Positions 1 through 64,000 are shown, counted from the stretch's first letter. The stretch is 64,000 nt of DNA from a virus (IMGVR_UViG_3300037485_000206:1867-65866), one strand, 5' to 3'. The notes: generated by a model from the sequence alone, not told the origin. Numbers and translations are program-made.

Positions 1-205
1 GAACCCACTCTGCGCCTACCACGCTGGGGTAGTAGCCCATGCCTGCTTCCACATACACACGCCCCGTGCTTGAGGGCTTGTGCGGCGCGGTTCCGCTTAT
101 GACTGTGTGCCCGTTGCGAACGTCACCCTTGTAGATGGGCAGGCCCGTTGTCTCGCACATCAGTTGGCAGGTGCAGCCTGCCCAGTCTTCGCTTTGAATC
201 CACAT
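1..205 (-). CDS. early hypothetical protein, truncated by the window edge (MWIQSEDWAGCTCQ...PHKPSSTGRVYV...YYPSVVGAEWV)
   Basis: Manual translation; GAGGAG RBS upstream; preceded by a family-A palindrome. Confidence 0.65.
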   Translation of the reverse strand, partial: MWIQSEDWAGCTCQLMCETTGLPIYKGDVRNGHTVISGTAPHKPSSTGRVYVEAGMGYYPSVVGAEWV

Positions 206-225
206 AGCATCTCTCCTCTAGGTTG

Positions 226-250
226 AACCGGGGACATGATGTCCCCGGTT
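226..250. repeat. family-A palindrome AACCGGGGACAT-G-ATGTCCCCGGTT, copy 1
   Basis: Perfect 12-bp arms; related copies at 727, 1422, 59342, 62012, 63820. Confidence 0.95.
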
Positions 251-297
251 AGTGCGAACGCACTCCCAAGACCCCCGCAGGGGCCAAGGGGCTACGC

Positions 298-714
298 TCA
301 TTCCGCGAGCAAGCGATTGATCAGAGCGTCTACAGGCCGCGAGGTGTTCCCCATCGCGCACATCACATCACTGTTCCAATGGCTGAGCCATCGCTCGACC
401 TCGTGCATCTGGCTCTCGATGTACTCTCGGTACTCTGCGCCCTTCGGGTACTTGGCAGCGGTGGCCGCGAGTTTGCGGTAATCCTCGATCAGCCCTGCCC
501 GATACTTGGCCTCGATGGTGCTCTCGCGCCATCCGTTCTGCACGTTTTGCATATAGGCTGTGAGCACCCTGCCATTGGCCTGATATTCCGCCGCGCACTC
601 ATCGAGCAATGGCTGCATAAGGGCGAGCATCTCGTGCTCGATCTGGTCTTTCATTGTGACTTTGAACATTCCATTCTCCAGTTGGTTAGATTTCTGCACA
701 CGTTTCATCTTCAT
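298..714 (-). CDS. early hypothetical protein (MKMKRVQKSNQLENG...)
   Basis: 3' part of ORF 298..1134; AGAGGA RBS next to the ATG at 714/708. Confidence 0.65.
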   Translation of the reverse strand: MKMKRVQKSNQLENGMFKVTMKDQIEHEMLALMQPLLDECAAEYQANGRVLTAYMQNVQNGWRESTIEAKYRAGLIEDYRKLAATAAKYPKGAEYREYIESQMHEVERWLSHWNSDVMCAMGNTSRPVDALINRLLAE

Positions 715-726
715 TTCCTCTGCTGG

Positions 727-751
727 AACCGGGGACATGATGTCCCCGGTT
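727..751. repeat. family-A palindrome, copy 2
   Basis: Identical to copy 1. Confidence 0.95.
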
Positions 752-818
752 TGGTTGAACCCTGCCGCGCAGCCGTGCCTGAGCCAGCCGTTTGACAGGG
801 ATTGAAACACCGCACGGC

Positions 819-1277
819 TCAAGCCGAGAGGGACTTCATGCCAGCCACAGCCCGTGCCACGTTGCCACCGCAAGCAGCGATAGCAGCCCGCAGCGCAGCG
901 ATCTCGGCCTTGGTGAGCGGTTTTGCTTCTTTCTTGGTCTCGACACGCTGGGCAGCCTTTTCGGCTGGCTCGAATGCAGCCATTGCACGTTGGTAGGTCT
1001 TCTTCGCGGCTTCGTAGGCTGGCTTGGACTTGTCCAAGATCTTGCGACCCGCAGCGCAGCGCACGCCATCGACGAGACCGCACACGCCGAGCGAGATCTT
1101 TTGCTTGTTGAACATTTCCTTTTCGGATGCCCACTTGAGCACGATGGGCTGCACTTGTTCGAGTGTGGTGATGCCCGCTGCCTGCATGGCTGCGACGAGC
1201 GCATCGTTCGCGTCTTGCGTCGTGGTTGCGAACGTGTTGAGTGCGTTGATGGCAGCGGTATGGTTGATTTTGCTCAT
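819..1277 (-). CDS. Ala/Lys-rich early hypothetical protein (MSKINHTAAINAL...), probably the first early gene
   Basis: ORF 819..1352; internal ATG at 1277 follows a purine-rich tract. Confidence 0.7.
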   Translation of the reverse strand: MSKINHTAAINALNTFATTTQDANDALVAAMQAAGITTLEQVQPIVLKWASEKEMFNKQKISLGVCGLVDGVRCAAGRKILDKSKPAYEAAKKTYQRAMAAFEPAEKAAQRVETKKEAKPLTKAEIAALRAAIAACGGNVARAVAGMKSLSA

Positions 1278-1421
1278 TTCATTCTTTCGTTGGATTGGGG
1301 CTCTCTGCCCCGGGGTTGGTGTGGTGTGCAGCAGAGCGATTCCCCACTGCACAATTGCATTTTACCTAACCCCCCATTTTGCTCGGTGCGTGGTGCGTTG
1401 ATACCCCGTGAGATACCCCGA

Positions 1422-1446
1422 AACAGGGGACATGATGTCCCCGGTT
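1422..1446. repeat. family-A palindrome, copy 3 (one mismatch)
   Basis: AACAGGGGACATGATGTCCCCGGTT. Confidence 0.9.
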
Positions 1447-1621
1447 ACTCGAGAATGGCGTTACCCCACCCACCCCCCACATCCCTTTTATACTCGCGTC
1501 GTTGCGTATATATATGAACACTGTTTCTGAACCACACATACTATTTTCTGTCTAATAGCCCCCCGGGGGTATATTATAAAAAATCATATATACTTTTGTC
1601 TAACGATGGACAAGTGCGGAC

Positions 1622-1647
1622 AAAAAAGAGCCCACCGAGGTGGGCTA
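1622..1647 (-). terminator. intrinsic terminator-like hairpin on the - strand
   Basis: AGCCCACC-TC-GGTGGGCT followed by CTTTTTT on the - strand. Confidence 0.6.
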
Positions 1648-1694
1648 AGGTGACGTGAGTCACTTGGAGAAGCAATGCCATAAATGCAACAAAG

Positions 1695-1722
1695 TTGCGA
1701 CATCACAAACTTAGTATACACT
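1695..1722 (+). promoter_or_regulatory. putative sigma70 promoter for the packaging operon
   Basis: TTGCGA-16 nt-TACACT, about 30 nt before ATG 1753. Confidence 0.45.
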
Positions 1723-1752
1723 CCGCACAAACGAGGTACCAACCTACGCGCT

Positions 1753-2334
1753 ATGCTTGAACACCTGATAGACATCAAACCACCTGTGGCCGCACACTCC
1801 AAAAAAGCTATTCACGCTTTGGATAAGGCAAACGCGCAGGACGTACTCGACGCCCAAGTCAACACGACGATGTGGCTAGAGAGCATGGGCGTCGAAGACG
1901 ACCAGAAGATACTTGCCGAAGCTGAGGCCAATGCAGCACGCAAGGTATTTACCGATCTGGCTACCGCCGCGCCCGAAGAGCACACCAAGTCAAACCTGAC
2001 CACGCTCAAGACGCCACAAGCAGTACGCCATCTGGTAACCATGCTGTCAGCCTACGACTGGGAGTTCGTAGAGCAGGCCAAGAACCTGCGCGGCATGGCC
2101 GTCGCCAAGATCATCGAAGAGACCAACCACCCAGACGCTCGCATCCGGCTCAAAGCGCTAGAGATGCTGGGCAAAGTCACCGAGGTCGGGTTGTTCACTG
2201 ACAAGATCGAAGTGAAAAAAGCAGAGCTAAGCGACGTAGAGATTGAAAAGCGTATCAAGGAAAAGCTCAACAAGTTCATGCAGGTTGTCGACGTGATCGA
2301 CATCGAAGAGTCGCCAGACGAGCTTCAAGACTAG
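1753..2334 (+). CDS. putative terminase small subunit
   Basis: Directly upstream of TerL; helical; RLKALEMLGK...GLFTDKIEV C-terminal pattern typical of TerS. Confidence 0.6.
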   Translation: MLEHLIDIKPPVAAHSKKAIHALDKANAQDVLDAQVNTTMWLESMGVEDDQKILAEAEANAARKVFTDLATAAPEEHTKSNLTTLKTPQAVRHLVTMLSAYDWEFVEQAKNLRGMAVAKIIEETNHPDARIRLKALEMLGKVTEVGLFTDKIEVKKAELSDVEIEKRIKEKLNKFMQVVDVIDIEESPDELQD

Positions 2335-3876
2335 ATGAACCTCAACTCAATCACAACGCTCAGCAAGCGGGAACTGGCAGCGCTCATGCAGGCGCTGCCG
2401 ACGATGACCGTCCAAGAGAAGATTGAGCTATTCGAGGACTTGGAGGTGCGTGAGAAACGCGCCAGCCTAGCGGCAGCACAGCACTCCATGCTGGGGTTTG
2501 CCTCGGCGGTCTACCCGGGGTTCAAGATAGGCGCTCATCACAAGAAGCTCGCCAAGATCTTTACTGACGTGATTGATGGCAAGAAGAAGCGCGTGATCAT
2601 CAACATCGCGCCTCGCATGGGTAAGTCGGAGTTCTCCTCCTATTTGTTCCCCGCATACTTCCTCGGCAAGTACCCAGAGAAGAAGATCATCATGGGCACG
2701 CACACCGCGTCGCTCTCTGAGGACTTTGGACGCCGCATTCGGAACTTGGTCGACACAGAGGAGTACGGTGAGATATTTCCTCAGACAATCGTGGCTGATG
2801 ACCAGAAGGCTGCTGGAAAGTGGTCAACTTCTGCTGGTGGGCAGTATTATGCTGCTGGCGTCGGCGGGGCTCTTGCTGGTCGTGGCGCTGACCTATTTGT
2901 TATCGATGATCCCCACTCTGAACAGGACGTTAAAGCCAACTCACGACTCGCCTTTGACACGGCTTGGTCGTGGTTTCAGACGGGACCGCTCCAACGACTG
3001 ATGCCCGGAGGGGCAATTATTGTCATCATGACGCGCTGGTCACTGCTCGACCTGACTGGGCGCTTGATCGACTACCAGACCAAGAACCCCAACGCTGACC
3101 AGTGGGAGATCGTAGAGCTTCCAGCCATTCTGGGCGAAGACACTGAGGGGGAGAAGTCGCTGTGGCCCGAGCAATGGCCGCTCGACCAGCTTAAGAACAA
3201 AAAAGCCAATATGGACCCGCGATACTGGAACGCCCAGTATATGCAGCAACCCACCAGCGACACGGCGGCGATCATTTCACGCAAACACTGGCGCATATGG
3301 GACGCTGAAGAAGCCCCCAAGTGCGAGTACATCATCCAGTCATGGGACACGGCGTTCGAGACCAAGACCACAGCCGACTATTCCGCCTGCACAACGTGGG
3401 GCGTGTTCTACAACGAAGAAGAGAACGACGCGCCGCAGATCATACTGCTCGACGCATTCAAGGATCGCATGGCGTTTCCTGAATTGAAGCAAGTCGCGCT
3501 CAAGCACTATAAGGAATGGGAACCCGATGCGTGCCTGATTGAGAAGAAGGCCGCTGGCGCTCCACTAATACAAGAGCTACGCAGCATGGGGATCCCCGTG
3601 AGCGAGTTTTCGCCCAGCCGAGGCAATGACAAAATGGTGCGGATGAATGCCGTGGCAGATATGTTCACTTCGGGTAAAGTCTGGGCTCCTGACACACGCT
3701 GGGCACGCGAGGTTATTGAGGAAGTAGCTGCGTTCCCTGTTGGCGAACACGACGACTACGTAGATACGGCGACCCAAGCACTGCTGCGCTTCCGCCAAGG
3801 CGGGCTTATTCCTCTGGACTCCGACGAGAAAGACGATCCACAGGTCTTTCGGCGTAAAACGCAATCTTATTACTAA
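2335..3876 (+). CDS. terL: terminase large subunit
   Basis: Walker A APRMGKS, Walker B FVIDD, coupling motif MTRW, RNase H-like nuclease (SWDTA...DYSA...HDDYVD). Confidence 0.95.
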   Translation: MNLNSITTLSKRELAALMQALPTMTVQEKIELFEDLEVREKRASLAAAQHSMLGFASAVYPGFKIGAHHKKLAKIFTDVIDGKKKRVIINIAPRMGKSEFSSYLFPAYFLGKYPEKKIIMGTHTASLSEDFGRRIRNLVDTEEYGEIFPQTIVADDQKAAGKWSTSAGGQYYAAGVGGALAGRGADLFVIDDPHSEQDVKANSRLAFDTAWSWFQTGPLQRLMPGGAIIVIMTRWSLLDLTGRLIDYQTKNPNADQWEIVELPAILGEDTEGEKSLWPEQWPLDQLKNKKANMDPRYWNAQYMQQPTSDTAAIISRKHWRIWDAEEAPKCEYIIQSWDTAFETKTTADYSACTTWGVFYNEEENDAPQIILLDAFKDRMAFPELKQVALKHYKEWEPDACLIEKKAAGAPLIQELRSMGIPVSEFSPSRGNDKMVRMNAVADMFTSGKVWAPDTRWAREVIEEVAAFPVGEHDDYVDTATQALLRFRQGGLIPLDSDEKDDPQVFRRKTQSYY

Positions 3877-3884
3877 AGGCTAAT

Positions 3885-6359
3885 ATGGCTAATTTCGACA
3901 AAAGTCTCTATCAAGCGCCACTAGGCATCGACGCTATGGGTGAGAGCGAGGAGCCCATCGAGATTGAGATCGTCGACCCGGAAGAAGTGAACATTCACGC
4001 CGATGGTTTGGACATTTCCATCGGAAAAGGGGACGAAACTGACGATTTTGGTGCCAATTTGGCTGAAGAAATGGATGAAAGCGCCATTTCTTCAATGGCT
4101 GGAGACCTCGTCGCGGACATCGACAACGACAAAGCGTCCCGTAAAGATTGGGAAAAAGCCTACACGGAAGGGCTGAAACTGCTCGGTCTGCAGTACGAGG
4201 AGCGTACTGAGCCTTGGAATGGCGCTTGTGGCGTGTTCCACCCCATGATTACTGAGGCAGTGATCCGCTTCCAGTCAGAAACGATCACCGAGACATTCCC
4301 TGCATCAGGGCCAGTACGCACAAAGATTCTCGGCAAAGAGACGCCGGAGAAGAAAGAAGCCGCCGTTCGCGTCGAAGATGACATGAACTATGAACTGACC
4401 GAAGTCATGCGGGAGTTCAGGCCAGAACACGAGCGGATGCTATGGAGCCTCCCGGCCACGGGTTCTGCGTTCAAGAAAGTGTACTACGACCCAGCACTTG
4501 GTAGGCAGGTTTCGATCTTTATCCCCGCCGAAGACATCCTGCTGCCCTACGGTACCAGCGATCTGGACACTTGCTACCGCCTGACGCACGTCATGCGCAA
4601 GACCAAGAACGAAGTCCTGAAGCTGCAGAACGCGGGCTTCTACCGCGACATCGAACTGCCTGACCCACTGAAGTCCCAAGACGACATCAAGAAGGCCAAG
4701 GACAAGGAAACTGGCTTCAGCGACCTGAACGACGACCGGCTCACTATTTATGAGTGCCACGTTGACCTCGACCTCAAGGGCTATGAGGATACCGACAAGG
4801 AAGGCGAAGAGACCGGCATCTCGCTGCCATACGTAGTCACGCTTATCAAGGGATCAAACGATGTCCTCGCTATCCGACGCAACTGGCAAGAAGACGACGA
4901 CCTTCGACTCAAGAGACAGCACTTCGTACATTATCAGTACATCCCCGGTTTTGGCGCGTATGGCTTTGGCCTATTCCATCTCATCGGTGGATATGCGAAG
5001 TCAGCTACTAGCCTTATGCGACAGTTGGTTGACGCGGGCACCCTGTCCAACCTCCCCGGAGGTCTCAAGTCACGAGGACTGCGAATCAAGGGAGACGACA
5101 CCCCCATCGCCCCCGGCGAGTGGCGCGATGTAGATATTGGCTCAGGCGCGCTGCGCGACAACCTGCTGCCACTGCCATATAAAGAACCTAGCTCGGTTCT
5201 GGCTGCGCTGCTGGACAAGATCGTCGAAGAAGGCCGTCGCTTCGCATCATCTGCTGATATGCAGGTCAGCGACATGTCTGCCAACGCGCCTGTCGGATCG
5301 ACACTGGCGATCCTTGAGCGTCAGCTTAAGGTGATGACGGCGGTTCAGGCCCGGGTTCACTACTCGTTCAAGCAAGAGCTTCAGCTTCTGGCCGCGATCA
5401 TCCGTGACTACACCGATGACATGTATGACTACGACCCGGGCGACGAGACCACGGGAGCCAAGAAGTCTGACTACTCGCACGTAGACATTATCCCGGTCAG
5501 CGACCCCAACGCCGCGACTATGAGCCAGCGGGTTGTGCAGTACCAAGCCGTGATTCAGATGGCCCAGATGGCCCCTGACATCTACGACCTGCCACAGCTT
5601 CACCGTGCCATGCTGGACGTGCTGGGTATCAAGAATGCCGAGAAGCTCGTGCCGCTGCCTGACGACATGAAGCCAAAGGATCCGATCACGGAGAACATGG
5701 ACATTCTGAAGTGCGAGCCACTGAAGGCGTTCATCTTCCAAGACCATGAGTCCCACATCAAGGTTCACATGGCGATGTCGCAGGATCCGACGATCATGCA
5801 GTTGATCGGGCAGAACCCCAAGGCACAGCAGATGATGGCCGCTGGGATGTCGCATATCGCTGAGCACGCCGCGTATGCCTACCGCCAGAAGATCGAGCAG
5901 CAGTTGGGTATGCCGATGCCTGCAGAAGACAACGAGGACAAGCTGCCACCAGAAGTCCAGAACGCTATGGCCGGGATGATGGCGCAGGCCGCTCAACAAG
6001 TCCTGCAGATGAGCCAAGCACAGCAAGCTCAGCAACAAGCTCAGCAAGCGCAGCAAGACCCGATTGTGCAGATGCAACAGCAAGAACTGCAGATTCGCCA
6101 GCAAGAAGTCCAGATCAAGCAGCAAGAAATGCAGATCAAGGAAAAGAAAATGGCTGCGGACGTTGCAGCACGGGCCGACGAGATCGAGATCAAGAAGACC
6201 CAAGCCGAAGGCAACATCCAGCTTGGCGCTATGAACGCACAGATCAAGGCCAAGGAATCTCAGGACAAGCTCGCCGCTCACCAAGAGTTGGAGGGTACCC
6301 GCATGGGCATCGACATCGCCAAGTCCAAGGCGCAATCTCAACAGAAGCCAACTAAATGA
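3885..6359 (+). CDS. portal protein with Gln-rich coiled-coil C-terminal barrel
   Basis: 824 aa after TerL; GSAFKKVYYD motif; Q-rich tail as in P22-type portals. Confidence 0.9.
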   Translation: MANFDKSLYQAPLGIDAMGESEEPIEIEIVDPEEVNIHADGLDISIGKGDETDDFGANLAEEMDESAISSMAGDLVADIDNDKASRKDWEKAYTEGLKLLGLQYEERTEPWNGACGVFHPMITEAVIRFQSETITETFPASGPVRTKILGKETPEKKEAAVRVEDDMNYELTEVMREFRPEHERMLWSLPATGSAFKKVYYDPALGRQVSIFIPAEDILLPYGTSDLDTCYRLTHVMRKTKNEVLKLQNAGFYRDIELPDPLKSQDDIKKAKDKETGFSDLNDDRLTIYECHVDLDLKGYEDTDKEGEETGISLPYVVTLIKGSNDVLAIRRNWQEDDDLRLKRQHFVHYQYIPGFGAYGFGLFHLIGGYAKSATSLMRQLVDAGTLSNLPGGLKSRGLRIKGDDTPIAPGEWRDVDIGSGALRDNLLPLPYKEPSSVLAALLDKIVEEGRRFASSADMQVSDMSANAPVGSTLAILERQLKVMTAVQARVHYSFKQELQLLAAIIRDYTDDMYDYDPGDETTGAKKSDYSHVDIIPVSDPNAATMSQRVVQYQAVIQMAQMAPDIYDLPQLHRAMLDVLGIKNAEKLVPLPDDMKPKDPITENMDILKCEPLKAFIFQDHESHIKVHMAMSQDPTIMQLIGQNPKAQQMMAAGMSHIAEHAAYAYRQKIEQQLGMPMPAEDNEDKLPPEVQNAMAGMMAQAAQQVLQMSQAQQAQQQAQQAQQDPIVQMQQQELQIRQQEVQIKQQEMQIKEKKMAADVAARADEIEIKKTQAEGNIQLGAMNAQIKAKESQDKLAAHQELEGTRMGIDIAKSKAQSQQKPTK

Positions 6360-6550
6360 TTCACGACTTCGCCCGCGTATTGCGCGAACAAATACGTACT
6401 GATATGAACAACTACGCCGACGATATCTCGTCTGGCGTGTGCAAATCCTTTGAAGAGTACCAAAAACTCTGCGGCGTTATTCAGGGTCTAGCCGTTGCAG
6501 AGCGTTACTTACTTGACCTTGCTAAGAAAGTTGAACAATCCGATGAGTAA
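6356..6550 (+). CDS. small hypothetical protein
   Basis: ATGA overlap with portal; helical, YQKLCGVIQGL. Confidence 0.75.
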   Translation: MIHDFARVLREQIRTDMNNYADDISSGVCKSFEEYQKLCGVIQGLAVAERYLLDLAKKVEQSDE

Positions 6551-6977
6551 TCTCATTCTGCCTCCCGGTATCACTCTTCCAAGCAGCATCCAGCCTAAAG
6601 AAACGGTGGATGACAGCGTTCCTATCGAGGATCGTGGGCGTTCGTTGCCCGAGCCTACGGGCTGGAAGATTTTGTGTGTTGTTCCTGACGTATCCGCCAA
6701 GATTGACGGTACGGAACTGGATCTGGTCAAGTCTACTGACGCGCTGCGTCAGGAAGAACATGGCACTACGGTACTGTTTGTCGTCAAGGTAGGCCCACAA
6801 GCTTACAAAGACGATGCAAAGTTTGGCGGGGAGGCGTGGTGCAAGGCTGGCGATTTCATCCTTGTACGTACCTATTCCGGTACGCGCTTCAAGATCTACG
6901 GTAAAGAGTTCCGTCTCCTGAATGACGATCAGGTTGATGCGGTTGTTGAAGATCCACGTGGCTTGACCCGTGCTTAA
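6543..6977 (+). CDS. groES: GroES/Cpn10-like co-chaperonin
   Basis: PTGWKILC...VVKVGPQAY...KAGDFILVRTYSGTRFKIYGKEFRLLNDDQVDAVV matches the Cpn10 pattern. Confidence 0.85.
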   Translation: MSNLILPPGITLPSSIQPKETVDDSVPIEDRGRSLPEPTGWKILCVVPDVSAKIDGTELDLVKSTDALRQEEHGTTVLFVVKVGPQAYKDDAKFGGEAWCKAGDFILVRTYSGTRFKIYGKEFRLLNDDQVDAVVEDPRGLTRA

Positions 6978-6986
6978 GGAGTAGTA

Positions 6987-7916
6987 ATGGACCCATTTCA
7001 ATTCCCAGACGAGATTGAAGACGACGTTGTTGTCAAGGTAGACGACAAAGACGAAATCGAAATCGAAGTCGTCGATGACACGCCCGTACAAGATCGAGGA
7101 CGCAAGCCACTAGATAGGGAAGTCGACGACCCATCGGACGATGAGATTGAGAACTATTCCGATAAGGTCAAGTCACGGATCAAGGAACTCACCCACGCAC
7201 GTCACGACGAGCGGCGGGCTAAAGAGTCTGTTCTGCGCGAGCGGGCAGAGCTTGAGAGGCTTGCACAAACGCTGATCGATGAGAACAAGAATCTCAAGCA
7301 GTACGTGAACCAAGGTACTCAGCAGTATGCGAGTACGATGAAGTCTGCTGCCGAAGCCGAATTGGCTATGGCACGCAAGCAGTTTAAGGAAGCTCAAGAG
7401 GCTTTCGATACTGACGCCATCATGGCGGCGCAAGAAGCGCTTAGCGACGCTAAGTGGAAACTGGAAGAGGCCAAGCGATTTAACCCCGCCCCTTTACAGA
7501 TCGACGATAGTGTAGTACAACAGCGACAATCTACTCCCCAACCAGTAGAACCAGACCAGAAGACACAGCGCTGGATGCACAAAAACCAGTGGTTTGGCTC
7601 GCCGGGGTATGAGGAACTTACCAGCTATTCACTCGGGCTGCATCAAAAACTTGTGAACTCGGGCGTTGATCCGAGTAGTGATGAATACTTCGGGCATATC
7701 GATGCTCGCTTGCACTCAAAGTTCCCTGAAGTGTTCAGCGGATCAAAAGACAGAGGCTCTAGTAGACCTACAACAGTGGTAGCTTCAGCGACTCGTTCGT
7801 CAGGAGCAAAGAGGGTTCAACTTACCACTACCCAACTCGCGTTGGCAAAGAAGTTCAACCTTACCCCGCAGCAATATGCAGCGCAAGTAGCAAAACTGGA
7901 GAATTCCAATGGCTGA
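6987..7916 (+). CDS. putative capsid scaffolding protein
   Basis: Acidic N-terminus, long coiled coil, basic C-terminal helix; lies between portal and major capsid; AAGGAG RBS. Confidence 0.65.
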   Translation: MDPFQFPDEIEDDVVVKVDDKDEIEIEVVDDTPVQDRGRKPLDREVDDPSDDEIENYSDKVKSRIKELTHARHDERRAKESVLRERAELERLAQTLIDENKNLKQYVNQGTQQYASTMKSAAEAELAMARKQFKEAQEAFDTDAIMAAQEALSDAKWKLEEAKRFNPAPLQIDDSVVQQRQSTPQPVEPDQKTQRWMHKNQWFGSPGYEELTSYSLGLHQKLVNSGVDPSSDEYFGHIDARLHSKFPEVFSGSKDRGSSRPTTVVASATRSSGAKRVQLTTTQLALAKKFNLTPQQYAAQVAKLENSNG

Positions 7917-8364
7917 GAATCGTACCCCCCGTGACCTCGTGTCCCGCGAAAAAACCGCTCGTTACGTCTACACGCCGTCGAGTGCATTGCCCGATCCCAC
8001 CCCTGAGCCGGGATTTGCGTTCCGTTGGATCGCGACGCATATTCTTGGACAAGCAGATCCCACCAACGTGTCTCGCAAGATGCGCGACGGATGGGAACCA
8101 GTAAAGGCTGTTGATCATCCTGAACTGATGCTGCAAGGCAATGCTCAGACAGGTAATGTGGAAATTGGCGGTCTTATGCTTTGCAAGATCGCCGAAGAAA
8201 AAGTTAAGGCTATGGCTGAGTACTATGACCAGAAGGCGACTAGCCAGATGGAATCAGTCGACAATAGCTTCATGCGACAAAATGACCCGCGTATGCCACT
8301 GTTTGCTGACCGTAAGTCGTCAAGCAGCCGTGGCGGTAGCGGATTTGGTTCTGGTTCAAAATAA
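7909..8364 (+). CDS. conserved head-module hypothetical protein
   Basis: FRWIAT...GWEPV...GGLMLCKI pattern; coupled to upstream gene. Confidence 0.75.
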   Translation: MAENRTPRDLVSREKTARYVYTPSSALPDPTPEPGFAFRWIATHILGQADPTNVSRKMRDGWEPVKAVDHPELMLQGNAQTGNVEIGGLMLCKIAEEKVKAMAEYYDQKATSQMESVDNSFMRQNDPRMPLFADRKSSSSRGGSGFGSGSK

Positions 8365-8374
8365 GGAGTCTTAA

Positions 8375-9199
8375 ATGGCTTATCCTACGGTTGCGGCCCC
8401 CTATGGGCTTTTGCCAGTCAATCTGATTGGCGGGCAGGTGTTTGCGGGTTCTACCCGTGAACTTCCAATCACCTATGCATATGCAACTAGCATTTTCTAC
8501 GGTGATTTCGTTACGCTCGTTCGCGGCGATCTTCAGCGCATTACGGTCTCGACCGGCGTTGTTGGTACGTTGATGGGTGTGTTTCTCGGTTGCTCGTATA
8601 CCGATCCGGTTACCAAGCAAAAGCGTTTTGCTCAAAACTGGGTTGGCGGCACGACTGCTGGCGACTGCGTTGCAATCGTTTGCGACGATCCAGACACGGT
8701 CTTCAAGGCTGTTATGTTGTCGGGCACCACGGTTGTTGCTTCGGGCGCTCGCGCTATGCTGGGCCAGAACTTGGCAGCAGTGAACAACACCGGCAACTCC
8801 AACAGCGGTAACTCGCTGAATGGCGTGTTGGCAGATACCTCCCTCGCTCTGACGGCAGCTCTGCCGATCCGTGTTGTGGGTCTGGTGCCTGATTCGGCTG
8901 TTACTCTCGGTACTGGCGTTTATAGCTCGATCAGCACGGCTACCGTGACGCTTGCCTCCGCTATTGGCTTTACGCCAACGGTCGGTTGCGATGTCGGTTC
9001 GATTGCCGCCAACGGTCAGTACATTGCCAGTGGTTCGTATGTTGCCTCGGTGACGAACTCGACCACCGTTGTGCTGAACGCGGCCCCACTGGTTGCCTTC
9101 GGCGCTGCGTCCACCATCGTCTTCACCCAATACCCAGAAGTGCTCGTCAAGATCAATTTCGGTCTTCATAAGTATTATGCTGGCACTGCTGTCGCTTAA
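8375..9199 (+). CDS. putative capsid cement/decoration protein
   Basis: Beta-rich, T/A/G-rich; directly before MCP; strong RBS. Confidence 0.6.
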   Translation: MAYPTVAAPYGLLPVNLIGGQVFAGSTRELPITYAYATSIFYGDFVTLVRGDLQRITVSTGVVGTLMGVFLGCSYTDPVTKQKRFAQNWVGGTTAGDCVAIVCDDPDTVFKAVMLSGTTVVASGARAMLGQNLAAVNNTGNSNSGNSLNGVLADTSLALTAALPIRVVGLVPDSAVTLGTGVYSSISTATVTLASAIGFTPTVGCDVGSIAANGQYIASGSYVASVTNSTTVVLNAAPLVAFGAASTIVFTQYPEVLVKINFGLHKYYAGTAVA

Positions 9200-9214
9200 T
9201 AAGGAGCACTAAAA

Positions 9215-10126
9215 ATGGCTATCTCACGCGCACAACTGCTTAAAGAACTGCTTCCGGGCCTGAACGCCCTGTTTGGTTTGGAGTACGCTCGCTACGGCGA
9301 AGAGCACAAAGAAATCTACGAAACCGAGAAGTCGGAACGTAGCTTTGAAGAAGAAACCAAGCTTGCTGGTTTCTCCGCTGCTCCCGTCAAGAACGAAGGT
9401 TCGGCTATCGCTTACGACAATGCTCAAGAGGCATTCACCGCTCGCTATAACCACGAAACCATCGCTCTGGGCTTCTCGATCACCGAAGAAGCTGTGGAAG
9501 ATAACTTGTATGACAGCCTGTCGGCTCGTTATACCAAGGCTCTCGCCCGCGCTATGGCGTACACCAAGCAAGTCAAGGCCGCTTCGGTCTTGAACAACGG
9601 CTTCTCCAATGCCTATCTGGGTGGTGACGGCGCTTCGCTGTTCAGTACCTCGCATAGCTTGGTGAACGGTGGCACCAACAGCAATCGTCCTTCGACGAAC
9701 GCTGACTTGAACGAAACCTCGTTGGAAAATGCTGTGATTCAAATCGCTGCATGGACTGATGAGCGCGGTCTGCTGATCGCCGCCAAGCCTAAGAAGCTGA
9801 TCATCCCGCCTGCTCTGATGTTCGTTGCTACCCGTCTGTTGGAAACCAGCCTCCGCGTTGGCACCACCGACAACGATATCAACGCCCTGAAGAACAACGG
9901 TTCGATCCCAGAAGGCTACACCGTCAACCACTTCTTGACCGACAACAACGGCTGGTTCCTGACCACCGATGTGCCTAACGGTCTGAAGCACTTCGAGCGT
10001 ATGGCTTTGGCTAACTCGATGGACGGCGACTTTGATACGGGCAACGTCCGTTACAAGGCCCGCGAGCGTTATTCGTTCGGCTGGTCGGATCCACTGGGCG
10101 TCTTCGGTTCGCCCGGAACGACCTGA
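9215..10126 (+). CDS. major capsid protein (HK97 fold, Mu gpT-like)
   Basis: MAISRAQLLKELLPGLNALFG...RYKARERYSFGWSD; highly biased codons; strong RBS; terminator follows. Confidence 0.9.
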   Translation: MAISRAQLLKELLPGLNALFGLEYARYGEEHKEIYETEKSERSFEEETKLAGFSAAPVKNEGSAIAYDNAQEAFTARYNHETIALGFSITEEAVEDNLYDSLSARYTKALARAMAYTKQVKAASVLNNGFSNAYLGGDGASLFSTSHSLVNGGTNSNRPSTNADLNETSLENAVIQIAAWTDERGLLIAAKPKKLIIPPALMFVATRLLETSLRVGTTDNDINALKNNGSIPEGYTVNHFLTDNNGWFLTTDVPNGLKHFERMALANSMDGDFDTGNVRYKARERYSFGWSDPLGVFGSPGTT

Positions 10127-10141
10127 TCGTAAGTAGTATGG

Positions 10142-10167
10142 AAAAGGGAGCTTCGGCTCCCTTTTTT
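10142..10167 (+). terminator. intrinsic terminator after MCP
   Basis: AAAAGGGAGC-TTCG-GCTCCCTTTTTT with cUUCGg loop. Confidence 0.9.
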
Positions 10168-10168
10168 A

Positions 10169-10197
10169 TTGCACACCCTATTCACTTGTGGTACAAC
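10169..10197 (+). promoter_or_regulatory. putative sigma70 promoter
   Basis: TTGCAC-17 nt-TACAAC with a TG extension. Confidence 0.5.
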
Positions 10198-10277
10198 TGC
10201 TGTACCAAGACTACTTGGCTTGTTGACTGACTTGGCAGACTACTCCTCAAGACAGCAAGCCCTACTGAGGACTCATC

Positions 10278-10760
10278 ATGTCGTTTTCTAGCTTCTCCGG
10301 CCCCCTGCGCGTCGGTACTGTACTCAACAACCCCGGTCGCAATGCTGGCCTTGTGGTTCTGAGCCAATCTTATGACTCTGGCGACCTGACCGGCGCGGTC
10401 ATTGGCAACTATGATGTTGCCGCCATGATCCTTCCCGCTGGCGCACAGATCATCAATATCGTGATTGACCAAGTGGTTGCAGCAACCACGGGCACGACTA
10501 CCGTTTCGGTTGGTACCGCTTCTGGCGGCGCTCAACTGTCCGCTGCTGTTGCTACCACCGCTGGGGGCCGCTTCACGGGCACGACCACGGCTGCTACGCA
10601 GCTTGCATGGCAAACCTCCACCACTGCTGACACGACCGTCTATATTCGTGATGTCGTCGGTACGGGCACCTTGGGCGCTGGCCGGTTCATCGTGACCGTG
10701 AACTATGCGCAGAAGGTTGTGGCTAGCGGCGTGGCTATTGCCAACCCTGTTTCTGCCTAA
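10278..10760 (+). CDS. virion structural protein (minor capsid/decoration-like)
   Basis: Beta-rich; LPAGAQIINIVID motif; follows MCP. Confidence 0.7.
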   Translation: MSFSSFSGPLRVGTVLNNPGRNAGLVVLSQSYDSGDLTGAVIGNYDVAAMILPAGAQIINIVIDQVVAATTGTTTVSVGTASGGAQLSAAVATTAGGRFTGTTTAATQLAWQTSTTADTTVYIRDVVGTGTLGAGRFIVTVNYAQKVVASGVAIANPVSA

Positions 10761-10768
10761 TTAGTCTC

Positions 10769-10790
10769 GGGGGCTTCGGCCCCCTCTTCA
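10769..10790 (+). terminator. cUUCGg hairpin, weak terminator or RNA stabiliser
   Basis: GGGGGC-TTCG-GCCCCC followed by TCTTCA. Confidence 0.55.
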
Positions 10791-10802
10791 TAGGAGTGCC
10801 TC

Positions 10803-11057
10803 ATGGCAAAGACTAATTACTCGCCCACATTTCCAATGTATCCGGGTGATGCGGAAGCTGTAACCACAAGCGATACCGTTTCATTCCCCACGGGGTCTAT
10901 CGTCTTTGTAGGCGGTGGCGGTACGGTTCGTGTGCTGACTGTTCAGGGCAGCGATGTCACGTTCATTGGTGTGTTGGCTGGTTCAGTTCTTCCTGTTCAG
11001 GTGATTCAAGTGTTTGCGAGCACGACGACCGCCACGAACATGGTCAGGATTTTCTGA
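10803..11057 (+). CDS. small structural protein (head spike base-like)
   Basis: VFVGGGGTVRV...GSVLPVQVIQVFASTTTATNMV beta pattern; RBS. Confidence 0.65.
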   Translation: MAKTNYSPTFPMYPGDAEAVTTSDTVSFPTGSIVFVGGGGTVRVLTVQGSDVTFIGVLAGSVLPVQVIQVFASTTTATNMVRIF

Positions 11058-12067
11058 TGACATTCGGGTTTGGTATGGGGTTCCCACGGGCCTCGTCCGC
11101 TGCGGGCGGGCCTTCGCTCAACTTGCAGTTTGCAGGGAGCACCACGCTCGACCCACGTATTACCTTCACCAGAGCAAGTTCTGGTTCGTACTACAACTCA
11201 GCGGGCGTCTTGACCTTGGCAGGTACAAACGTGCCCCGCCTCGACTATAACCCCTCGACGCTACAGCCACAGGGCTTGCTGATCGAGGAGGCGCGGACGA
11301 ATCTGCTGCTCAACAGCCTAATTAACGGCACCAATCTAACCACTCAGACCGTTACCGTAACAGCAGTAGCAACCACGCTATCATTTTACGGAACCGGCAC
11401 GGTTGTTTTGTCTGGGGTAGCTACTGCCACAGTAGCTGGTACGGGCGCATACCCGTCTCGTCAAACCTATACCTTTACCCCAACCGCTGGTGCTTTAATT
11501 TTAACGGTTACGGGTACGGTTCAGTTTGCTCAACTTGAAGCCGGTGCATTTGCCACCTCATACATCCCTACAGCCGCAGCAGCAGCAACCCGCGCAGTAG
11601 ACAACGCATCCATCACCACGTTGACGCCTTGGTACAACGCGACTGAGGGGACGTTGATGGCTGTTGCCGCTCCATACTCGCCGGTAACTTCCACCATAAA
11701 AATTCTTGTGTCATTTGATGATGGGACGTTTGCACAAAGAGCGCAAATAGTTAAAACGTCTGGAACGAGTTTTGTAAATGGGGTGGTAACGGTTGGCACT
11801 GCTGTATATACCGGATCGGTAACAACGCCGTGGGCGATTGATACCATTGGTAAAACCGCGCTTGCGTATAAGTCCTCCGACAATAAGATAGCATTTAATG
11901 GGGTATTGGACACTGTGGCTACTAGCACAGCCGGAGTGCCAACGGTAACAAAACTTACAATTGGCGCTAGATATGACGGCGGAACTCCTTGGGGTGGCGC
12001 AATTAGTTCCATCACCTATTACCCCCGCCGCCTGAGCGACACCGAACTTCAATCCATCACGGCATAA
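11057..12067 (+). CDS. head spike/fibre protein with LamG/ConA-like C-terminal domain
   Basis: TFTRASS...PRLDY...GLLIEEARTNLL...AQLEAGAFATSYIPT...YYPRRLSDTELQ. Confidence 0.7.
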   Translation: MTFGFGMGFPRASSAAGGPSLNLQFAGSTTLDPRITFTRASSGSYYNSAGVLTLAGTNVPRLDYNPSTLQPQGLLIEEARTNLLLNSLINGTNLTTQTVTVTAVATTLSFYGTGTVVLSGVATATVAGTGAYPSRQTYTFTPTAGALILTVTGTVQFAQLEAGAFATSYIPTAAAAATRAVDNASITTLTPWYNATEGTLMAVAAPYSPVTSTIKILVSFDDGTFAQRAQIVKTSGTSFVNGVVTVGTAVYTGSVTTPWAIDTIGKTALAYKSSDNKIAFNGVLDTVATSTAGVPTVTKLTIGARYDGGTPWGGAISSITYYPRRLSDTELQSITA

Positions 12068-12068
12068 C

Positions 12069-12365
12069 ATGGACTACTTCCTCAAGTTCACTAGCCAGAA
12101 GGCGGCTGATGCCGTTCTATTTGCTAAAGACACGATCCTTGTTGACGGCGTATCGGAAGTTGTGATGCGACCGAAGTACACGGCCATTGATGTCATCGGT
12201 ACAATCTACAAGCCGACTGGTAACATTACCACCGTAGATGACGTTCGGACTCCTGAGATGGCTGCGGTGACTGGCTACCACGTTAATGTGCGCCATGACG
12301 CAGAAGCACCAGAGTTGGATTCTTATGTGATTCAAGTCGCCACCCCATCGCGTGTTTGGGCATAA
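12069..12365 (+). CDS. hypothetical protein (partner of fibre gene)
   Basis: IDVIGTIYKPTG...GYHVNVR...TPSRVWA. Confidence 0.7.
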   Translation: MDYFLKFTSQKAADAVLFAKDTILVDGVSEVVMRPKYTAIDVIGTIYKPTGNITTVDDVRTPEMAAVTGYHVNVRHDAEAPELDSYVIQVATPSRVWA

Positions 12366-12367
12366 TC

Positions 12368-12622
12368 ATGGCTAAGTCACCGGCTTGGACTCGTAAGGAA
12401 GGCAAAGCGGAAGCTGGCGGATTGAACGCCAAAGGCCGCGCCTCTTACAACAAAGCCAATCCGGGCAAGCCGGGGCTCAAGGCTCCGCAGCCTGAAGGTG
12501 GTTCACGCAAGGATTCATTCTGTGCCCGGATGTCAGGTATGAAGAAGAAGCTGACAAGTGCTAAAACCGCCAACGACCCAGACAGCCGCATCAACAAAAG
12601 CCTCAAAGCGTGGAGGTGCTAA
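12368..12622 (+). CDS. small basic phage protein
   Basis: MAKSPAWTRKEGK...GGLNAKGRASY...SFCARMSG...W-x-C end. Confidence 0.75.
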   Translation: MAKSPAWTRKEGKAEAGGLNAKGRASYNKANPGKPGLKAPQPEGGSRKDSFCARMSGMKKKLTSAKTANDPDSRINKSLKAWRC

Positions 12623-12623
12623 A

Positions 12624-12800
12624 ATGGATCACGAACACTCAGAACTGTTTAAGCATACCCTTGACGCGGTATCAGTAGTAACCGTAATAGGGGCTCTTGT
12701 GGATGTACTGCCAGCTATTGCGGCACTGTTTACGATCATTTGGACTGGTATCCGTATCTGGGAAAGCGATACGGTACAGGGTTGGCTTGGGAGAAAGTAA
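12624..12800 (+). CDS. small membrane protein (holin-like)
   Basis: Hydrophobic segments, IWTGIRIWESDTVQ; GGAGG RBS. Confidence 0.6.
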   Translation: MDHEHSELFKHTLDAVSVVTVIGALVDVLPAIAALFTIIWTGIRIWESDTVQGWLGRK

Positions 12801-13147
12801 TGCCATCTACGTCCAAGAAACAGCATAATTTCATGGCGGCAATCGCCAACAACCCTTCTTTTGCAAAGAAAGTAGGGATCCCCCAGAGCGTAGGCTCTGA
12901 CTTCGTTAAGGCCGATAAAGGCCGTAAATTTGCAAAAGGTGGTGATATGGCTACTAAGAAAAAGCTCCCAGCATTTATGATGGATAAAGAAGACAAAGAG
13001 ATGAAGGGTAAAGCCAAGGGCAATCCGTTCGCCAAGGGCAAGCCTTTCGCCAAGGGCGGTTTTGTTCGCGCTGCTGACGGCGTTGCTACCAAGGGCAAGA
13101 CCAAAGCCAAGCAAATCAAGATGGCTGGCGGCGGAAGCTGCAAGTAA
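12800..13147 (+). CDS. Lys-rich protein with FAKGG motifs
   Basis: MPSTSKKQHNFMAA...FAKGG x2, MAGGG. Confidence 0.75.
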   Translation: MPSTSKKQHNFMAAIANNPSFAKKVGIPQSVGSDFVKADKGRKFAKGGDMATKKKLPAFMMDKEDKEMKGKAKGNPFAKGKPFAKGGFVRAADGVATKGKTKAKQIKMAGGGSCK

Positions 13148-13156
13148 GGAATCATC

Positions 13157-13372
13157 ATGGCACGCCCTATTGTTTACCCCGGTGATGTCCCCGTGGACGA
13201 ACCCACAGTCGACCTACCTAAACCGAAGCCAGCGCCTAAGCGTAAGGACAAGGCGGTTGTGTATCCAAAGGACGCGCCCGTGGATGAGCCCGTCAAGAAG
13301 ATGGCTAAAGGCGGCGTGACCCGTGCTGATGGCTGCGCCCAGCGCGGCAAGACGAAAGGCAGGATGGTGTAA
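13157..13372 (+). CDS. small basic protein (MAKGG, RADGCAQRGKT)
   Basis: RBS; internal repeat VYP-x-D-x-PVDEP. Confidence 0.7.
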   Translation: MARPIVYPGDVPVDEPTVDLPKPKPAPKRKDKAVVYPKDAPVDEPVKKMAKGGVTRADGCAQRGKTKGRMV

Positions 13373-13734
13373 TGGTACTCCCAGTAATAGCGAGAATGGC
13401 TGCGGCTGCGGCTGCAAAGCAAATAGGCAAAGCAGGGGCTAAACGCGCCAGTAAAGAAGCGGCGGAACAAGCCGCTAAAGCGGAAGCAAAATCTGTTGAC
13501 TTCATGCCCGGAGCGCGTAGAACAGGTACAAGAGCGGCAAAAGATACTAAAGAACCTACCGAATATACGCCAGAAGTATCTGGGCGTATGCGTTTTCGGA
13601 GACAAGACGAAGATGTGGTCCCTGAAGACCGTACTCCTCGCATGAGCGATGACTACAAAAAGGGCGGCAAAGTCAAGTCTTCTGCTTCCAAGCGGGCTGA
13701 CGGTATCGCTCAACGCGGGAAGACACGAGCATGA
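13372..13734 (+). CDS. small basic protein (YKKGG, RADGIAQRGKT)
   Basis: Translationally coupled ORF. Confidence 0.7.
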   Translation: MVLPVIARMAAAAAAKQIGKAGAKRASKEAAEQAAKAEAKSVDFMPGARRTGTRAAKDTKEPTEYTPEVSGRMRFRRQDEDVVPEDRTPRMSDDYKKGGKVKSSASKRADGIAQRGKTRA

Positions 13735-13988
13735 TCGCCAGTCGCGGCATGGGGGATATCAGCCCCTCCAAGATGCCCGGAGGCAAGAAGAAAGCCCGCC
13801 GCGACGACACGGCGTTCACGCAATATGCTGAAGGCGGCAAAGTAGGTCTGTACGACAATATCAACGCCAAGCGTAAGCGAATTGCTCAAGGCTCTGGCGA
13901 GAAGATGCGTTCTGTTGGTCAGTCGGGTGCGCCCACGGCTCAAGCCTTCAAGCAATCCGCAAAAACACGTAAAGGAATAATGAAATGA
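13731..13988 (+). CDS. small basic protein (YAEGG, GLYDNINAKRKRI)
   Basis: ATGA-coupled ORF. Confidence 0.7.
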   Translation: MIASRGMGDISPSKMPGGKKKARRDDTAFTQYAEGGKVGLYDNINAKRKRIAQGSGEKMRSVGQSGAPTAQAFKQSAKTRKGIMK

Positions 13989-14512
13989 GTGCAGGCGGAA
14001 GTGCCCCAATGGGCGGCGGTCAATTAGGTGGTCCTACGCAAGCAGGCGGTCAATTGGGTGGTCCTACGCAGATGGGCGGTATGCCCGGAGGCCAGAACCC
14101 AATACAGCAGGCCCAGATGCAGCAACAGTCCTTCCAAGGTGGTCCTTTGGGTAGTCCTAGCCCATTCCCGCAAGGTTTTACACCGCAAATGCCGCCCCAA
14201 GGCGCGGCTGGTATGCCACCCCACCTTGCTAATGTGCTTGCAAAACATCCTGAAATTCGAGGGCAGTTTGCGAATTCGGCAGGAGGCAAGGGCGGTATGC
14301 CCGGAGCGCAGCAGAACCCGATGCAGCAGATGGGCGGCGGTGTGTTTGGCATGAGACGCGCCATCGCTGATTTGTCTAATCGTACCGGCTCCGCCCCAAT
14401 GCAGCAGCAGAACCCAATGCAGCAGAACCCAATGCAGCAGAACCCAATGCAACAGCAAGGTCTCGCCTCGCTGCTCAAGCCTCAACAGTCGTCAACTAAC
14501 TCGTTGCAATAA
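13985..14512 (+). CDS. low-complexity Q/M/G/P-rich protein
   Basis: ATGA coupling; GGQLGGPTQ x2 and MQQNP repeats. Confidence 0.65.
   Translation: MSAGGSAPMGGGQLGGPTQAGGQLGGPTQMGGMPGGQNPIQQAQMQQQSFQGGPLGSPSPFPQGFTPQMPPQGAAGMPPHLANVLAKHPEIRGQFANSAGGKGGMPGAQQNPMQQMGGGVFGMRRAIADLSNRTGSAPMQQQNPMQQNPMQQNPMQQQGLASLLKPQQSSTNSLQ
14404..14448 (+). repeat. 15-bp tandem repeat GCAGCAGAACCCAAT x3
   Basis: Read directly from the sequence. Confidence 0.9.
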
Positions 14513-15204
14513 TGGCTACCTCTGGAACCACAGCATTCAATCTTGACCTGACCGAGTTGGTCGAGGAAGCGTTCGAGCGTTGTGGTTCGGAGCTTCGCAC
14601 TGGTTATGATCTCAAAACTGCTCGGCGTAGCCTTAATCTCCTGTTTGCTGATTGGGCTAATCGCGGGGTTAACATGTGGACTATTGAGCAGGGGTCTATT
14701 CCGCTTGTTCAAGGCACTGCAACGTACAACCTCCCGGCTGATACGGTGGATCTTCTAGAGCACGTTGTACGTACAGGCGCAGGCAGTTCGGCAACCCAAG
14801 CTGATCTGACCATCACGCGCATCTCTGTATCTACCTACGCTACGATCCCCAACAAGCTGAGCCAGTCTAGGCCAATTCAGATCTACATCAACCGCCAAGC
14901 CCCGGTGCCCAACGTCACCGTTTGGCCGATCCCTGATGGCGCTCAGACCTACACGCTTGTGTACTGGCGGCTGCGTCGGATCCAAGACGCAGGCTCGGGC
15001 GTTAACACGATGGATGTGCCGTTCCGTTTCATCCCCTGCATGGTTGCAGGACTGGCCTACTACCTCGCGCTGAAGCTGCCTGACGGCATCAACCGGCTCG
15101 ACACACTCAAGGCGCAGTACGACGAAGCTTGGGATTTGGCCTCTTCTGAAGACCGTGAGAAGGCGGCGGTGCGGTTCGTGCCCCGGCAGATGTTCATAAA
15201 CTAA
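14512..15204 (+). CDS. head-tail adaptor-like protein
   Basis: MATSGTTAFNLD...ARRSLNLLFADWANRG...VWPIPD...LAYYLA pattern. Confidence 0.7.
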   Translation: MATSGTTAFNLDLTELVEEAFERCGSELRTGYDLKTARRSLNLLFADWANRGVNMWTIEQGSIPLVQGTATYNLPADTVDLLEHVVRTGAGSSATQADLTITRISVSTYATIPNKLSQSRPIQIYINRQAPVPNVTVWPIPDGAQTYTLVYWRLRRIQDAGSGVNTMDVPFRFIPCMVAGLAYYLALKLPDGINRLDTLKAQYDEAWDLASSEDREKAAVRFVPRQMFIN

Positions 15205-15205
15205 G

Positions 15206-15595
15206 ATGGGCAACAGGTTCTCATCTGGCAAAAATGCCATCGCGGAGTGCGACCGATGTGGACAACGGTTTAAGCTGACTGCGCTCAAGAAGGAAGTGAT
15301 AAAGACCAAGACGTACAACCTCTTGGTTTGCTCTGTCTGCTGGGATCCAGATCATCCGCAACTTCAACTAGGTATGTATCCGGTTGATGATCCTCAAGCA
15401 GTGCGAGAGCCTCGCCGGGATCAGAGCTACTACCAGTCTGGTCTTTTGAGCGACGGCAATCAGGGCGAAGGTAGCCGAGTCTTTGAGTGGGGGTGGAACC
15501 CAGTTGGTGGAGCTAGTAGCTTTGACACAGCACTAACACCAAATAGCTTGGTTGCACAAGGTATTGTTGGTACAGTCACAGTAGTGACGACGTAA
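15206..15595 (+). CDS. zinc-ribbon protein
   Basis: CDRC...CSVC; DPDHPQL. Confidence 0.75.
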   Translation: MGNRFSSGKNAIAECDRCGQRFKLTALKKEVIKTKTYNLLVCSVCWDPDHPQLQLGMYPVDDPQAVREPRRDQSYYQSGLLSDGNQGEGSRVFEWGWNPVGGASSFDTALTPNSLVAQGIVGTVTVVTT

Positions 15596-15604
15596 GGAGG
15601 CCAT

Positions 15605-15769
15605 ATGGCTAAGGACATTAAAAAGGCGCTCAAGGCGCACATGATGAAGGGCAAGAACGCCCACCCCGATAGTGCTGCTAAAGGCATGAAAAAGGGTGGT
15701 CCTACCTCTGAGGATCGTATGCGACTGGGCAAGAACCTGTCCCGTGCGGCTAACCAAAAGACGGGTTGA
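15605..15769 (+). CDS. small basic protein (MAKDIKKALKAH...MKKGG), absent from ORF track
   Basis: 54 aa; AAGGAGG RBS; manual translation. Confidence 0.7.
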   Translation: MAKDIKKALKAHMMKGKNAHPDSAAKGMKKGGPTSEDRMRLGKNLSRAANQKTG

Positions 15770-15772
15770 ATC

Positions 15773-16009
15773 ATGGCTAAGATCAACAACAAGCCCGCTG
15801 CAGCTTATGCAGCCCCGCACACGATGTCGGGCAAGTCTGTTGGCATCAACGACTACGGCAAAAAGCCAACCATGCCGCGTAAAGAGGACTGGGTTCCGCT
15901 TGCAGGCGTCTCCATTGGAGACAACGGCGGTGTCAAGACTGACGGCATCAGGATCCGTGGCGTCGGCGCAGCTACTAAGGGCGTGATGGCGAGAGGTCCG
16001 ATGGCATGA
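15773..16009 (+). CDS. small basic protein (IRGVGAATKG)
   Basis: ORF coupled to downstream gene. Confidence 0.7.
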   Translation: MAKINNKPAAAYAAPHTMSGKSVGINDYGKKPTMPRKEDWVPLAGVSIGDNGGVKTDGIRIRGVGAATKGVMARGPMA

Positions 16010-16665
16010 ACTATTCGGCGCTTGTAACTGCGATCTCCGACTACACGGAGAATCAATTTGCCACCACGGATATGAACACGTTCATAACGCAGGCAGAGCA
16101 GCGCATTTACAACACGATTCAGTTCCCATCGCTCCGTAAGAACGTCACGGGTACGACAACGGTGAGCAATCCGTATCTGACTTGCCCGACTGACTTCCTC
16201 TCAGCGTACTCGGTAGCGGTCTATCCCGCTGCTGGTGGGGCGTACTCGTTCCTGCTGAACAAGGATGTGAACTTCATTCGTGAGGCGTATCCCGACCCAT
16301 CCTCTATAGGCCAGCCAAAGTTCTACGCCCTGTTCGGGCCAGACTACACGGTTCCTACGGAACTCACCTTCATCCTCGGACCTACGCCCGACGCTGCATA
16401 CAAGGTTGAGTTGCACTACTTCTACTACCCAGAGTCCATTACGACTACGGTGGGTGGTCAGACTTGGCTGGGAGATAACTTCGACAGCGTCCTGCTTTAC
16501 GGTTCGCTCGTTGAAGCGTACATCTTCATGAAGGGTGAGGACGACATGATGAAGCTGTACGACGGGAAGTACAAGGAAGCTCTGGAATTGGCTAAACGTC
16601 TGGGCGATGGCCTTGAGCGCGGCGATGCCTACCGTAACGGGCAGTACCGACAAAAGGTAACTTGA
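16006..16665 (+). CDS. head-tail adaptor protein
   Basis: MNYSAL...FITQAEQRI...GPTPDAAY...LLYGSLVEAY pattern. Confidence 0.75.
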   Translation: MNYSALVTAISDYTENQFATTDMNTFITQAEQRIYNTIQFPSLRKNVTGTTTVSNPYLTCPTDFLSAYSVAVYPAAGGAYSFLLNKDVNFIREAYPDPSSIGQPKFYALFGPDYTVPTELTFILGPTPDAAYKVELHYFYYPESITTTVGGQTWLGDNFDSVLLYGSLVEAYIFMKGEDDMMKLYDGKYKEALELAKRLGDGLERGDAYRNGQYRQKVT

Positions 16666-16666
16666 C

Positions 16667-17080
16667 ATGTCGCTTACCCAGACGATGACCACCAGCTTCA
16701 AAGTGGAGCTACCCCAAGCAGTGCATAACCTCTTGACCGATTCGATCAAGATCGCGCTGTATACCGCCTCTGCAACGCTTAACGCTGATACGACTGTCTA
16801 CTCCTCAAGTAACGAGGTTGTAGCGTCTGGGTATACGGCAGGCGGGGTAGTGGTCACTGGCGTTACGATCAACTCCGCAAGCAATGTCGCATACATCAGT
16901 TTCACCAATCCTAGTTGGTCGGCTGCGCTGACGGCGCGTGGGGCATTGATCTACAACGCAACACAAGGCAACAAATCTATTGCTGTTCTTGACTTCGGCG
17001 CAGACAAAACCTCTGCCATCACGTTTACAATTCAGATGCCCGCCAACACCTACACCTCGGCTGTATTGCGGATCGTATAA
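16667..17080 (+). CDS. virion structural protein
   Basis: TTSFKVEL...KIALYT...GYTAGG...ARGALIYN...VLDFGADK. Confidence 0.75.
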   Translation: MSLTQTMTTSFKVELPQAVHNLLTDSIKIALYTASATLNADTTVYSSSNEVVASGYTAGGVVVTGVTINSASNVAYISFTNPSWSAALTARGALIYNATQGNKSIAVLDFGADKTSAITFTIQMPANTYTSAVLRIV

Positions 17081-17088
17081 GGAATACC

Positions 17089-17658
17089 ATGAACTCCGAA
17101 AAAATCACTGCCATTGACGCTTGTGGCACCTCTGTTGACAAGGGCGCTCCTGTCACCGAAACCATCGGCATCAAAGGCCACTACGATGTTGTCTGCATTG
17201 GTGCAGATGGGCAAGTCAAGTGGACTGATGCTATTGAGAATCTGGTGGTGACTGTCGGCAAGAACGACTTGCTTGACAAGTACTTTGCTGGCTCTGCTTA
17301 CAACGCTGCTTGGTACATGGGCTTGGTGGATAACGCTTCGTTCACCGCTTACGCCGCTGGCGATACGCTGGCCTCCCACACTGGCTGGCTGGAGAACTTG
17401 GGTTATACCAGCGCGACCCGACCCAGTGTAAGCTGGACTCCCGCCGCATCTGCGGGCTCAAAAACCGCCAGTGTTGTTGCGTTTGCAATCAATACCACCT
17501 CGACAATCTTGGGCGCGTTGATGACCGGATTGGCGACAAAAGGCACGACCACAAACGGCGGCGTAGGTATTTTGTACTCCGCTGGCACGTTCACTGGCGG
17601 CGCTCGCGCAGTTATCAGCGGCGATACGCTGAACGTCACTTACACCGCTTCTGTCTAA
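17089..17658 (+). CDS. virion structural protein
   Basis: NLVVTVGKN...GDTLNVTYT fibre-base pattern. Confidence 0.7.
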   Translation: MNSEKITAIDACGTSVDKGAPVTETIGIKGHYDVVCIGADGQVKWTDAIENLVVTVGKNDLLDKYFAGSAYNAAWYMGLVDNASFTAYAAGDTLASHTGWLENLGYTSATRPSVSWTPAASAGSKTASVVAFAINTTSTILGALMTGLATKGTTTNGGVGILYSAGTFTGGARAVISGDTLNVTYTASV

Positions 17659-17667
17659 GGAAACATC

Positions 17668-17847
17668 ATGGCAGCAACTTTCCCCGTTGGTAGCACCGTC
17701 AAGATCAACGCTATCGTTCCAGAAGGCCCAGTCAAAAAGATTCGTTTCAACGACGACAGCCTGATCGAGTATCTGGTGACTTGGGTAGACATTGACGGCG
17801 TTTCACAAGAGCGTTGGTTCTTGGAAGATTCATTGGTTGCTGCGTAA
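17668..17847 (+). CDS. small SH3-like hypothetical protein, absent from ORF track
   Basis: MAATFPVGSTVK...YLVTWVD...ERWFLEDSL; AAGGA RBS. Confidence 0.65.
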   Translation: MAATFPVGSTVKINAIVPEGPVKKIRFNDDSLIEYLVTWVDIDGVSQERWFLEDSLVAA

Positions 17848-17864
17848 CCCTTTAAGGGAAAACC

Positions 17865-18413
17865 ATGCTATCAGCCATTGTTGGCCCTCTCAGTTGGGCA
17901 GTAGGTGACGGCACTGCCGTCGCTGCCACTACCACGCAAACCTCGTTGTTGACGAGTACCGCTGCCACGGGTAAGTGGGCTATGCCCGGAGGGTATTTCA
18001 CCGCCCCCGGTCAAATGCTACGGCTCTCGGCGTCTGGGCGCATCTCAACTCCGGCGGCCACCCAAGGCAATATCACATTTGCAGTCGCTGTTGGTGCAGT
18101 AAACGTCTGCGTGACGCCTACGTTTGTGTCGCTTGCTTCCCAGACAAACATTTCATGGCAGTTGTATTGGCTGCTGACTTGTCGGGCAGTTGGTGATGGT
18201 ACGCTGACGACCTTTATATGTTCGGGCAATTTTGAAACAGCGTTGGTGTCAGCTACTAACACCAATAACTTGATACCTGCTACTGCTCCAGCGGTGGGTA
18301 ATGGCTGCAACACCAATACCGCCGCGAACGTCGATCTTCTTGTAACTTGGTCGAACGCGACGGCTGGCAATTCTATTCAACTACATCAGTACCTGCTTGA
18401 ATCTGTAGTTTAA
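17865..18413 (+). CDS. beta-rich structural protein
   Basis: 182-aa ORF with RBS. Confidence 0.65.
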   Translation: MLSAIVGPLSWAVGDGTAVAATTTQTSLLTSTAATGKWAMPGGYFTAPGQMLRLSASGRISTPAATQGNITFAVAVGAVNVCVTPTFVSLASQTNISWQLYWLLTCRAVGDGTLTTFICSGNFETALVSATNTNNLIPATAPAVGNGCNTNTAANVDLLVTWSNATAGNSIQLHQYLLESVV

Positions 18414-18441
18414 GCCAGCGTAGGCACGGGAGAGGTGAACC

Positions 18442-21400
18442 GTGGCCGTCTATAACGTCCCGAAGAAGTTCAATAAGAGTTACAAGCCGATCCGTCGCGG
18501 TCGAGGCGTCCTTCTTACTGGGGCACTGCGCCCGCTTAAAGACAGCAACCGCGCTCCCCAAGCCTTTGATGTAGGTGTCAGGGAGTGGACAGGCGGCGCT
18601 TGGGGCTTGGGTGTCTGGGGCGACGGCTCTTGGGGTGTTGGTTCTGGTGGAGTCCGTGACTCCGTATCTGCTACGCAGAACCCCGGCGGTTCTGTTACTG
18701 AAACAGGTAACGCCCAAAATACCCAGACAGGGCTACTGTCTCCCGCTACAGCACTCCGAACAGAAGCAGTTACTGCCACCGAAGCTCAGGTAGCTAGGCT
18801 CACCGTTAGCGTAGCGATCCCCGAGGCGAGCGCTGCCGCCGATGCTGAAACAGCAACGATCACCGTTAGCAAGGCGCTAACTGAAACAGCCGCTGCAACG
18901 AACTTGCAGACGGGGCTCCTGTCTCCTGCAACAGCATCCCGAACAGAAACAGTCACTGCCGCGACAACGCAGAACGGGACTTTCTCCACTGCCGTATCTA
19001 TCGCTGAAGCAGTCACTGCCACCAACGCGCAAACGGGGCTGATTTCTTTTGGCAAGGCAATTGCTGAGACGGCATCAGCGACCGATACGGTCAACTCGCT
19101 TGCAGTTACTTACTCCAAAGCGATAACTGAGCCGACAACTGCTTGGGGTCTTGGGACTTGGGGCACAGGTGCTTGGGGTACGCGCACAACCGATACCGTA
19201 GTTGGCCTCATCCCTGTCAACACCGTTATCACTGAAACGGGTAATGCCCAAAATACTCAAACGGGACTCCTGTCCCCTGCCGCTGCACTACTAGCAGAAG
19301 CTGTCACTGCGACTAATTCCCAAACGGGACTCCTGTTAGTCCCTGCTGTAATCACTGAAGCAGCATCCGCGACCGACGCGGTCAACTCTCTTGCAGTTAC
19401 CTATTCCAAGTCGATTACAGAGACTGTCTCTGCGACGAATGCCCAAACGGGATTGCTGTTTACAGCAACGGCGATCTCTGAAGCAGTCACTGCGGCTACT
19501 GCACAGAACGGGACACTTGTAATTGGTTCGGCGCTGACTGAAACAGTCTCGGCCCAAAACACCCAGACAGGGCTCCTGTCCACGGCAACGACAATCTCTG
19601 AAGCTGTCACCGCCGCAGCCACACAGACGCTCACTTCGCTGACCATAAGTGTCGCTCTAACTGAGTCCAATGGCGGCTGGGGGTTCAGTACTTGGGGTAC
19701 GAACGTCTGGAGTTCTGGTACTACCGACACGGTTGTAGGACTTATCCCCGTAATCACCACGATTACGGAAAGCGTTGGCGGCTGGGGCTCATCGGCATGG
19801 GGGCAGAACCCTTGGGGCACGGGCGGGGCATCTGATCTCGTCAATAGCACGGCGCTTAAACCTGTAGCTATAACCGAAGCAGTTACCGCTACCGACGCTG
19901 TAAACGGGCTGCTTTCTGTTCCTGTTGCCATCAGCGAAGCAGTGTCGGCTACCGATACGGTCAACTCGCTTGCAGTTACTTACTCCAAGTCAATCTCAGA
20001 GGCAGTCTCGGCTACGGATTCGGTCAGTGGCTTGCTGGTCATTGCCGCAGCTAGAACAGAAGCAGTCACTGCGGTTGATACAGTCAACTCCCTTGCTGTT
20101 GCGTATTCCAAGTCTCTGACAGAAGCGGTTTCTGCCACTGATTCGGTCAACTCACTCTCGGTTACTTACTCAAAGTCCCTGACTGAGTCCAATGGCGGTT
20201 GGGGTTTTGATCCGTGGGGCACCGATGTCTGGGGCTCTGGCACGCTCGACACTGTTGTCGCTGGCCCTTCGGCCATAACCGGGACTATCGTAGAAACCCT
20301 TGGAGGGTGGGGAACTCCTGCTTGGGGCTCTGGAATTTGGGGTTCTGGTGGAGCCACCGACTCCATTAGCGGGCTGCTCGTTACCGTTGCATCGACCATC
20401 ACAGAAGCAGGGGCAGCAACAACCGCTCAATCCGCTTCGGCTGACTGGTTGGCAAGCATCACAGAAGCAGGTAGCGCACAGGATACCGTCAACTCTTTGG
20501 CGGTTACCTACTCCAAGTCCATTGCGGAAGCGGTTTCTGCCACGGATGCAGTCAACTCGCTATCCAACACTTACAGCCGATCCATTACCGAATCCAACGG
20601 TGGTTGGGGCTTTGATACTTGGGGCTCTGGAGTCTGGAGTTCAGGAACTCTTGATACGGTTGTCGCGTCTGCTGCTGGCATAACCGGAACCATCATCGAA
20701 TCCGTGGGCGGTTGGGGCTCTTCTGCTTGGGGCCAAAACCCTTGGGGCACAGGTGGCGCATCTGATCTTGTCAATGGTACTTTTGTCGCAGGGGTTGCGA
20801 TCACCGAAGCCGTATCAGCCGCTGATACAGTCAACTCACTTGCGGTTGCGTACTCAAAGTCCATAACAGAAACAGCCAGCGCAACAGACTCCGTCTCTGC
20901 TGGAGCAATCAGCACAAGCGTTTTCATCACTGAATCCAACGGCGGTTGGGGCTCTGGCACTTGGGGCTCAGGCGTTTGGAGTTCCGGCACTACCGACACG
21001 GTTGTTGGGCTTACATCTTACGAGGCCGACATCCTTGAAGCCCTTGGGGGCTGGGGCTCGTCTGCTTGGGGTCAAAACCTTTGGGGTACGGGCGGCGCAT
21101 CTGATCTTGTTGATAGTACCGCACTCAAACCTGTCTCCATCACAGAAACCGTTGCAGCCACCGACGCGGTCACTGGGCTTATTCCGTTCATCACAGCGAT
21201 TGCGGAAACAGTCAACGCGCAAGACAGCGTAGCTATTCAGGCATTCAGCACAGCCGTCTCTATCACTGAAGCGACAAGTGGCTGGGGTCTCAGCACTTGG
21301 GGCACGAATGTCTGGGGCGCGGGCACTCTTGATACTGTCACTGCGTACATCCCGACCAACAACGTCTCAATCGAGGAAGCAACAAGCGGTTGGGGCAGTG

Positions 21401-22194
21401 GTACTTGGGGTACAGGTGCTTGGGGTACGCGCACTATAGACACTGTCATTAGTGCAGGGCCAGTTGCAGCGGACATAACGGAAGCAACGAGCGGGTGGGG
21501 GATTGGTACATGGGGCACAGGAGTCTGGGGCGCAGGCACTCTTGATACGGTTGTTGCTTATGTTCCGACAAAGAATGCTTTAATTGATGAAGTCACTAGT
21601 GGCTGGGGGCTTGATGCTTGGGGCTCTATTGCTTGGGGAACAGGGACTGTCGATACCGTAGTCTCATTGGTGCCGTTAGCCCCCGACATCCAAGAAAGCG
21701 TCAACGCTACTGACACTGCGTACATCCAGTTCCTCAACATCTATTGCCAGATTCTTGAATCTGTTTATGCAGTAGATACACTCATTGGGCTACTGGCCTG
21801 TTGGGTTCCAGTAGATGACTCACAGGCTCCAGTCTGGGGGTTGATTGATGATTCGCAGGGCGGTACATGGGGGACGGTTGTTACTCCCGAGACGCTTCCT
21901 TGGCAACAGATCAATGAAACGCAAACGGCTGGGTGGCAGCAAGTCGCTACCCCTCAAACTAGCACATGGGCTACAGCGGGCGCGGCGACAAACCCAGCAT
22001 GGGCGCAGATCAATGAAACGCAAACCCCGGAGTGGCAGGGGGCAAATACCACACAATCTGGAAATTGGACACCGGTCTCAAACTCGGCTAACATCGCGTG
22101 GACTGCAGTTGTTGACACGCAGGCAGCGGGGTGGGATGCTATAAACAATGTTCAGACTCCACCGTGGATCACAATCGACGACTCACAGTGCTGA
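18442..22194 (+). CDS. 1250-aa repeat-built fibre-like protein (ITEAVSATD units plus WG triplets)
   Basis: Long ORF, GTG start after GGAGAGG; two interleaved repeat types. Confidence 0.8.
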   Translation: MAVYNVPKKFNKSYKPIRRGRGVLLTGALRPLKDSNRAPQAFDVGVREWTGGAWGLGVWGDGSWGVGSGGVRDSVSATQNPGGSVTETGNAQNTQTGLLSPATALRTEAVTATEAQVARLTVSVAIPEASAAADAETATITVSKALTETAAATNLQTGLLSPATASRTETVTAATTQNGTFSTAVSIAEAVTATNAQTGLISFGKAIAETASATDTVNSLAVTYSKAITEPTTAWGLGTWGTGAWGTRTTDTVVGLIPVNTVITETGNAQNTQTGLLSPAAALLAEAVTATNSQTGLLLVPAVITEAASATDAVNSLAVTYSKSITETVSATNAQTGLLFTATAISEAVTAATAQNGTLVIGSALTETVSAQNTQTGLLSTATTISEAVTAAATQTLTSLTISVALTESNGGWGFSTWGTNVWSSGTTDTVVGLIPVITTITESVGGWGSSAWGQNPWGTGGASDLVNSTALKPVAITEAVTATDAVNGLLSVPVAISEAVSATDTVNSLAVTYSKSISEAVSATDSVSGLLVIAAARTEAVTAVDTVNSLAVAYSKSLTEAVSATDSVNSLSVTYSKSLTESNGGWGFDPWGTDVWGSGTLDTVVAGPSAITGTIVETLGGWGTPAWGSGIWGSGGATDSISGLLVTVASTITEAGAATTAQSASADWLASITEAGSAQDTVNSLAVTYSKSIAEAVSATDAVNSLSNTYSRSITESNGGWGFDTWGSGVWSSGTLDTVVASAAGITGTIIESVGGWGSSAWGQNPWGTGGASDLVNGTFVAGVAITEAVSAADTVNSLAVAYSKSITETASATDSVSAGAISTSVFITESNGGWGSGTWGSGVWSSGTTDTVVGLTSYEADILEALGGWGSSAWGQNLWGTGGASDLVDSTALKPVSITETVAATDAVTGLIPFITAIAETVNAQDSVAIQAFSTAVSITEATSGWGLSTWGTNVWGAGTLDTVTAYIPTNNVSIEEATSGWGSGTWGTGAWGTRTIDTVISAGPVAADITEATSGWGIGTWGTGVWGAGTLDTVVAYVPTKNALIDEVTSGWGLDAWGSIAWGTGTVDTVVSLVPLAPDIQESVNATDTAYIQFLNIYCQILESVYAVDTLIGLLACWVPVDDSQAPVWGLIDDSQGGTWGTVVTPETLPWQQINETQTAGWQQVATPQTSTWATAGAATNPAWAQINETQTPEWQGANTTQSGNWTPVSNSANIAWTAVVDTQAAGWDAINNVQTPPWITIDDSQC

Positions 22195-22217
22195 AGCACT
22201 AATATCTAAGGACTAAC

Positions 22218-23009
22218 ATGGCAGCAACACCACTTCTCGGCCTTGAACTTCCCGTCACCGGAACTCTTTCCGGTACTTGGGGCGACACGGTCAACAACGC
22301 AATTACCTCGCTGATTGATACGGCCATTGCTGGCGTGTACACAATGGGCGCTGGTACTGGCGATGTAACGCTCACGACGACTACTGGTGCGGCCAATCAG
22401 GCTCGTTCAGCCATTCTTTTGTGTACTGGGTCTCGCGCCGCGCTAACAACCATCACGGCCCCAGCATCATCCAAAATCTATGTAATCATCAACACCACGA
22501 CCGGCGGCTTTGGTATCAAGTTGGTTGGCGCTGGCCCAACTACCGGCATCACGATTCTCAACGGCGAAGAGGCTGTTGTTGCTTGGAGCGGCTCTGATTT
22601 TGTACGCATTGCTACCAACGGCGGGCCAATAGTTGGTTCAACGGGCACGTTTACCGGCCTCGTCAGTATTGCTGGTGGCGCTCAAACTGCTTCGGTCACG
22701 GCTACTCAGGCGGCTGGCGCGATCACGCTCGACTGCAACTTGTCGAATGTCTTTGCAACGACCTTGACGGCAAGCATCACGACGCCAACGTACAGCAACC
22801 CGCATGACGGGCAGACCATCAACTGGTTCATCACCCAAGGCGGCGCTGGTAGTTTCACAGTTGCGTGGGGTGGTGTGACGGCAGTGAAGTGGCCGGGAGG
22901 TACTGCTGGTGTCTTGAGCACGGCAGTTGGCGCAGTTGACTTGGTGGTGCTGACCTATCGGTCTTCTACCGGCTTCTGGTACGGAACTATTGCAAAGGCA
23001 TTCGCATGA
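22218..23009 (+). CDS. tail fibre protein
   Basis: LGLELPVTG...GTWG N-terminal anchor; C-terminal ITQ...WP-GT...AVD domain. Confidence 0.7.
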   Translation: MAATPLLGLELPVTGTLSGTWGDTVNNAITSLIDTAIAGVYTMGAGTGDVTLTTTTGAANQARSAILLCTGSRAALTTITAPASSKIYVIINTTTGGFGIKLVGAGPTTGITILNGEEAVVAWSGSDFVRIATNGGPIVGSTGTFTGLVSIAGGAQTASVTATQAAGAITLDCNLSNVFATTLTASITTPTYSNPHDGQTINWFITQGGAGSFTVAWGGVTAVKWPGGTAGVLSTAVGAVDLVVLTYRSSTGFWYGTIAKAFA

Positions 23010-23992
23010 CATTCGCTGCTAGAACATTTCAAGGCGCTGCTCAAAGAGGGGCCATTCAATACACGTTTGCGGCCAACGCTGCAGATCAGTCCTTTGATGT
23101 TACTGCTGGCGTCGCTCCCTCGGGGGGCTCAGTTACTGGAACATATATTGGCGGCAACACCGCCATTACCATCGTTGTTAATAGTAGTATCTATATTTAC
23201 TCTACTTCTTCCACTACTCCAGCTCTTGCGCTAACTGGTGGTGCCGGTAATGATACTATTACACTTACCAATAATGGCTTCATTATGGGGTGTGGCGGTA
23301 CTGGCGGGGGTAGTCTTGGGGCTACAACGACGTATGACCCACCCAATGCCGGTGGTATCGCCCTACAAGCTGGCTTCGCGTTGAGCGTAGTTAAAAACGC
23401 AGGATCGTATATCGGCGGCGGGGGCGGCGGGGGTGCTGGTGGTGGCAGCAACCCCCAAGTTTCTGGTGGGGGTGGTGCTGGCGGTGGAGCTGCAGGGGCT
23501 GCATACGATACAGCTACTGGAGGCGTTGCCGGTGGAACTGGTGGAGCCGTTGGCCTCACAGGAACAAATGGTACGTTTAACGCTGCCGTAGCTAGTGGTG
23601 GTGGCGGCGGTAGGTTGTTCCCCGGTACTGGCGGGGCCGGGGGGTTATGTACTGGCACCACGATTACTCGTGACAATGGAGACGGAGGTACTGCTGGCGG
23701 CGGCGGGGGGTCTAGAAACTATCTTCAGGCTGCTGCTGCTGGCGGCGGTGGTGGGTTTGGTGCGGTTGGCGGCACAGGCTACGCATGGACGACAACGACT
23801 GGCGCAGGTGCATTTGACGTAACGGGTGGTGCGGGCGGAAGCGCAGGTTTTGTCGGCTCGGATGGAGCGGAAACAAAGGGCTTGACCCTTAGCTCTACCG
23901 CTGCCGGAGCAGCGGGCGGCAAGGCTATTAACTTCAACGGCTTTACAGTCACCATTTCTGGCTCAGGCACAACCTACGGAGCAACATCATGA
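23006..23992 (+). CDS. Gly-rich receptor-binding adhesin-like protein
   Basis: NNGFIMGCGGTGG and poly-Gly tracts resembling T-even gp38-type adhesins. Confidence 0.6.
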   Translation: MTFAARTFQGAAQRGAIQYTFAANAADQSFDVTAGVAPSGGSVTGTYIGGNTAITIVVNSSIYIYSTSSTTPALALTGGAGNDTITLTNNGFIMGCGGTGGGSLGATTTYDPPNAGGIALQAGFALSVVKNAGSYIGGGGGGGAGGGSNPQVSGGGGAGGGAAGAAYDTATGGVAGGTGGAVGLTGTNGTFNAAVASGGGGGRLFPGTGGAGGLCTGTTITRDNGDGGTAGGGGGSRNYLQAAAAGGGGGFGAVGGTGYAWTTTTGAGAFDVTGGAGGSAGFVGSDGAETKGLTLSSTAAGAAGGKAINFNGFTVTISGSGTTYGATS

Positions 23993-24639
23993 TCGTCACA
24001 CAAGCACTTTTGCTGGCCGTTGGTGGATGCGCTCAAATCGTTCAGCACCTCATTGATACTGGGTATGGCGGTCTTCTTCGTCAAGAATTTATTGACAAGA
24101 TGCAGCAAGACGCGGATGCAGGTATACACCCACAGTGGTGGGTTAGCTGGTCAAAGGTGTATCTTAAAAACGGGGACGCTATTTTCTTTAACGGGGAATA
24201 CGTTAAGCTGGATGAGTTTCGGGTATTTGGTTTTAAACTAGCAGACCCCACTCAGATTTATTCCACTATTGAGGATGCAAGGGTGGCGGAAGTTGCGGCA
24301 GAGGCGGCGCAAAACGCTTCAGAAGAGTGGATGTTCCATGTCCATGCCGTATGTCCTACTGGCGAAGACCAACATACGTTGGAAACCTGTGATCTAGATG
24401 GGGATGGCGTATTTGACCACCCCGTAACGGTCTATCAAGTATTCAACTACCTGACTGGCCTGTATGAAGACTATGAATTTTTTGATGCCGCGCAACTTCG
24501 TTGCCGTGAATTGCAACAAGAACGCCAGAGCTTGATTGCACTGAGCTATGTTGTCGAGCAAAAAATCCAACAGATTAACGACCCAGAGGAAAATCCATCG
24601 GCTTGGATTCGTTACGACAAGCTAAATCCCCCGGTGTAA
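23989..24639 (+). CDS. acidic hypothetical protein
   Basis: ATGA-coupled 216-aa ORF. Confidence 0.65.
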   Translation: MIVTQALLLAVGGCAQIVQHLIDTGYGGLLRQEFIDKMQQDADAGIHPQWWVSWSKVYLKNGDAIFFNGEYVKLDEFRVFGFKLADPTQIYSTIEDARVAEVAAEAAQNASEEWMFHVHAVCPTGEDQHTLETCDLDGDGVFDHPVTVYQVFNYLTGLYEDYEFFDAAQLRCRELQQERQSLIALSYVVEQKIQQINDPEENPSAWIRYDKLNPPV

Positions 24640-24641
24640 TC

Positions 24642-24806
24642 ATGAGTCCCGCAACCCCCGAAGTAATTGCGCTGCTTATTAAGAGTCTTCCGGGGATTCC
24701 CAGCGAGTTGGAGCTATACCATTTTGCGCGGTCTATAGAGCTTCTTCATGGGATTGGGCTGGAGTCCCCGCCCCTACCCGCTACGCAAGAGCCGAGGTTT
24801 GTATGA
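24642..24806 (+). CDS. small hypothetical protein (FARSIELLHGIG)
   Basis: Fills the gap; ATGA overlap with next gene. Confidence 0.45.
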   Translation: MSPATPEVIALLIKSLPGIPSELELYHFARSIELLHGIGLESPPLPATQEPRFV

Positions 24807-25288
24807 ATGAACTACTCCAGTTCCTAGCTAAAGCCGCCCCTGCCCTAGCAACAGCAGTTGCTGGCCCGCTAGGTGCTGTAGCTGTCTCTGCTATTGCCAA
24901 GCAGTTTGGTGTGGCAGACACGCTTGAAGCCGTGACGAAGGCCGTTGTCGAAGACCCAGAAGCTGCGCTCAAGCTGGCTCAGATTGATGTTGATAAGCTG
25001 AAGATGCAGTACGCGAACACTGCCGACGCTAGAGCCATGCAGGTCGCTGCGCTCAATCAGTCTGATGTCTTCTCCAAGCGGTTCACCATGTACCTGACTG
25101 CGTTCTGGTCAGTCTGCGCGGCGATCTACATCGGCTTTATTACTTTCAGCGTAATTCCAGATACAAATGTCCGGTTCGCCGACACCATCCTTGGGTTCAT
25201 CCTCGGTACGGTGATCGCCACCATGTTGAACTTCTGGTTTGGATCGAGCATTGGCAGCAAGGAAAAGGCAGAGGCAGCTAGGAAATGA
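24803..25288 (+). CDS. putative holin
   Basis: APALATAVAGPLG N-terminus, two TM segments, FWFGSSIGSK end. Confidence 0.7.
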   Translation: MNELLQFLAKAAPALATAVAGPLGAVAVSAIAKQFGVADTLEAVTKAVVEDPEAALKLAQIDVDKLKMQYANTADARAMQVAALNQSDVFSKRFTMYLTAFWSVCAAIYIGFITFSVIPDTNVRFADTILGFILGTVIATMLNFWFGSSIGSKEKAEAARK

Positions 25289-25512
25289 AGATCGCTGACT
25301 ACATCACCGTTATCTGCTGCTTGTCGTTGGCAATGGTACTTGTGGCTACCTGTTCGGCATCCTTGGTTGGCCTTTTTGATACAAAGGTTGATAACGGAGA
25401 ACTGTTCAAAATGCTTCAGCCCTCGTTCAATACCATTGTCGGAGCCTTTGTTGGCACCATTGCCGGTATCAAGATGGGTAAAGAGAACAAGGACAACGAG
25501 GACAAGAAATGA
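25285..25512 (+). CDS. two-TM membrane protein (lysis accessory?)
   Basis: Two hydrophobic helices, charged C-terminus. Confidence 0.6.
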   Translation: MKIADYITVICCLSLAMVLVATCSASLVGLFDTKVDNGELFKMLQPSFNTIVGAFVGTIAGIKMGKENKDNEDKK

Positions 25513-26021
25513 AAGCCAACTTTGAGTCCTGCCTAGCCAACCTCCTGAAGCATGAAGGTGGGTACGTCAACCACCCCTCCGATCCGGGCGGCATCACCAA
25601 TCTAGGCGTGACGAAAAAGGTGTGGGAAGAGTTCCTTGGTGCGCCTGTCCCAGACTCAGAGATGCAGCGCCTGACGCCCCAACTGGTTACGCCCCTATAC
25701 AAAAAGCTGTACTGGGACAAGATCAAAGGCGATAATCTCCCGACGGGTGTTGACTACTGCGTGTTCGATGCTGCTGTGAATAGTGGCGCTGGCCGTGCAT
25801 CCCGCTGGCTTCAGACGGCGGTTGGTGTCGAACCTGATGGGTCGCTTGGCCCAAAGACCTTTGCTGCTGTAGAGATCCTCCACCCAAAACTGCTGGTCTC
25901 TCGCTACTGCGAGCAGCGTCTCGCCTTCTTGCACCGCCTCGGCACATGGGAAACCTTCGGACGAGGGTGGGAACGCCGAGTCAAAGAAGTAGAAAGTACC
26001 GCACAGTCAATGTGCAAATGA
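25509..26021 (+). CDS. endolysin, glycoside hydrolase family 108 with PG-binding domain
   Basis: HEGGYVNHPSDPGGITNLGVT, FDAAVNSG, FGRGWERRV. Confidence 0.92.
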   Translation: MKANFESCLANLLKHEGGYVNHPSDPGGITNLGVTKKVWEEFLGAPVPDSEMQRLTPQLVTPLYKKLYWDKIKGDNLPTGVDYCVFDAAVNSGAGRASRWLQTAVGVEPDGSLGPKTFAAVEILHPKLLVSRYCEQRLAFLHRLGTWETFGRGWERRVKEVESTAQSMCK

Positions 26022-26028
26022 GGTCACT

Positions 26029-28278
26029 ATGCCCCTTAAGAAACTTGGATTTAGCGCTGGCGTAAATCGAGAAAATACGACCTACGCTAATGAAGGTGGG
26101 TGGTATCAGTGCGACAAGATTCGCTTTCGTTCGGGGCAACCGGAAAAGATTGGTGGATGGGTCCGAGACACTGGGGCGCTATCTCCCGTCATAGGTACGA
26201 CGACCACGACGATTGCATATCCTCCAACAGGAACGCTTTGGGGCGTCGGTCGGTCGTTGTGGAACTGGGTGACGCTTTCTCTCTATAACCTCGTGGCTAT
26301 CGGCACCAGCAGTAAGTTCTATATCCAAAACGGGATCAACGGCCCGTTCTATGATGTAACGCCAATCCGCGCAACCACAACTGCTGGCGCAATCACTTTC
26401 GCTAGAGCGTACAGCACGCTGAACGGAAGCATAACGGCCACCGCTACAACGATCACGCTCACCAGCGCGGCGTCTTTTCCTTCTGTCGGCGGGAAAATTC
26501 TGATTGATTCCGAACAGATCACCTATGCAGGGGTCTCCGGTAGTACGCTGACTGGGTGTGTCCGGGGCGTTAACGGGACTGTTGCTAATAGCCACACTAC
26601 AACAACGCCAGTTGGTGGCTACACGATTACTGTAACCAACTCCGCCAATGGCGCACAGACGGATGACTTCGTTACATTTAGCGGGGCCGTATCTCTTGGC
26701 GGTAACGCTACCGCTGCCGTACTCAATGCTGAGTTCCAACTCACCTATATCAGCGTTTCTACATACGCAGTGACGCTCTCGGTCGCCTGTAATGCAAGCG
26801 ATACGGGTAATGGCGGGTCTGCTACTGTTGGGACATACCAGATCACCGTTGGCGGTAGCGCACTAACAACCACTGTTGGCTGGGGTGTAGGTCCGTGGGC
26901 CGGTACCGCTTCAGGGATCGTACCCGCTACGGGGTGGGGCCAGTCGTATACGATTGGAACTAACCCGACCACCAACCCGCTCAGGCTTTGGAGCCAGTCC
27001 AACTTCGGCGAGAACCTCGTATTCAACTACCGTAGCGGCCCGATGTTCTATTGGGCAGTGGATGCAAGCCCTCAGTATTTCTACCGTGGAGTAGAGATCG
27101 AGGCCGGTACAACCGTCGATGGGGCGTTAGTAGATTCCACTTGCCCGTCCAATGTCAACTCCATCATGGTGTCTGACTCCTCGCGCTTTGTGATTGCTTT
27201 TGGCTGTAACGACCCTACGGGCACATATGCCACTCAAGCGCTTGACCCGATGCAAATCAGGTGGTCCGACCAAGAAAGCTACTATACGTGGACCCCTGCC
27301 ACGACGAATCAGGCAGGCGACTACCGGCTTAGCCACGGCTCCATGATCGTTGCAACGGTTCAGACCCGACAAGAAATCGTTATCCTGACTGACGCTGCAG
27401 TTTATTCCATGCAGTATCTTGGCCCTCCGTATGTCTGGGGCGTCCAGATCCTTGACGACAACATCTCCATCGCTGGCCCCAATGCTGTAGCTACGGCAAA
27501 TAACGTCATCTACTGGATGGGGATGGACAAGTTCTATGCGTACTCAGGGCGTGTTCAAACACTCCCGTCAACGCTGCGCGAGTACGTGTTTACCGACATC
27601 AATCTCTCGCAAGGCTATCAGTTTGTAGCCGGTACCAACGAAGGCTATAACGAAGTTTGGTGGGGGTACTGCTCGTCCAATTCACTGGTCATAGACAGGT
27701 ACGTTATCTTCAACTACCTTGATCAGGTTTGGTACTACGGCTCATGGAACAACGTCAATGGTCTTCCGCAAGGACGCACCGCTTGGTATGACAGCCCGTT
27801 GCGTACAAGCCCTATGAGTGTTGCATATGGCGCGGCAGGCGGTTCCACCAACGCTACGCTCGTGTATCAGGAATCCGGTGTAGATGATGGCCTTGTAACA
27901 CCACCAGTAGCAATCAATGCGTTCATTCAGTCTTCTGACTTCGACATCGGTGAAGGCCACAACTATGCGTTTGTCTGGCGTCTGATCCCCGACTTGACCT
28001 TCGACGGTTCCACGACGAATAATCCTTCCGCTTACTTTACGCTCAGGCCACGCACATTCCCCGGAGCAAACTACGGAACTTCTGACAACCCTGTTGTGAC
28101 CAGCACACAGAACTACACGTCCCAGCGCACGTATGAAGTGCAGCAATTTACTGAACAAGTCTATGTTCGAGTACGTGGGCGACAGATGGCGTTCAAGGTC
28201 AGTTCCGATGGGCTCGGCGTTCAGTGGCAGCTTGGTGTGTCGCGTATGGATATCCGGCAAGACGGACGGAGAAGCTAA
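26029..28278 (+). CDS. tail nozzle/tubular protein (P22 gp10-like beta-propeller)
   Basis: GVNRENT...DKIRFRSGQPEKIGGW...IRWSDQE...RVRGRQ...DGRR. Confidence 0.75.
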   Translation: MPLKKLGFSAGVNRENTTYANEGGWYQCDKIRFRSGQPEKIGGWVRDTGALSPVIGTTTTTIAYPPTGTLWGVGRSLWNWVTLSLYNLVAIGTSSKFYIQNGINGPFYDVTPIRATTTAGAITFARAYSTLNGSITATATTITLTSAASFPSVGGKILIDSEQITYAGVSGSTLTGCVRGVNGTVANSHTTTTPVGGYTITVTNSANGAQTDDFVTFSGAVSLGGNATAAVLNAEFQLTYISVSTYAVTLSVACNASDTGNGGSATVGTYQITVGGSALTTTVGWGVGPWAGTASGIVPATGWGQSYTIGTNPTTNPLRLWSQSNFGENLVFNYRSGPMFYWAVDASPQYFYRGVEIEAGTTVDGALVDSTCPSNVNSIMVSDSSRFVIAFGCNDPTGTYATQALDPMQIRWSDQESYYTWTPATTNQAGDYRLSHGSMIVATVQTRQEIVILTDAAVYSMQYLGPPYVWGVQILDDNISIAGPNAVATANNVIYWMGMDKFYAYSGRVQTLPSTLREYVFTDINLSQGYQFVAGTNEGYNEVWWGYCSSNSLVIDRYVIFNYLDQVWYYGSWNNVNGLPQGRTAWYDSPLRTSPMSVAYGAAGGSTNATLVYQESGVDDGLVTPPVAINAFIQSSDFDIGEGHNYAFVWRLIPDLTFDGSTTNNPSAYFTLRPRTFPGANYGTSDNPVVTSTQNYTSQRTYEVQQFTEQVYVRVRGRQMAFKVSSDGLGVQWQLGVSRMDIRQDGRRS

Positions 28279-28280
28279 AA

Positions 28281-29675
28281 ATGGCGCTAATTGTCACATC
28301 TGACTTTGAACTTAATCGTGTTGTAGCTCCGCAACTACCGACCGCGCCTGTCGTCTACGAGCCACGGTATCAGGACCAACTCAATAACATCCTGCGCTTG
28401 TATTTCAACCGACTTGATAATCTTTTGGGGCAGCTTGTGGCAACCATTGACACCGTACCCGTATCTATTGATGGCACCGTACCCGTATCTATTGGTGGCA
28501 CCAATGTAGATGCCTTTGGAAGAATCCGAGTCAGCCAACCGTATACGCTGTTTGATAGTCAGAATAGGTATACGGAAGACACTCAGTACGATACGGCATT
28601 GACAGGTACAGGAACCACAACGTATCAAGTCAACCAGTCCGCCGTAGATTTGACTGTAACTGCCGGTGGAGCCGGTTCTGTAATCAGGCAGACATACCGC
28701 AGTTTTCCATATCAGCCCGGAAAAGGGCTGCTTATGCTTGCTACATTCTGCATGGACGGGAGCGCGAGCCTGAACCTAACTCAACGGGTCGGGTACTTTA
28801 ATGCGGCCAACGGAGTGTTCTTTCAGCGCATTGACGGGACGAACTCCTTTGTTTTGCGCTCCTCGGTTACGGGGTCAGTCAGCGATGCTCGCACAGTGGC
28901 GCAGTCTGCGTGGAACGGCGACAAGTTGGACGGTACGGGGGCATCAGGCGTAACTCTTGATTCTGCCAAGTCACAGATTTTGTGGATGGACTTTGAGTGG
29001 TTGGGCGTAGGTTCGGTGCGTTGTGGCTTCATTATCAACGGTGCGTACATCGTCTGCCATACATTCACCAACGCTAACGAGATTACCACCACCTACATGA
29101 CGACGGCTATTTTGCCTGTTCGGTATGAGATTACCTCTACCTCGGCGGTGGCCGCAACGCTTAAACAAATCTGCTCTTCCGTTATGTCTGAAGGCGGCTA
29201 CGACGCACAATCAGCAAACTACGCCGCACGCCGCACAACGAAAAAAACCGGCATTTCTACGACGTTCATCCCACTCGTTTCCATCCGGCTTGCAACGGGG
29301 CGCTCTGGGGCTGTGGTGCTGGTTACGCAGGGGAATGCGTTGCCGATTGTTACGCAGAATTACGAGGTAGTGGTATTCAAAAACGCTACCCTGACCGGGG
29401 CGTCATGGGCAACTTCCATATCGACCAACGTGGACTACGACCAGACTGCCACGGCAGTGACGGGCGGCACCATTGTGTCGCAAGATTACGTGTCCTCAAC
29501 ATCTCAAGGCCGCAGCGAAGCGCGTGTGGTTTCCGGCTACAACTGGGACTTGCAGCTTGGCTCCACGATTGCGGGGGTGAGTGATATCTACACGCTGGCA
29601 ATCCGCACACTTGACGCCACCCCAACGGGCGACGCTTGGGGAGCACTCTCCTTCTTCGACTTGACAACCCAGTAA
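28281..29675 (+). CDS. virion protein with lectin-like domain
   Basis: LNNILRLYFNRL N-terminus; DAFGRIRVSQPYTLFD, YQPGK, EWLGVGSVRCGF. Confidence 0.7.
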   Translation: MALIVTSDFELNRVVAPQLPTAPVVYEPRYQDQLNNILRLYFNRLDNLLGQLVATIDTVPVSIDGTVPVSIGGTNVDAFGRIRVSQPYTLFDSQNRYTEDTQYDTALTGTGTTTYQVNQSAVDLTVTAGGAGSVIRQTYRSFPYQPGKGLLMLATFCMDGSASLNLTQRVGYFNAANGVFFQRIDGTNSFVLRSSVTGSVSDARTVAQSAWNGDKLDGTGASGVTLDSAKSQILWMDFEWLGVGSVRCGFIINGAYIVCHTFTNANEITTTYMTTAILPVRYEITSTSAVAATLKQICSSVMSEGGYDAQSANYAARRTTKKTGISTTFIPLVSIRLATGRSGAVVLVTQGNALPIVTQNYEVVVFKNATLTGASWATSISTNVDYDQTATAVTGGTIVSQDYVSSTSQGRSEARVVSGYNWDLQLGSTIAGVSDIYTLAIRTLDATPTGDAWGALSFFDLTTQ

Positions 29676-29704
29676 TTGCCTGTTGAACCCCCGCGTGATA
29701 CGAT
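29676..29704 (+). promoter_or_regulatory. putative sigma70 promoter for the ejection-protein operon
   Basis: TTGCCT-17 nt-TACGAT with TGn extension. Confidence 0.55.
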
Positions 29705-29732
29705 CCCTCCACCCCTTTTCTATGAGGCACAC

Positions 29733-31043
29733 ATGAGCCTTCAACTAGCTGCTCAACACCTCGCTGATCAAGGCCGAGGCCCAGATACCACGCTTGTCCA
29801 TATGGGTCCGGGCGAGGTTGACGCTTTGCAAGGACTTGCACGCGCTGCGGGGGGTTCGCTCTCTACCAATCCCCAAACGGGACTCCCGGAAGCGGGGTTC
29901 CTGTCTTCAATCCTACCAGTACTTGCTGGTGCAGCGGGCTCCTTTGTAGGCATCCCTCCTTGGGTAACTATGGCACTTGTGGGTGGGGTTACGGGTGCAG
30001 CCACAGGTAACTTGAACAAAGGGTTGATGGCAGGACTTGGCGCTTATGGAGGTTCAAGTCTTGCGGGCGGGCTTGGCGCAATGGGTGCGGGTGGGGCAGG
30101 AACAGCGAGCGCGGCGGGTAGTGCAGGAGCGGCGGGGGCAGCAGTTCCAGCGGCATCGACAGCGGCAGTGGCTCCAGTAGCCAGCACAGTGGCTCCAGTA
30201 GCCAGCACAGCCGGGGCAACAATGCCTGCAATCACACCATCGTCATTTGCTCCGCTTTCGCAACAAGTATCTGCTATACCCGCTGGAGTGACTGAAGCAT
30301 CTCAGGGTTTGGTAAGCGTACCTAAAGCTGTTGGGGCATCCGCAATTACACCTCAAGCTGCGGCCCCCGTCGCGACTCAAGTGGCAGCTACTACGCCCGC
30401 AATGATGGGGCCACCGACACCCTACAGTGCGATGAGTCCAGCGCAGCGTTTTGCAGAAGTACAGAACAACTTCACTGGAGAAAATCTCCTGAAGTATGCT
30501 TCAGATAACCCAAAGACAACTGCGGCGGCTTTTGCTCCATTGGCTATGAACCTGATGAAGCCGAAGAAGTACAAGGAAGAGCCAGAAGACGCAGATCGCG
30601 GCACGGAATACGACTACGATCCCGGCACGGTAAGCCCATTCCCTACGCCGGATGGAACCGAGCAACGGTACTTCAACCCACGCTATGTCCCACGTACAAC
30701 CTCTCGGTTTGCTATGGGCGGTATTGCTGACGGGCTGTCTTCGGCGCAGTCGCACCTTGGCAGCTACTCTGCTGGTGGGCGCGGTCGGTTGTTGCGCGGT
30801 CCCGGTGATGGTGTATCTGACTCGATCCCTGCGACTATTGGCGGCAAGCAGCCCGCTCGGTTGGCTGATGGCGAGTTCGTGATTCCAGCGCGTATCGTGT
30901 CGGAACTGGGTAATGGCTCTACCGAGGCTGGCTCCAAGCAACTCTACGCCATGATGGATCGCATCCAGCGTGCTCGGCGCAAAACCACGGGCAAGAAGAA
31001 AGTGGCCGTCAATACCAAAGCACATAAGCTGATGCCTGCGTAA
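29733..31043 (+). CDS. putative internal virion/ejection protein
   Basis: GRGPDTTLVHM...NPQTGLPEA, Gly/Ala hydrophobic stretch, GPGDGVSDSIPA...LADGEFVI. Confidence 0.75.
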   Translation: MSLQLAAQHLADQGRGPDTTLVHMGPGEVDALQGLARAAGGSLSTNPQTGLPEAGFLSSILPVLAGAAGSFVGIPPWVTMALVGGVTGAATGNLNKGLMAGLGAYGGSSLAGGLGAMGAGGAGTASAAGSAGAAGAAVPAASTAAVAPVASTVAPVASTAGATMPAITPSSFAPLSQQVSAIPAGVTEASQGLVSVPKAVGASAITPQAAAPVATQVAATTPAMMGPPTPYSAMSPAQRFAEVQNNFTGENLLKYASDNPKTTAAAFAPLAMNLMKPKKYKEEPEDADRGTEYDYDPGTVSPFPTPDGTEQRYFNPRYVPRTTSRFAMGGIADGLSSAQSHLGSYSAGGRGRLLRGPGDGVSDSIPATIGGKQPARLADGEFVIPARIVSELGNGSTEAGSKQLYAMMDRIQRARRKTTGKKKVAVNTKAHKLMPA

Positions 31044-31465
31044 TGGATATCAGTCTTGTAGCTCCGGGGCAAGTCGTTGCTGTGGCAGCGCGTATCTTGC
31101 CCTATCTGCAAGTGTCGGCGGAATGGAGTGCAGGACGCTCGTCGGTAGATGACATTGTTCGATTTGTTTTGACAGGACAGATGCATCTTTGGGCTGTCTA
31201 CGACGATAATGGCGTGCATGGGCATCTCGTAACTGAGATCAAACAGTACCCACAGGCCAAGTTTCTGACCATCCAGTACTGCGCTATGGAGCCGGGGACG
31301 ATGGAAGAGGTAGAAGACAAGATGCAGGAATACGCTGAACGCTTTGCGCGGGATGCGGGATGCACAGGCATCGAGTTCGTTGGCCGTCCCGGCTGGCGCA
31401 AAACAGCAAACAGGTACGGGTACGATCTGCATTCGGTTACGTACCAAAAGATCTTTAAGGACTAA
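31043..31465 (+). CDS. GNAT-fold-like protein
   Basis: FARDAGCTGIEFVGRPGWRK; position among internal virion genes. Confidence 0.55.
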   Translation: MDISLVAPGQVVAVAARILPYLQVSAEWSAGRSSVDDIVRFVLTGQMHLWAVYDDNGVHGHLVTEIKQYPQAKFLTIQYCAMEPGTMEEVEDKMQEYAERFARDAGCTGIEFVGRPGWRKTANRYGYDLHSVTYQKIFKD

Positions 31466-31468
31466 ATC

Positions 31469-32335
31469 ATGAGCGGTGGCGGCAAACAACCATCTAGTAC
31501 CACACAGACGCAAGATCTTCCTGCATGGGCTAGACCGTATGCAAAAGATGTGCTTGCTAAGGGCGCTGCGCTTACTGATATTGAGCAGAACCCGTACCAA
31601 CTCTACGAGGGCGAGCGCACTGCGGGCTTTAGTCCATTGCAGCAGCAGTCTTTCCAAAACGCTTCGACCCTTGGGTATGACCCAGTAGGGCAGCAGTACA
31701 CGGGAGCAAATGTCGGGCAGTACATGAACCCGTATTTGCAAGAGGCGTTGGCTCCTCAACTGCGTGAAGCTGCTAGTGCAGGTATGCAAGCGCAGAATAT
31801 GAACGCTGCCAAGGCTGTCGGCCAAGGCGCATTCGGCGGTACTCGCGGAGCGCTGCAGCAGTCACTGACTGAAAAGAACGTGCTGCAGAATATGGCAGAC
31901 ATCAACGCTAAAGGATATGGCGACGCCTTCAATCAGGCAGCGGGGATGTTCAATCAGGACCAAGCACGCCGTATTCAGGAAGCGCAGTACGGTGCTCAGT
32001 ACGGCATGGATGTCAACAAGCTGCAGAACACGTATGGGCAGCAACAGCAAGCGCTGGCCCAAAAACAGAAAGATATCGACTACCAGACCTTTGTAGATCA
32101 GAAAAACTACGCTCAGAATCAACTGGGCTTCATGTCCGATCTGGTTCGCGGCACCCCGACAGGAAGCTCCTCTACGACTAAAGCATATGGTGGCTCCGGC
32201 GACCCCCTGACTACTGTGGCTGGACTAGGCGCTATTGGTAAGGGCGCAGGGATGTTCAAGAAGGGTGGCTCGGTTAAGAGCAAAAAGGCCAGCGGACTTG
32301 GCGTGTTGGCAATGCACAAGATTGCAAAGGGCTGA
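31469..32335 (+). CDS. ejection/pilot protein
   Basis: Gln-rich; YMNPY, GAFGGTR motifs. Confidence 0.7.
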   Translation: MSGGGKQPSSTTQTQDLPAWARPYAKDVLAKGAALTDIEQNPYQLYEGERTAGFSPLQQQSFQNASTLGYDPVGQQYTGANVGQYMNPYLQEALAPQLREAASAGMQAQNMNAAKAVGQGAFGGTRGALQQSLTEKNVLQNMADINAKGYGDAFNQAAGMFNQDQARRIQEAQYGAQYGMDVNKLQNTYGQQQQALAQKQKDIDYQTFVDQKNYAQNQLGFMSDLVRGTPTGSSSTTKAYGGSGDPLTTVAGLGAIGKGAGMFKKGGSVKSKKASGLGVLAMHKIAKG

Positions 32336-32337
32336 TC

Positions 32338-34428
32338 ATGAGCATCGCTTCTCTCGCTAGTCCCACCGCCGACCCGCAGCAACTTGCCAGTATGCTGACG
32401 CGGCTTAGCCCGCAGCAGCTACAAGCATACGCACAAGCGCACCAAAACGACATGCTGGTTGTGTCGATGGTGATGGCCGAACAGTCGCGCCGCCAAAAGC
32501 AAAACACGGCCATGCAAGGCGCTCAGCCGCAGCAACCCTCTGTGCGAGACCAAGTTATATCGCAGGGATTGCCAGAAGAATCAGGCATTGCTCAGCTTCC
32601 AGCACCCAATATGCAGAACATGGCAGGCGGTGGGATCGTTGCGTTTGCGGGAGGTAAGGAAGTTAAAGGGGACCGAAAAGCCGCATTTATGGAAGAGTAC
32701 GGAACCGCTGCGCAATACGCAGGTGAGCGCTTGGGGGTTGATCCTCAGATCCTGTTGGCGCAATGGGGGCTTGAATCTGACTATGGCCGTAAGACCGTGG
32801 GCAAGTTCAACCTTGGCAACATCAAAGATGTGACCGGCAAAGGCCCACGCGCACTTGATAAAGCTGAGGGGTCTAGGGATGCATATAAGTCTTACGACAG
32901 TCCCGAAGACTTCGCCGCCGACTACGCAGGGCTTATCTCTCGACGGTTCCCAGAAGCAATGGGCGCGGGCAGTGACGTAGCCAGATTTAGCGCGGGACTT
33001 AAGACGGGTCAACAAGGCGGATACGCAACAGATCCAAACTATGCGGCCAAGTTGGCTGCTACCAGTGCAGGTCTTGGCGGTACACCACAAGCGCAAGCAG
33101 AGCCGAAAGCGTACTCGTATAGCGAGAATGTAGGCACTATCCCCGGCGCTACCCCTGATCCAAGACAGTCTTTTATGGGACCAGCAGCACCGCCCCCACG
33201 AGATCGTGACTTTGGCGGCTTGGGCAGAGCACTTGGTGCGGCAGAAGGCTTCGGATCTCTCGCATCGGTTGTTCCTGCTATACCTATTGGGCTGCTTAAA
33301 ACGGCGCTTAGGGAGGACGATAAGTCCTTTGAGCAGAATTTTGGCGAGAGTATTTGGACTCCACGCACTGATACGGGACAGGGGGTTGTTCGCGGAGTTG
33401 GGGAAGTCATGGAGGCGCTTAAAATACCCGCAATGCCGTTTATGACGGGGGCAGCAGCGTCAACTCGTGGAGTTACTGCCGCACAAAGAGCCGCGAAAGA
33501 AGCGGAAGCAGCGGCGGCGCTTGCAGGTAAGAAGGTTGCCACTCCTCGGTTGGCCTCTATCCCTGAAGATACGAGCGTGATGGGAAGGATGCGTAGTGGG
33601 TTGGGAGATATTGCACGAAGAGATGTCGATCAAGCCAATGCGGCGCGTTTAGGTGTAGAAGCTAAGATCGCCCCGCTCAAAGTTCAAAACGAGATGTTAA
33701 AGGTTGGTGATCAGACGGCCAACACACTTTACGGGCAAGGAGTCGCAAACAGAGCCGCTAGAGCAGGGCTCACAGGCTTGGGCGCTACTGCTGCGGCCAA
33801 CGCTGCTCCTGAAGATATGCCGTCTGGGCTGGCCGCTGCCGCACAAGCGGAGCAGCCTGCTGCCGCTATCAATCCTGCGGATCTTAGCAAGGACGACAAG
33901 AAGGACTTGGTCGATACCGCCAAGGCTACGGTTCCTGCTGCTGATCGTAAGAAGACCGGCTTCGATAACGATGACTGGATGATGCTCGGCTTGCAGCTAC
34001 TCGCAGGCAATAAGGCAGGCGTTACTCCGTTTGAAGCGCTGGGTAAGGCAGGTATCGCCACGCTTGGCAGCAAGAAAGAGCGTGAGAAGGCTGAGCGCGA
34101 GCAGGAAAGCCAGAAGTTCATTGATGAATTGCGGCAGTCACAGGCAGGTCTGGCTGGTGCGCAAGCAGAGTACTACGGCGAAGGCAAGAAGATGAATGAT
34201 GCCAACACTGCCGTAGAGAAAGCCTTCAAGAATTGGATTGACGCGCAAAAGCTTAATCCGTTGACTAAGCTGGAACTGACTCCAGAAAGGGAGCGGGCAG
34301 AGTACAACCGAATCTTGCGTGATACCTATGAAAGGTTTAACATCCCGTTGCCTGCAGGCGTTCTACCTGCTGGCCCTCAAAGCGGCGCTTCCTTAAAGTA
34401 TGACGCTGCAACGGGGACAATTAAATAA
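32338..34428 (+). CDS. ejection protein with GH73 (FlgJ-like) peptidoglycan hydrolase domain
   Basis: LAQWGLESDYG...NLGNIK...YDSPED...GYATDPNYAAKL. Confidence 0.8.
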   Translation: MSIASLASPTADPQQLASMLTRLSPQQLQAYAQAHQNDMLVVSMVMAEQSRRQKQNTAMQGAQPQQPSVRDQVISQGLPEESGIAQLPAPNMQNMAGGGIVAFAGGKEVKGDRKAAFMEEYGTAAQYAGERLGVDPQILLAQWGLESDYGRKTVGKFNLGNIKDVTGKGPRALDKAEGSRDAYKSYDSPEDFAADYAGLISRRFPEAMGAGSDVARFSAGLKTGQQGGYATDPNYAAKLAATSAGLGGTPQAQAEPKAYSYSENVGTIPGATPDPRQSFMGPAAPPPRDRDFGGLGRALGAAEGFGSLASVVPAIPIGLLKTALREDDKSFEQNFGESIWTPRTDTGQGVVRGVGEVMEALKIPAMPFMTGAAASTRGVTAAQRAAKEAEAAAALAGKKVATPRLASIPEDTSVMGRMRSGLGDIARRDVDQANAARLGVEAKIAPLKVQNEMLKVGDQTANTLYGQGVANRAARAGLTGLGATAAANAAPEDMPSGLAAAAQAEQPAAAINPADLSKDDKKDLVDTAKATVPAADRKKTGFDNDDWMMLGLQLLAGNKAGVTPFEALGKAGIATLGSKKEREKAEREQESQKFIDELRQSQAGLAGAQAEYYGEGKKMNDANTAVEKAFKNWIDAQKLNPLTKLELTPERERAEYNRILRDTYERFNIPLPAGVLPAGPQSGASLKYDAATGTIK

Positions 34429-34438
34429 CAGGTGACCT

Positions 34439-37400
34439 ATGCCATATACCGTTGAGCTTCCTGATGGACGATCTGTAGAGTTTCCAGACGACGTACCAAA
34501 AGAGAAGGCAGCGGAGATAATCCGATCCCAGCTAGGGATCGGAGAAGGCAAAAAAGGGCTCGGAGCCGCTGTTGCCAAAGGCACAGAGTCGATGGTCAGC
34601 CAGATGCGGTCTGGCCTCGGAGGCATCTTTAGCTCCCCGGAAGAAGCCGCTACTGCGGGTCTTGAGCGCGGTAAGGGCATCAACACCGAGTACGCTGACC
34701 AGATCGGTTTCGATAAGGTCAAGGAAGCCTACGGCAGGGGGCTGCTCCCCGCTGCCGGGGAAGTGATTCGTCAGGTTCCTCTGGCTCTTGCGGAGCAACT
34801 GCCCAACCTTGCCACGATGGCTGGTGGAGCAAAAGCAGGCGCTATGGCACTTGCCCGCGCCACGCCGTATGGCCGCATTATTGGCGGTATTGCTGGCGCA
34901 CTCGCCCCCTCGGCGGTGCAGCAGTTTGGTGGCAACATCGAGCGGCAAGCCGCTGAACAACAGGAAGCAGAGCAGCCCGTTGCTATTGATCGTGGCGCAG
35001 CCCTTGCCGCGACTGCCGTCCAAGCACCGCTTGACGTACTCGGCAACTACATCCCGCTGGGCGGGCGTCTGGTTGGCAAACTGGTTGGCATCCCTGAGAA
35101 GGCGCTGCTTGCCGACACCACTGGCAAAGTCGCCAAACTGGCCGAGGAGAAACTGCTCGCCACGCTGGCAAAAGGTACTGGCGTAGGCATCTTGGCCGAA
35201 GTCCCAACGGAAGTTACCCAGCAGATGCTGGAGCGGGCACAGGCAGGCTTGTCGCTTACCGACGCAGATGCGCTCAAAGAATACGGCGAGACCATCTACC
35301 AGACAGCGCTGCTTGGCCCTCTGGGTGCAGTTGGGCGTGTGTCCGAGAGAGCAGGCGCTCGTTCCCAGATCGATCAGCAAAAGCAAGAAGAGCAGCGGCA
35401 AGCACAGATCCTGCAAGCAAATCTAGAGCAGCAACAGCAAGCAGCAACTGCGGCGGCGCAGAAGCAAGCCGAGATTGAAGAGGCGCAGTATCGCCAGTCC
35501 CCTCAGTTCGTTGCTGACGCAGAGCAAGCCTACGCTACGCTGCAACAGGAAGTGGCAACCCTAAACGCTGCGCTGAGAACCAAGGTTGGGCCTGACGATC
35601 TGGCAGGAGTGGCCGCTAGAAAAGAAGCACGGGACAGGTTGCGGGAGATCAATAAGGATCCCAAGACCGCGAAGATCGTCCAAGACTATCGCGATGCACA
35701 GAAGATGAAGCCTCCTGCGGCAGGGGCTCCCCCCGCAGCCACTCCTCCCGCTGCGGCTGGAACTCCCGCCGCTGCTGGCCCAGTACTCGCACTACCTGCG
35801 CCTACTCCTGAAGAACCTGCTCCTGAACCCAAGCCTGAACCGCTAGAGGGTTTGATGCAGCAGTACGACGAATTGGAGCAGCAGTCCAACTCGCTTGCCG
35901 ACAGGCTGCAACAGGCTGGCGCAGCCAAGGACACCGAAGCACACTCGACGCTGCTGGAGCAGTACAAGGGCATCGAGGACCGACGCAAAGCAATCGGTGC
36001 AAAGATCGAACAGCAGGGCGGCGTAGCGGGGTACGCCCTCGATAAGCCACCAGAAGAGTTCAAGGGTCTGCCTGTGCATCAGGAAGAACTTGCCGAGATT
36101 GAAAAGAAGATCAAAGCCGCTACCAAAGCGGCAGAGAACGCAGGCACAAATGGTGAGTTTGCTTTGCAGAACAAAGCGCTTGCCAAGCTGGATGCACTGA
36201 ATACGCAGAAGCAAGCGCTTCAGCAAGACATCGAGAAGCGGCGTGACGCCATCAAGAAGCAGCAGGCCGTTGCGTCCACGGGTACTGGCGAGACCATGCC
36301 CCTGTTCACGAAGGGCGAAGCCCCGCCATCCCCGGCTGGGGTAGATACGCCTAACGTCACTGAGCGAGCACGCGGTCTTGCCAACAAGCCTTCGGAAGCC
36401 AAGCCAGTGCCCAGACGCGCACGCGCTGCGAAGGAAGAGACTGGCCCTACCACGCCCAATATGTTCGACCAGTTGGCGGAACAGGACCGTGCAGAAGAAG
36501 AGCGAAACCTTCGCGAGCGCGGGCAGACGCGCCCACTGTTCACAGAAGAACAGGCTCCGCTTCCGAAAGCCGAAACCGAAGACAAAGCGCCGCAGCGGTA
36601 CAACACCGTCAAAGAGTCTGGAGAACTGATCGAAGGTCGTTCACCAAGACGGGACCGAGAAGGCATTCTGGACAATGCCCCTGAAGAAACTCGTAGCGAA
36701 GCAGGGCGGATGCATGACATCTTCAGCCCCTTCAACATATACAGCACCGATCTTCGTAACGGTGAGCTTCTTGGTGATTTTGCCCGTAATGTAGGCCGCG
36801 CCAAAGATCGAGAAGCGCGTACCCAGAGCTTGGACGCCAAGGCTGCGGATCAAAGGCGTTTCATGGAGGCGATGGAGCAGCGCCTCAACCTTCCGGGGCG
36901 CAAGCGTGTTCGCGCAGTCTTCCCTATTCAGGATTTCCAGCCCTCTAAATTCCAGCCGTTTGACCCCTACGTCAAGACGATGGATGACATTCAGGCGCTT
37001 AGAGACAGGATCGAACAAAAGGGTAAAGCCAACAAGTCGATTCTCCAGCAGGCAGTAGACGCATATGCTGCTCGTGAAAAATACAACGAGCTTTTGGATA
37101 AGGGCGTAATGCCCTTGCTGACACCCGCAAGTATGCCGCTCAAGTTCGAGAGTTGGCTTAAAGGGATTCAGAAGCTAAACAACAAGATCAGCTATAGCAA
37201 GAGCGTAGTGCCGGGGGAGTTCACCGAGGTCAAGCCAATGCCACCCCTCGGCATGAAAGACAAGGTTGATGCACTTGCGGCAAAGGCCAAGGGCGAAAAA
37301 GAACTTACTCGCCCACTGACCAAAAACGAAATTAAGCAGATCAGGGATAAGCGCGATTCTGCGGACAGGGTGTACAACAAGCTTGTCACCGAAAAGATCA

Positions 37401-40400
37401 CGCCCGCCACCAATCAGATCTTTGCTCTGTATGAGAGCCTGTACGAGGTCAGCGACGTAGAGGCATACGACAAGACTACTGCTCGCAAAACCGCTGATGT
37501 CGAGACACTAGGGCGCACCCGCAACAAGGTGTCTAAAGAGGCTGATGTAGCCGCTCGCTTCCGTGAGGGAGATGTAAGGAAGGAAGTCGCCAATTCCCAA
37601 ACCATGCAGGATTTTGCCGACAAGGCAGGCCGCGAGTCAGAGGTGTATCTCGCCGCAAGCGCACAGTTTGCCAAGCGGCTAGGCGCTACTATCAACGAGT
37701 ACGGCGAACTCGAAGTAGGAGCCAACAAGCGCAACGGGGATAAGGTAGAAGCGGCAAACATAGAGCTTGATGAGATCGCTATGCGCGAAGGGCGTAAGAC
37801 CCCGGCATACAAAGCGGAACTGAAGAAGTCTGTCGAGCGCCTACAGGACGCGATCTCTTACAGCAATCAGACGCAACAGACCAAGCGCACGGAGCAAGTG
37901 GTTCGCAAGACTACCGTCGAGCCGACGACCATGCGTACAGGCTCCGAGGACAGCAAGGAAGGCGCTACCACCACCACGGTCAAGCGCGGCGCTACGTCAG
38001 CGGAGATCAGTCCTAAGCGCAAGCCTGCTCCTGCGGCAGCAGAAACGCCAGCCGCTGAACCCGCCGAGCAAGCCGAAGTGCCACGGTCAGCAACGGACAA
38101 GCGTGCGCCACCTACGGAAGAAGACGGCCCGCGTAAGCCGAAGGTCAGCCAGACGCCTGCGTCTCAAGAAAAGAAGCGGGACGAAACACCAGAGGAAGCC
38201 AAGGCCAGACTCGAAGCTGTAGCCGACAAGGCTAGAACGCTGCTGATAAAGGAGAGTGACCGCCTCGATGCATTTAGGAACGAGCTTACTGACTTAGAGG
38301 ATGAGTTAGATGCGAGTCAGGTCAGACTTGCTGAAGAAGAGGCGCAGGGCCGAGGAACTCCCACACGAGAGCTTGTGCGGGAGTACCAGAGCAGGATTGC
38401 GAACCAAAAGAATTCAATCAAGGCGCAGAACCTCGCGACCACCAGAGCGCATCTGGAGTACTCCGCAGCGGTTCGGGAAGCGCAAGCAGTCAAGGTTCCG
38501 CCAAAGGCAGCAGGGGAAAAGTTCCTGCGTGGCGTGGAGTCCAACAGCCCGGATCTGACGCCAGAGCAAGTTACTGCGCTGGAGAACAACAAGCTCACCG
38601 ATGCCCTGAAAAGCATTGCCGCCGACTCTCGCACCAGCAAGCTGAACAAAGCCGTGGCGCTGCGGTTGGCTGAACTGCTCGACAACACCAACATCAAGAT
38701 CGCCGCCAACGTCGCAGACCAGTCCGGGGCAAGCGCACTCGGCAAGGTCAACGTCAGCGGAACCCAGATCACGCTCAACCGCAAGGGCGGGCTGTCTCAA
38801 GAAACGCTGCTCCACGAAGGTACACACGCAGCGATTGAGCGTGTGCTGTCCATGCCAGACAGCCAGCTTACGGACATCCAGCGTGTCGCCAAGCGGGAAC
38901 TGATGGCACTCCACGCAGCCATCAAGAACGATCCGCGCATCACCAGCACGTTTGCCAAGGGCAGTCTGTCGGAGTTCACTGCCGAGGTGATGTCGAACCG
39001 CACGCTGCAACTGCAACTGAGCGACAAGAAGTGGAAGCTGTCCGACGCTTGGAAGGGCTTCAAGAGCATCGTGCTTCGTATGCTCGGCATCGAGCGCCCT
39101 GAGACCATGCTTGGCGCAGCGATTCAGTCAATCGATGCGTTGTTCACGCCGACGAGTATGCAGCAGAAGGGGCAGGCCAAGGGCACGAAGCTGTCCGCCA
39201 AGGACATCGCTGCGCTCCATACGGGTAGCAACTCGATGAAACAGTTTGCCGAGCAGTTCGGTACAGACTTCATCAAGCAAGCAGATCGTTCGCCGGAAGA
39301 TGCCGAACGAATCGGGCAAGATTATCTAGATCAGATGAGTTATAAGCCGGGAGATTTTGTTGCTCCTGCTGAAGAGACCAAGCTCTCATATAAAGCCATC
39401 ATGCCAGATGGGACGCCATATGACCCAGATAATGCGCTGCACTACATATCTGCCAGTGTGGAGACGTTTGCTATATTGCAAGCAGGCGGGAATGAAAATG
39501 TGCGTCGTCGAGAAGCAAGACAGATAACGAGAAAACGGGTAGATGCACTACGTCAGCTAGTCGACGATTTTTCGTTTAGTAGCCCATATACAAAAATTGA
39601 ACAAGCGCTTGTTGCTAAAGCAGCATCAAAGTACGCCATCATTGCAGACAAGAATGGGCGACTCAAAATAGCAGAAATTGCTACTAACAATAGACACCCT
39701 GTTGCCGTTGTTGGAAACAATGCGGTTGCTGCCATTATTCAAGAACTACGTGCTGGCAAGAGCCTTAAGGCGGCATTCCTTGACGGGCTGCAAAGTGAAG
39801 CCGACAAAAATGTTAAGCGTAATGGCAGCAAGAATGGGTGGCAAAAGTTTGAGCAGTCTGACGATCTCGACGATGCTGTTAAGCTAAACGCGGCTTGTGC
39901 AGGCACTTCTTGGTGTACGGCCAGTGGCGTAGAAACGGCATCGGATCAGTTAACTGATGGTGACTTTTACGTCAACTTCAAAGATGGGGTTCCTACAGTA
40001 GCTGTCCGTATGGACGGGAAAGACAAGATCGGGGAGGTTCGAGGACACACGCAAAATCAAGGGCTTACCGATGAGCAACAACAAATAGCCAAAGACTTTA
40101 TTAGCGCCAACAAGTTTGAAGGCTCTAGAGAGTATCTAAAGGAGATGGTTAAAAAAGAAACGCTTATCAGAGTCTTCCAGACTGGCTATATGACACCCAA
40201 AGACATATATGCTGTTGGAGCAGAGTACTCTTCGACAAGTGATGCAATAGAACCTAGCTGGGGGTGGTATAGATTTTCCAACCTAGATGGCTACAATCAA
40301 ATTCGGCCTAATCCCAGTGCTAAGGTGCTTAAGCGATTTACAGATATTTTAGAAATGTCTGTAGAACTGGCTATTGAAGACGGTCACTATGTTATTGGAT

Positions 40401-43400
40401 ACATAGCAGGAACTTATGGTAACGATATAACTGCCCCACTGACGTTTCATTTGGGGGCCCGCAGAAAGGGCGTATCTCTTAAAGAGATTAAGTCCGCTAG
40501 ACATCTTTTAGCAGAAAGCGGCCAATACCCAAATCTGGAATTTGCCCGAACTTTATCAATTGACTATTCGACTACTAAAGCAAAGTTTCCAAAGCTAAGA
40601 ACAATAGACAAGCTGATTCTTGAACAATCGTATTTTTATACAAAACCTGATAAAGGCGACGGCACTTTCTACTTTGCGGGCGACACAAAAGTTCGCGCTT
40701 TAGGGATAACCACACCGCGTACTGATAAGTACGGTACTTACACGGTTGATCTGAATGGCATAGAAACGGTTAGTGAAGATATTGGTATTATCGAGAGCCG
40801 TGAAGGCGGAAAAGCCCCGCTAATACTAAATTTTCCAGATATAAAATTTACCCCAATTCCAAATCTTGTATCTGAAAAGAAAGCAGAAGAAAGCATACTT
40901 AAAGCAGCGGCGGAGGTATTTAAAGCAGCCAATCTAAACAGAGATCTTTTTACTAACAATGATGCTTGGGGCGAGTTAGATGGGGATGGGGTAGAAGAAG
41001 CAGAAAGCATCCTCTTTAAATCAGAAAATGATTTTCTAAGAGCGCTGCCTACTGAAGCCCGAGTAGTTGCTAGAAGGGCTTTTGATGACTTTGACGAACT
41101 CAACCCTCCCGGCGACGACGGGAACGAGTCGTATGCAGAGCGCGTTTTTTCTGTTGTTCGCCACACTATAAAAACAGCAAAGGCAGACCCAGTGCAGGTC
41201 TATATGGCCCTGCTCCGCTCTTTTGACCGTACTGCTACTCTGCTTGGAGAAGATGTCAAAGTAAACTTGCCTCAGCGTATTGCGGATGCGCCCCCCATAT
41301 CGGAGGTCAACGACAACAACGAGGAGTTCCTCTACAGCAAGCCGATGTACGCCAACGACACGCTGGCTGCGGCGGGCGCTGTGGGTGACCAGTTCATCGC
41401 CAAGAACAAGTCTACGTATGAGAAGGTCAAGGCCAACGGCACTGGGCTGGCTTTTGAGACCAGCTACATAGACCGCTTCGCTGGCTTCGAGCGTCTGGCT
41501 AAGTTGATGCCTTCCCTCAAGGGCACGCAGATGATGTACTACCTGCGTATGTACGATCAGCGCATGAACTTCGTCTCGCAGTCCGTCTCTAGGGGCGCTC
41601 TGCAACTCGTCAAGAAGACACGCCCCGATGGCGGCAAAGAGTTCCTGATCGAGAGCAAGGAAGGTCCATCGTTGGCGGGCGTGGTTGGGATTCTGAAGGA
41701 CGCTACGAAGATGGTCGGCAACGGGGAGGGCGTCAACCGCCTGTTCACGCTGTACCTGTCAGCCATCCGCGCTAAATCCAAGGGGCTGGACGCGCTGCAT
41801 TTCGGTACTGCCCTGACGCAGGCCGATTTGGACAAAGCCATGAAGGCAATCCAAGACACCCCCGGGCTGGAGGCGATCTTCAAGCGTGCGCGTGATGAGT
41901 ACAACGCCTACAACCGGGGGCTGATTAACTTTGCGGTGCAGACCGATGCGCTCAGTAAAGACGTTGCGGCCACCCTGCTGAAGGAGAACGACTACATCCC
42001 TTGGTATCGCCAGCGCAACGGCGTGGCTGAGTTGGTCATCGGCAAGGAAACGCCCATCAACGTGGGCAACATCACCCACCAGCCGTACCTGAAAGAGCTT
42101 ATCGGGGGCGACACTCCGATCTTGGACTTCATGACCAGTTCTGTGCAGAACACGAATCTGCTCACAGACATGGCGCTGCGGAATCGAGCCACGCTGACCA
42201 GCGTCATGGAGTTGGTTGAGATGAAGCTTGCCAAGATCGGCAGCAAGAACATGGCGGGTCCGAACATCGTCAAGTTCCGCGTCGATGGCGAAGACCGAGC
42301 AGCCATGATCGATACCGACACGGCTGGCGTCGATGCGGACATCCTCGTCAAGGGGATGGAGGGCATCCCTGTTCAGTTGTCGGGCATAGCTCGGATACTG
42401 GCGTTCCCTGCCACCGTCTTACGCAAAGCGATCACGCTGTCTCCGCTGTACGTGGCACGGCAGTTGTTCCGTGACTCGTTGGCTGCACCGATTCTTTCTG
42501 GCGCTGACTTCTTGCCGATCATGGGGGCACTGAAGGAACTCAATAGCTCTACCAAGAGCACGCTGGAGAGCCGGGGCATTACGGGCGGACAGATATTCAC
42601 TGGTGGATCAGAAGACCTGACCAAGATCCTGCAAGACATCACGGACGGCAAGTCCACATGGATGCAGGGCATCAACAAGCTGCAAGCCATGAACATGGAG
42701 GCGGATGCGCTTACCCGTCGCGCTCAGTACAACAGCTACATCAAGCAAGGTCTGTCCGAGATGGAGGCCACGCTCATGGCGCTGGAGTCCATGAACTTCA
42801 ACAAGCGTGGCGCGTCTCCTAGTATCCACCTTGCCAACTCGTTGATCCCATTCTTCAACGCGCAGATCCAGTCGATGAACGTGCTGTACAAGGCGTTCAA
42901 CGGGAAGATGCCGTTTAACGAGCGTCTCAGGATCAAAGAAAAGCTCATCGAGCGTGGCCTGATTCTGGCGGGCATCTCCGTGACCTACGCTATAGCAATG
43001 CAGGACGACGAGGCATACAAGAACGCCACGCCTGACCAGAAGTACGGCAACTGGTTCTTCCGTATCCCGGGAATTGACGAGCCTCTCAGGTTCCCTATCC
43101 CGTTTGAAATCGGCTACATCTTCAAGGCGTTGCCCGAAGCGCTGGTCAACACGATGATGACAAAGCACGGCGGCGAAGAAGCAGTCGAGGCGTTTACAAC
43201 GATCTTCAAGCAACTCATTCCGGGCGGCACTTCTCTTGGCATCCCGCAAGCAATGAAGCCTGCCATCGAGGCAAAGCTTGGCAAGTCGTTCTACACAGGC
43301 CGCGACATCTTGAATCGCCAAGAGCAAGGGCTGCTGCCAGAACAACAGGTCCGCCCAGAGACCACCGAAGCATCCAAGTACATTGCCTCTGGCCTCGGTA

Positions 43401-43894
43401 TGTCACCGATCATTCTGGACGGTCTGGTGCAGGGCTATACCGGGACGATGGGCTTGGCGCTGCTGCAAGCCGTCAGCGCAGGGTTGCCGCTCAAGGGCGA
43501 AAAGGGACCGGAGCAAGCGTACAAGCGCCTGTCTGAAATGCCTGTGATCGGCGGGGCGTTCCAGCCCAACGATGCGGGCGGCATCATCACCAATGTGTAC
43601 GAGCGGATGCTGGAGATCCAGAAGCTCGACAATTCGGTGGACGCTCTTATCAGCAGGGGGCGGGTGGCAGACGCCAAGGAGTTGGTGGCCCAGCGCAGCA
43701 ACGAGTACATGATGTCGGAAGTCGCTGGCGAGTACATCTCAACAATCCGGGAACTTACGCAGTATGAGAACGCGATTAAGGCATCGGACCTTTCCCCAGA
43801 GGAAAAGCGTAAGAGGCTGGACGAGATCCGTAAGATGAAGATCAGGTACTCGGCGCAGTCGCGCCAAGCTGTAGATAAAACCACACTCCAATAA
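34439..43894 (+). CDS. 3151-aa large polyvalent virion protein (zincin HExxH, WCT domain, LPD38-like C-terminus)
   Basis: Uninterrupted ORF; LLHEGTHA...EFTAE; GTSWCTA; PFFNAQIQ...RFPIPFEIG. Confidence 0.85.
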   Translation: MPYTVELPDGRSVEFPDDVPKEKAAEIIRSQLGIGEGKKGLGAAVAKGTESMVSQMRSGLGGIFSSPEEAATAGLERGKGINTEYADQIGFDKVKEAYGRGLLPAAGEVIRQVPLALAEQLPNLATMAGGAKAGAMALARATPYGRIIGGIAGALAPSAVQQFGGNIERQAAEQQEAEQPVAIDRGAALAATAVQAPLDVLGNYIPLGGRLVGKLVGIPEKALLADTTGKVAKLAEEKLLATLAKGTGVGILAEVPTEVTQQMLERAQAGLSLTDADALKEYGETIYQTALLGPLGAVGRVSERAGARSQIDQQKQEEQRQAQILQANLEQQQQAATAAAQKQAEIEEAQYRQSPQFVADAEQAYATLQQEVATLNAALRTKVGPDDLAGVAARKEARDRLREINKDPKTAKIVQDYRDAQKMKPPAAGAPPAATPPAAAGTPAAAGPVLALPAPTPEEPAPEPKPEPLEGLMQQYDELEQQSNSLADRLQQAGAAKDTEAHSTLLEQYKGIEDRRKAIGAKIEQQGGVAGYALDKPPEEFKGLPVHQEELAEIEKKIKAATKAAENAGTNGEFALQNKALAKLDALNTQKQALQQDIEKRRDAIKKQQAVASTGTGETMPLFTKGEAPPSPAGVDTPNVTERARGLANKPSEAKPVPRRARAAKEETGPTTPNMFDQLAEQDRAEEERNLRERGQTRPLFTEEQAPLPKAETEDKAPQRYNTVKESGELIEGRSPRRDREGILDNAPEETRSEAGRMHDIFSPFNIYSTDLRNGELLGDFARNVGRAKDREARTQSLDAKAADQRRFMEAMEQRLNLPGRKRVRAVFPIQDFQPSKFQPFDPYVKTMDDIQALRDRIEQKGKANKSILQQAVDAYAAREKYNELLDKGVMPLLTPASMPLKFESWLKGIQKLNNKISYSKSVVPGEFTEVKPMPPLGMKDKVDALAAKAKGEKELTRPLTKNEIKQIRDKRDSADRVYNKLVTEKITPATNQIFALYESLYEVSDVEAYDKTTARKTADVETLGRTRNKVSKEADVAARFREGDVRKEVANSQTMQDFADKAGRESEVYLAASAQFAKRLGATINEYGELEVGANKRNGDKVEAANIELDEIAMREGRKTPAYKAELKKSVERLQDAISYSNQTQQTKRTEQVVRKTTVEPTTMRTGSEDSKEGATTTTVKRGATSAEISPKRKPAPAAAETPAAEPAEQAEVPRSATDKRAPPTEEDGPRKPKVSQTPASQEKKRDETPEEAKARLEAVADKARTLLIKESDRLDAFRNELTDLEDELDASQVRLAEEEAQGRGTPTRELVREYQSRIANQKNSIKAQNLATTRAHLEYSAAVREAQAVKVPPKAAGEKFLRGVESNSPDLTPEQVTALENNKLTDALKSIAADSRTSKLNKAVALRLAELLDNTNIKIAANVADQSGASALGKVNVSGTQITLNRKGGLSQETLLHEGTHAAIERVLSMPDSQLTDIQRVAKRELMALHAAIKNDPRITSTFAKGSLSEFTAEVMSNRTLQLQLSDKKWKLSDAWKGFKSIVLRMLGIERPETMLGAAIQSIDALFTPTSMQQKGQAKGTKLSAKDIAALHTGSNSMKQFAEQFGTDFIKQADRSPEDAERIGQDYLDQMSYKPGDFVAPAEETKLSYKAIMPDGTPYDPDNALHYISASVETFAILQAGGNENVRRREARQITRKRVDALRQLVDDFSFSSPYTKIEQALVAKAASKYAIIADKNGRLKIAEIATNNRHPVAVVGNNAVAAIIQELRAGKSLKAAFLDGLQSEADKNVKRNGSKNGWQKFEQSDDLDDAVKLNAACAGTSWCTASGVETASDQLTDGDFYVNFKDGVPTVAVRMDGKDKIGEVRGHTQNQGLTDEQQQIAKDFISANKFEGSREYLKEMVKKETLIRVFQTGYMTPKDIYAVGAEYSSTSDAIEPSWGWYRFSNLDGYNQIRPNPSAKVLKRFTDILEMSVELAIEDGHYVIGYIAGTYGNDITAPLTFHLGARRKGVSLKEIKSARHLLAESGQYPNLEFARTLSIDYSTTKAKFPKLRTIDKLILEQSYFYTKPDKGDGTFYFAGDTKVRALGITTPRTDKYGTYTVDLNGIETVSEDIGIIESREGGKAPLILNFPDIKFTPIPNLVSEKKAEESILKAAAEVFKAANLNRDLFTNNDAWGELDGDGVEEAESILFKSENDFLRALPTEARVVARRAFDDFDELNPPGDDGNESYAERVFSVVRHTIKTAKADPVQVYMALLRSFDRTATLLGEDVKVNLPQRIADAPPISEVNDNNEEFLYSKPMYANDTLAAAGAVGDQFIAKNKSTYEKVKANGTGLAFETSYIDRFAGFERLAKLMPSLKGTQMMYYLRMYDQRMNFVSQSVSRGALQLVKKTRPDGGKEFLIESKEGPSLAGVVGILKDATKMVGNGEGVNRLFTLYLSAIRAKSKGLDALHFGTALTQADLDKAMKAIQDTPGLEAIFKRARDEYNAYNRGLINFAVQTDALSKDVAATLLKENDYIPWYRQRNGVAELVIGKETPINVGNITHQPYLKELIGGDTPILDFMTSSVQNTNLLTDMALRNRATLTSVMELVEMKLAKIGSKNMAGPNIVKFRVDGEDRAAMIDTDTAGVDADILVKGMEGIPVQLSGIARILAFPATVLRKAITLSPLYVARQLFRDSLAAPILSGADFLPIMGALKELNSSTKSTLESRGITGGQIFTGGSEDLTKILQDITDGKSTWMQGINKLQAMNMEADALTRRAQYNSYIKQGLSEMEATLMALESMNFNKRGASPSIHLANSLIPFFNAQIQSMNVLYKAFNGKMPFNERLRIKEKLIERGLILAGISVTYAIAMQDDEAYKNATPDQKYGNWFFRIPGIDEPLRFPIPFEIGYIFKALPEALVNTMMTKHGGEEAVEAFTTIFKQLIPGGTSLGIPQAMKPAIEAKLGKSFYTGRDILNRQEQGLLPEQQVRPETTEASKYIASGLGMSPIILDGLVQGYTGTMGLALLQAVSAGLPLKGEKGPEQAYKRLSEMPVIGGAFQPNDAGGIITNVYERMLEIQKLDNSVDALISRGRVADAKELVAQRSNEYMMSEVAGEYISTIRELTQYENAIKASDLSPEEKRKRLDEIRKMKIRYSAQSRQAVDKTTLQ

Positions 43895-44057
43895 GCTCGT
43901 CACGAATGCCCGGGATCGCCCGGGCATTCAACATCTTCAGCTTCAGTGCTTCGCGTAGCCCCAACTCGCGAATCAGGGCGGTATCTAGGCAAGGGATAAA
44001 GAACCCGTCGCCCGGGTCTAGCTCAGTCCACGGATAGTGGATCCGAAGTTTCACCAT
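43842..44057 (-). CDS. small putative DNA-binding protein (YPWTELDPGDGFFIP)
   Basis: Recognisable YP-W/F...GD-x-FF-x-P motif; GGAGG RBS. Confidence 0.6.
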   Translation of the reverse strand: MVKLRIHYPWTELDPGDGFFIPCLDTALIRELGLREALKLKMLNARAIPGIRDELIGVWFYLQLGATAPST

Positions 44058-46959
44058 CGCCTCCGATCAGTTCTGCGCCCTCGTCGTCTTCCTGCATGGT
44101 GGTCTTCCTGCGGCTGATCTTCAGCGCAGCCACGCGCATCTGCGGCCCCTTGGTCTTCGAGGTCATGTTCTTCTTGGGCATATGCGTGACCACGAACATA
44201 TCGGCCAGTTGCCGCTTGAAGTCCGTATAGCCGAAGCTCATTGACGCACAGTACGCCTTGAGCATCCCCTCCTCGATGTAGTAGTCGATGTGCTCCGGGG
44301 TAACGTCATGCTCGACCCGCCCCATGATGGACGAGCGCGTCAGCGACTGATCGACCTCCCTCTCCTCCCCAAGCGTAGTAATCAAACGCTTGAGCGCGTC
44401 GTCGTAGCGCACCACGATCATCTTGCCGTAGTTGTCGCGGGTATAGGCGTTCAGTACATCCTCGGCGGTACGCGCACTGCCCTTGATGTTGATCCGCATA
44501 TTCTCAACACACTCCTTGAATGTGTTCATGATCTCGCGCATGGGTAGCTCGATAATCCCTGCATGAGTCTTATTGAACAAGATCCCCGCAGCGAGCCCCG
44601 CCCCGATGCCGCCCACCCAAAACCGCTCGTCGTTGGTAGCCCCGAAGTCTTTGAAGACTTGCCGAACGCAGTCAGGAACCAGCGTCTTCAACAGGTCAAC
44701 ATTCTTCGCCATGTAATCGACCATCATGTGGCCTGCCACAGCATAGTTATGCTGCAAGGATTTGATGATCTCGATCTCGTGTGGCTCCCACTTTAGAACA
44801 TCAGTCCATGTGAATTCCAGCAGTCGGCGCAGTTCACCCTCGGCTGCGTGCTTGCGTCCACCTGTCAGACTATCTACAGCGTGGGTGTTCGAGGACATGA
44901 TCGCCACCGTCATCCACGTAGACAGGTTCAGGCGTTCCTTGTTGGAGCCAGACTCCATGCGCTCCTTGCCCTGCCCCTCAGTCATGTCCAGCAGAAACTC
45001 GGGGAACCACTCGAAGTCCTTGCGGTTCTTGCTGGTGATCTCATCAGTGATCAGGGGGATGCTGCCCAGCAGCCCCAAGCGCTGCTGCATGGCAACAGGC
45101 GATGTGCCCTTGCCTGTACGGTAGCGAACTGGGTGGCCCCAGATAGATGCGGCGGCTTCCAGCGCCAGCGACTTACCCGTGCCAGACTCTGTCGAGCCGC
45201 AGTGATACGTCATCCCGTACAACCCTGTGAAGCGCATCAGTGGGGCCGAAGCTCCTGCCAACATAATAGCCAGATGGCTATACATCTTCTTGCGGATAAG
45301 AAGATTGATACATTCCCGCCAACCTTCGATGGTCCCCGCAGGTTTGGTATAGGCGTTCTGGTTCTGCAATTCTTTCATGGGGACGGTGAGCGGACCATTC
45401 TTGGAATAGATGCGCCCAGAGTAGACGAACGTATCGTCTTCCTGCCAGCCGTAACTCGATGGAACCTTGACGGGAGCCCTGCCGCTACTGGCCTCCTCCA
45501 CGCACTGCCTGACGTAGGCGAACAGGTTCACATCGTTGCCTGACCCGATGGCCGCGATGATGTTCTGCTCGGCCAGCGCCTTGACCGTCTCGTCCTTGCT
45601 GACCACCGCACGCTGCGGCAGCGTGATCTGGAGCACGCCTTCGTTGGGCTTGATCGCCATCATGTGGACGGTGTGTACGCCTTGGCAGTTGAGGATGTCC
45701 ACGACAAATAGATCGAACGGCAGCAACAGAATCTGGCGCTTGACCTTATTCCCGGCAGCATCTTCGTCGGTCTTCTCCATGTAGACGCCGCCCTTGGCCC
45801 CGTAAGCAAACCCCTTGGGGGGCGTGGGACGAATGACTTTGACGACTTCATCAGGGATCGACGGGCTGTCTGACGGCAGCACGACCTCGATCTCTTTCTC
45901 CTCGGTATCAAGCGCTACCTCACGCCCAAGCGCCAGCGGGTTGGTGATCTTGCCGAAGTGTGGACAGGTATGGCACAGACCCGGGTTCTCGCTCTCCAAC
46001 TTTGTGCAGGGATACGGCCCCTTGATCTGGGCAAGCTTGGCCTGCATCCGATCCTCGTCGTAGGGGTGCAACTTGGACAGCCACCTGACTGCCTTGTCTC
46101 CATCCGTACAGACCTTGGCGATGCTCAACCAGCCACGCCACGCTGGCTCCATGCCTTCTTCCGCAGCGTTCTCGACGTAGTGCTGAAGCTGAGCGCACCC
46201 AGTACCGGCCTTGGTTGCGTTGAGGATCTTCTTGAAACTCGTCACGGAGTTCTCGAACATCTTGACGGCAGACGCTGAGGGCAGTGCCTTGGGGCGCTCC
46301 CCCAGCAGACTCAACGCGGACACTGTCGGTACTGGCGGCAGCGCGGTTAGCTTGCCGGTGATGAAAGCGCTGATCACATCGAAGTCGAAGATGCTGCCTT
46401 CAGACAACAGCACCACGTGGCGAGGCTCGCCGTACTTCTCTTTGAAGTTGGTCGTGCCGGGGATCCGCAGAACCCGCGCTGCATCCGCCGTCACCGTCAT
46501 GTCGATGGCAAGCTTCTCTTGCTTGCACAAGCGCTTCAGATTCTCAGCAATCGGCTTCCATGCGTCGATGGAAATCGCGTCATGCAGCGGCCAGTAACAG
46601 TGCAGCCCACCACCCGAGCCGACGATCCACGGACGCCCGAACTGATCCAGCCCAGTCTCGGTGAGGAACGCGCTGAGTGCAAGCGCTGCCTGCTTCTTCG
46701 AGGCGTACCCATCCATATCGATGAAGAACGCCCGGATGAACTGCGCGTTGGCTGCGGTGCGCTTGCCTGATTTTTCAAACGTCGAGAGCGCGAAGTATGC
46801 GTTCTTGTTGTCCGATACCCAGTTGTCTACGGCAGGATAGATTTCATTGAGGTCTGTGACGAATAGGTGTTCTTTTTTTACTGTGGATAGCTCTGCCGCG
46901 CAATACAGCCCGTGTTGCGGAGACGGCAAAACAACCGCTAGAAACTCAAGCGGGTTCAT
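44023..46959 (-). CDS. primase-helicase (AEP/RepB-like primase, Cys cluster, DUF927, P-loop)
   Basis: FIDMD, SGGGLHCYW, RVLRIPGT, C..CxxCPH, SGTGKS, TDEIT. Confidence 0.85.
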   Translation of the reverse strand: MNPLEFLAVVLPSPQHGLYCAAELSTVKKEHLFVTDLNEIYPAVDNWVSDNKNAYFALSTFEKSGKRTAANAQFIRAFFIDMDGYASKKQAALALSAFLTETGLDQFGRPWIVGSGGGLHCYWPLHDAISIDAWKPIAENLKRLCKQEKLAIDMTVTADAARVLRIPGTTNFKEKYGEPRHVVLLSEGSIFDFDVISAFITGKLTALPPVPTVSALSLLGERPKALPSASAVKMFENSVTSFKKILNATKAGTGCAQLQHYVENAAEEGMEPAWRGWLSIAKVCTDGDKAVRWLSKLHPYDEDRMQAKLAQIKGPYPCTKLESENPGLCHTCPHFGKITNPLALGREVALDTEEKEIEVVLPSDSPSIPDEVVKVIRPTPPKGFAYGAKGGVYMEKTDEDAAGNKVKRQILLLPFDLFVVDILNCQGVHTVHMMAIKPNEGVLQITLPQRAVVSKDETVKALAEQNIIAAIGSGNDVNLFAYVRQCVEEASSGRAPVKVPSSYGWQEDDTFVYSGRIYSKNGPLTVPMKELQNQNAYTKPAGTIEGWRECINLLIRKKMYSHLAIMLAGASAPLMRFTGLYGMTYHCGSTESGTGKSLALEAAASIWGHPVRYRTGKGTSPVAMQQRLGLLGSIPLITDEITSKNRKDFEWFPEFLLDMTEGQGKERMESGSNKERLNLSTWMTVAIMSSNTHAVDSLTGGRKHAAEGELRRLLEFTWTDVLKWEPHEIEIIKSLQHNYAVAGHMMVDYMAKNVDLLKTLVPDCVRQVFKDFGATNDERFWVGGIGAGLAAGILFNKTHAGIIELPMREIMNTFKECVENMRINIKGSARTAEDVLNAYTRDNYGKMIVVRYDDALKRLITTLGEEREVDQSLTRSSIMGRVEHDVTPEHIDYYIEEGMLKAYCASMSFGYTDFKRQLADMFVVTHMPKKNMTSKTKGPQMRVAALKISRRKTTMQEDDEGAELIGGDGETSDPLSVD

Positions 46960-46975
46960 GTCGGTCCTTAGCGGG

Positions 46976-47176
46976 TCAGTCGAATAGGCGCATCTGGCGG
47001 GGATCTTCTTCCTTTGGTTGCGCTCTTTCTAGCGCCAGTGTGAACTCGTCAAGCAAGTCGTCCACTTTTTTTCGGGACTCAAGACTTAAGTTCAGATGCA
47101 TAAAACGCCCAATGTCTTCCAGCAGCTCTTTTTGAAGCTTTCTTCGCAGTTCCATTTCCTGTTCTTCAGGCGTCAT
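46976..47176 (-). CDS. hypothetical protein
   Basis: ATGA overlap; ends QMRLFD, a clamp-binding-like motif. Confidence 0.6.
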   Translation of the reverse strand: MTPEEQEMELRRKLQKELLEDIGRFMHLNLSLESRKKVDDLLDEFTLALERAQPKEEDPRQMRLFD

Positions 47177-47451
47177 GGCGTCAGGTTGTATTCTTTGCAT
47201 ATCAGTCTCCATGCCTCGTCGGCAGTTGGTGTGTTCTTAAGGATGTTCAGCAGCATCTCGGCGCGTTGCTCGTAGGCCGGGAAAATCTCCCCGCCCAAGA
47301 ACCAGTTGTAAACAGTCTGGCGAGTTACGCCCAGCGCCTTAGCGATGCGAACGACGGAAAAGTCGCGATTGATGGCCCACCGCCCTAGCTGGTTCCCCAG
47401 CGTCTTGGGGCAGTTGGCAATCGCGTTGATGGTTTTCTGTGAGTAAGGCAT
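47173..47451 (-). CDS. Cro/XRE-like HTH regulator
   Basis: VVRIAKALGVTRQTVYNWFLG. Confidence 0.8.
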   Translation of the reverse strand: MPYSQKTINAIANCPKTLGNQLGRWAINRDFSVVRIAKALGVTRQTVYNWFLGGEIFPAYEQRAEMLLNILKNTPTADEAWRLICKEYNLTP

Positions 47452-47496
47452 ATGTGGGCGGGGCCAGCAAACCTCGCTGGCCCCAAACCTTTCTAG

Positions 47497-48471
47497 TTAC
47501 TCGTCGTCCCAGTCGGACACTACGTCGGCCAAGCTCTTCTTGGCGGGGACGGCGGATGGCTTTGCTTCTGCCTTGCGAACGGCAGGCTCGGCTGGCTCCT
47601 CGGCAGGCTCCTCGGCAGGCTCTTCAGCCTTGGGCTTGGCCGCTGCCTTCTTAGGCGCAGGGGCTGGCGCTTCCTCCTCTTCCTCGACTACTGGCGCAGC
47701 CTTGGGTTTGGTTCCACCCAGACTGAGTGGGGCTGGCTTCACACCGTCCACTGCCGAGACGTTCAGCGCCACGGCGTTGATGGCTTCAGGCGACTTGCCC
47801 TTCTCCGCAGCGATGGCGTACTCGTCGTCGGTCAGCCAACGCATTGCCTTGAAGTGAAGCTTGGGAGCCTCGGCCTTGGTATCGAACTTCATCCGGGTCA
47901 CGACGGTAGCGGGATCGACGCTCTGCGCCACGAGCCAGCGAGCATATGCTTGCAGCGGATGGTTGTCACCCTCGGATTTCCCGAAGATCGACGTTGCTGG
48001 CAGCGGCAACTGCATGACATCACTGCCCTCGATGTCGTTCGCCAAGACCACCGCCAGACGCTGCTGGTAGCGGCAGGCACGGCTCTGACCATTACCGGAA
48101 CCCGCCACGTTCTGGGGGCAGGAGGTGCAAGTCTTCGACTGAGGCTCCTTGACGCCTGCGTCAGGCTTGTCGCCGTCCGTGCTCCAGCAGTTGGGCGCAG
48201 CGGCAGCGGCCTCTGGGTCGTACTTGTTCATGTAGAAGATCCGGGCGACCTTGGCCGCTGCCTTGACGATCACCACATCCAAGAAGCGCTCGTCGATAGC
48301 GCCGACTTCCTTGCCGTCAGACATCAGGCGAAACACGCCGCCCTTGATGGAGATGCGCTTACCGCCGCTACCGCCGCTGTTACCAGCCAGCGCCTTGGCG
48401 ACATCCGAGAGCCCTGCTGCCCGTGCAAATGCCGGGATGCTTGATGGGTTGAACACTGCTACGTTACTCAT
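47497..48471 (-). CDS. putative ssDNA-binding protein
   Basis: RISIKGGVF, CWS...CTSCPQN...CR, acidic aromatic tail DWDDE. Confidence 0.65.
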   Translation of the reverse strand: MSNVAVFNPSSIPAFARAAGLSDVAKALAGNSGGSGGKRISIKGGVFRLMSDGKEVGAIDERFLDVVIVKAAAKVARIFYMNKYDPEAAAAAPNCWSTDGDKPDAGVKEPQSKTCTSCPQNVAGSGNGQSRACRYQQRLAVVLANDIEGSDVMQLPLPATSIFGKSEGDNHPLQAYARWLVAQSVDPATVVTRMKFDTKAEAPKLHFKAMRWLTDDEYAIAAEKGKSPEAINAVALNVSAVDGVKPAPLSLGGTKPKAAPVVEEEEEAPAPAPKKAAAKPKAEEPAEEPAEEPAEPAVRKAEAKPSAVPAKKSLADVVSDWDDE

Positions 48472-48479
48472 GATTTTCC

Positions 48480-48887
48480 TTACTTGATGGTTGGCTTGCG
48501 TACAGAAATGTCGTACTCCGAATTGGAGTTCAGCCCGGGCGGTACGACCCCGGGGTTGTCTTCGAGAAAGACCTTCATATTGGTCTGGTTGATTCGCCGC
48601 TCGAACAGGTCGAGCGCATCCTGCTCAGTCACGAACTTCTTGAAACTATCCCAGTCGTTCGTCGTGAACCGCGTCTTGACCGACATGACGACAGTGCCCT
48701 GCGGGGTATTGACCGAAGTCACGCCCAGCGCTTGCATCTGTTCTTTCATGGCGCTCTTGAGCGCGTCTTGCTGTTCCTTCAGCACCTCGACCTGAGTGTC
48801 GTAGACCTTGGTGAGCGTCTCGATCTCGGTGCGGATGCGTCGGTAAACCTTTGCCAACTTGTCCATTGGCACGATGTCATCTGTCAT
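48480..48887 (-). CDS. conserved replication-module coiled-coil protein
   Basis: DWDSFKKFV...LFERRI...PPGLN. Confidence 0.75.
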   Translation of the reverse strand: MTDDIVPMDKLAKVYRRIRTEIETLTKVYDTQVEVLKEQQDALKSAMKEQMQALGVTSVNTPQGTVVMSVKTRFTTNDWDSFKKFVTEQDALDLFERRINQTNMKVFLEDNPGVVPPGLNSNSEYDISVRKPTIK

Positions 48888-48919
48888 TTTGCTTCTCCTT
48901 TATTTGTCTAGCGTTGGAC

Positions 48920-48947
48920 ATTCTACATGGAACGAAAGTGCGTGCAA
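48920..48947 (-). promoter_or_regulatory. putative sigma70 promoter with adjacent operator-like palindrome
   Basis: TTGCAC-16 nt-TAGAAT on the - strand. Confidence 0.6.
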
Positions 48948-48955
48948 CCCCTCCT

Positions 48956-50515
48956 TCAATCTTTTATTGCTTCGTCGAACATCTGCGTGAGCAGTGAGTG
49001 ATCGCTTACCTTTTGAGCAAGCGCCTTGAACATCTTCTTCTCGATGGGCGAGCCTTGGATGTGGATGACCGTGACCTTGTCGGCGGTCTGACCCTTGCGA
49101 TCTGAGCGTGCGATGCACTGGACGTACTGCTCGACGCTCATCAATGGGCCGTAGAAAACAACCGTATCAGCCGCCGTCAACGTGATGCCGTGGGCCGACG
49201 CTTGAGGCTGCATGACTAACACCCGTGGCTCTTTCTCGTGCTGGAACCTGCGGATGATGTCGCTGCGTTTGCTTGGGGACACGCTGCCTTGGATCACCTC
49301 GGCGTGGATCCCTCGCTTGAGTAGGTGGGCGTGGATGGCGGCTATGCTGCTGCTGAACATGGCGAAGATCAGAACCTTGCGGTTCGTCTCGCCGAGGATC
49401 TCCTCCAGCACCGCCAGCCTCGGCGTGGCGTCGAACTCGACCACGCCCTTGTCATCGCTGTAAGCAGACCCGCAACTGATCTGTAAGAGTTTGCTCACCC
49501 CAGCAGCGGCGTTGACCGCGCTGATTACCTCTCCCGCTGCCTGAATCATCATCTGATCCTTGAGCAAGTTGTAGTACTTGGCTTGCTGGGGCGTGAGGGG
49601 AATATCTCGTGAGACTGTAGTAACTGGCGGAAGGTCGAGGCACTGTTCTTTGGTGTACCGGATCGCTGGCTGCAGTGCCTCGAACACTAGGTCAGGTGCG
49701 TTGGCCTTCGGTGCCCACTTGAAGCTGGTGATCTTGTTCATGGTCAGATCACGCCACGCCGACAGGTACTTGGGAATGCCGGAGGGATTCACCAGCTTCG
49801 CCAAGCCAAACGCATCGACAGGTGACTGCGATGCGGGGGTGCCGGTCATCATCCACAGGTGTGTGTCAGGCTTGATGATTCCGGCCAGCGCTTTCCAGCG
49901 GCGCGTAGATGGCGTCTTGTAAGCGTTCGCTTCGTCCACGATGACGAGGTCGAACCGCCCATCCGCATTGATCTCACTTGCGATCAGGTCGAGCCCCTCG
50001 TAGTTGATAACCACGAACTCGAAGTCCTCTTGGATCATCTCGATGCGCCGCGCTGCCTTGGGGTGGTGGGCAATAACAATGCTGCGGTGCAATATGCTGT
50101 TGCTCAAGTCCTGTACCCACGCCGACTGCATGATCGACAGGGGGCAAAGAATCAAGCAGCGCCGAACTTCCTTGCGCTTCATCAGGTAGTCCGCTGCCCA
50201 TAACGCTGAGAGCGTCTTGCCTGTCCCCGGCTCCGAGAATACGAACGCTCTGCGGTTGAGCGTCAAGAAGGCAGCGGTCTCGATCTGGTGTTCCATCGGC
50301 ACGTAGCGTCCGGGCCAGTCGTATTTCTTTGTGATGGGTGAGGGAACATTCTTTACCCCCAGATTCTTTAGGACTCGTACCTCATCCAATCCCCAGAAGA
50401 CAGCAACGTCATACCCTCCGTCATCCCGCTTGACGGCCTTACTCTTAGGAATGATGCTGTACTTGTCTGGGTTTCTGGTTTTGAATATGAGCGCCTTGTT
50501 GTCAAGGATGTGCAT
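48956..50515 (-). CDS. SNF2-family helicase
   Basis: EPGTGKT, VDEA, MTGTP, HGITLTAA, Q..AR..RKGQ. Confidence 0.9.
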   Translation of the reverse strand: MHILDNKALIFKTRNPDKYSIIPKSKAVKRDDGGYDVAVFWGLDEVRVLKNLGVKNVPSPITKKYDWPGRYVPMEHQIETAAFLTLNRRAFVFSEPGTGKTLSALWAADYLMKRKEVRRCLILCPLSIMQSAWVQDLSNSILHRSIVIAHHPKAARRIEMIQEDFEFVVINYEGLDLIASEINADGRFDLVIVDEANAYKTPSTRRWKALAGIIKPDTHLWMMTGTPASQSPVDAFGLAKLVNPSGIPKYLSAWRDLTMNKITSFKWAPKANAPDLVFEALQPAIRYTKEQCLDLPPVTTVSRDIPLTPQQAKYYNLLKDQMMIQAAGEVISAVNAAAGVSKLLQISCGSAYSDDKGVVEFDATPRLAVLEEILGETNRKVLIFAMFSSSIAAIHAHLLKRGIHAEVIQGSVSPSKRSDIIRRFQHEKEPRVLVMQPQASAHGITLTAADTVVFYGPLMSVEQYVQCIARSDRKGQTADKVTVIHIQGSPIEKKMFKALAQKVSDHSLLTQMFDEAIKD

Positions 50516-50527
50516 TGCTTCTCTCGT

Positions 50528-50758
50528 TTATTTGTTGTCGCCTCTGTTGGCGCTCTTGTTTCTCATACGCAGGTTGGACTTGGCAGACGTTCCTCCTGCA
50601 CGCAGGGGAGTGATGTGGTCTACATCCTTGCCGTCTCCTTTTGTCGCTGCTCCGGTTTTCTCCATCATGCGTCGGGCTTTGACGCGCTCACCTCGCTTTT
50701 TTATCTGCTCAGGTTTGCCTTGGTAGTTGGCGTATTCCGCCTTGTAATCTCTTGCCAT
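50528..50758 (-). CDS. small HNH endonuclease
   Basis: DVDHITPLRAGG...NLR...ANR. Confidence 0.75.
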   Translation of the reverse strand: MARDYKAEYANYQGKPEQIKKRGERVKARRMMEKTGAATKGDGKDVDHITPLRAGGTSAKSNLRMRNKSANRGDNK

Positions 50759-50761
50759 GAT

Positions 50762-51427
50762 TTACCTCTTTGTGTTGTAAGCGCAGTCTTTTACAGGGCA
50801 CCATCCGCAAAGAGGCGTCCTTGTTGGGTTCCACACGTCGTTGGCGTAACTTGCTTCGAGCTTGGCGGTGCGTTCGCGGTACTTCAACCACTCAGCATCG
50901 GCCTCTTCCCGCACCATACTGTGGGTGACCATATCATCCTTGAGTAGGAACAACAACGCTGACTTCACTTCCCGTATGTGTGGGAAGTAGGCGAACACCA
51001 TCAACGACATCAAGCGCAACTGATCCCTATCGGGATACTTGTTGTTGCCTGTCTTCCAGTCCACCACGCGGGCAGTCAAGTTGTCGTCGTTGACGATGAC
51101 CAAGTCAGCGATGCCTCTCACCCAGCGATCACGGGAGTCGAAATTACATGGCCGCAAGTCCGGGGTCAGCGCCATCTCATACTCGGCGTACTTCCTCCCG
51201 GGCTTGGAGATACATGCATCGATCACCGGCTGGATGAAAGAGAACTGAGGCAAGAGCGGCGTGCCGTCCTTGATGAAATCCTCAATCGACTTGTGCATCT
51301 CCTTGCCGTAGATCGTCGCGGTGGTATCAGTGAACGGAAACTTCTTCAGCACCTTCACCTCGTGATACCGCCTAGCGCACCCCTCGTAGTCTTTGAGGGC
51401 TGAATGCGACCACGTAACATTCTTCAT
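50762..51427 (-). CDS. PD-(D/E)XK exonuclease (RecB/Cas4-like, Cys cluster)
   Basis: WSHS...C; GIAD; VDWKTG; QL..M; CGWCPVKDC. Confidence 0.85.
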   Translation of the reverse strand: MKNVTWSHSALKDYEGCARRYHEVKVLKKFPFTDTTATIYGKEMHKSIEDFIKDGTPLLPQFSFIQPVIDACISKPGRKYAEYEMALTPDLRPCNFDSRDRWVRGIADLVIVNDDNLTARVVDWKTGNNKYPDRDQLRLMSLMVFAYFPHIREVKSALLFLLKDDMVTHSMVREEADAEWLKYRERTAKLEASYANDVWNPTRTPLCGWCPVKDCAYNTKR

Positions 51428-51723
51428 AGTTTGGCGGTACTCACGGCTTGGGCAAGGCGGCTGGAGAATGCAGTCACGAACTCTTCGTCACGTTCGAGTT
51501 TGCTACCCATGTCGTTGAGAATGGCGTGGGTCAACTCGTGCCAGAAGGTCTCATTGATCTCCTCTCGCCTGTACGCAGCGCCAGTGATCTTGCTCTTCTT
51601 GCCGATCTCGATGCGTGCCGCCTTGAAGTACGTAGCACCCATGACGCCACGCTTGCCCATAGTGGGCAGTACCAGCACGGTGTACGTGCGGTCACCTAGA
51701 TTAAAGCTCTTGGGTATCAGCAT
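51424..51723 (-). CDS. HExxH metallopeptidase-like protein
   Basis: TFWHELTHAIL...EEFV. Confidence 0.7.
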   Translation of the reverse strand: MLIPKSFNLGDRTYTVLVLPTMGKRGVMGATYFKAARIEIGKKSKITGAAYRREEINETFWHELTHAILNDMGSKLERDEEFVTAFSSRLAQAVSTAKL

Positions 51724-51901
51724 TTGGCTTTCCTTTCATCTCTTTGATTGAGTTCAACATGATCTTGGCTTCCACCAAAACCTTCATGGATTCCTCGATA
51801 GCCGCATCGAAGTTTCCGTGCAGCATATGGTCATGCACTTTTCTGAGCGCGTTCTCGGCCATCATGCATGGGTATGCGTAGTCGATAATCACTTCTACCA
51901 T
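51701..51901 (-). CDS. hypothetical protein
   Basis: IDYAYPCMMAE; AGGAG RBS. Confidence 0.65.
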   Translation of the reverse strand: MVEVIIDYAYPCMMAENALRKVHDHMLHGNFDAAIEESMKVLVEAKIMLNSIKEMKGKPNADTQEL

Positions 51902-51909
51902 CTCATCTC

Positions 51910-53877
51910 CTAGTTTTTAGCTAGTCCATACCTACGGTGAGCGCCACCGTCAGCGGCCAGAGGGATCCCCGGCATATATTTCGGCTCGACAGTCATCTGC
52001 TCCAAGACCCATGTCTTGGCGAAGTCAACGTCCGCATCTGGCACACAGACGATCTGTTCGTCATGCACAGTCCCAACAACTGGATATCGTCTGGCTACGC
52101 GCAGCATCCCATCCGTCATCACGCATCTTGCTACGCCCTGCGTGACGTTGTTCGTTATCTTTCCAGCGTACAGCTTAACACGGTCAGGGCCATACGTCCA
52201 CTGCAACCGCCCCTTCTCGTCCTTGCTGGGCTGCAGGTCAGGGTAGAGCAGGCTCATGCCAGAAGGCAGCACGATCTCTCCCTTGCGGAAGGTCACACAC
52301 TTGTGGGTGTACTCCTTGCCACCGTGCAGGCTGTACTCGATCAGGCTCCCGCACAGATCCCAGAACGCTACGACAGGCGCTGCTGTAGCGCGGTACTTGT
52401 CGATGATGGCCTTGGCTGCGAGGCAGTGGATGAGCAGGTCGTCGTCCGAACAGGTGTGGGGGATCTCTTCCAGCTTCTTGAGGTTCTCGTCCCACTCGAC
52501 GAACTTGCGAACGCTCTCACCGTTCACCCCCAACTGCTTGGCGAACGCCTTGTCGTACATCACGGGCTTGGCACCGAGGAAGCCAGTCAGCAACTGAGCA
52601 GCGAACGATGCCCACCCCATGCCGTATCCGCAGCCGAGCAGCGCGGACTTGGCCGACTGTCGCAGGTCTGGGTGAGAGTCCTTGGTCAGGCCCGGGATGT
52701 TGAACATCTGTGCGCCGAACTGGGCGTATGGGTCGCCGCCTGAACGGAAGATACCCATCAGATCGTCGTAGTCCGCCAGCCACGCCAGCACACGCGGCTC
52801 GATCTGCCCCAAGTCACCGACCACCAACTGATGCTCCTCTGGAGCCATGATGGCCTTGCGCAGGAATGACCCACGCTTGAGGTTCTGCATATTGATGGCG
52901 CTGCCCTTGCTGGCAGTCCACCGTCCGGTCACCGCACCGTAGTAGTTCAGCGGAACAGGAAGCGTGCCACGCGATGCAATGTCCAGAAACCTTTGCGCAC
53001 GTGTTCTTTCAGTAGTGGATTTAACTTTAAGGCGAGTCTCGCACAGTAGGGCGACATCCTCGTTGTCGGAGTTGAGTAGCGCTTGAAATAGCGCATCATT
53101 CTTAGCGAGCGCGAGTGTCTGTTTGCCCGTTGTCTTGCTAATCTTTGTTGGCGCAGGTACACCAAGTTGATTGAGGAGCGCCGCGAATTGTGGGTTTGAA
53201 GCAAGCGCAGCCTCGTCCACGCCACACCTCTGTAGTAGTTCTTCACGCTTTTGTTTCTCCTCTATCAGTGCATCCATCAGCATCTCCTCATCCAGTACCA
53301 GCATGGGGCGCGTGTACATCTTCAGCGTCATGTCGATCAGTCGAAGTTCCTTCGAGGGGTACCCCTTGATCAGTCTCAGGAATATCTGCTCGCAAAGGAA
53401 TACGTCATGCTTGCAATATTCTGCGAGTTCTCGTTCGGTGTCTGCTCCAAGAACGGATAGACCATCCGTCGAATGTACGGCTCGCCCTTTTTCGGGAAGA
53501 CCAAAATGAATTGCGAGTCTCGCGAGGGAATTGCCAACTTCCACGCCGCGTAAAGCCCGCGCCATCGACAGTGTGTCAAAGATGAAGGCTGGGGTGGCGC
53601 CGTATACCCATGAAAGTATTGATACGTCAAACTGGGCGTTGTGTGCAAGGACGGCAGTTCTGTCCCAAGGGATTGTTCGTAGGTGTGCAGATAGCTCGTC
53701 CCCCCGGTACCATTCAATAGGTCCGTCAGATCCAAGCTCATGGATGCACACTCCGAACGCAGTAAATTTTGAGTCACGTATGTACTCCTCAGTAGTCATC
53801 TTCGAGAGCGTGTAGTCCTTGCTGTCCCACCGAGTCTCGAAGTCGATGGCAAGTATGCGGTCGTATGGCTTGCTCAA
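51910..53877 (-). CDS. polA: family A DNA polymerase with 3'-5' exonuclease
   Basis: DFET, AHNAQFD, TGRW, DLGQIEPR, KSALLGCGYG, VHDE. Confidence 0.95.
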   Translation of the reverse strand: MSKPYDRILAIDFETRWDSKDYTLSKMTTEEYIRDSKFTAFGVCIHELGSDGPIEWYRGDELSAHLRTIPWDRTAVLAHNAQFDVSILSWVYGATPAFIFDTLSMARALRGVEVGNSLARLAIHFGLPEKGRAVHSTDGLSVLGADTERELAEYCKHDVFLCEQIFLRLIKGYPSKELRLIDMTLKMYTRPMLVLDEEMLMDALIEEKQKREELLQRCGVDEAALASNPQFAALLNQLGVPAPTKISKTTGKQTLALAKNDALFQALLNSDNEDVALLCETRLKVKSTTERTRAQRFLDIASRGTLPVPLNYYGAVTGRWTASKGSAINMQNLKRGSFLRKAIMAPEEHQLVVGDLGQIEPRVLAWLADYDDLMGIFRSGGDPYAQFGAQMFNIPGLTKDSHPDLRQSAKSALLGCGYGMGWASFAAQLLTGFLGAKPVMYDKAFAKQLGVNGESVRKFVEWDENLKKLEEIPHTCSDDDLLIHCLAAKAIIDKYRATAAPVVAFWDLCGSLIEYSLHGGKEYTHKCVTFRKGEIVLPSGMSLLYPDLQPSKDEKGRLQWTYGPDRVKLYAGKITNNVTQGVARCVMTDGMLRVARRYPVVGTVHDEQIVCVPDADVDFAKTWVLEQMTVEPKYMPGIPLAADGGAHRRYGLAKN

Positions 53878-54164
53878 TGGGTGTCTCCTTTACCGTGGTG
53901 CGCTTCCATGTCAGCGAACGCATTGGCTGCGGAGAAGATCAACTCCTCTGCCTCAAGCTCTGCCACATTCAGCCCCGCCACGGTGAGCGTGTCCTTCACG
54001 CGCAGCAGCAGCACCCCCGTCGTATCCTTATCCTCCATGAAACACATGGTGATCATGGTGAACAGCTTCAGGCATTTAAGTTGATAGTCGTCGTCGAAGC
54101 TTTCCAAGTTCTTTGCCAACTGCAAACTCAACTCAGCCCTATCTAGTAGCTCTTGTTTATTCAT
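53874..54164 (-). CDS. hypothetical protein
   Basis: ATGA-coupled; GAGGAG RBS. Confidence 0.65.
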   Translation of the reverse strand: MNKQELLDRAELSLQLAKNLESFDDDYQLKCLKLFTMITMCFMEDKDTTGVLLLRVKDTLTVAGLNVAELEAEELIFSAANAFADMEAHHGKGDTH

Positions 54165-54454
54165 CTCTTCTCCTCGAACCATTGGTCTAACAAATCAATG
54201 GTGTCCTCACGAACAACCATTGCGGAACCGCCTGCGCGGTGGATGTGAGCGATCTCTCGCTCTTGCAAAGCAGTGGTCTTGTTTGCCCCTGCCTTGCACT
54301 CGATGCCAAGGAAGTATCCCTTGAAGCAAACGATGATGTCCGGTATCCCGGCCCTGCCGTAGCCGTTGGCTGCAGCGAAGAAATGGTATGCGCCGTGCTT
54401 GGTGATGACTGCAATGCAGGCATCCTTAACGCGACGTTCAGGCGTCTTTGCCAT
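54161..54454 (-). CDS. VRR-NUC / Holliday-junction resolvase-like nuclease
   Basis: TPE..VK, GIPDII, GIECKAG, TALQ. Confidence 0.85.
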   Translation of the reverse strand: MAKTPERRVKDACIAVITKHGAYHFFAAANGYGRAGIPDIIVCFKGYFLGIECKAGANKTTALQEREIAHIHRAGGSAMVVREDTIDLLDQWFEEKR

Positions 54455-54471
54455 GCGAGTCCTTATTGAAT

Positions 54472-54620
54472 TGGGGGTGGCGGGAGAAGTAGATTACTTG
54501 CCCGCCTCAAGTTGTTGAGAGCGGCGGTACCCGGAAACTGCAAGGGCTGAGGTAACCGCCATCAAGATATGCCTACATCTACTAGGCAGTGGCATACATT
54601 GACGAAATGAGCCAGCCCCT
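54472..54620 (-). ncRNA. candidate structured RNA (three hairpins plus loop-loop pairing)
   Basis: Intergenic; stems TGCCTA/TAGGCA, GGCGGT..ACC/GGT..ACCGCC, GGCGGG/CCCGCC; AGTAGAT/ATCTACT complementarity. Confidence 0.55.
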
Positions 54621-54874
54621 TACTTATTTGTTTCTGTTTCGATGAGCTTACTCAGGTAGTGCTGCGCCTTGCGCAAATCGTCCAGTCCACCTTTATCGCG
54701 CCAACGAGAAATATATTTAATAATGTTTCCTTCCAGATAAGGGATCTCGTTTTGCACGATGTAATCCCACGGCTGGATATTTTTATTTTTATAATGCGAG
54801 CCACCAATTTGGATGGCGTTGGGCTCCGATCCTACCGCACCAGTGGTGTTGTCGTAACAATATTTTTGTTCCAT
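54620..54874 (-). CDS. DUF3310 family protein
   Basis: QIGGSHY...QPWDYI...GNIIKYISRW..KGG..DLRKAQHYL. Confidence 0.85.
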   Translation of the reverse strand: MEQKYCYDNTTGAVGSEPNAIQIGGSHYKNKNIQPWDYIVQNEIPYLEGNIIKYISRWRDKGGLDDLRKAQHYLSKLIETETNK

Positions 54875-54888
54875 CTTGTGTCTCCTGA

Positions 54889-55110
54889 TCACTTGCTTTT
54901 TTCCAGTTCCCTGATCCTGCGCAGAGCGCACTCGTAGTGTCTTGGCCCGAAGGTGAAGCAACTGTCCGAGTGGGTGCCGATCCTACCATCCCTGTCGTCT
55001 TGCCAACGTAGGGCTTGCCTTAGTCTGACGATCTCTTCTGCTGCGGCGAACGACAAGTCGTCCTTCTGTGAGTACAGACGCAGAACAACATCACAAGATA
55101 CTTCGTTCAT
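54889..55110 (-). CDS. hypothetical protein
   Basis: AAEEIVRLR; ATGA coupling. Confidence 0.6.
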
Positions 55111-55430
55111 TTGTTTTCTCCAATCCACAGGTTACGCACCTTGTCCACAGGGAATGGGCGCCAGCCATCCTCACGGCTGTTCGACATGCGCTCACTCAAC
55201 TCGGTCTCATCAATCTTGTAGCAGTAGACATCCGGCCCTTCGTCGCCTTCCCATCTCTCATGCCAGCATACGCCACTTCCCATTGAAAGCGTCTTGTAGT
55301 CGCAGGAGTAGGGGTCACCGAACTCGTCAATGGCGCAAAACAACTCTTTCCAATCACGGCCAGCAACCATCCCCACCCAGCCGGTCGGTTGATTCTCCTC
55401 GCCGAGGAATCTGAAAGTGATGACCTTCAT
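55107..55430 (-). CDS. hypothetical protein
   Basis: Coupled ORF; GAGG RBS. Confidence 0.6.
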
Positions 55431-55855
55431 ACCTCACCCCCAATCCCATGCGCCTTCTCGATGGCACGGGCAAACTCGCATCTACCATCCTCAATGGTCG
55501 CGTCCACCAGCGCATACACCTCATCATCCGTCAGCGGCTTTGGTTGTTTTATAAAGCCCGCTCGCGCAAGCGTATCCCCTACCGTCATTAGCACGGGCCC
55601 GCGTGTCGTATCAGTGTCGATAGGGTGTTCGTTCCAAGTCTCCTGCAACAGCCCCTTCTCGCGCATATATTCCCACCCCTGCCTTACCTCTAATGGATCA
55701 GGCTGCGCGAGGGCAGCTTCCAAAGCGTCCATCGCCTCGTCAGTAACTTTGCACATACCTTGAGCATCAAGTCTGGGGTAGAAACTTTGAAACTCTACTT
55801 GGCATTTCTCAAGCGCCTCCAGCGCCTGTTCCGCTGCTTTTCTCAAGTCGTTCAT
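55427..55855 (-). CDS. hypothetical protein (MNDLRKAAEQALEAL...FARAIEKAHGIG)
   Basis: Typical modular phage termini. Confidence 0.65.
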   Translation of the reverse strand: MNDLRKAAEQALEALEKCQVEFQSFYPRLDAQGMCKVTDEAMDALEAALAQPDPLEVRQGWEYMREKGLLQETWNEHPIDTDTTRGPVLMTVGDTLARAGFIKQPKPLTDDEVYALVDATIEDGRCEFARAIEKAHGIGGEV

Positions 55856-56367
55856 GCTGCCAACCTCCAGAACGGATTGTTGTAGTCCTGCCATGTCACG
55901 CCGCGCTTGATCTGACTGACGGTGGACTGCACGATGCCGTACTTCGCGGCTATCACACGCTGCGACTCATTCGATGCCTTGATCTCTTGCACGATCTCCG
56001 GCGTTAACTTAGCGCGTGCCCTCGCCTTGATGCTGACCCGCGTGGCCTTGAGTAGGCGCTGCATGGCGTTGAACTGCGCATAGTTGCGCTCTTGCAGGGT
56101 CTTGCGTGTGATCTCCCCGATGTGCTCAAGCCTGACGCACTTAGAGTTCCCGCAGTTGTACGAGACAACGCGGTTGCCGTAGGGCTTCTTGCCCTGCGCT
56201 ATCTCCACCATGTATCTCCGCAAAGATACGCAGTGGCCTCCCTCTGCTCGGCGTATCGATGGGCTCATGCACTTGGATTGCACTGCGCCCGTCCAGTCCA
56301 TGCACTCCCCGTTTGGGATGCACTTCTCATAGACCCTATCCAGTAGTTCCTGTAGTTGTGTTTTCAT
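55852..56367 (-). CDS. degenerate His-Me finger (HNH-like) plus HTH protein
   Basis: CMDWTGA, CGNSKCVRLEH, QRVIAAKYGIVQSTVSQIK. Confidence 0.7.
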   Translation of the reverse strand: MKTQLQELLDRVYEKCIPNGECMDWTGAVQSKCMSPSIRRAEGGHCVSLRRYMVEIAQGKKPYGNRVVSYNCGNSKCVRLEHIGEITRKTLQERNYAQFNAMQRLLKATRVSIKARARAKLTPEIVQEIKASNESQRVIAAKYGIVQSTVSQIKRGVTWQDYNNPFWRLAA

Positions 56368-56539
56368 TTCGCTTCTCTTGTTTGGTTAGTACACACGCCT
56401 CGCATGACCACATGCGAGTGCGCTTATCCATGCGCCCCCCTCTATCGTTCTTGTGCTTGTTGCAAGTGAAACAGTTTCGCGTGTAGTTGACGCCTGAACT
56501 GGCGAGGTAGTGTTTAAGGGTCACGTCCTCGGGTATCAC
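56336..56539 (-). CDS. small Zn-finger protein
   Basis: CFTC...CEAC; GTGA overlap. Confidence 0.55.
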   Translation of the reverse strand: MIPEDVTLKHYLASSGVNYTRNCFTCNKHKNDRGGRMDKRTRMWSCEACVLTKQEKRNENTTTGTTG

Positions 56540-56757
56540 GGCATCTCGCTCCACATCATCTGGTTGGAAACATAGTTCGTCTCCTTCTTCGCCGCCCACC
56601 GGCCAGCACGCTCCGCGCTCTCATGCGGGAACGCTGCCCATGACCACATCTTTCCGTCCCACCAACGGTAGGCGTTATTCCAGTTGCCATAGGGAGGGAC
56701 TTTCGTTGGGTACCAACCCGCCTCGGGGGGCTTACCTTTGTTCCATTTCATATACAT
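56536..56757 (-). CDS. Trp-rich hypothetical protein
   Basis: PPEAGWYP...RWWDGKMWS. Confidence 0.65.
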   Translation of the reverse strand: MYMKWNKGKPPEAGWYPTKVPPYGNWNNAYRWWDGKMWSWAAFPHESAERAGRWAAKKETNYVSNQMMWSEMP

Positions 56758-56941
56758 CCTTCTTCTGTATTGCGCTGCGTTGTACCCAGATCGTCAGTTC
56801 TCTGGCCGTCATGTCTTCGTCGGGCTTATCTGCTCGCACATCTATTTCCCATCCTATCTCAGCCAACACGTCCTCGATGCGCCGCCTACCTATCATTGAT
56901 TCCTTAGCCGCCTTCGCTGCGCAGCGCCAGATTAAAGACAT
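56732..56941 (-). CDS. hypothetical protein
   Basis: GGAGG RBS before ATG 56941. Confidence 0.5.
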   Translation of the reverse strand: MSLIWRCAAKAAKESMIGRRRIEDVLAEIGWEIDVRADKPDEDMTARELTIWVQRSAIQKKDVYEMEQR

Positions 56942-57126
56942 AGCGCCTCCCAAACAAAATATGAGCAGCAGGCAATCAAGAAAACAAGAATCGTCATAAC
57001 AAGATGCTCGACTGCCTTCTCGTGAGCGTTGCGCTCTACCGACTCCTCTAACTCACACGCAAAGGGCGTGACGCACTCTTTACGTCCTTGGTCACACGCC
57101 CCACTACATCCTTTTATCTTCATCAC
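56932..57126 (-). CDS. small membrane protein with Cys motif
   Basis: CSGACDQGRKEC plus C-terminal TM. Confidence 0.6.
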   Translation of the reverse strand: MMKIKGCSGACDQGRKECVTPFACELEESVERNAHEKAVEHLVMTILVFLIACCSYFVWEALCL

Positions 57127-57433
57127 GTTTCTCCTTTAGTTTGCAAACCCATCCTCTGAACGTCGACTCCGGTACTCCCATCTCTTCAGCGGCGCTGCTT
57201 TTATTGCCGCCGTTCTTCTCTAGTACCCGCCAGATACGCGCCTCATCCAATATTCTTTTGGGCTTGGGTTTCTTTGGCGGCAATAGAGTATTTGAAAGGC
57301 CAAGGTACGTCTCCTGTGTAAAGAAACGGTGCAAGTTCGCACACTCCCTCTTGCGCACGAGCCCCCTTGTTTCGAGAACCGTCGTCCATGCCCCGCACTG
57401 GGGGCATGAAAAACCTTGAGTAGTCCCCGCCAT
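57104..57433 (-). CDS. Zn-ribbon (NrdR-N-like) plus Fis-type HTH regulator
   Basis: CPQCG..T.VLETR...RKRECANLHRFFT.E; GGNKSSAAEEMGV..STF. Confidence 0.7.
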   Translation of the reverse strand: MAGTTQGFSCPQCGAWTTVLETRGLVRKRECANLHRFFTQETYLGLSNTLLPPKKPKPKRILDEARIWRVLEKNGGNKSSAAEEMGVPESTFRGWVCKLKEKRDEDKRM

Positions 57434-57888
57434 CAGGGACGGAAGTACGAACTGATGCGCTGTCCGAGTTCACGGAGGAAATCTTTCTTGGCTGGTTGTT
57501 CGATCACCGGACGCTTTACAAATGCACCGGCCATCGTCGCTGCGTTAAGCGCGGCTTCCCTGAACTTAACTGCTTGGTCTTGCTTGATCTTCGCTGCCGC
57601 AGCCAGCCCCGACTCGACCTTCACCGCCTTCTTCTTTTTCTTCACGAACGGGGGCATCGCCTTGTACTCATCGATGTGCGCGTGGAGGATGCCGTTCTTA
57701 TCCTTGCGGATGTACTTGCAGCGAATCATTCGGTAGAGCAGTGACTTGCCCGATCCGGTCTTGTACTTCATGTCCTTCGACATGAACTCGTGAACCTGTT
57801 CTTCGTTCAGGCCCGGGACATCGCGGATTAGCGTGAACATACGCTTGCTGATCGATGGTTTCTTTTCGGTGTTGATTTCGATGTTCAT
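57433..57888 (-). CDS. winged-helix-like hypothetical protein
   Basis: AAGGA RBS; FTLIRDVPGL. Confidence 0.6.
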   Translation of the reverse strand: MNIEINTEKKPSISKRMFTLIRDVPGLNEEQVHEFMSKDMKYKTGSGKSLLYRMIRCKYIRKDKNGILHAHIDEYKAMPPFVKKKKKAVKVESGLAAAAKIKQDQAVKFREAALNAATMAGAFVKRPVIEQPAKKDFLRELGQRISSYFRP

Positions 57889-58049
57889 TTCGGATTCCTT
57901 TGGATTTGTTGGTACTGGGTCAAGACCCACTTGTCGCCGAGTATTCTTATGGACGCAACCCACTTGCGTTGGTTGGCGCGGTTCTGTTCCCGCGAGATGT
58001 AGTCCACATTGAAAAGGCGTCGGACACGTTTGAGTTGGTCGATGTTCAT
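57885..58049 (-). CDS. small hypothetical protein
   Basis: RRLF...NQRKWVASIRILGDKW; AAGGAG RBS. Confidence 0.7.
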   Translation of the reverse strand: MNIDQLKRVRRLFNVDYISREQNRANQRKWVASIRILGDKWVLTQYQQIQRNPK

Positions 58050-58079
58050 TGTTTCTCCTTGGGTGACGATTGTCAATCG

Positions 58080-58787
58080 TTAGACGTTCAATCCGTGCCA
58101 TGTTTTTGGTACGGCGGCTTTGTCGGGCAACTCTCTGATTGCCTTCATTGCCTTACGCATCTTCGTAATACGCTCGGCTCTTTTATCTGTGGGAAGAATG
58201 TTCTGTTCTCTTACTTCACGGGCTAACTCCTTCTCGGTTCTGGCGAGCAGCCTCGCACGGTTCTTGTCTGTGTCTGCCACGGGATCGAGGCGCTCGAACA
58301 CGGACTTTGCACGAGCCTTCTCCTCCTTGGGTACGGCAGCGAACATGGCCCTGATGCGCGTCTTGATGTGCTCGGGAACCCAGTCCACCCAGTGGACTGC
58401 GCGGTTGGGCAACTTGAGTTCCTCAGCGAAGTTGCTGGGCATCCGTCCTACACCCGTCGTCTTGCGCTCGACCATGCGCTCGATCACCTTGTCGAGCACG
58501 AGCAGGTACGCCTGCAACGCCTCGACCTTCTCGGGCAGTCCCCCGTTGGGTTTGCCTTGTTGATAGTCGATCATGCCCTGCACGGTCTTGCGCTCGTACT
58601 TGGCTGGATTGATCAACTCCCGCCACAGGGTGGTGTGGTAGTGGTTGTGCAGTTTCTGCTGCTTGAGCACCTTCTTCTGCTCCAGCACCTTGGCCCTGAT
58701 GTGGTTCTCTAGTGGCTTGAGCAGTTTGCGTTTGGCGAGCCTGTTGTTGATCTCGTTGGGTGATAGGTCAACATAGTGCGTCTTCAT
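58080..58787 (-). CDS. basic hypothetical protein
   Basis: Long ORF; HWVDWVP; P.TWHGL end. Confidence 0.7.
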   Translation of the reverse strand: MKTHYVDLSPNEINNRLAKRKLLKPLENHIRAKVLEQKKVLKQQKLHNHYHTTLWRELINPAKYERKTVQGMIDYQQGKPNGGLPEKVEALQAYLLVLDKVIERMVERKTTGVGRMPSNFAEELKLPNRAVHWVDWVPEHIKTRIRAMFAAVPKEEKARAKSVFERLDPVADTDKNRARLLARTEKELAREVREQNILPTDKRAERITKMRKAMKAIRELPDKAAVPKTWHGLNV

Positions 58788-58932
58788 CTTCTGCCTCCTC
58801 TTCCTCGTTTGCGAGGCGTTCCTCCTCCGCCTCTTGTTCTGCAAGCCACTCCGCTTCCTCGTCCGCGTCGGTGTACTCCCACGCTGGGTCTGAGTCAGGT
58901 GGGTCTGGGCAGTCGCGCCATGAGCCGCTCAT
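58768..58932 (-). CDS. small highly acidic protein
   Basis: GGAGG RBS; D/E-rich. Confidence 0.6.
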   Translation of the reverse strand: MSGSWRDCPDPPDSDPAWEYTDADEEAEWLAEQEAEEERLANEEEEAEDEDALC

Positions 58933-59150
58933 AGTGTCACCTCCACTAATGCGTCGGTCTCGATCCACACCTTGGCTCCGCAGGACAGCGGAGACTCGGG
59001 GCTATACACCACACGGCTCGGGCCGTGGATCTGCACCTCGTGTGCGTAGGTGTTGCTCTTGTAGGTCTTAACGGTGAGCACCGGATCGTTGGCCCCCGTC
59101 TTGGCATTGGCCTTGATCACGTGCTGGTTGACGTGGATGATCGTTTTCAT
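58929..59150 (-). CDS. conserved small phage protein (MKTIIHVNQHVIKAN...LSCGAKVWIET)
   Basis: Recognisable widespread phage family; ATGA coupling. Confidence 0.75.
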   Translation of the reverse strand: MKTIIHVNQHVIKANAKTGANDPVLTVKTYKSNTYAHEVQIHGPSRVVYSPESPLSCGAKVWIETDALVEVTL

Positions 59151-59323
59151 TTCTTCCCCTTGGGGGGCTTCACGCCGACGCGGGACAGGGTGTCCTTCAT
59201 CTCCTGCCACGCCTTGTTCTCTCGGGCAATGGAGGCCTTAGCCAAGGCCATCATCTTCTCCTCTTCCTCGCGGATGAGTTTGCCCATGCATTCCAACTTC
59301 TTGTCGCTGTCTTTCTTGTCCAT
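59147..59323 (-). CDS. small charged protein (MDKKDSDKK...), absent from ORF track
   Basis: 58 aa; AGGAG RBS. Confidence 0.6.
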   Translation of the reverse strand: MDKKDSDKKLECMGKLIREEEEKMMALAKASIARENKAWQEMKDTLSRVGVKPPKGKK

Positions 59324-59341
59324 CTCTCTTCTCCTAGTTAA

Positions 59342-59364
59342 AAGGGGGACACCATGTCCCCCTT
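59342..59364. repeat. family-A palindrome variant AAGGGGGACA-CCA-TGTCCCCCTT
   Basis: Both arms altered, symmetry kept. Confidence 0.85.
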
Positions 59365-59369
59365 ACGAA

Positions 59370-60344
59370 TTACACCGTGATCAGATCAAAAGCCTTCTGC
59401 TTCAGATCATCGCCCTGTCCCCACAACGCTGACGCGATGCGGTTCTCCTCGCTCTGGCTGCGGATGTGCTGGTCAGCGTACTCGGTGACCGCGTTGAACC
59501 ATCCCCAGCCCGTCTCCCATGCGCTGTCGAGCGTGCTGCCCTTGCCGTCGCCACCGAACAGGCCGAGCACGCGGTTGTATCCAGCCGACGCACGGATCGC
59601 GTCCTCGTCCTTCTTGCCCGCCTTGAACAGGCGAAGCGTGAGGTCTTGCGCCTTCTCAGCGTTGACCTTGATAGCCGTGAGGTTGCGTGCCATCAGCATG
59701 AACGCACCGAACTCCTCGTGCGCTGCCTCGACTGCCTTGCGAGCATCGTTGGGTTGGAACTTACTGCGATGAGTAGTGCGGTGGCAAGCCGCAGTTCCCC
59801 GAGCCAACTGGAAGGTGTTGTTGCACACCGTGCGAACGCCAGTCACCCGGCTCTCCGTAGCCAGCGAACCATCCGCCGAGGTGGACAGCAGCACGTAGGG
59901 CACGACCTTGTCGCGGTGATTGCCGTACCCCAGATCCACCGCGTCCGACAACTTGGCGGTGGCGAAGTACTTCCCGCCGCTGAACAGCACGCCAGCCGAC
60001 TCGATGGTCAGGCCACCCTGATCCGTCCAGTCACGGAAGAACTCCAGCACTTCCTTGGGCTGCACGACCTTGTAAGAAGCCGACACCACGCCGAGGTGCT
60101 TCTTGTTGTCCGAACGGAAGAGCACGACCTTGTCCTCGATCTTGCCCATGTCCTCGGCGGACTGGCCGCGCTCGGTGGCGAAGCGAACGAAGCCGCGCTG
60201 CACTTCGTAGTCCATGCCAGCCTGCTTCTGCCACTCCTCGACAGACGCGCCGCGAGTCATGAGTTGGCCGAGACCGTGCCACTCACGCTCCGTAGATGCG
60301 TACTGAGCGGTTCCGTTGCTGTTGAATGCGATTTGATGAGCCAT
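59370..60344 (-). CDS. DUF932 family protein
   Basis: WHGLG, LGVVSASYKVVQP, SAGVL..G, STSADGS, VRTVCNNT, NAVTEYADQ. Confidence 0.85.
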   Translation of the reverse strand: MAHQIAFNSNGTAQYASTEREWHGLGQLMTRGASVEEWQKQAGMDYEVQRGFVRFATERGQSAEDMGKIEDKVVLFRSDNKKHLGVVSASYKVVQPKEVLEFFRDWTDQGGLTIESAGVLFSGGKYFATAKLSDAVDLGYGNHRDKVVPYVLLSTSADGSLATESRVTGVRTVCNNTFQLARGTAACHRTTHRSKFQPNDARKAVEAAHEEFGAFMLMARNLTAIKVNAEKAQDLTLRLFKAGKKDEDAIRASAGYNRVLGLFGGDGKGSTLDSAWETGWGWFNAVTEYADQHIRSQSEENRIASALWGQGDDLKQKAFDLITV

Positions 60345-60356
60345 TTCTATCTCCTT

Positions 60357-60386
60357 GGGTTGTGCCAGTGTCCGACTGGCGGCGGT
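60357..60386 (-). repeat. family-B hairpin element, copy 1 (covarying stem GCCAGT/ACTGGC)
   Basis: GTGCCAGT-GTCCG-ACTGGC-GGCGGT. Confidence 0.9.
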
Positions 60387-60404
60387 AACGCTTGGATGTC
60401 TAAC

Positions 60405-60434
60405 ATTATACATGCTCCCACAGGTGTGGGAGCA
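60405..60434 (-). promoter_or_regulatory. TATAAT box with a 10-bp inverted repeat where the -35 should be
   Basis: ATTATA at 60405-60410; TGCTCCCACA-GG-TGTGGGAGCA at 60413-60434. Confidence 0.5.
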
Positions 60435-60444
60435 GGGTTCTTAC

Positions 60445-61119
60445 TTAGATCTTGAGGCTAACGGTGACGTTGTTGAGCACCTCCTCGATGACCTCGCGCA
60501 CCGCGTCCTCGTCGATCTCGCCCACCGGATGGATGTCGTCATGGTCGTACTCGGAGTTGTGATCGGAGACTGCCTCCTCTGCTTCTGCCCGTGCCACCTC
60601 CCTAGCAGCCTCGCGCACCGCGTCAACGAACTCGCCGCTGTCGGCGAGCGCGGTGACCAGTGGGTTGAGGAACTCATCACCCATCGTGTGCTTGTCGATG
60701 ATCTTGATCACCGCAAGGCGGAACTGCTCGCTCGTCAGATCCAGCGTTGCCGTAGTGGCGGGACGCTGCGCGTTTTCCAACGCATCGATGCGCTTGGCGT
60801 CGTCCCTCTGGTCAATCCCGAGGCTCTCGATCTGAACGGCGCGGGCGGACAGACGCTGCTCCAACTCCGTGATGCGTCGTGCGTTCTCCATCTGGTCGTT
60901 GTCTTGGCAGTTCATAAGACTGCCTACTTGCTCTTCCAACTTCTCGATGCGCTCGGTCAGGGCAAGCAGCGCTACCGTCAGGTCGGTCTCCAGCCGCTCG
61001 ATGCGCTCGGTCAGGGTGAACACCTTGGCCTCGACACGCTTGTCGATGTGCTCCGTCAGGTTAGCGAGCATGGCATCGAGGATGCCGCCGAGGACGTTGA
61101 TGTTGGTGTTTGCATTCAT
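60445..61119 (-). CDS. coiled-coil acidic early protein
   Basis: LTERIERLE repeats; GGAG RBS. Confidence 0.7.
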   Translation of the reverse strand: MNANTNINVLGGILDAMLANLTEHIDKRVEAKVFTLTERIERLETDLTVALLALTERIEKLEEQVGSLMNCQDNDQMENARRITELEQRLSARAVQIESLGIDQRDDAKRIDALENAQRPATTATLDLTSEQFRLAVIKIIDKHTMGDEFLNPLVTALADSGEFVDAVREAAREVARAEAEEAVSDHNSEYDHDDIHPVGEIDEDAVREVIEEVLNNVTVSLKI

Positions 61120-61147
61120 GGTTCGTATCTCCAAAGGTAGTAACAAG

Positions 61148-61180
61148 GTGCCGGTGACCGACCGGCGGCGGTGTATCAAT
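61148..61180 (-). repeat. family-B hairpin element, copy 2
   Basis: GTGCCGGT-GACCG-ACCGGC-GGCGGTGTATCAAT. Confidence 0.9.
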
Positions 61181-61562
61181 CCTCGTCATCGCCGCCCATC
61201 GCCTCGTCCCAAGGGTCATCGCTGCCCCCGGGTTGTGCGTCGAACGTGGCGTGGGGTTCAAGTGTGCCGTCCTCGTTGACTGCGCTGACGCCGCCGTCGA
61301 GATCGATCTCTTGGTTCTCTCCCGCAGTTGCGTGAGTCTCAAGCAGCGCCTTGACTGCTTCATCCAAGAACCCCTGCCGCTCGTCTGGCGCGAACTCACC
61401 ATCGCCACGAGTGCTGGCTGCATACACATGATCGCCCCCATGATCGGGATAGAACGCGCTGAAGCACCCATGCCTAAGCCGCAGGTATCCGATCTGCGTG
61501 TCGTCTAGGTAGACGTTGTATTGCTCAGGCATTGCCGAGCACGTTTGTTCAATCTTCACCAT
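61176..61562 (-). CDS. early hypothetical protein
   Basis: TCSAMPEQY...GYLRLRHG; AGGAG RBS. Confidence 0.7.
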   Translation of the reverse strand: MVKIEQTCSAMPEQYNVYLDDTQIGYLRLRHGCFSAFYPDHGGDHVYAASTRGDGEFAPDERQGFLDEAVKALLETHATAGENQEIDLDGGVSAVNEDGTLEPHATFDAQPGGSDDPWDEAMGGDDED

Positions 61563-61575
61563 CTCATTTCTCCTA

Positions 61576-61606
61576 GTGGTTGTGCCGGTGACCGACCGGC
61601 GGCGGT
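61576..61606 (-). repeat. family-B hairpin element, copy 3
   Basis: GTGGTTGTGCCGGT-GACCG-ACCGGC-GGCGGT. Confidence 0.9.
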
Positions 61607-61641
61607 CTAGCAGTAAGACCCCAAATAGCGTATTTAGAGTC

Positions 61642-61875
61642 CTAGCCTTTTCTCAGGTACTGTGCGTCTTGTAGCGCTCGCTCGTAGCCTCGCACATATG
61701 AAACCAGCGCGTGGTACAGCCCGATCTCGCTTCTGGCTTGCAGCATGGTGCGGTTGTCGTAGTGGATGACCCAGATACCATCCTCGCGCCGGAAGGGCTT
61801 GTACTCGCTGGTGCTGGTGCATGACAGCGCAGCGAGGCGGTCGATAACTAGGGGGATTCTTTTCGCGTCTGCCAT
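61642..61875 (-). CDS. early hypothetical protein (MADAKRIP...)
   Basis: GGAG RBS. Confidence 0.6.
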   Translation of the reverse strand: MADAKRIPLVIDRLAALSCTSTSEYKPFRREDGIWVIHYDNRTMLQARSEIGLYHALVSYVRGYERALQDAQYLRKG

Positions 61876-61876
61876 A

Positions 61877-61981
61877 TCAGTTCTCCAAGTAGCCAAGGAA
61901 TAGAGCGACGAGCGTCGCGAGGAATGCAGCAGCAATCAACCAGTCGGTGATGTGGTGCCACGTATTTTTGGTGTCCTTCAT
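61877..61981 (-). CDS. 34-aa single-TM peptide, absent from ORF track
   Basis: MKDTKNTWHHITDWLIAAAFLATLVALFLGYLEN; AGGAG RBS. Confidence 0.6.
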   Translation of the reverse strand: MKDTKNTWHHITDWLIAAAFLATLVALFLGYLEN

Positions 61982-62011
61982 TGCTTTCTCCTGTTGTTGA
62001 TAGTAGACATT

Positions 62012-62038
62012 GAACCGGGGACATCATGTCCCCGGTTC
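62012..62038. repeat. family-A palindrome (13-bp arms, centre C)
   Basis: GAACCGGGGACAT-C-ATGTCCCCGGTTC. Confidence 0.95.
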
Positions 62039-62044
62039 CCTCCG

Positions 62045-62659
62045 TTAAGCGCAGACCAGCCGCTTGACCTCGGTCTTGATGACCTCCTCGCGCACCTCCA
62101 CCACCTCGATGCGGCATGACTCGTTGTCCTCCTTGACGTAGCCCGTGATGAACATGCGGATCGTCAGGGGTTTCTTGAAGAAGTCGTCGAGTTCCCATAC
62201 GCGGTCGCTTTTGCGTAGCCACTTGACCGATGGGTGCGATGCGCTGATGTGCAGCGGTACTTCCTTGGTGAACTCATACGACCGTCCCCGGTGGTTGTTG
62301 GAGTAGGTCTGATCCTTCGTGGGCATCGCCGTCCACTCGGGCGTGAGGTACAGGGAGAGCAAGCGCAGCAGTCGCTTGTCGTCCTTGATGCTGTCCAGAT
62401 CATTGATCACGATGCTGATGCTCACCACCGATGCGTACTGGCTCGCGTCCACGTAGATGTGCTGGTTGGGGCCGACGTAGTCCATCGCTTTACCGCACCA
62501 CCCACGTTCCTTCTTATACGCGGCAGGGATCGCGTCGAACACACGCTTCACCTCGGGGTGCGTGATGTTGTCCGAGCGCACGGTTTGCATGTGCCGCGCT
62601 GCGGCGTTGCTGATGCGGTCGTTCTTGATGCGCTGCGCGAAAGTTTGAGTCTTAGCCAT
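62045..62659 (-). CDS. early hypothetical protein
   Basis: 204 aa; AAGGAG RBS; YVKED..SCRI.V C-terminus. Confidence 0.75.
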   Translation of the reverse strand: MAKTQTFAQRIKNDRISNAAARHMQTVRSDNITHPEVKRVFDAIPAAYKKERGWCGKAMDYVGPNQHIYVDASQYASVVSISIVINDLDSIKDDKRLLRLLSLYLTPEWTAMPTKDQTYSNNHRGRSYEFTKEVPLHISASHPSVKWLRKSDRVWELDDFFKKPLTIRMFITGYVKEDNESCRIEVVEVREEVIKTEVKRLVCA

Positions 62660-62686
62660 TTCAATTCTCCTTGGGCGTTGCCCGTT

Positions 62687-62732
62687 GTGGTTGTGCCGGT
62701 GTCCGACCGGCGGCGGTGTATCAATAGATCAG
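62687..62732 (-). repeat. family-B element, copy 4 (46 bp identical to copy 5)
   Basis: GTGGTTGTGCCGGTGTCCGACCGGCGGCGGTGTATCAATAGATCAG. Confidence 0.95.
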
Positions 62733-63175
62733 AACTCTTCGTTTGGTGACAGGTTGTGGCAGTAGTCCGCCACGCCCGAGTCGTAGCCGCGCCTGTACAT
62801 ATGGCGCAGATCGTCTTGCTCGTACTTGCAGTCCTCGATGCCCTCCTCCACCCCGTCGCGATAGCCGATAGCGAACGCCTTGAGTTGGTCATAAGGGACG
62901 ATCTTGATCTGCGCGACCCGTGCTTGGGCTATTGCTTCGCGCTTCATGTCGTCGTAGTAGCCCGAGCCATCGAGGAAGTGCTGCGGGCTGTCGTAGTTGC
63001 AGCCATGCAGATAGGCTTCGCCCAGCGTGTGGCCCATGCGTTGCGCCTCGACACGCACGACGAAGGCATCGTCTGGCCTGTCCAGATCGCGGCTCGCCGT
63101 TGTGACGATCTCGAAGCCCGACACCTTCTCGCGCTTGACCGCGCCGAACTCATCCCAGTTGTTGAATGCATACAT
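62729..63175 (-). CDS. early hypothetical protein
   Basis: LGEAYLHGCNY...GYYDDM; YRRGYDSG; RBS. Confidence 0.75.
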   Translation of the reverse strand: MYAFNNWDEFGAVKREKVSGFEIVTTASRDLDRPDDAFVVRVEAQRMGHTLGEAYLHGCNYDSPQHFLDGSGYYDDMKREAIAQARVAQIKIVPYDQLKAFAIGYRDGVEEGIEDCKYEQDDLRHMYRRGYDSGVADYCHNLSPNEEF

Positions 63176-63189
63176 CTCAGTTCTCCTAA

Positions 63190-63235
63190 GTGGTTGTGCC
63201 GGTGTCCGACCGGCGGCGGTGTATCAATAGATCAG
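63190..63235 (-). repeat. family-B element, copy 5
   Basis: Identical 46-mer to 62687-62732. Confidence 0.95.
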
Positions 63236-63579
63236 CGTCCGTAGTCGCCCTTCACGTATTCCCACGGCGAGATGTTCGCTTGCTTGTCTGCCTTTTGCTG
63301 CTCGAAGTACTTGATGGCATCCACCAAGCGTTGGGCGTACCGCTCGTTGACCTCCATCGCCTTGGCGAAGAGCACCGATGCCTTCTCTTCTTGCTCGGCG
63401 CACTCAGCCTCGGTGATGGTGGGCACGACGACCACCTCGATGCCCACTACGTGCCCGTACTCGTCCTTCAGCACCGCCAAGGTTGGCGCATCGATGAGCA
63501 GGGGTGCGTTCGAGGGGTGGAACGTCTTGCCGTCCCACCAGTTGGTGTTGAACGTATTGAACGCGATGTAGTTCTTCAT
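63232..63579 (-). CDS. early hypothetical protein (MKNYIAFNTF...)
   Basis: AAGGAG RBS. Confidence 0.7.
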   Translation of the reverse strand: MKNYIAFNTFNTNWWDGKTFHPSNAPLLIDAPTLAVLKDEYGHVVGIEVVVVPTITEAECAEQEEKASVLFAKAMEVNERYAQRLVDAIKYFEQQKADKQANISPWEYVKGDYGR

Positions 63580-63590
63580 TTCATTTCTCC

Positions 63591-63800
63591 TTAGTTCACC
63601 ATTACCCGCGCCGTGGTCAGCGCGTCGTCTTTGTGGGTTGTGGAATATTGAGCGGGGATTTGCTCGATACCGTTCTTGAACAGCCGCACCAGATACTCCT
63701 CCCATTCGGGATCCCAATACACCTTGGCCTCCCAAGATACTGTGGTGGTGCCCACCTTATGTGTGCGCTGCACGGTATCGATTAACTCGGGCTTCTTCAT
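63591..63800 (-). CDS. early hypothetical protein
   Basis: AKVYWDPEWEEYLVRLF...KDDALTTA; RBS. Confidence 0.7.
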   Translation of the reverse strand: MKKPELIDTVQRTHKVGTTTVSWEAKVYWDPEWEEYLVRLFKNGIEQIPAQYSTTHKDDALTTARVMVN

Positions 63801-63819
63801 CTCTCTTCTCCTTGGGTTG

Positions 63820-63844
63820 AACCGGGGACACCATGTCCCCGGTT
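63820..63844. repeat. family-A palindrome (11-bp arms, CCA centre)
   Basis: AACCGGGGACA-CCA-TGTCCCCGGTT. Confidence 0.95.
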
Positions 63845-63854
63845 TGTTGGTTGA

Positions 63855-64000
63855 TCAGTAATGCACGCCAGCACGCTGGACGAAGCCGTCAGTCTCGCGC
63901 TTTGCCTTGGCCTTGGCATAGAGGGCAACCACTACGCCTCCCGGCTCGATGTGGCGCACATCGGTCTCGTCGCCGTCGATGACAGGCCAGCCCCTGAACG
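63855..64000 (-). CDS. C-terminus of a GP88-like protein (partial)
   Basis: Manual translation: FRGWPVIDGDETDVRHIEPGGVVVALYAKAKAKRETDGFV. Confidence 0.6.
   Translation of the reverse strand, partial: FRGWPVIDGDETDVRHIEPGGVVVALYAKAKAKRETDGFVQRAGVHY

Follow-up and report, generated by a model that had tools for sequence, protein, structure and literature searches.

Palindromes and predicted pseudoknots between the small early genes of a tailed phage as possible RNA punctuation and joints of cassette exchange

The region studied here is best explained as the first ~8 kb, next to the promoter, of an early operon read leftward in a tailed phage of ~65.7 kb, in which most of the small genes are headed by one of two short elements, i.e., a palindrome (A) or a predicted pseudoknot (B). 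With about as much confidence as doubt, we regard these elements as RNA-level punctuation between cistrons and as homologous-recombination joints, PeSL-like but not PeSLs (promoter-early stem-loops).

The window, i.e., the whole stretch of 64,000 nt that was analysed, corresponds to positions 1867-65866 in a virus record of 65,866 nt. The record ends overlap by about 210 nt, and therefore the two patches of elements in the window form a single continuous array. The array runs from a divergent gap (~1450-1750) leftward to window position 1, through record positions 1866-217, which are outside the window, and from window position 64000 to 59341. Every element and every gene concerned is carried on the minus strand, in a single leftward early operon. 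The genes are small and mostly ORFans, and in the leftward unit they come first after the promoter, upstream of the replication genes. The features in the window were as follows, in the order of transcription; G003, L008, and L010 are relatives.

1573..1602, minus strand: early promoter PE, sigma-70 type, TAGACA-18-TATAAT, 11/12 matches, at the head of the leftward array
1422..1446, minus strand: A1, palindrome whose outer stem has a single C.T mismatch, in the operon leader, 144 nt 5' of the E1 ATG
819..1277, minus strand: E1, first early gene, 152 aa, no family match
727..751, minus strand: A2, perfect 25-nt palindrome, 18 nt 5' of the E2 ATG
298..708, minus strand: E2, 136 aa, ORFan cassette, found in L008 and not in L010 or G003
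226..250, minus strand: A3, perfect palindrome followed by CAACC and Shine-Dalgarno sequence (SD), 20 nt 5' of the E3 ATG
1..205, minus strand: E3, 5' part, 72 aa, continuing past the left window end
63855..64000, minus strand: E6, 3' end, 246 aa, Pfam GP88, remainder outside the window
63820..63844, minus strand: A7, perfect palindrome followed by CAACC and SD, 19 nt 5' of the E7 ATG
63591..63800, minus strand: E7, 69 aa
63232..63579, minus strand: E8, 115 aa, 11 nt after E7 with no element between
63198..63219, minus strand: B1, predicted pseudoknot, 22 nt 5' of the E9 ATG
62729..63175, minus strand: E9, 148-aa cassette, not in G003, skipped in a metagenome contig
62695..62716, minus strand: B2, predicted pseudoknot, 35 nt 5' of the E10 ATG, with a GGGC-AAC-GCCC mini-hairpin in the space up to the SD; the G003 homologue of E10 is also B-headed
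62045..62659, minus strand: E10, 204 aa, 70% identity to G003
62013..62037, minus strand: A8, perfect palindrome, 31 nt 5' of the E11 ATG, with an A copy at the equal position in G003
61642..61981, minus strand: E11 (34 aa) and E12 (77 aa), abutting pair
61584..61605, minus strand: B3, predicted pseudoknot, 21 nt 5' of the E13 ATG
61176..61562, minus strand: E13, 128 aa, phrog_21607
61150..61171, minus strand: B4, predicted pseudoknot, 30 nt 5' of the E14 ATG
60445..61119, minus strand: E14, 224 aa, 48% identity to G003
60406..60433, minus strand: composite 5' of B5, i.e., terminator-like hairpin GCTCCCAC/GTGGGAGC (60414-60433), then perfect extended -10 TGTATAAT (60406-60413)
60364..60385, minus strand: B5, predicted pseudoknot, compensated stem GCCAGT/ACTGGC, 19 nt 5' of the E15 ATG
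59370..60344, minus strand: E15, 324 aa, DUF932 protein, 84% identity to G003
59341..59365, minus strand: A9, variant palindrome AAGGGGGACA/TGTCCCCCTT followed by TTTTAA, last element of the array
59147..59323, minus strand: E16, 58 aa, no A or B downstream

The pattern GGGGACANNATGTCCCC, allowing up to two mismatches, gave 12 matches in the window, i.e., six palindromic sites each read on both strands (shuffle mean 0.10; 12 reached in 0/100 shuffles). The A cores were located at 230-246, 731-747, 1426-1442, 59345-59361, 62017-62033, and 63824-63840. Family B gave the five matches listed above (shuffle mean 0.01; five reached in 0/100 shuffles), and the motif scan found zero copies of A and B across the roughly 57 kb separating the window ends. 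The whole genome has nine unique A and five B copies, three of the A copies being in the part of the record missing from the window, and the elements are transcribed in the order A1-A7, B1, B2, A8, B3, B4, B5, A9. Twelve of these 14 end 13-35 nt 5' of an ATG with an SD; the exceptions are A1 (144 nt) and A5, which has 453 nt to the next ATG. E5, E8, and E12 have no element of their own, and their gap to the preceding gene is 15 nt or less. CAACC follows 3/9 A and 4/5 B copies and is present on both flanks of some A copies. The T run is missing after 8/9 A and 5/5 B copies.

A preliminary description of this DNA had reported an array of small genes under two element types, with six A and five B copies in the window, mostly a few tens of bases from a ribosome-binding site (RBS), and none in the ~57 kb between. 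All of this was borne out, with copy numbers far above the shuffled expectation, and an element stands ahead of 13/16 genes in E1-E16. The description had also placed the elements in two separate end patches and had CAACC often following them. Both patches do hold elements, but they are continuous via the overlapping record ends, with three extra A copies outside the window, and the CAACC statement is valid for B but for only a third of the A copies.

Family B had been called a hairpin, and here the tail-loop covariation corrects the description; B is a 22-nt H-type pseudoknot. In this fold, a 6-bp hairpin has the first three bases of its loop paired to three bases of the 5' tail, e.g., tail CCGCC, stem GCCGGT/ACCGGC, and loop CGGAC in B1. 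The free stem pair was Watson-Crick in 59/59 viral copies, compared with 42/69 of the chance-dominated matches in bacterial genomes, where A..C was found in 24. When tail and loop were left free in the scan, 14 unique context-passing 22-mers were obtained, and both free tail-loop pairs were Watson-Crick in 12 of them, in seven combinations. In alignment "A2", 98.1% of cells were paired vs 87.0% in shuffles (0/500), and the covariation score was 0.302 vs 0.085 (0/500). In slid registers, 14-44% were paired. Such pairing of tail and loop would be meaningless in duplex DNA; the fold of B is a single-stranded one. The 6-bp stem was nearly invariant, but this is mostly set by the search patterns and only partly informative; if real, it would be a hint of specific binding, more than of a role that is structural alone.

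B was found in at least 57 other viral contigs, nearly always immediately 5' of an RBS and ATG, and for 58/59 strict copies an SD and ATG came next on that strand, at most 57 nt away. G was depleted around B (background 29%), with 2-7/61 contexts per position at -5 to -1 and 0-7/61 at +2 to +6. No protein is common to all of the B-carrying genomes; G000 and G004 share none, and a lysis pair and a 73-aa ORF are all that G000 shares with G001 and G002. B is common to many phages and is not a private code of this one. Control of expression or processing, and host takeover by the genes concerned, both from the preliminary description, are putative roles; no RNA run was found to contain this DNA, and the only family matches were DUF932 and GP88.

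Element A is a 25-nt hairpin, i.e., a perfect palindrome whose 11-bp stem closes a 3-nt loop. Its minimum free energy was -17 to -25 kcal/mol (z-scores -2.2 to -3.7), and the SD stays unpaired. The arms are invariant within a genome and the 3-bp centre is variable (TCA, TGA, and TGG here; six centres in G003). Between this phage (AACCGGGGACA) and G003 (ATTCGAGGACA) both arms are altered in concert. For this identity within a genome and difference between relatives, a sequence-specific binder would fit as well as recombination homogenisation. Imperfect A copies have four sense-strand G.T pairs vs ten A.C/C.A pairs; the mismatches give no RNA signature and, if anything, favour the other strand. 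A1 is kept in L008 and L010, and a tandem A pair is also present in both. Upstream of A3 stands a conserved module of 48 nt, which includes a small covarying hairpin (window 251-297).

It is possible, although unlikely, that A is a duplex-DNA operator of a dimeric phage-encoded regulator, its copies being roadblocks or shut-off sites like stoperators, and that B is a separate RNA element. The perfect dyad symmetry, the invariant arms around a freely varying centre, the co-change of both arms as in site-protein co-evolution, the lack of G.U excess in imperfect copies, and the location of A1 in the operon leader downstream of PE would all suit such an operator. The same geometry, 7-bp arms with a free 3-bp centre as in the A core, was described for the 17-bp dyad repeat of cluster O mycobacteriophages, which in the relevant parts of PMC4351075 has tens of invariant copies per genome (>30 copies of the 7+3+7 palindrome), many of them intergenic, and unknown function. 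According to the same parts, the cluster O repeats differ in being genome-wide, often within genes, not RBS-spaced, and without a second element (PMC4351075). No candidate regulator was found among the early proteins, in which family matches were limited to DUF932 and GP88 and no DNA-binding family was matched; the AF2 model of E1, whose homologues show 84% (L010), 78% (L008), and 38% (G003) identity, was of low confidence. Furthermore, the palindrome extends to 11-14 bp per arm, its position follows the stop-to-SD gap and not promoters, and A and B alternately take the same slot. In distant phages the outer arms differ but the GACA-N3-TGTC top is kept, which is odd for private operator-repressor pairs.

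G003 has the same hexamers and spacing as PE, likewise at the head of its array, and no sigma-70-type site, i.e., two hexamers with spacing, was found in window 58800-64000 or record 1-2779. In line with the earlier statement that the elements lack sigma70 spacing, 13/14 elements have no promoter of their own; B5 has the composite with its extended -10 just upstream. The hairpin plus TGTATAAT module also occurs twice in G003, 8 nt 5' of B, where B starts 9 nt past the -10 hexamer, i.e., about at the predicted transcript start.

The elements could also be terminators or attenuators insulating the cassettes, i.e., the stem-loop half of a PeSL without its promoter, read through via a putative antitermination, but this is quite improbable. 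The stems are stable and G+C-rich, and the hairpin upstream of B5 has a U-rich stretch and a new promoter behind it. PeSL stem-loops, often GGGG...CCCC, stopped transcription in the lacZ test described in part of PMC2839356. A9 with its TTTTAA was listed as terminator-like, and it is the only A copy that resembles an intrinsic terminator; the T run is absent from the remaining copies of both families. A single promoter precedes seven successive A copies, and most of the array would be shut down if termination were efficient. The covarying tail-loop pairing of B would be unneeded in a terminator.

Early promoters of phage N4 are hairpins with a 3-nt loop. That A and B are two classes of such hairpin promoters, used by a polymerase perhaps within the giant virion protein (3151 aa, window 34439-43894), is very improbable, in spite of the 13-35 nt between elements and gene starts, the 3-nt loop of A, and the mismatch bias of imperfect A copies, which would produce G.T pairing in the template strand. 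The A loop varies freely in its bases, and the virion protein matched LPD38 only, with no PDB relative, PHROG match, or informative atlas match. No T7-type RNA polymerase was found, and PF00940 was detected in 0/5 B-carrying genomes, but the control genomes gave no match either. Host-type promoters are located at the array head and directly before B in three cases (B5 in the window and two in G003), and therefore B is transcribed and is not a start signal.

Comparison with the relatives showed that gene-content breakpoints coincide with elements. Orthologues in G003 keep both the position and the type of the element, A before E7 and E11 and B before E10, E14, and E15; the B copy of the E14 homologue has a 6-nt loop. 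With L010, homology at A2 ends at the ATG following the element, and A4 with linker, SD, and ATGAA is identical in 50/50 positions yet followed by a different gene. In the metagenome contig X2 (record 5) the flanks are identical and 175 other letters take the place of E13, the exchange lying exactly between B4 and B3 (joint 61180 to 61569), and in the contig X3, E9 is skipped between B2 and B1 (joint 62722 to 63241). The element, linker, SD, and ATG are near-identical along the array and between relatives, and thus these modules would be the crossover points. This is the outcome seen in the comparisons, and a role of the elements as homologous-recombination joints is well supported. G003 shares 7/15 genes of the element-rich E1-E15 vs 5/6 of the element-free E16-E21, a small difference.

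The proposal that the elements are points of gene gain and loss was supported by the L010, X2, and X3 comparisons, and the contrary case, relatives with the same order but no motifs, fails because G003 has elements at the same places. The reported lack of an integrase was confirmed as well; no tyrosine recombinase, serine recombinase, or Y1 transposase was found in the complete genome, where controls were positive in 14/14, 12/14, and 6/14 genomes, respectively. Integron attC arrays likewise have promoterless small cassettes, palindromic bounds, and a single upstream promoter, but the palindromes here are short and perfect and exchange fits homologous rather than site-specific recombination, and the attC analogy was given up. 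It is hardly probable that a specialised mobility system (attC-like, MITE/REP-like, or hairpin-guided transposition) uses the elements as its sites, with no role for them in expression, as exchange precisely at elements, CAACC on either side of some A copies, and the tandem A pair might suggest, given the missing enzymes, A palindromes without the extrahelical bases of attC, crossovers in shared linker, SD, and ATG as in plain homologous exchange, and B in every case co-oriented with the downstream gene start.

The reading as RNA punctuation and recombination joints has its closest parallel in PeSLs. In the parts of PMC2839356 and PMC4122927 that describe them, PeSLs of T4-type phages are likewise short conserved intergenic modules ending in SD and ATG, with a G-run/C-run stem-loop, and flank ORFan genes in early regions of high plasticity. 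Cassettes are lost, gained, or exchanged by recombination between copies, and the crossovers were mapped between SD or -10 and ATG (PMC2839356, PMC4122927). The hairpin, TGTATAAT, and B5 composite is built alike. As described there, each PeSL copy carries an early promoter that is strong, sigma-70-like, and AT-rich in its upstream part, whereas 13/14 elements here have no promoter; in addition, two folds alternate here, one of them a predicted pseudoknot, in an unrelated ~65-kb phage type. The PeSL analogy of the preliminary description therefore stands for the shuffling and for the composite, but not for the other 13 elements.

In cluster K mycobacteriophages, the start-associated sequence (SAS) is a 13-bp motif containing the SD, and in the extended form (ESAS) a spacer of 4-13 bp separates imperfect arms of 17 bp (PMC3203893). 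Like the elements here, they are co-oriented repeats at translation starts of many unrelated genes, a subset has the inverted repeat just upstream, and orthologous genes of relatives keep the repeats (PMC3203893). A role in translation initiation was suspected and the function was given as unknown; the sections on these repeats describe actinobacterial hosts, no pseudoknot, and no link to cassette exchange (PMC3203893).

Structured elements between or ahead of cistrons are also found in other systems. The RNase III sites between early genes of phage T7 define mRNA ends and stabilise the pieces. They likewise belong to a host-transcribed polycistronic message, but they are longer, bulged, and unrelated hairpins, and the 11-bp stem and 9-bp pseudoknot here are short for RNase III. 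The T4 gene 32 leader pseudoknot and ompA-type stabiliser stem-loops act in translation control or protection from 5'-end-dependent decay, and have likewise a compact fold near the leader 5' end followed by an unstructured stretch and a ribosome site; B, at 22 nt, is much shorter and recurs in many phages ahead of numerous unrelated genes.

Under the favoured reading, host RNA polymerase would begin at the strong sigma-70 promoter PE, and two compact, highly stable folds would be transcribed into the polycistronic message between most small genes, each with a linker poor in G and rich in C/A, a strong SD, and ATG behind it. The folds may hinder decay entering at the 5' or 3' end. For B1-B4, which have no recognisable promoter, the argument from a 5' end requires a putative endonuclease cut. 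The folds may also keep the ribosome site of each cistron clear of neighbour sequence, so that cassette expression would become independent of neighbours. Ordinary homologous recombination at these modules would insert, delete, or replace ORFan cassettes. The B pseudoknot, and its presence in at least 57 other viral contigs, are new here.

The virus record is 65,866 nt long and was rated complete; the window covers its bases 1867-65866. The record closes with a second copy of its initial ~210 nt that differs by one 6-nt indel, which makes the map either circular or terminally redundant, the unit being ~65,656 nt. The following features were recognized outside the early array.

Window 1684-43894, plus strand: terminase, portal, virion genes, a glucosaminidase/transglycosylase protein and a 3151-aa protein
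Window 24803-25288, plus strand: holin-like membrane protein
Window 25509-26021, plus strand: GH108 endolysin with a peptidoglycan-binding domain
Window 34439-43894, plus strand: the 3151-aa virion-region protein, LPD38 near the C-terminus being its sole recognisable part
From window 46959 upward, minus strand: DUF927 primase-like protein, SNF2 helicase, PD-(D/E)XK nuclease and family A DNA polymerase
Window 55852-56367, minus strand: 171-aa protein weakly matching HNH / His-Me endonuclease and helix-turn-helix families, no match reaching the Pfam cut-offs
Up to window ~59300, minus strand: further small genes between the replication genes and the array

The plus and minus genes diverge at an A+T-rich gap (window ~1450-1750). 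A sigma-70-type site, i.e., TAGACA-18-TATAAT (11/12), lies on the minus strand of this gap and heads the whole array, which is thus the promoter-proximal part of one leftward unit. The array runs from window ~1570 to 1, through record bases 1866-217 (outside the window), and from window 64000 to ~59340. The best TerL matches, at ~51% amino-acid identity, were Pelagibacter phage HTVC027P and similar phages. For the early region no close relative was found among 50,697 deposited phages, and 17 records cover 1-2% of it each. No tRNA or tmRNA genes were found. The holin-like protein (~80% identity) and the GH108 endolysin (55-58%) are shared with G001 and G002, two otherwise unrelated phages of 33-36 kb. 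This looks like an exchange of lysis modules within one host pool, and the shared genes suggest that the pool is common with the abundant 33-36-kb group. The 171-aa protein may be a homing-endonuclease-like gene placed amid the replication genes.

Both repeat families named in the preliminary description are real and confined to the early array. Element A is a 25-nt palindrome, AACCGGGGACA-NNN-TGTCCCCGGTT, whose three centre bases vary; seven of its nine copies are perfect palindromes. Its predicted RNA fold is an 11-12-bp stem with a 3-nt loop (minimum free energy -17 to -25 kcal/mol, z-scores -2.2 to -3.7) that leaves the Shine-Dalgarno (SD) sequence unpaired. Element B is read on the gene strand as CCGCC-GCCRGT-CGGNC-ACYGGC. 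In transcription order the whole genome holds A1-A7, B1, B2, A8, B3, B4, B5 and A9. Twelve of these 14 elements end 13-35 nt 5' of an ATG with an SD, and an element stands ahead of 13 of the 16 genes E1-E16; the other three (E5, E8 and E12) abut the gene before them. Most of the genes have no family: in a scan of 10 early proteins, DUF932 (E15) was the sole match above a Pfam cut-off, and three proteins matched PHROG families of no assigned function. E6 is a GP88-family protein. E1 was considered as a candidate binder; its AF2 model reached a mean pLDDT of 62.4, too low for a fold search. In the interval between A5 and A6, outside the window (L003:843-1262), ~420 nt hold no convincing ORF; a ~60-nt TATATA-rich run is followed there by AGGAGG, and the stretch is ~79% conserved in the relative locus L010. 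Candidate roles for it are an origin, a promoter region and a small RNA gene. A third repeated element, a non-coding module of ~48 nt, was observed between the stop codon and A and accompanies some A copies (window 251-297, minus strand, just 5' of A3; L008:~3085-3132; L010:~6383-6430 and ~6674-6721). Its hairpin stem covaries among copies, i.e., GGCCCC..GGGGTC, GACCC..GGGTC and GCCCTC-TTCG-GAGGGC.

The exchange of genes at these elements was seen by comparing relatives. L010, which carries the same A sequence, is colinear with this phage from the promoter region as far as the ATG that follows A2; homology ends there and restarts at E5. In place of E2-E4, L010 has two unrelated small genes lying between A copies. 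A stretch of 50 nt, i.e., A4, linker, SD and ATGAA, is identical in L010 and heads the E5 homologue there, and the three classes of linker after A occur in L010 in another order and before other genes. Metagenome joints could be read only where contigs cover the stretch. A contig of run X2 matches window 60860-61180 and 61569-61817 letter for letter, with 175 other letters replacing E13 exactly from the B4 flank to the B3 flank. A contig of run X3 joins 62722 to 63241, by which E9 and one B copy are skipped. The contigs yielded no junction of an excised mini-circle, the product of exchange between neighbouring PeSLs (see below), and no RNA run was among those listed with this DNA. The complete relative G003 (63.4 kb, E15 84% identical) has E1, E7, E8, E10, E11, E14, E15, E16 and E18-E21 in common with this phage; E2-E6, E9, E12, E13 and E17 are absent from the shared set. 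Sharing is thus 7/15 in the element-rich part versus 5/6 downstream, and the A or B type at orthologous genes is identical in the two phages. The elements had been proposed as recombination points, and the comparison bears this out: relatives keep the motifs, and breakpoints in gene content coincide with them in L010 and L008, in the X2 and X3 contigs and in G003. At L289:10000-10500, the interval between the E15 and E16 homologues of G003, an apparent inserted gene of ~160 codons by eye lies on the opposite strand where this phage has A9. It would add a further insertion to those at element sites.

These observations point to a first layer of function in which the module of element, linker, SD and ATG, with the 48-nt upstream piece in some copies, supplies the homology for ordinary recombination to swap ORF cassettes. 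On this comparative evidence, the recombination role of the modules is very probable. In T4-type phages, cassettes are likewise swapped at repeated modules called PeSLs (PMC2839356, PMC4122927). The array shares with PeSLs the stable stem-loop with SD and ATG in gaps between ORFan genes, as well as the element-bounded indels and replacements between relatives (L010, L008, metagenome contigs, G003 synteny). However, each PeSL contains a sigma-70-like promoter with -35, -10 and an AT-rich upstream part. No sigma-70-type site was found in window 58800-64000 or in record 1-2779, and an extended -10 occurs before B5 only; the elements do lack sigma70 spacing, as first described. The array is therefore PeSL-like in working but outside the PeSL family, since 13 of its 14 elements lack the promoter by which PeSLs are defined. 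It also resembles the start-associated sequences of cluster K mycobacteriophages (PMC3203893) and the 17-bp dyad repeats of cluster O mycobacteriophages (PMC4351075).

Element B extends well beyond this phage. The strict pattern was found in 59 copies in 57 other viral contigs, and 58 of these copies are followed on the same strand by an SD and ATG within 57 nt. The putative genes after B, i.e., AAA ATPase of the very abundant 33-36-kb phage group, HU-like, YqaJ-like exonuclease, RdgC-like and DUF932, were named from their N-termini, DUF932 alone being tested. The R/Y stem pair is Watson-Crick in 59/59 viral copies; of the 69 copies from 185,579 bacterial and archaeal genomes, 42 are Watson-Crick and 24 A..C at this pair. 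B was rejected as a host genomic motif, the 68 loci in these species genomes being mostly G+C-rich coding DNA with non-pairing stem bases. About seven bacterial-genome loci resemble phage leaders by eye (L095, L100, L109, L111, L114, L122 and L134). One of them, L111 on an Anaerotruncus massiliensis contig, has at 7845-7921 two B-like sequences 55 nt apart, unlike the phage-leader context; each lies within a short direct repeat with GCGGCAAACCCAAAA ahead of the repeat.

Variants among the B loci led to the proposal of three tail-loop pairs, which join the first three bases of the tail to the first three of the loop. In a free scan (loci L012-L068 and L217-L267), two of these three pairs, i.e., four bases, were left unconstrained, and the context filter was blind to pairing. 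Among the matches listed, 14 unique 22-mers passed the filter and both free pairs were Watson-Crick in 12 of them, whereas both were formed in 11 of the other 37 unique matches listed, with G.U counted as paired. Several of those 11 are true sites missed by the filter. Seven tail/loop combinations occurred among those 12 of the matches listed: CC/GG, AC/GT, AT/AT, CA/TG, CG/CG, GC/GC and GG/CC. In an alignment of 30 B sequences, the nine pairs were formed in 98.1% of cells versus 87.0% when shuffled, and the covariation score was 0.302 versus 0.085, neither value being reached in 500 shuffles; most stem columns are fixed by the search patterns and hence uninformative on covariation. Shifted registers were paired to 14-44%. 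Pair 6-19 was CG in 17 sequences, GC in 5, AU in 3, UA in 1, UG in 1 and other in 2, and pair 7-18 was CG in 19, GC in 3, AU, GU, UA and UG in 1 each and other in 3.

As judged from these pairs, B is a compact H-type pseudoknot, i.e., a 3-bp helix stacked on a 6-bp helix with two 2-nt loops joining them. The family-B hairpin of the preliminary description keeps its 6-bp stem, but the covarying tail-loop pairs make it a pseudoknot instead of a plain hairpin. Because the tail-loop pairing makes sense only in a single strand, B would work as one, and as B always points the same way as the gene after it, the mRNA is the simplest candidate for that strand. That B is a structured single-stranded element, most likely RNA, is accordingly held with high confidence. 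G is strongly depleted on both flanks. The complete genomes with B carry 5 copies (this phage), 4 (G003), 1, 1 and 1, and no protein is common to all of them, so a dedicated phage partner seems unneeded. Rfam 15 gave no match at gathering score across the window; the sole weak match in window 59000-64000 was ncS16 (18.5 bits against a threshold of 48), and nothing relevant was found in six related loci. Read by eye against the consensus motifs, B lacks bases or topology required of a sigma-54 or sigma-70 promoter, and likewise of a mimic of a tRNA T-arm or anticodon arm, an RNase P substrate mimic or a preQ1-type aptamer; these candidates were rejected. Strings of A and B (14-17 nt) occurred in none of ~8.4 million full texts searched. 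B is probably a new, very small and widespread pseudoknot motif.

The position of B in leaders was also compared. Ahead of B5 lie a terminator-like hairpin and, nearer to B5, a perfect extended -10, TGTATAAT. G003 has this module twice, and B starts there 9 nt past the -10 hexamer, so the pseudoknot would begin within a base or two of the transcript 5' end. No promoter was found for B1-B4; if they also mark 5' ends, we infer that an endonuclease cut would be needed in the A/U-rich bases just upstream. Of 61 distinct B contexts, several of them related and the later loci of the scan included, 18 have a hairpin in the 45 nt upstream, versus 6.6% of random 45-mers; this enrichment is only a hint. 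In 80 orthologous leaders of AAA ATPase genes from more distant members of the abundant 33-36-kb group (L137-L216), mostly a sigma-70-like promoter stands in place of B. Directly after it come a stem-loop of ~35 nt, in which the outer stem covaries and encloses a small hairpin, and then a C/A-rich linker and SD as with B. This stem-loop matched no Rfam family and looks like another candidate leader RNA motif, placed where close relatives have B. These phages thus seem to share a design in which the leader opens with a structured element, and this recalls 5'-terminal stabiliser stem-loops, a known kind of element. A mini-hairpin, GGGC-N3-4-GCCC, was also observed abutting the AAGGAG SD in several phages, with a fixed stem and a varying loop (window 62663-62690, minus strand, between B2 and the E10 SD; L012; L042; L057; L289:3340-3356). 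It may tune translation.

A second layer is proposed from these positions and folds. The modules would be kept for their usefulness in the message, as stable folds ending one cistron and beginning the next. Such folds would obstruct decay entering at either end and isolate each ribosome site, and the insulation would let any cassette work in any slot. This function in stability and insulation is a serious possibility, though somewhat short of probable. More tentatively, B could be an undescribed class of 22-nt pseudoknot RNA, a portable leader module of the phages of one host pool that is read by a host component, e.g., the decay machinery or the ribosome. Together with the genome-specific A, it might form a two-tier code that sorts early cistrons into differently treated classes and makes cassettes exchangeable without rewiring expression; in this full extent the proposal is doubtful.

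For A alone, the strongest rival is a duplex operator array for a candidate phage regulator. G003 carries ATTCGAGGACA-NNN-TGTCCTCGAAT in the slots held here by A, with eight near-perfect copies and one decayed; three stem positions differ from this phage on both arms and in all copies. In more distant loci, hairpins adjoining B elements have other outer stems with the same GACA-N3-TGTC top. An operator would account for the arms changing in concert and for the freely varying centre no worse than the message fold does. The imperfect A copies, few and partly related, show 4 G.T versus 10 A.C/C.A pairs, without the G.U excess expected of a sense-RNA hairpin. A could therefore act as RNA, as a DNA hairpin or as duplex DNA. 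However, no DNA-binding family was found among the early proteins scanned (sets of 10 and 9), and the genome offers one weak HTH/HNH protein at 55852-56367. The operator reading is considered unlikely. Terminators or attenuators would also give stable hairpins between genes, and A9, a variant with a G5/C5 stem, is the sole A copy with a T run after the stem and the sole one listed as terminator-like. The other eight A copies and all five B copies are instead followed by C/A-rich sequence with no T/U run, and this reading is quite improbable.

Hairpin promoters of the N4 type would be served by a virion polymerase, and very divergent polymerases would escape the search. The 3151-aa protein showed no polymerase signal and is without PDB, PHROG or informative atlas relative, and PF00940 was unmatched in five genomes, as in the control genomes; this reading is highly improbable. 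Dedicated mobility has hardly any chance of being right. Profile searches of the complete genome found no encoded integrase, resolvase or Y1 transposase, PF00589 (control matched in 14/14 genomes) and PF00239 each giving 0 matches. The terminator, hairpin-promoter and mobility readings each fail a sequence test. An integron has an IntI-type tyrosine recombinase beside its array, and attC sites are imperfect palindromes with extrahelical bases marking the recombined strand, unlike the mostly perfect A copies. By its gene and repeat content the array is not an integron; with the promoter and the integrase missing, it matches neither analogue exactly, as had been noted.

The two-layer reading, i.e., recombination at modules that are kept for their folds in the message, remains the best supported, with its chances as a whole about evenly poised. 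B would rank among the smallest conserved structured RNA motifs known and is abundant in uncultivated phages, in whose genomes it is usable as a sequence tag for the starts of early and middle genes. A part of 22 nt with a protective or insulating effect on a cistron would suit synthetic operons. Phage ORFan genes are stored mainly in the early regions; many of these genes probably act against the host, and their rapid turnover is only partly understood. Here, PeSL-like modular shuffling is found outside the T4 group, in an unrelated phage type and with joints that lack a promoter. The use of conserved leader modules as recombination linkers may hence be a general principle.

Follow-up and report, generated by a model that had tools for sequence, protein, structure and literature searches.

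Family B copies in the early operon

The window, which is the whole 64,000-nucleotide stretch of DNA that was analysed, belongs to a metagenomic, uncultured phage of ~65.6 kb. Its early operon carries five same-strand (minus) copies of the family B element, (A)CCGCC-GCCRGT-CGGNC-ACYGGC-AC, one in each of five intergenic gaps of 56-100 nt. The copies are located 4-59 nt past the stop codon of the preceding minus-strand ORF and are followed by a GGAG-type ribosome-binding site 5-20 nt downstream and by a start codon 17-33 nt downstream. The five copies in a single orientation that had been predicted were found by a search for ACCGCCGCCGGTCGGWCACCGGCAC with up to 3 mismatches, which gave 5 matches on the minus strand only (0 mismatches in four of them and 2 in 60362-60386). 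In 100 dinucleotide-preserving shuffles the same search found 0.00 matches on average and 0 at most, so that none is expected by chance. A full scan of the 65,866-nt contig with 5 substitutions allowed returned the same five copies and no more. The early operon of the window was also observed to be interrupted by long hairpins of a second family, family A.

Copy B1 (63196..63220; 44.9 bits with model R1) lies upstream of a 148-aa ORF. Read on the minus strand, it consists of an A, the flank CCG (63219-63217), a CC linker and a hairpin made up of the stem GCCGGT (63214-63209), the loop CGGAC (63208-63204) and the stem ACCGGC (63203-63198), and it ends with AC. The leader AACCACTT, the sequence AGGAGA and the ATG at 63175 follow in that order. 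Copy B2 (62693..62717; 44.9 bits) is identical to B1 over 46 nt, the preceding stop codon included, and its end is separated by 33 nt from the start codon of a 204-aa ORF (ATG at 62659). Both B3 (61582..61606; 44.5 bits) and B4 (61148..61172; 48.0 bits) have the loop CGGTC, with CGGAC found in the other three copies. B3 precedes a 128-aa ORF (ATG at 61562), and B4 begins 4 nt past the stop codon of the preceding ORF and is followed by a 224-aa coiled-coil-like ORF (ATG at 61119). The AC(AACC) that had been described after the stem was found in four of the five copies; the copy at 61148 reads ACCTTG, its leader past AC being CTTGTTAC instead of AACC. Copy B5 (60362..60386; 42.7 bits) lies upstream of a DUF932 gene (ATG at 60344) and has the stem GCCAGT/ACTGGC with the loop CGGAC. 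This stem holds the compensatory swap that was reported originally, a change of G:C to A:T at stem position 4. A hairpin (CTCCCACA..TGTGGGAG) and a TATAAT hexamer, which ends 19 nt before CCGCC, were observed upstream of B5.

The 6-bp hairpin is present in the minimum-energy fold of all five copies. The folding energy of the 56-69-nt regions is unexceptional when compared with shuffles (z of -0.15 to -1.21) and therefore the case for structure stands on covariation and not on energy. No T-run was found 3' of the stem in the window copies.

Covariation of the stem

Scans of IMG/VR contigs with the stem positions left free recovered the element with at least 12 different 6-bp stems, all of which are completely paired. 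Besides GCCGGT, the intergenic stems are GCCTGT, GCCAGT, ACCGGT, GAAGGT, GACGGT, TGAAGT, TCGCGT, GAGTGT, GTCAGT, GACCGT and GCGCGT. The near-constant parts are the CCGCC flank, the CGG of the loop, the two loop-proximal pairs and the 3' A. Since so many stem variants retain pairing, selection acts on the structure, and the evidence extends far beyond the one swap from which the original prediction had argued. A scan with the four outer pairs left free gave 78 unique non-canonical 24-mers. Outside ORFs of at least 150 codons, 8 of these were paired and 5 unpaired, compared with 3 paired and 62 unpaired within such ORFs (Fisher p = 7.4e-6); pairing thus tracks the intergenic context, as selection on pairing would have it.

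In the 33-sequence alignment (A2), whose rows were selected partly for pairing, 297 of 297 cells pair and both sides change in 5 of 9 pairs, which was matched by 0 of 500 shuffles. When the partners were shifted by 1-3 columns as a control, 18-49% of the cells were observed to pair. Both loop-proximal pairs, G:C and U:A, are present in all 33 sequences, which have a 6-bp stem and a CGGNC loop whose positions 1 and 5 are both C. At the foot of the long helix the pair is G:C in 29 of the 33, and it is followed by A (33/33) and C (31/33). The third tail base is variable and no CCA is formed. Wobble pairs were observed to read as G:U on the coding strand (L347, L482 and L479). Judged from these sequence comparisons, the pairing of the family B stem is under selection and the element is a real gene-expression signal.

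A possible flank-loop pseudoknot

The flank CCG and the loop CGG may form a second helix of 3 bp, which would make the element a 24-nt H-type pseudoknot with a 3-bp helix 1, a 2-nt linker, a 6-bp helix 2 and a second loop of 2 nt. We noticed that flank base 1 and loop base 3 change together, and for this reason the second helix is suggested. Among the 33 sequences, this combination is C:G in 29, U:G in 2, G:C in 1 and G:U in 1. As an example, the flank GCG pairs off with the loop CGC in L415 and with CGT in L482 and L491, and the flank TCG occurs with the loop CGG in L479 and L490. In addition, a second, weaker copy in the phage G001 is missing one base in the flank and the loop alike (CG with CG). 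All 3 flank-loop pairs are kept in 7 of 20 unique non-canonical matches. The context-stratified Fisher test is weak (p = 0.2) and flank position 1 alone varies, and the pseudoknot is regarded here as suggestive only.

Leader context and promoters

Each of the five window copies, like the other members, is oriented as its flanking genes are, and the orientation with transcription, the constant loop and the constant 5' flank are as the original prediction had argued. A Shine-Dalgarno (SD) sequence and a start codon are found within 60 nt downstream in 29 of 34 members. The 12 nt upstream of the motif have 60% A+T vs a locus mean of 44%, and the 12 nt downstream have 72% A+C; the loci themselves range from 44 to 68% G+C. 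The only conserved upstream bases are those of CCGCC, which adjoins the stem, and the sequence farther 5' is variable.

No consensus sigma-70 promoter-like site was found in positions 59000-64000 of the window (1.4 expected) and the nearest strong promoter-like site (11/12) is located ~4.4 kb upstream of B1 on the minus strand. A -10-like hexamer occurs 18-23 nt upstream of the motif in B5 and in the L218 and L479 types. In four lineages (L126, L299, L339 and L301), a terminator-like G+C-rich hairpin followed by T6-7 begins 3-7 nt past the motif, which argues against a promoter. In L126, L299 and L339, this hairpin-plus-T run separates the prohead protease gene from the major capsid gene, its end being 2-7 nt upstream of the ribosome-binding site of the latter; the motif and the terminator-like hairpin covary independently in these three orthologous loci. 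No alternative pairing was found that links the motif to the SD sequence or to the terminator hairpins, and none was found in the 3-7-nt gap.

Distribution and neighbouring genes

Elsewhere the element is present in one copy, in 5 of 5 whole records and in 31 of 32 loci. The original prediction described neither this single-copy state of most other phages nor the flank-loop pairing. The genes that follow the motif are unrelated: there are five different ORFs in the present phage and RecT, an AAA_24 ATPase, the major capsid protein and others elsewhere, and the same 24-mer precedes unrelated genes in unrelated phages. GenBank phage isolates gave no credible copy, and across 185,579 bacterial species genomes there is practically no occurrence of the motif outside a provirus and one contig end. 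An Rfam scan of six motif-bearing or related loci gave no match at the motif. The Rfam search proposed originally likewise returned nothing for 58000-64000 of the window (Rfam 15, cmscan E <= 1), and family B is not an Rfam 15 family.

The four complete motif-bearing phages (G000, G001, G003 and G004) have almost no proteins in common. Among ORFs of at least 30 aa, only structural or tail, lysis and polyvalent-protein pieces are common to G000, G001 and G003/G004 at BLASTP E <= 0.05, a comparison that a very short arginine-rich motif could escape. The other motif-bearing phages also have almost no proteins in common with the present phage, and a T7-like RNAP gene was not detected. Of 77 loci with AAA_24 ATPase orthologues, 5 have motif B upstream, and in 34 a TTGnnn-N16-18-TAnnnT promoter-like site precedes a covarying hairpin of another kind; in 22 of these 34, the hairpin begins 5-8 nt past the -10 hexamer, which is the predicted mRNA 5' end. 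Eighty DNA-polymerase relatives carry 0 copies of the motif. The genes after B1-B4 have no homologues in these relatives except for a 60-aa partial match of the B1 gene, and other small ORFs near B1-B4 gave no matches among the 80 related loci. Homologues of DUF932 and the later genes are present in the relatives.

Positions 34439-43894 encode a virion-type protein of 3151 aa, and proteins of 2700-4418 aa were found in all four complete motif-bearing phages. These giant proteins are polyvalent proteins (LPD38, DarB-like methylase/helicase, ParB and ART), and searches of Pfam, PHROGs, PDB sequences and Atlas gave no RNA polymerase signal. The 3151-aa protein gave a match to LPD38 only, with 0 PHROGs families and no PDB match, and LPD-domain proteins make up the Atlas clusters nearest to it; residues 1-2340 may still contain a very divergent polymerase. 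PF00940 was found in 0 of 5 records, with the control genomes silent too.

A proposed protective leader structure and its alternatives

We tentatively favour, at somewhat short of an even chance, the reading that family B is a transcribed cis-acting RNA structure which forms the 5' edge of a portable leader and protects or insulates the downstream cistron. From the features described above we infer transcription as RNA, processing, stabilisation and insulation. The portable translation-initiation leader would be composed of an A/U-rich stretch, the structure, a G-poor and C/A-rich spacer, the SD sequence and the start codon, and the five copies would divide a long early polycistron without a consensus promoter of its own. 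The most likely action would require no phage-specific protein, with the structure acting as a stable 5'-proximal block for the downstream cistron. An endonucleolytic cut in the A/U-rich stretch would produce a 5' end buried in the structure, by which the mRNA would be shielded from 5'-end-dependent decay. Furthermore, the structure may prevent upstream coding sequence from pairing with the ribosome-binding site. A purely structural block leaves unexplained the constant flank, loop CGG, loop-proximal pairs and 3' A next to a free outer stem; this pattern of constancy fits a specific partner, a ligand or tight tertiary packing. The single copy in other phages resembles a switch more than a general stabiliser. 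It also counts against this reading that a -10-like hexamer 18-23 nt upstream would, in an unprocessed RNA, leave ~12 nucleotides unpaired at the 5' end.

It is possible, if unlikely, that the 24-nt pseudoknot is a self-sufficient, universal plug-in module that acts on a universal host machine without a phage protein. In one version it would bind RNA polymerase and suppress termination as a miniature put-like antiterminator; in the other, RNase P would cut a tRNA-like minihelix and give the downstream message a flush 5' hairpin. If true, few known elements of its class would be as small, and the module could serve directly as a part for operon engineering.

Other readings at the RNA level have to be weighed against the protective leader. 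Processive antitermination, where the nascent RNA would make the polymerase read through downstream terminators, either by itself, as HK022 put does, or together with host Nus factors or an undetected small phage protein comparable to lambda N at nut, is an unlikely but serious contender. It is consistent with the hairpins and T6-7 runs past the motif in L126, L299, L339 and L301, with the hexamers ahead of B5 and the L218 and L479 types (a nut- or put-like site would be expected at this position), with the typical single copy per phage and with an early operon punctuated by family A hairpins. A conditional terminator between the prohead protease and capsid genes makes little sense, however, and the hairpin-plus-T run may instead be a U-rich translational enhancer; five copies in 2.9 kb would be superfluous for a processive modification, the 3-7-nt gap offers no alternative pairing and the motif is unlike boxA/boxB and unlike put RNA. 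A common arginine-rich N-like protein was not found among ORFs of at least 30 aa and recognition by a phage N-like factor is therefore unsupported, but the lack of a common phage protein would fit a put-like mechanism that acts directly on RNA polymerase. Rather doubtful is an operator for a trans-acting RNA-binding regulator (a host protein, a small RNA or a small fast-evolving phage protein) that would repress or activate downstream translation. Constant single-stranded or junction nucleotides with a free outer stem are the classic signature of a recognised hairpin, and the motif, which most phages have once per genome, is followed by the SD sequence after 5-20 nt. Against this stand the unrelated downstream genes and the small set of proteins in common (tail, lysis and polyvalent-protein pieces only); moreover, the spread in G+C content means that the hosts probably differ, and as the motif is nearly absent from bacterial genomes a host regulator would be without sites of its own. 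RNase P has been reported to cleave viral tRNA-like pseudoknots and intercistronic mRNA sites, and its universality would account for an element used across unrelated phages and hosts. Here the stacked 9-bp pseudoknot helix, the basal G:C and the 3' A-C tail would mimic an acceptor end, A and C matching the discriminator and C74 positions of tRNA, and cleavage at the junction of the CC linker and the first G would divide the polycistron, with a flush hairpin at the new 5' end. We consider this quite improbable, as the variable third tail base gives no CCA, the helix has 9 bp rather than 12 and is without a T-loop, and the constant CGG/CCG and the G:C and U:A pairs would not be required for recognition. 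Only a very slight chance is given to a small riboswitch-like pseudoknot that would sense a ligand and report a host metabolite to single key phage genes. The size and topology resemble the smallest pseudoknot aptamers, junction nucleotides are constant and stems covary, and the motif is found directly before the SD sequence and also before terminator-like hairpins, in phages differing in G+C content; but there is no alternative pairing to either, no common metabolic theme downstream and no Rfam match, and bacterial genomes are nearly devoid of the motif.

A further reading places the signal in the DNA itself. An N4-like hairpin or cruciform promoter, an alternative-sigma promoter or an operator for a dimeric protein is disfavoured and most improbable. 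The presence of an oriented repeat ahead of early genes, close to one end of the gene map, the 3151-aa protein with its giant counterparts in the four complete phages and the lack of consensus sigma-70 promoters in 59000-64000 point in this direction, but these proteins are polyvalent and gave no polymerase signal in any of the four databases, and freely covarying arms with an asymmetric flank misfit a dimer operator. Most phages have one copy, a 5-nt loop and coding-strand wobble pairs are unlike N4 promoters, and a promoter is unlikely given the terminator-like hairpins that begin 3-7 nt downstream in four lineages. The single-stranded DNA option of the original prediction is disfavoured by the same wobble pairs and hairpins and by the failure to detect an RNA polymerase. 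It is also improbable that the element is mainly a recombination joint, a conserved boundary for swapping early gene cassettes with little role in expression. The genes after B1-B4 without homologues in the relatives (the one partial match apart), the DUF932 and later genes with homologues, the absence of the motif from these relatives, the 46 nt identical between B1 and B2 and the identical 24-mer before unrelated genes of unrelated phages speak for such a joint. Homology-driven exchange, however, needs sequence identity and not compensatory pair changes, stem variants that retain pairing show structural selection, and the motif is without a sigma-70 promoter. A role as a joint can coexist with the protective leader.

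Comparison with known systems

Like lambda nut and HK022 put, family B is an oriented hairpin, putatively of RNA, in an early transcript with a covarying stem and a constant loop, and all of them may sit just past a promoter, between genes and ahead of terminators. The boxB hairpin has a 5-bp stem and a purine-rich GNRA-like pentaloop, with boxA a few nucleotides upstream. In contrast, family B has a 6-bp stem and a CGGNC loop, and its CCGCC flank adjoins the stem without a spacer or boxA and seems to be paired with the loop; these differences argue against a lambda-type nut site of the classical kind. The HK022 put RNA is ~70 nt long and family B is much smaller, with five copies in 2.9 kb, and no N-like protein was found in common. 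The RNase III hairpins of T7 are also intercistronic and oriented and divide an early polycistron, and they correspond to the endoribonuclease site that the original prediction listed second. They are long irregular hairpins of ~20 bp or more (about two helical turns), and the family B stem of 6 bp, or 9 bp if stacked, is too short for an RNase III site.

N4 promoters and family B are both small G+C-rich hairpins before early genes in phages encoding a giant virion protein. As described in PMC4496689, N4 promoters have a stem of 5-7 bp and a 3-nt loop and are read on the template strand, and stem identity is free in both systems if pairing is kept. Unlike N4 promoters, which are used by an injected RNA polymerase, family B has a 5-nt loop, wobbles on the coding strand and terminator-like hairpins directly after it in four lineages, and no virion RNA polymerase was detected; an N4-type hairpin promoter is therefore disfavoured. 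According to PMC4122927, the PeSL (promoter-early stem-loop) of T4-type phages combine promoter and terminator in one composite motif and mediate the exchange of cassettes. Like family B, PeSL are short conserved motifs flanking small fast-changing early ORFs, with one and the same motif ahead of unrelated genes (PMC4122927, PMC2839356), and family B flanks variable small ORFs in a plastic region, with relatives that are without the motif. The PeSL described there carry a sigma-70 early promoter and a terminator, whereas family B is a small structure with compensatory changes, no promoter-like site in 59000-64000 and no T-run after the window stems, and it was not assigned to this class.

In the leader of T4 gene 32, PMC3014915 places an RNase E cut of all mRNA species at -71, just 5' of a pseudoknot at -67, and describes these as the most stable of the T4 messages. 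In T4 the element belongs to a single gene, for which it nucleates gp32 autoregulation; family B is smaller (24 nt) and has unrelated genes downstream (the AAA_24 ATPase, RecT, the major capsid protein and others), which does not fit autoregulation by the downstream product. The likeness to gene 32 of T4 and T2 lies in the order of parts, a compact coaxial H-type pseudoknot in the leader with an unstructured spacer between it and the ribosome-binding site, although in family B the pseudoknot is suggested by covariation only. Where the account of gene 32 has an RNase E site 4 nt 5' of the structure, family B has its A/U-rich stretch.

Copies of the motif in the early operon

Five copies of the family B motif, with the consensus ACCGCC-GCCRGT-CGGWC-ACYGGC-AC, were found on the - strand of the window at positions 63196-63220, 62693-62717, 61582-61606, 61148-61172 and 60362-60386 (copies 1 to 5). 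The original prediction of five hairpins in one orientation, with a compensatory swap of a stem pair near 60364, was borne out, as all five matches lie on the same strand and the copy at 60362-60386 carries the compensated stem GCCAGT/ACTGGC. A chance origin was rejected because 100 shuffles of the window gave an expectation of no matches and a scan of the whole 65,866-nt contig revealed no further copy even with 5 substitutions allowed. All five copies are intergenic, in gaps of 56-100 nt, where they start 4-59 nt past the preceding stop codon with a GGAG-type ribosome-binding site located 5-20 nt downstream; copies 1 and 2 have 46 identical nucleotides. The hairpin is present in the minimum-energy fold of every copy (5/5), with energies that do not stand out from those of shuffles (z -0.15 to -1.21).

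The phage was assembled from a metagenome; among the data sets listed as containing its sequence, the best DNA one is a sediment metagenome and none is of RNA. The contig ends overlap by 210 nt and the genome is therefore circular or terminally redundant, at about 65.6 kb. We noticed that the overlapping ends (genome 1-216 and 65657-65866) differ by one GCCTTG unit, with 3 copies against 2; this short tandem repeat lies within an ORF, and the difference reflects either heterogeneity of the population or an artefact of assembly. The + strand holds the large terminase (2335-3876) and a polyvalent protein of 3151 aa with an LPD38 domain (34439-43894), while the - strand holds a primase-helicase, a helicase, DNA polymerase A and a long series of small early ORFs. 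No consensus sigma-70 promoter-like site was observed in window 59000-64000, where 1.4 were expected. The nearest strong one, which is also the best of the region (TAGACA-18-TATAAT, 11/12), is a - strand site at genome 3468-3439, which places it about 4.4 kb upstream of copy 1. It is immediately preceded by a terminator-like hairpin (AGCCCACCTCGGTGGGCT) and T run, and the combined site (genome 3439-3512, window about 1573-1646; locus L494) probably marks where the leftward early operon begins. Given this distance and the local lack of promoter-like sites, the five copies appear to lie inside one long early polycistron.

Other gaps of the same operon are occupied by family A, perfect palindromes of the form (AACC)GGGGACA-NNN-TGTCCCC(GGTT), at equivalent positions just upstream of early - strand ribosome-binding sites. 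Six were found in the window against 0.27 expected (230-246, 731-747, 1426-1442, 59345-59361, 62017-62033 and 63824-63840), and further ones lie outside it at genome ~830 and ~1270. Both orientations of their central triplet are seen, and the palindromes lack a T run after them. A hairpin resembling family A (GTGGGACACCATGTCCCAC) was also observed 3 nt upstream of the family B motif in two loci of other phages, L114 and L118. Between two family A palindromes, at genome 1000-1290 (outside the window), there is a non-coding A+T-rich block of ~300 nt with a TATATA-type low-complexity run, which could be an origin or regulatory region.

Covariation of the stem

IMG/VR was searched with some pairs of the motif stem allowed to vary. 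Varying the inner three (41 loci) gave a new fully paired stem, GCCTGT/ACAGGC, in L106, L114 and L118, and a further fully paired member, L101, which is inside an ORF. When the outer three were varied (29 loci), the new fully paired stems were ACCGGT/ACCGGT (6 loci), GAAGGT/ACCTTC (L126) and GACGGT/ACCGTC (L135). The other new matches of these two scans kept 0-2 of the three pairs and lie in G+C-rich coding DNA. Freeing the outer four pairs gave at least 119 loci, so that member counts are lower bounds; among the 71 new unique matches listed, six are fully paired (5' arms TGAAGT, TCGCGT, GAGTGT, GTCAGT, GACCGT and GCGCGT), the GACCGT stem including one G:U. When flank and loop were freed, the matches listed were mostly due to chance. 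The loop-proximal G:C and U:A pairs were invariant, even in a scan that left both free.

The original prediction of selection on pairing was examined with 24-mers classed by context alone, so that members were not picked by pairing. Among the 78 unique non-canonical 24-mers listed, 8 were paired and 5 unpaired outside ORFs of at least 150 codons, against 3 paired and 62 unpaired inside them (Fisher p = 7.4e-6); judged by eye, the three paired ones inside are intergenic and are crossed by a spurious long frame. An alignment of 33 different sequences agrees, in that 297/297 cells pair and five of nine pairs are changed on both sides. None of 500 shuffles equalled the observed pairing, and sliding the partners by 1-3 columns left only 18-49% paired. 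As the alignment rows were partly chosen for pairing, the context test is the fairer of the two. An RNA element is thus well supported by covariation, and the family B finding is real, on stronger support than could have been known when it was first proposed. The natural compensatory variants also provide a clean test set for experiments.

A possible flank-loop pseudoknot

The CCG of the 5' flank is complementary to the CGG of the loop. The linker is CC (TT in L138 and L139), and the remaining loop bases are N followed by C or T. This is the geometry of a classical H-type pseudoknot, in which a short first loop can bridge a helix of 6 bp. When flank bases 1-3 and loop bases 1-4 were freed, a complete scan gave 41 loci, with the flank/loop variants GCG/CGC (L415), GCG/CGT (L482) and TCG/CGG (L479); L428 and L483, with CGG/CCG, fall within an ORF at its 3' end and are ambiguous. 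All three flank-loop pairs were kept in 7 of the 20 unique non-canonical matches, compared to about 1-2.5 expected. In a metagenome scan, five loci had a flank base 1 other than C; four of them are compatible with pairing (GCG/CGT twice, TCG/CGG twice) and the fifth, which lies inside coding sequence, is not (GCG/CGG). A weak second copy in the 62.5-kb phage record G001 lacks one base in both flank and loop, which leaves CG with CG. Since the context-stratified test of this pairing was not significant (p = 0.2) and variation is confined to one of the three pairs, the pseudoknot is suggested by sequence comparison rather than established. Wobble pairs in L347, L482, L479 and L490 are G:U on the coding strand, which speaks mildly for RNA, or the coding strand, rather than for a hairpin on the template strand.

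Distribution among phages and hosts

A 6-substitution scan and the motif's own covariance model both found no copy in 80 loci that surround DNA polymerases with 73-86% identity to that of the phage, which left no basis for a comparative analysis inside its own family. The early genes of these relatives are tightly packed with ordinary sigma-70-like promoters, and the genes after copies 1-4 gave a single partial (60-aa) match among them. Elsewhere, the exact motif occurs in 16 other IMG/VR contigs, once in each, and in 14 of them it precedes a 224-aa AAA_24 ATPase gene. Five whole records have one strong copy each (G001; G003, 41 kb; G004, 41.8 kb; provirus G002; and G005), the degenerate copy of G001 being additional, and 31 of 32 further loci (248 kb) hold exactly one. 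The G+C content of motif-bearing loci ranges from 44 to 68%, and the phage of the window has almost no proteins in common with G001, G003 or G004. The flank and loop, predicted to be conserved as for recognition by a protein, are indeed nearly constant across members, but no shared phage protein that could serve as partner was found among the complete motif-bearing phages.

One scan of 185,579 bacterial species genomes gave 22 loci, of which only two are likely true members: L236, a provirus of Allopusillimonas soli (Burkholderiales) with the same context as G002, and L250, which an actinomycete MAG carries close to the end of a contig. The exact canonical 24-mer at L237, in G+C-rich DNA, is ambiguous, the three copies from Actinacidiphila belong to a repeated and probably coding sequence, and the remaining loci are 4-5/6 paired in G+C-rich coding DNA. 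This near absence makes a host regulator with sites of its own unlikely. No cultured phage in the GenBank set (50,697 records, 39-nt query) carries the motif; the 26 weak matches (best E-value 0.6) never reach 80% query coverage, and all but one, in an unannotated record, lie under annotated genes. No family of Rfam 15 matches the motif, and literature word searches, which are unable to detect a sequence motif, found no description of family B. The motif is an undescribed, compact, structured element common to unrelated uncultured phages. Separately, arrays of up to 4 tandem repeats of 24 nt (CCCCT-GCCGGT-YCWRG-ACCGGC-AC) were observed in other viral contigs (L445 386-481, L367, L407, L437 and related). 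They have the same stem and 3' AC as family B with a different flank and loop, and look like iterons or protein-binding arrays, not leaders.

Leader context

The 12 nt upstream of the motif are 60% A/U (locus mean 44%), with A at position -1 in 24 of 34 members, and the following 12 nt contain little G and much C and A (72% A+C). A Shine-Dalgarno sequence and start codon follow within 60 nt in 29/34. These consistent surroundings resemble a portable leader for translation initiation, with the motif as its 5' edge.

The AAA_24 ATPase gene, compared between orthologous loci, is the most informative case. It has motif B upstream, without a promoter, in 5 of 77 loci, and a strict promoter-like site followed by a different hairpin in 34; in 38 the strict pattern found no promoter-like site. 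The alternative hairpin starts 5-8 nt past the -10 hexamer in 22/34, at the predicted first bases of the mRNA. It was found in L142-L215 about 30-60 nt upstream of the ATPase start codon (around 2440-2480 in L172, for example), with a covarying 6-7-bp stem (CGCTTC/GAAGCG, CGTTCC/GGAACG, CGTTAC/GTAACG, CTGCGC/GCGCAG and others) and a conserved loop of 16-18 nt (type GAAC-GA--CC-GAC). It has no Rfam match and is a separate candidate leader RNA. In a G+C-rich lineage (L479, L490 and L493), the family B motif comes after a -10-like TATGAT or TAGAGT hexamer and ahead of a further hairpin that shows compensatory changes (CACCTCTCG..CGAGGTG versus CACCTGACA..GCCAGGTG), in a leader of >100 nt.

Possible roles and comparison with known systems

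A promoter role is unlikely because a G+C-rich, terminator-like hairpin with T6-7 starts 3-7 nt past the motif in L126, L299, L339 and L301. In the first three, which are orthologous, it lies between the genes for a ClpP-type prohead protease and an HK97-type major capsid protein, covaries independently of the family B motif and ends 2-7 nt upstream of the capsid ribosome-binding site. The ~90-nt gap in these loci holds three consecutive conserved structures, GCGC-TTCTC-GCGC, family B and the T6-7 hairpin. Sigma-54 and sigma-70 readings of the motif were rejected, as no -12 element was seen by eye and no consensus promoter was found in window 59000-64000. A dimer operator fits poorly, for the arms covary freely beside an asymmetric flank. 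RNase III requires a much longer stem, and the motif is too short to be its site.

A virion RNA polymerase of the N4 type received no support either, the giant proteins of the four complete phages being polyvalent proteins (3151 aa in the window; G001 35976-49232, 4418 aa; G003 5566-13668, 2700 aa; G004 12501-20759, 2752 aa). Their domain sets differ (LPD38; Eco57I-type methylase and SNF2/ResIII helicase, DarB-like; ddrB-ParB and ART-PolyVal), and no polymerase-like signal was found in them with Pfam, PHROGs, PDB sequences or the Atlas. The window's protein has no named match over residues 1-2340. PF00940 occurred in 0/5 records, in a search whose controls were also silent. The N4 promoters described in PMC4496689 also differ in form from the motif, with a 3-nt loop read on the template strand.

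The mechanism is something we can only infer. We tentatively favour, at somewhat less than even chances, protection and insulation of the downstream cistron by the motif as a transcribed structure. The polycistronic RNA would be cut in the A/U-rich stretch upstream of the motif, whose structure would then shield and insulate the following cistron, and this protection would work without a phage-specific protein. A 5'-terminal stem-loop is a classical protection from 5'-end-dependent decay, and this, the 5'-end hairpin of the AAA_24 comparison and the T4 precedent described below are the basis for the proposal. The genes behind the motif include those for the major capsid protein, RecT and the recombination ATPase, and a protective role fits a position before genes needed in quantity. 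Protection explains poorly why flank, loop and junction pairs are so strictly constant and why most phages have a single copy, and for this reason two rivals are retained: antitermination by the motif, which we consider unlikely yet a serious contender, and a trans-acting binder, which is less likely again. A mainly recombinational role, which would not exclude the others, is improbable. An RNase P-type processing signal is more doubtful still, and a ligand sensor or a DNA-level signal least probable.

The window's phage is exceptional in having five copies, relatives without the motif and orphan genes behind copies 1-4. Together with the 46 nt common to copies 1 and 2, this looks like the spread of a leader cassette along with new early genes. 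The early regions of phages hold many small unknown genes and, to our knowledge, little is known of how early-gene expression is set in uncultured phages. Here a very small RNA element with no Rfam family has spread among phages with almost no common genes and widely differing base composition. If it acts without a phage protein, it would be a general way to tune single cistrons in long operons, through mRNA protection, insulation or antitermination, and a compact portable part for synthetic operons.

Two phage systems bear comparison. The spread of the cassette is like the PeSL-mediated shuffling of T4-type phages outlined in PMC4122927, but family B differs from PeSLs in that its motif holds no promoter. 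For a protective role, the T4 gene 32 leader is the phage precedent: in the account of PMC3014915, RNase E cuts at -71, just 5' of a pseudoknot with its start at -67, and no other T4 message is as stable.
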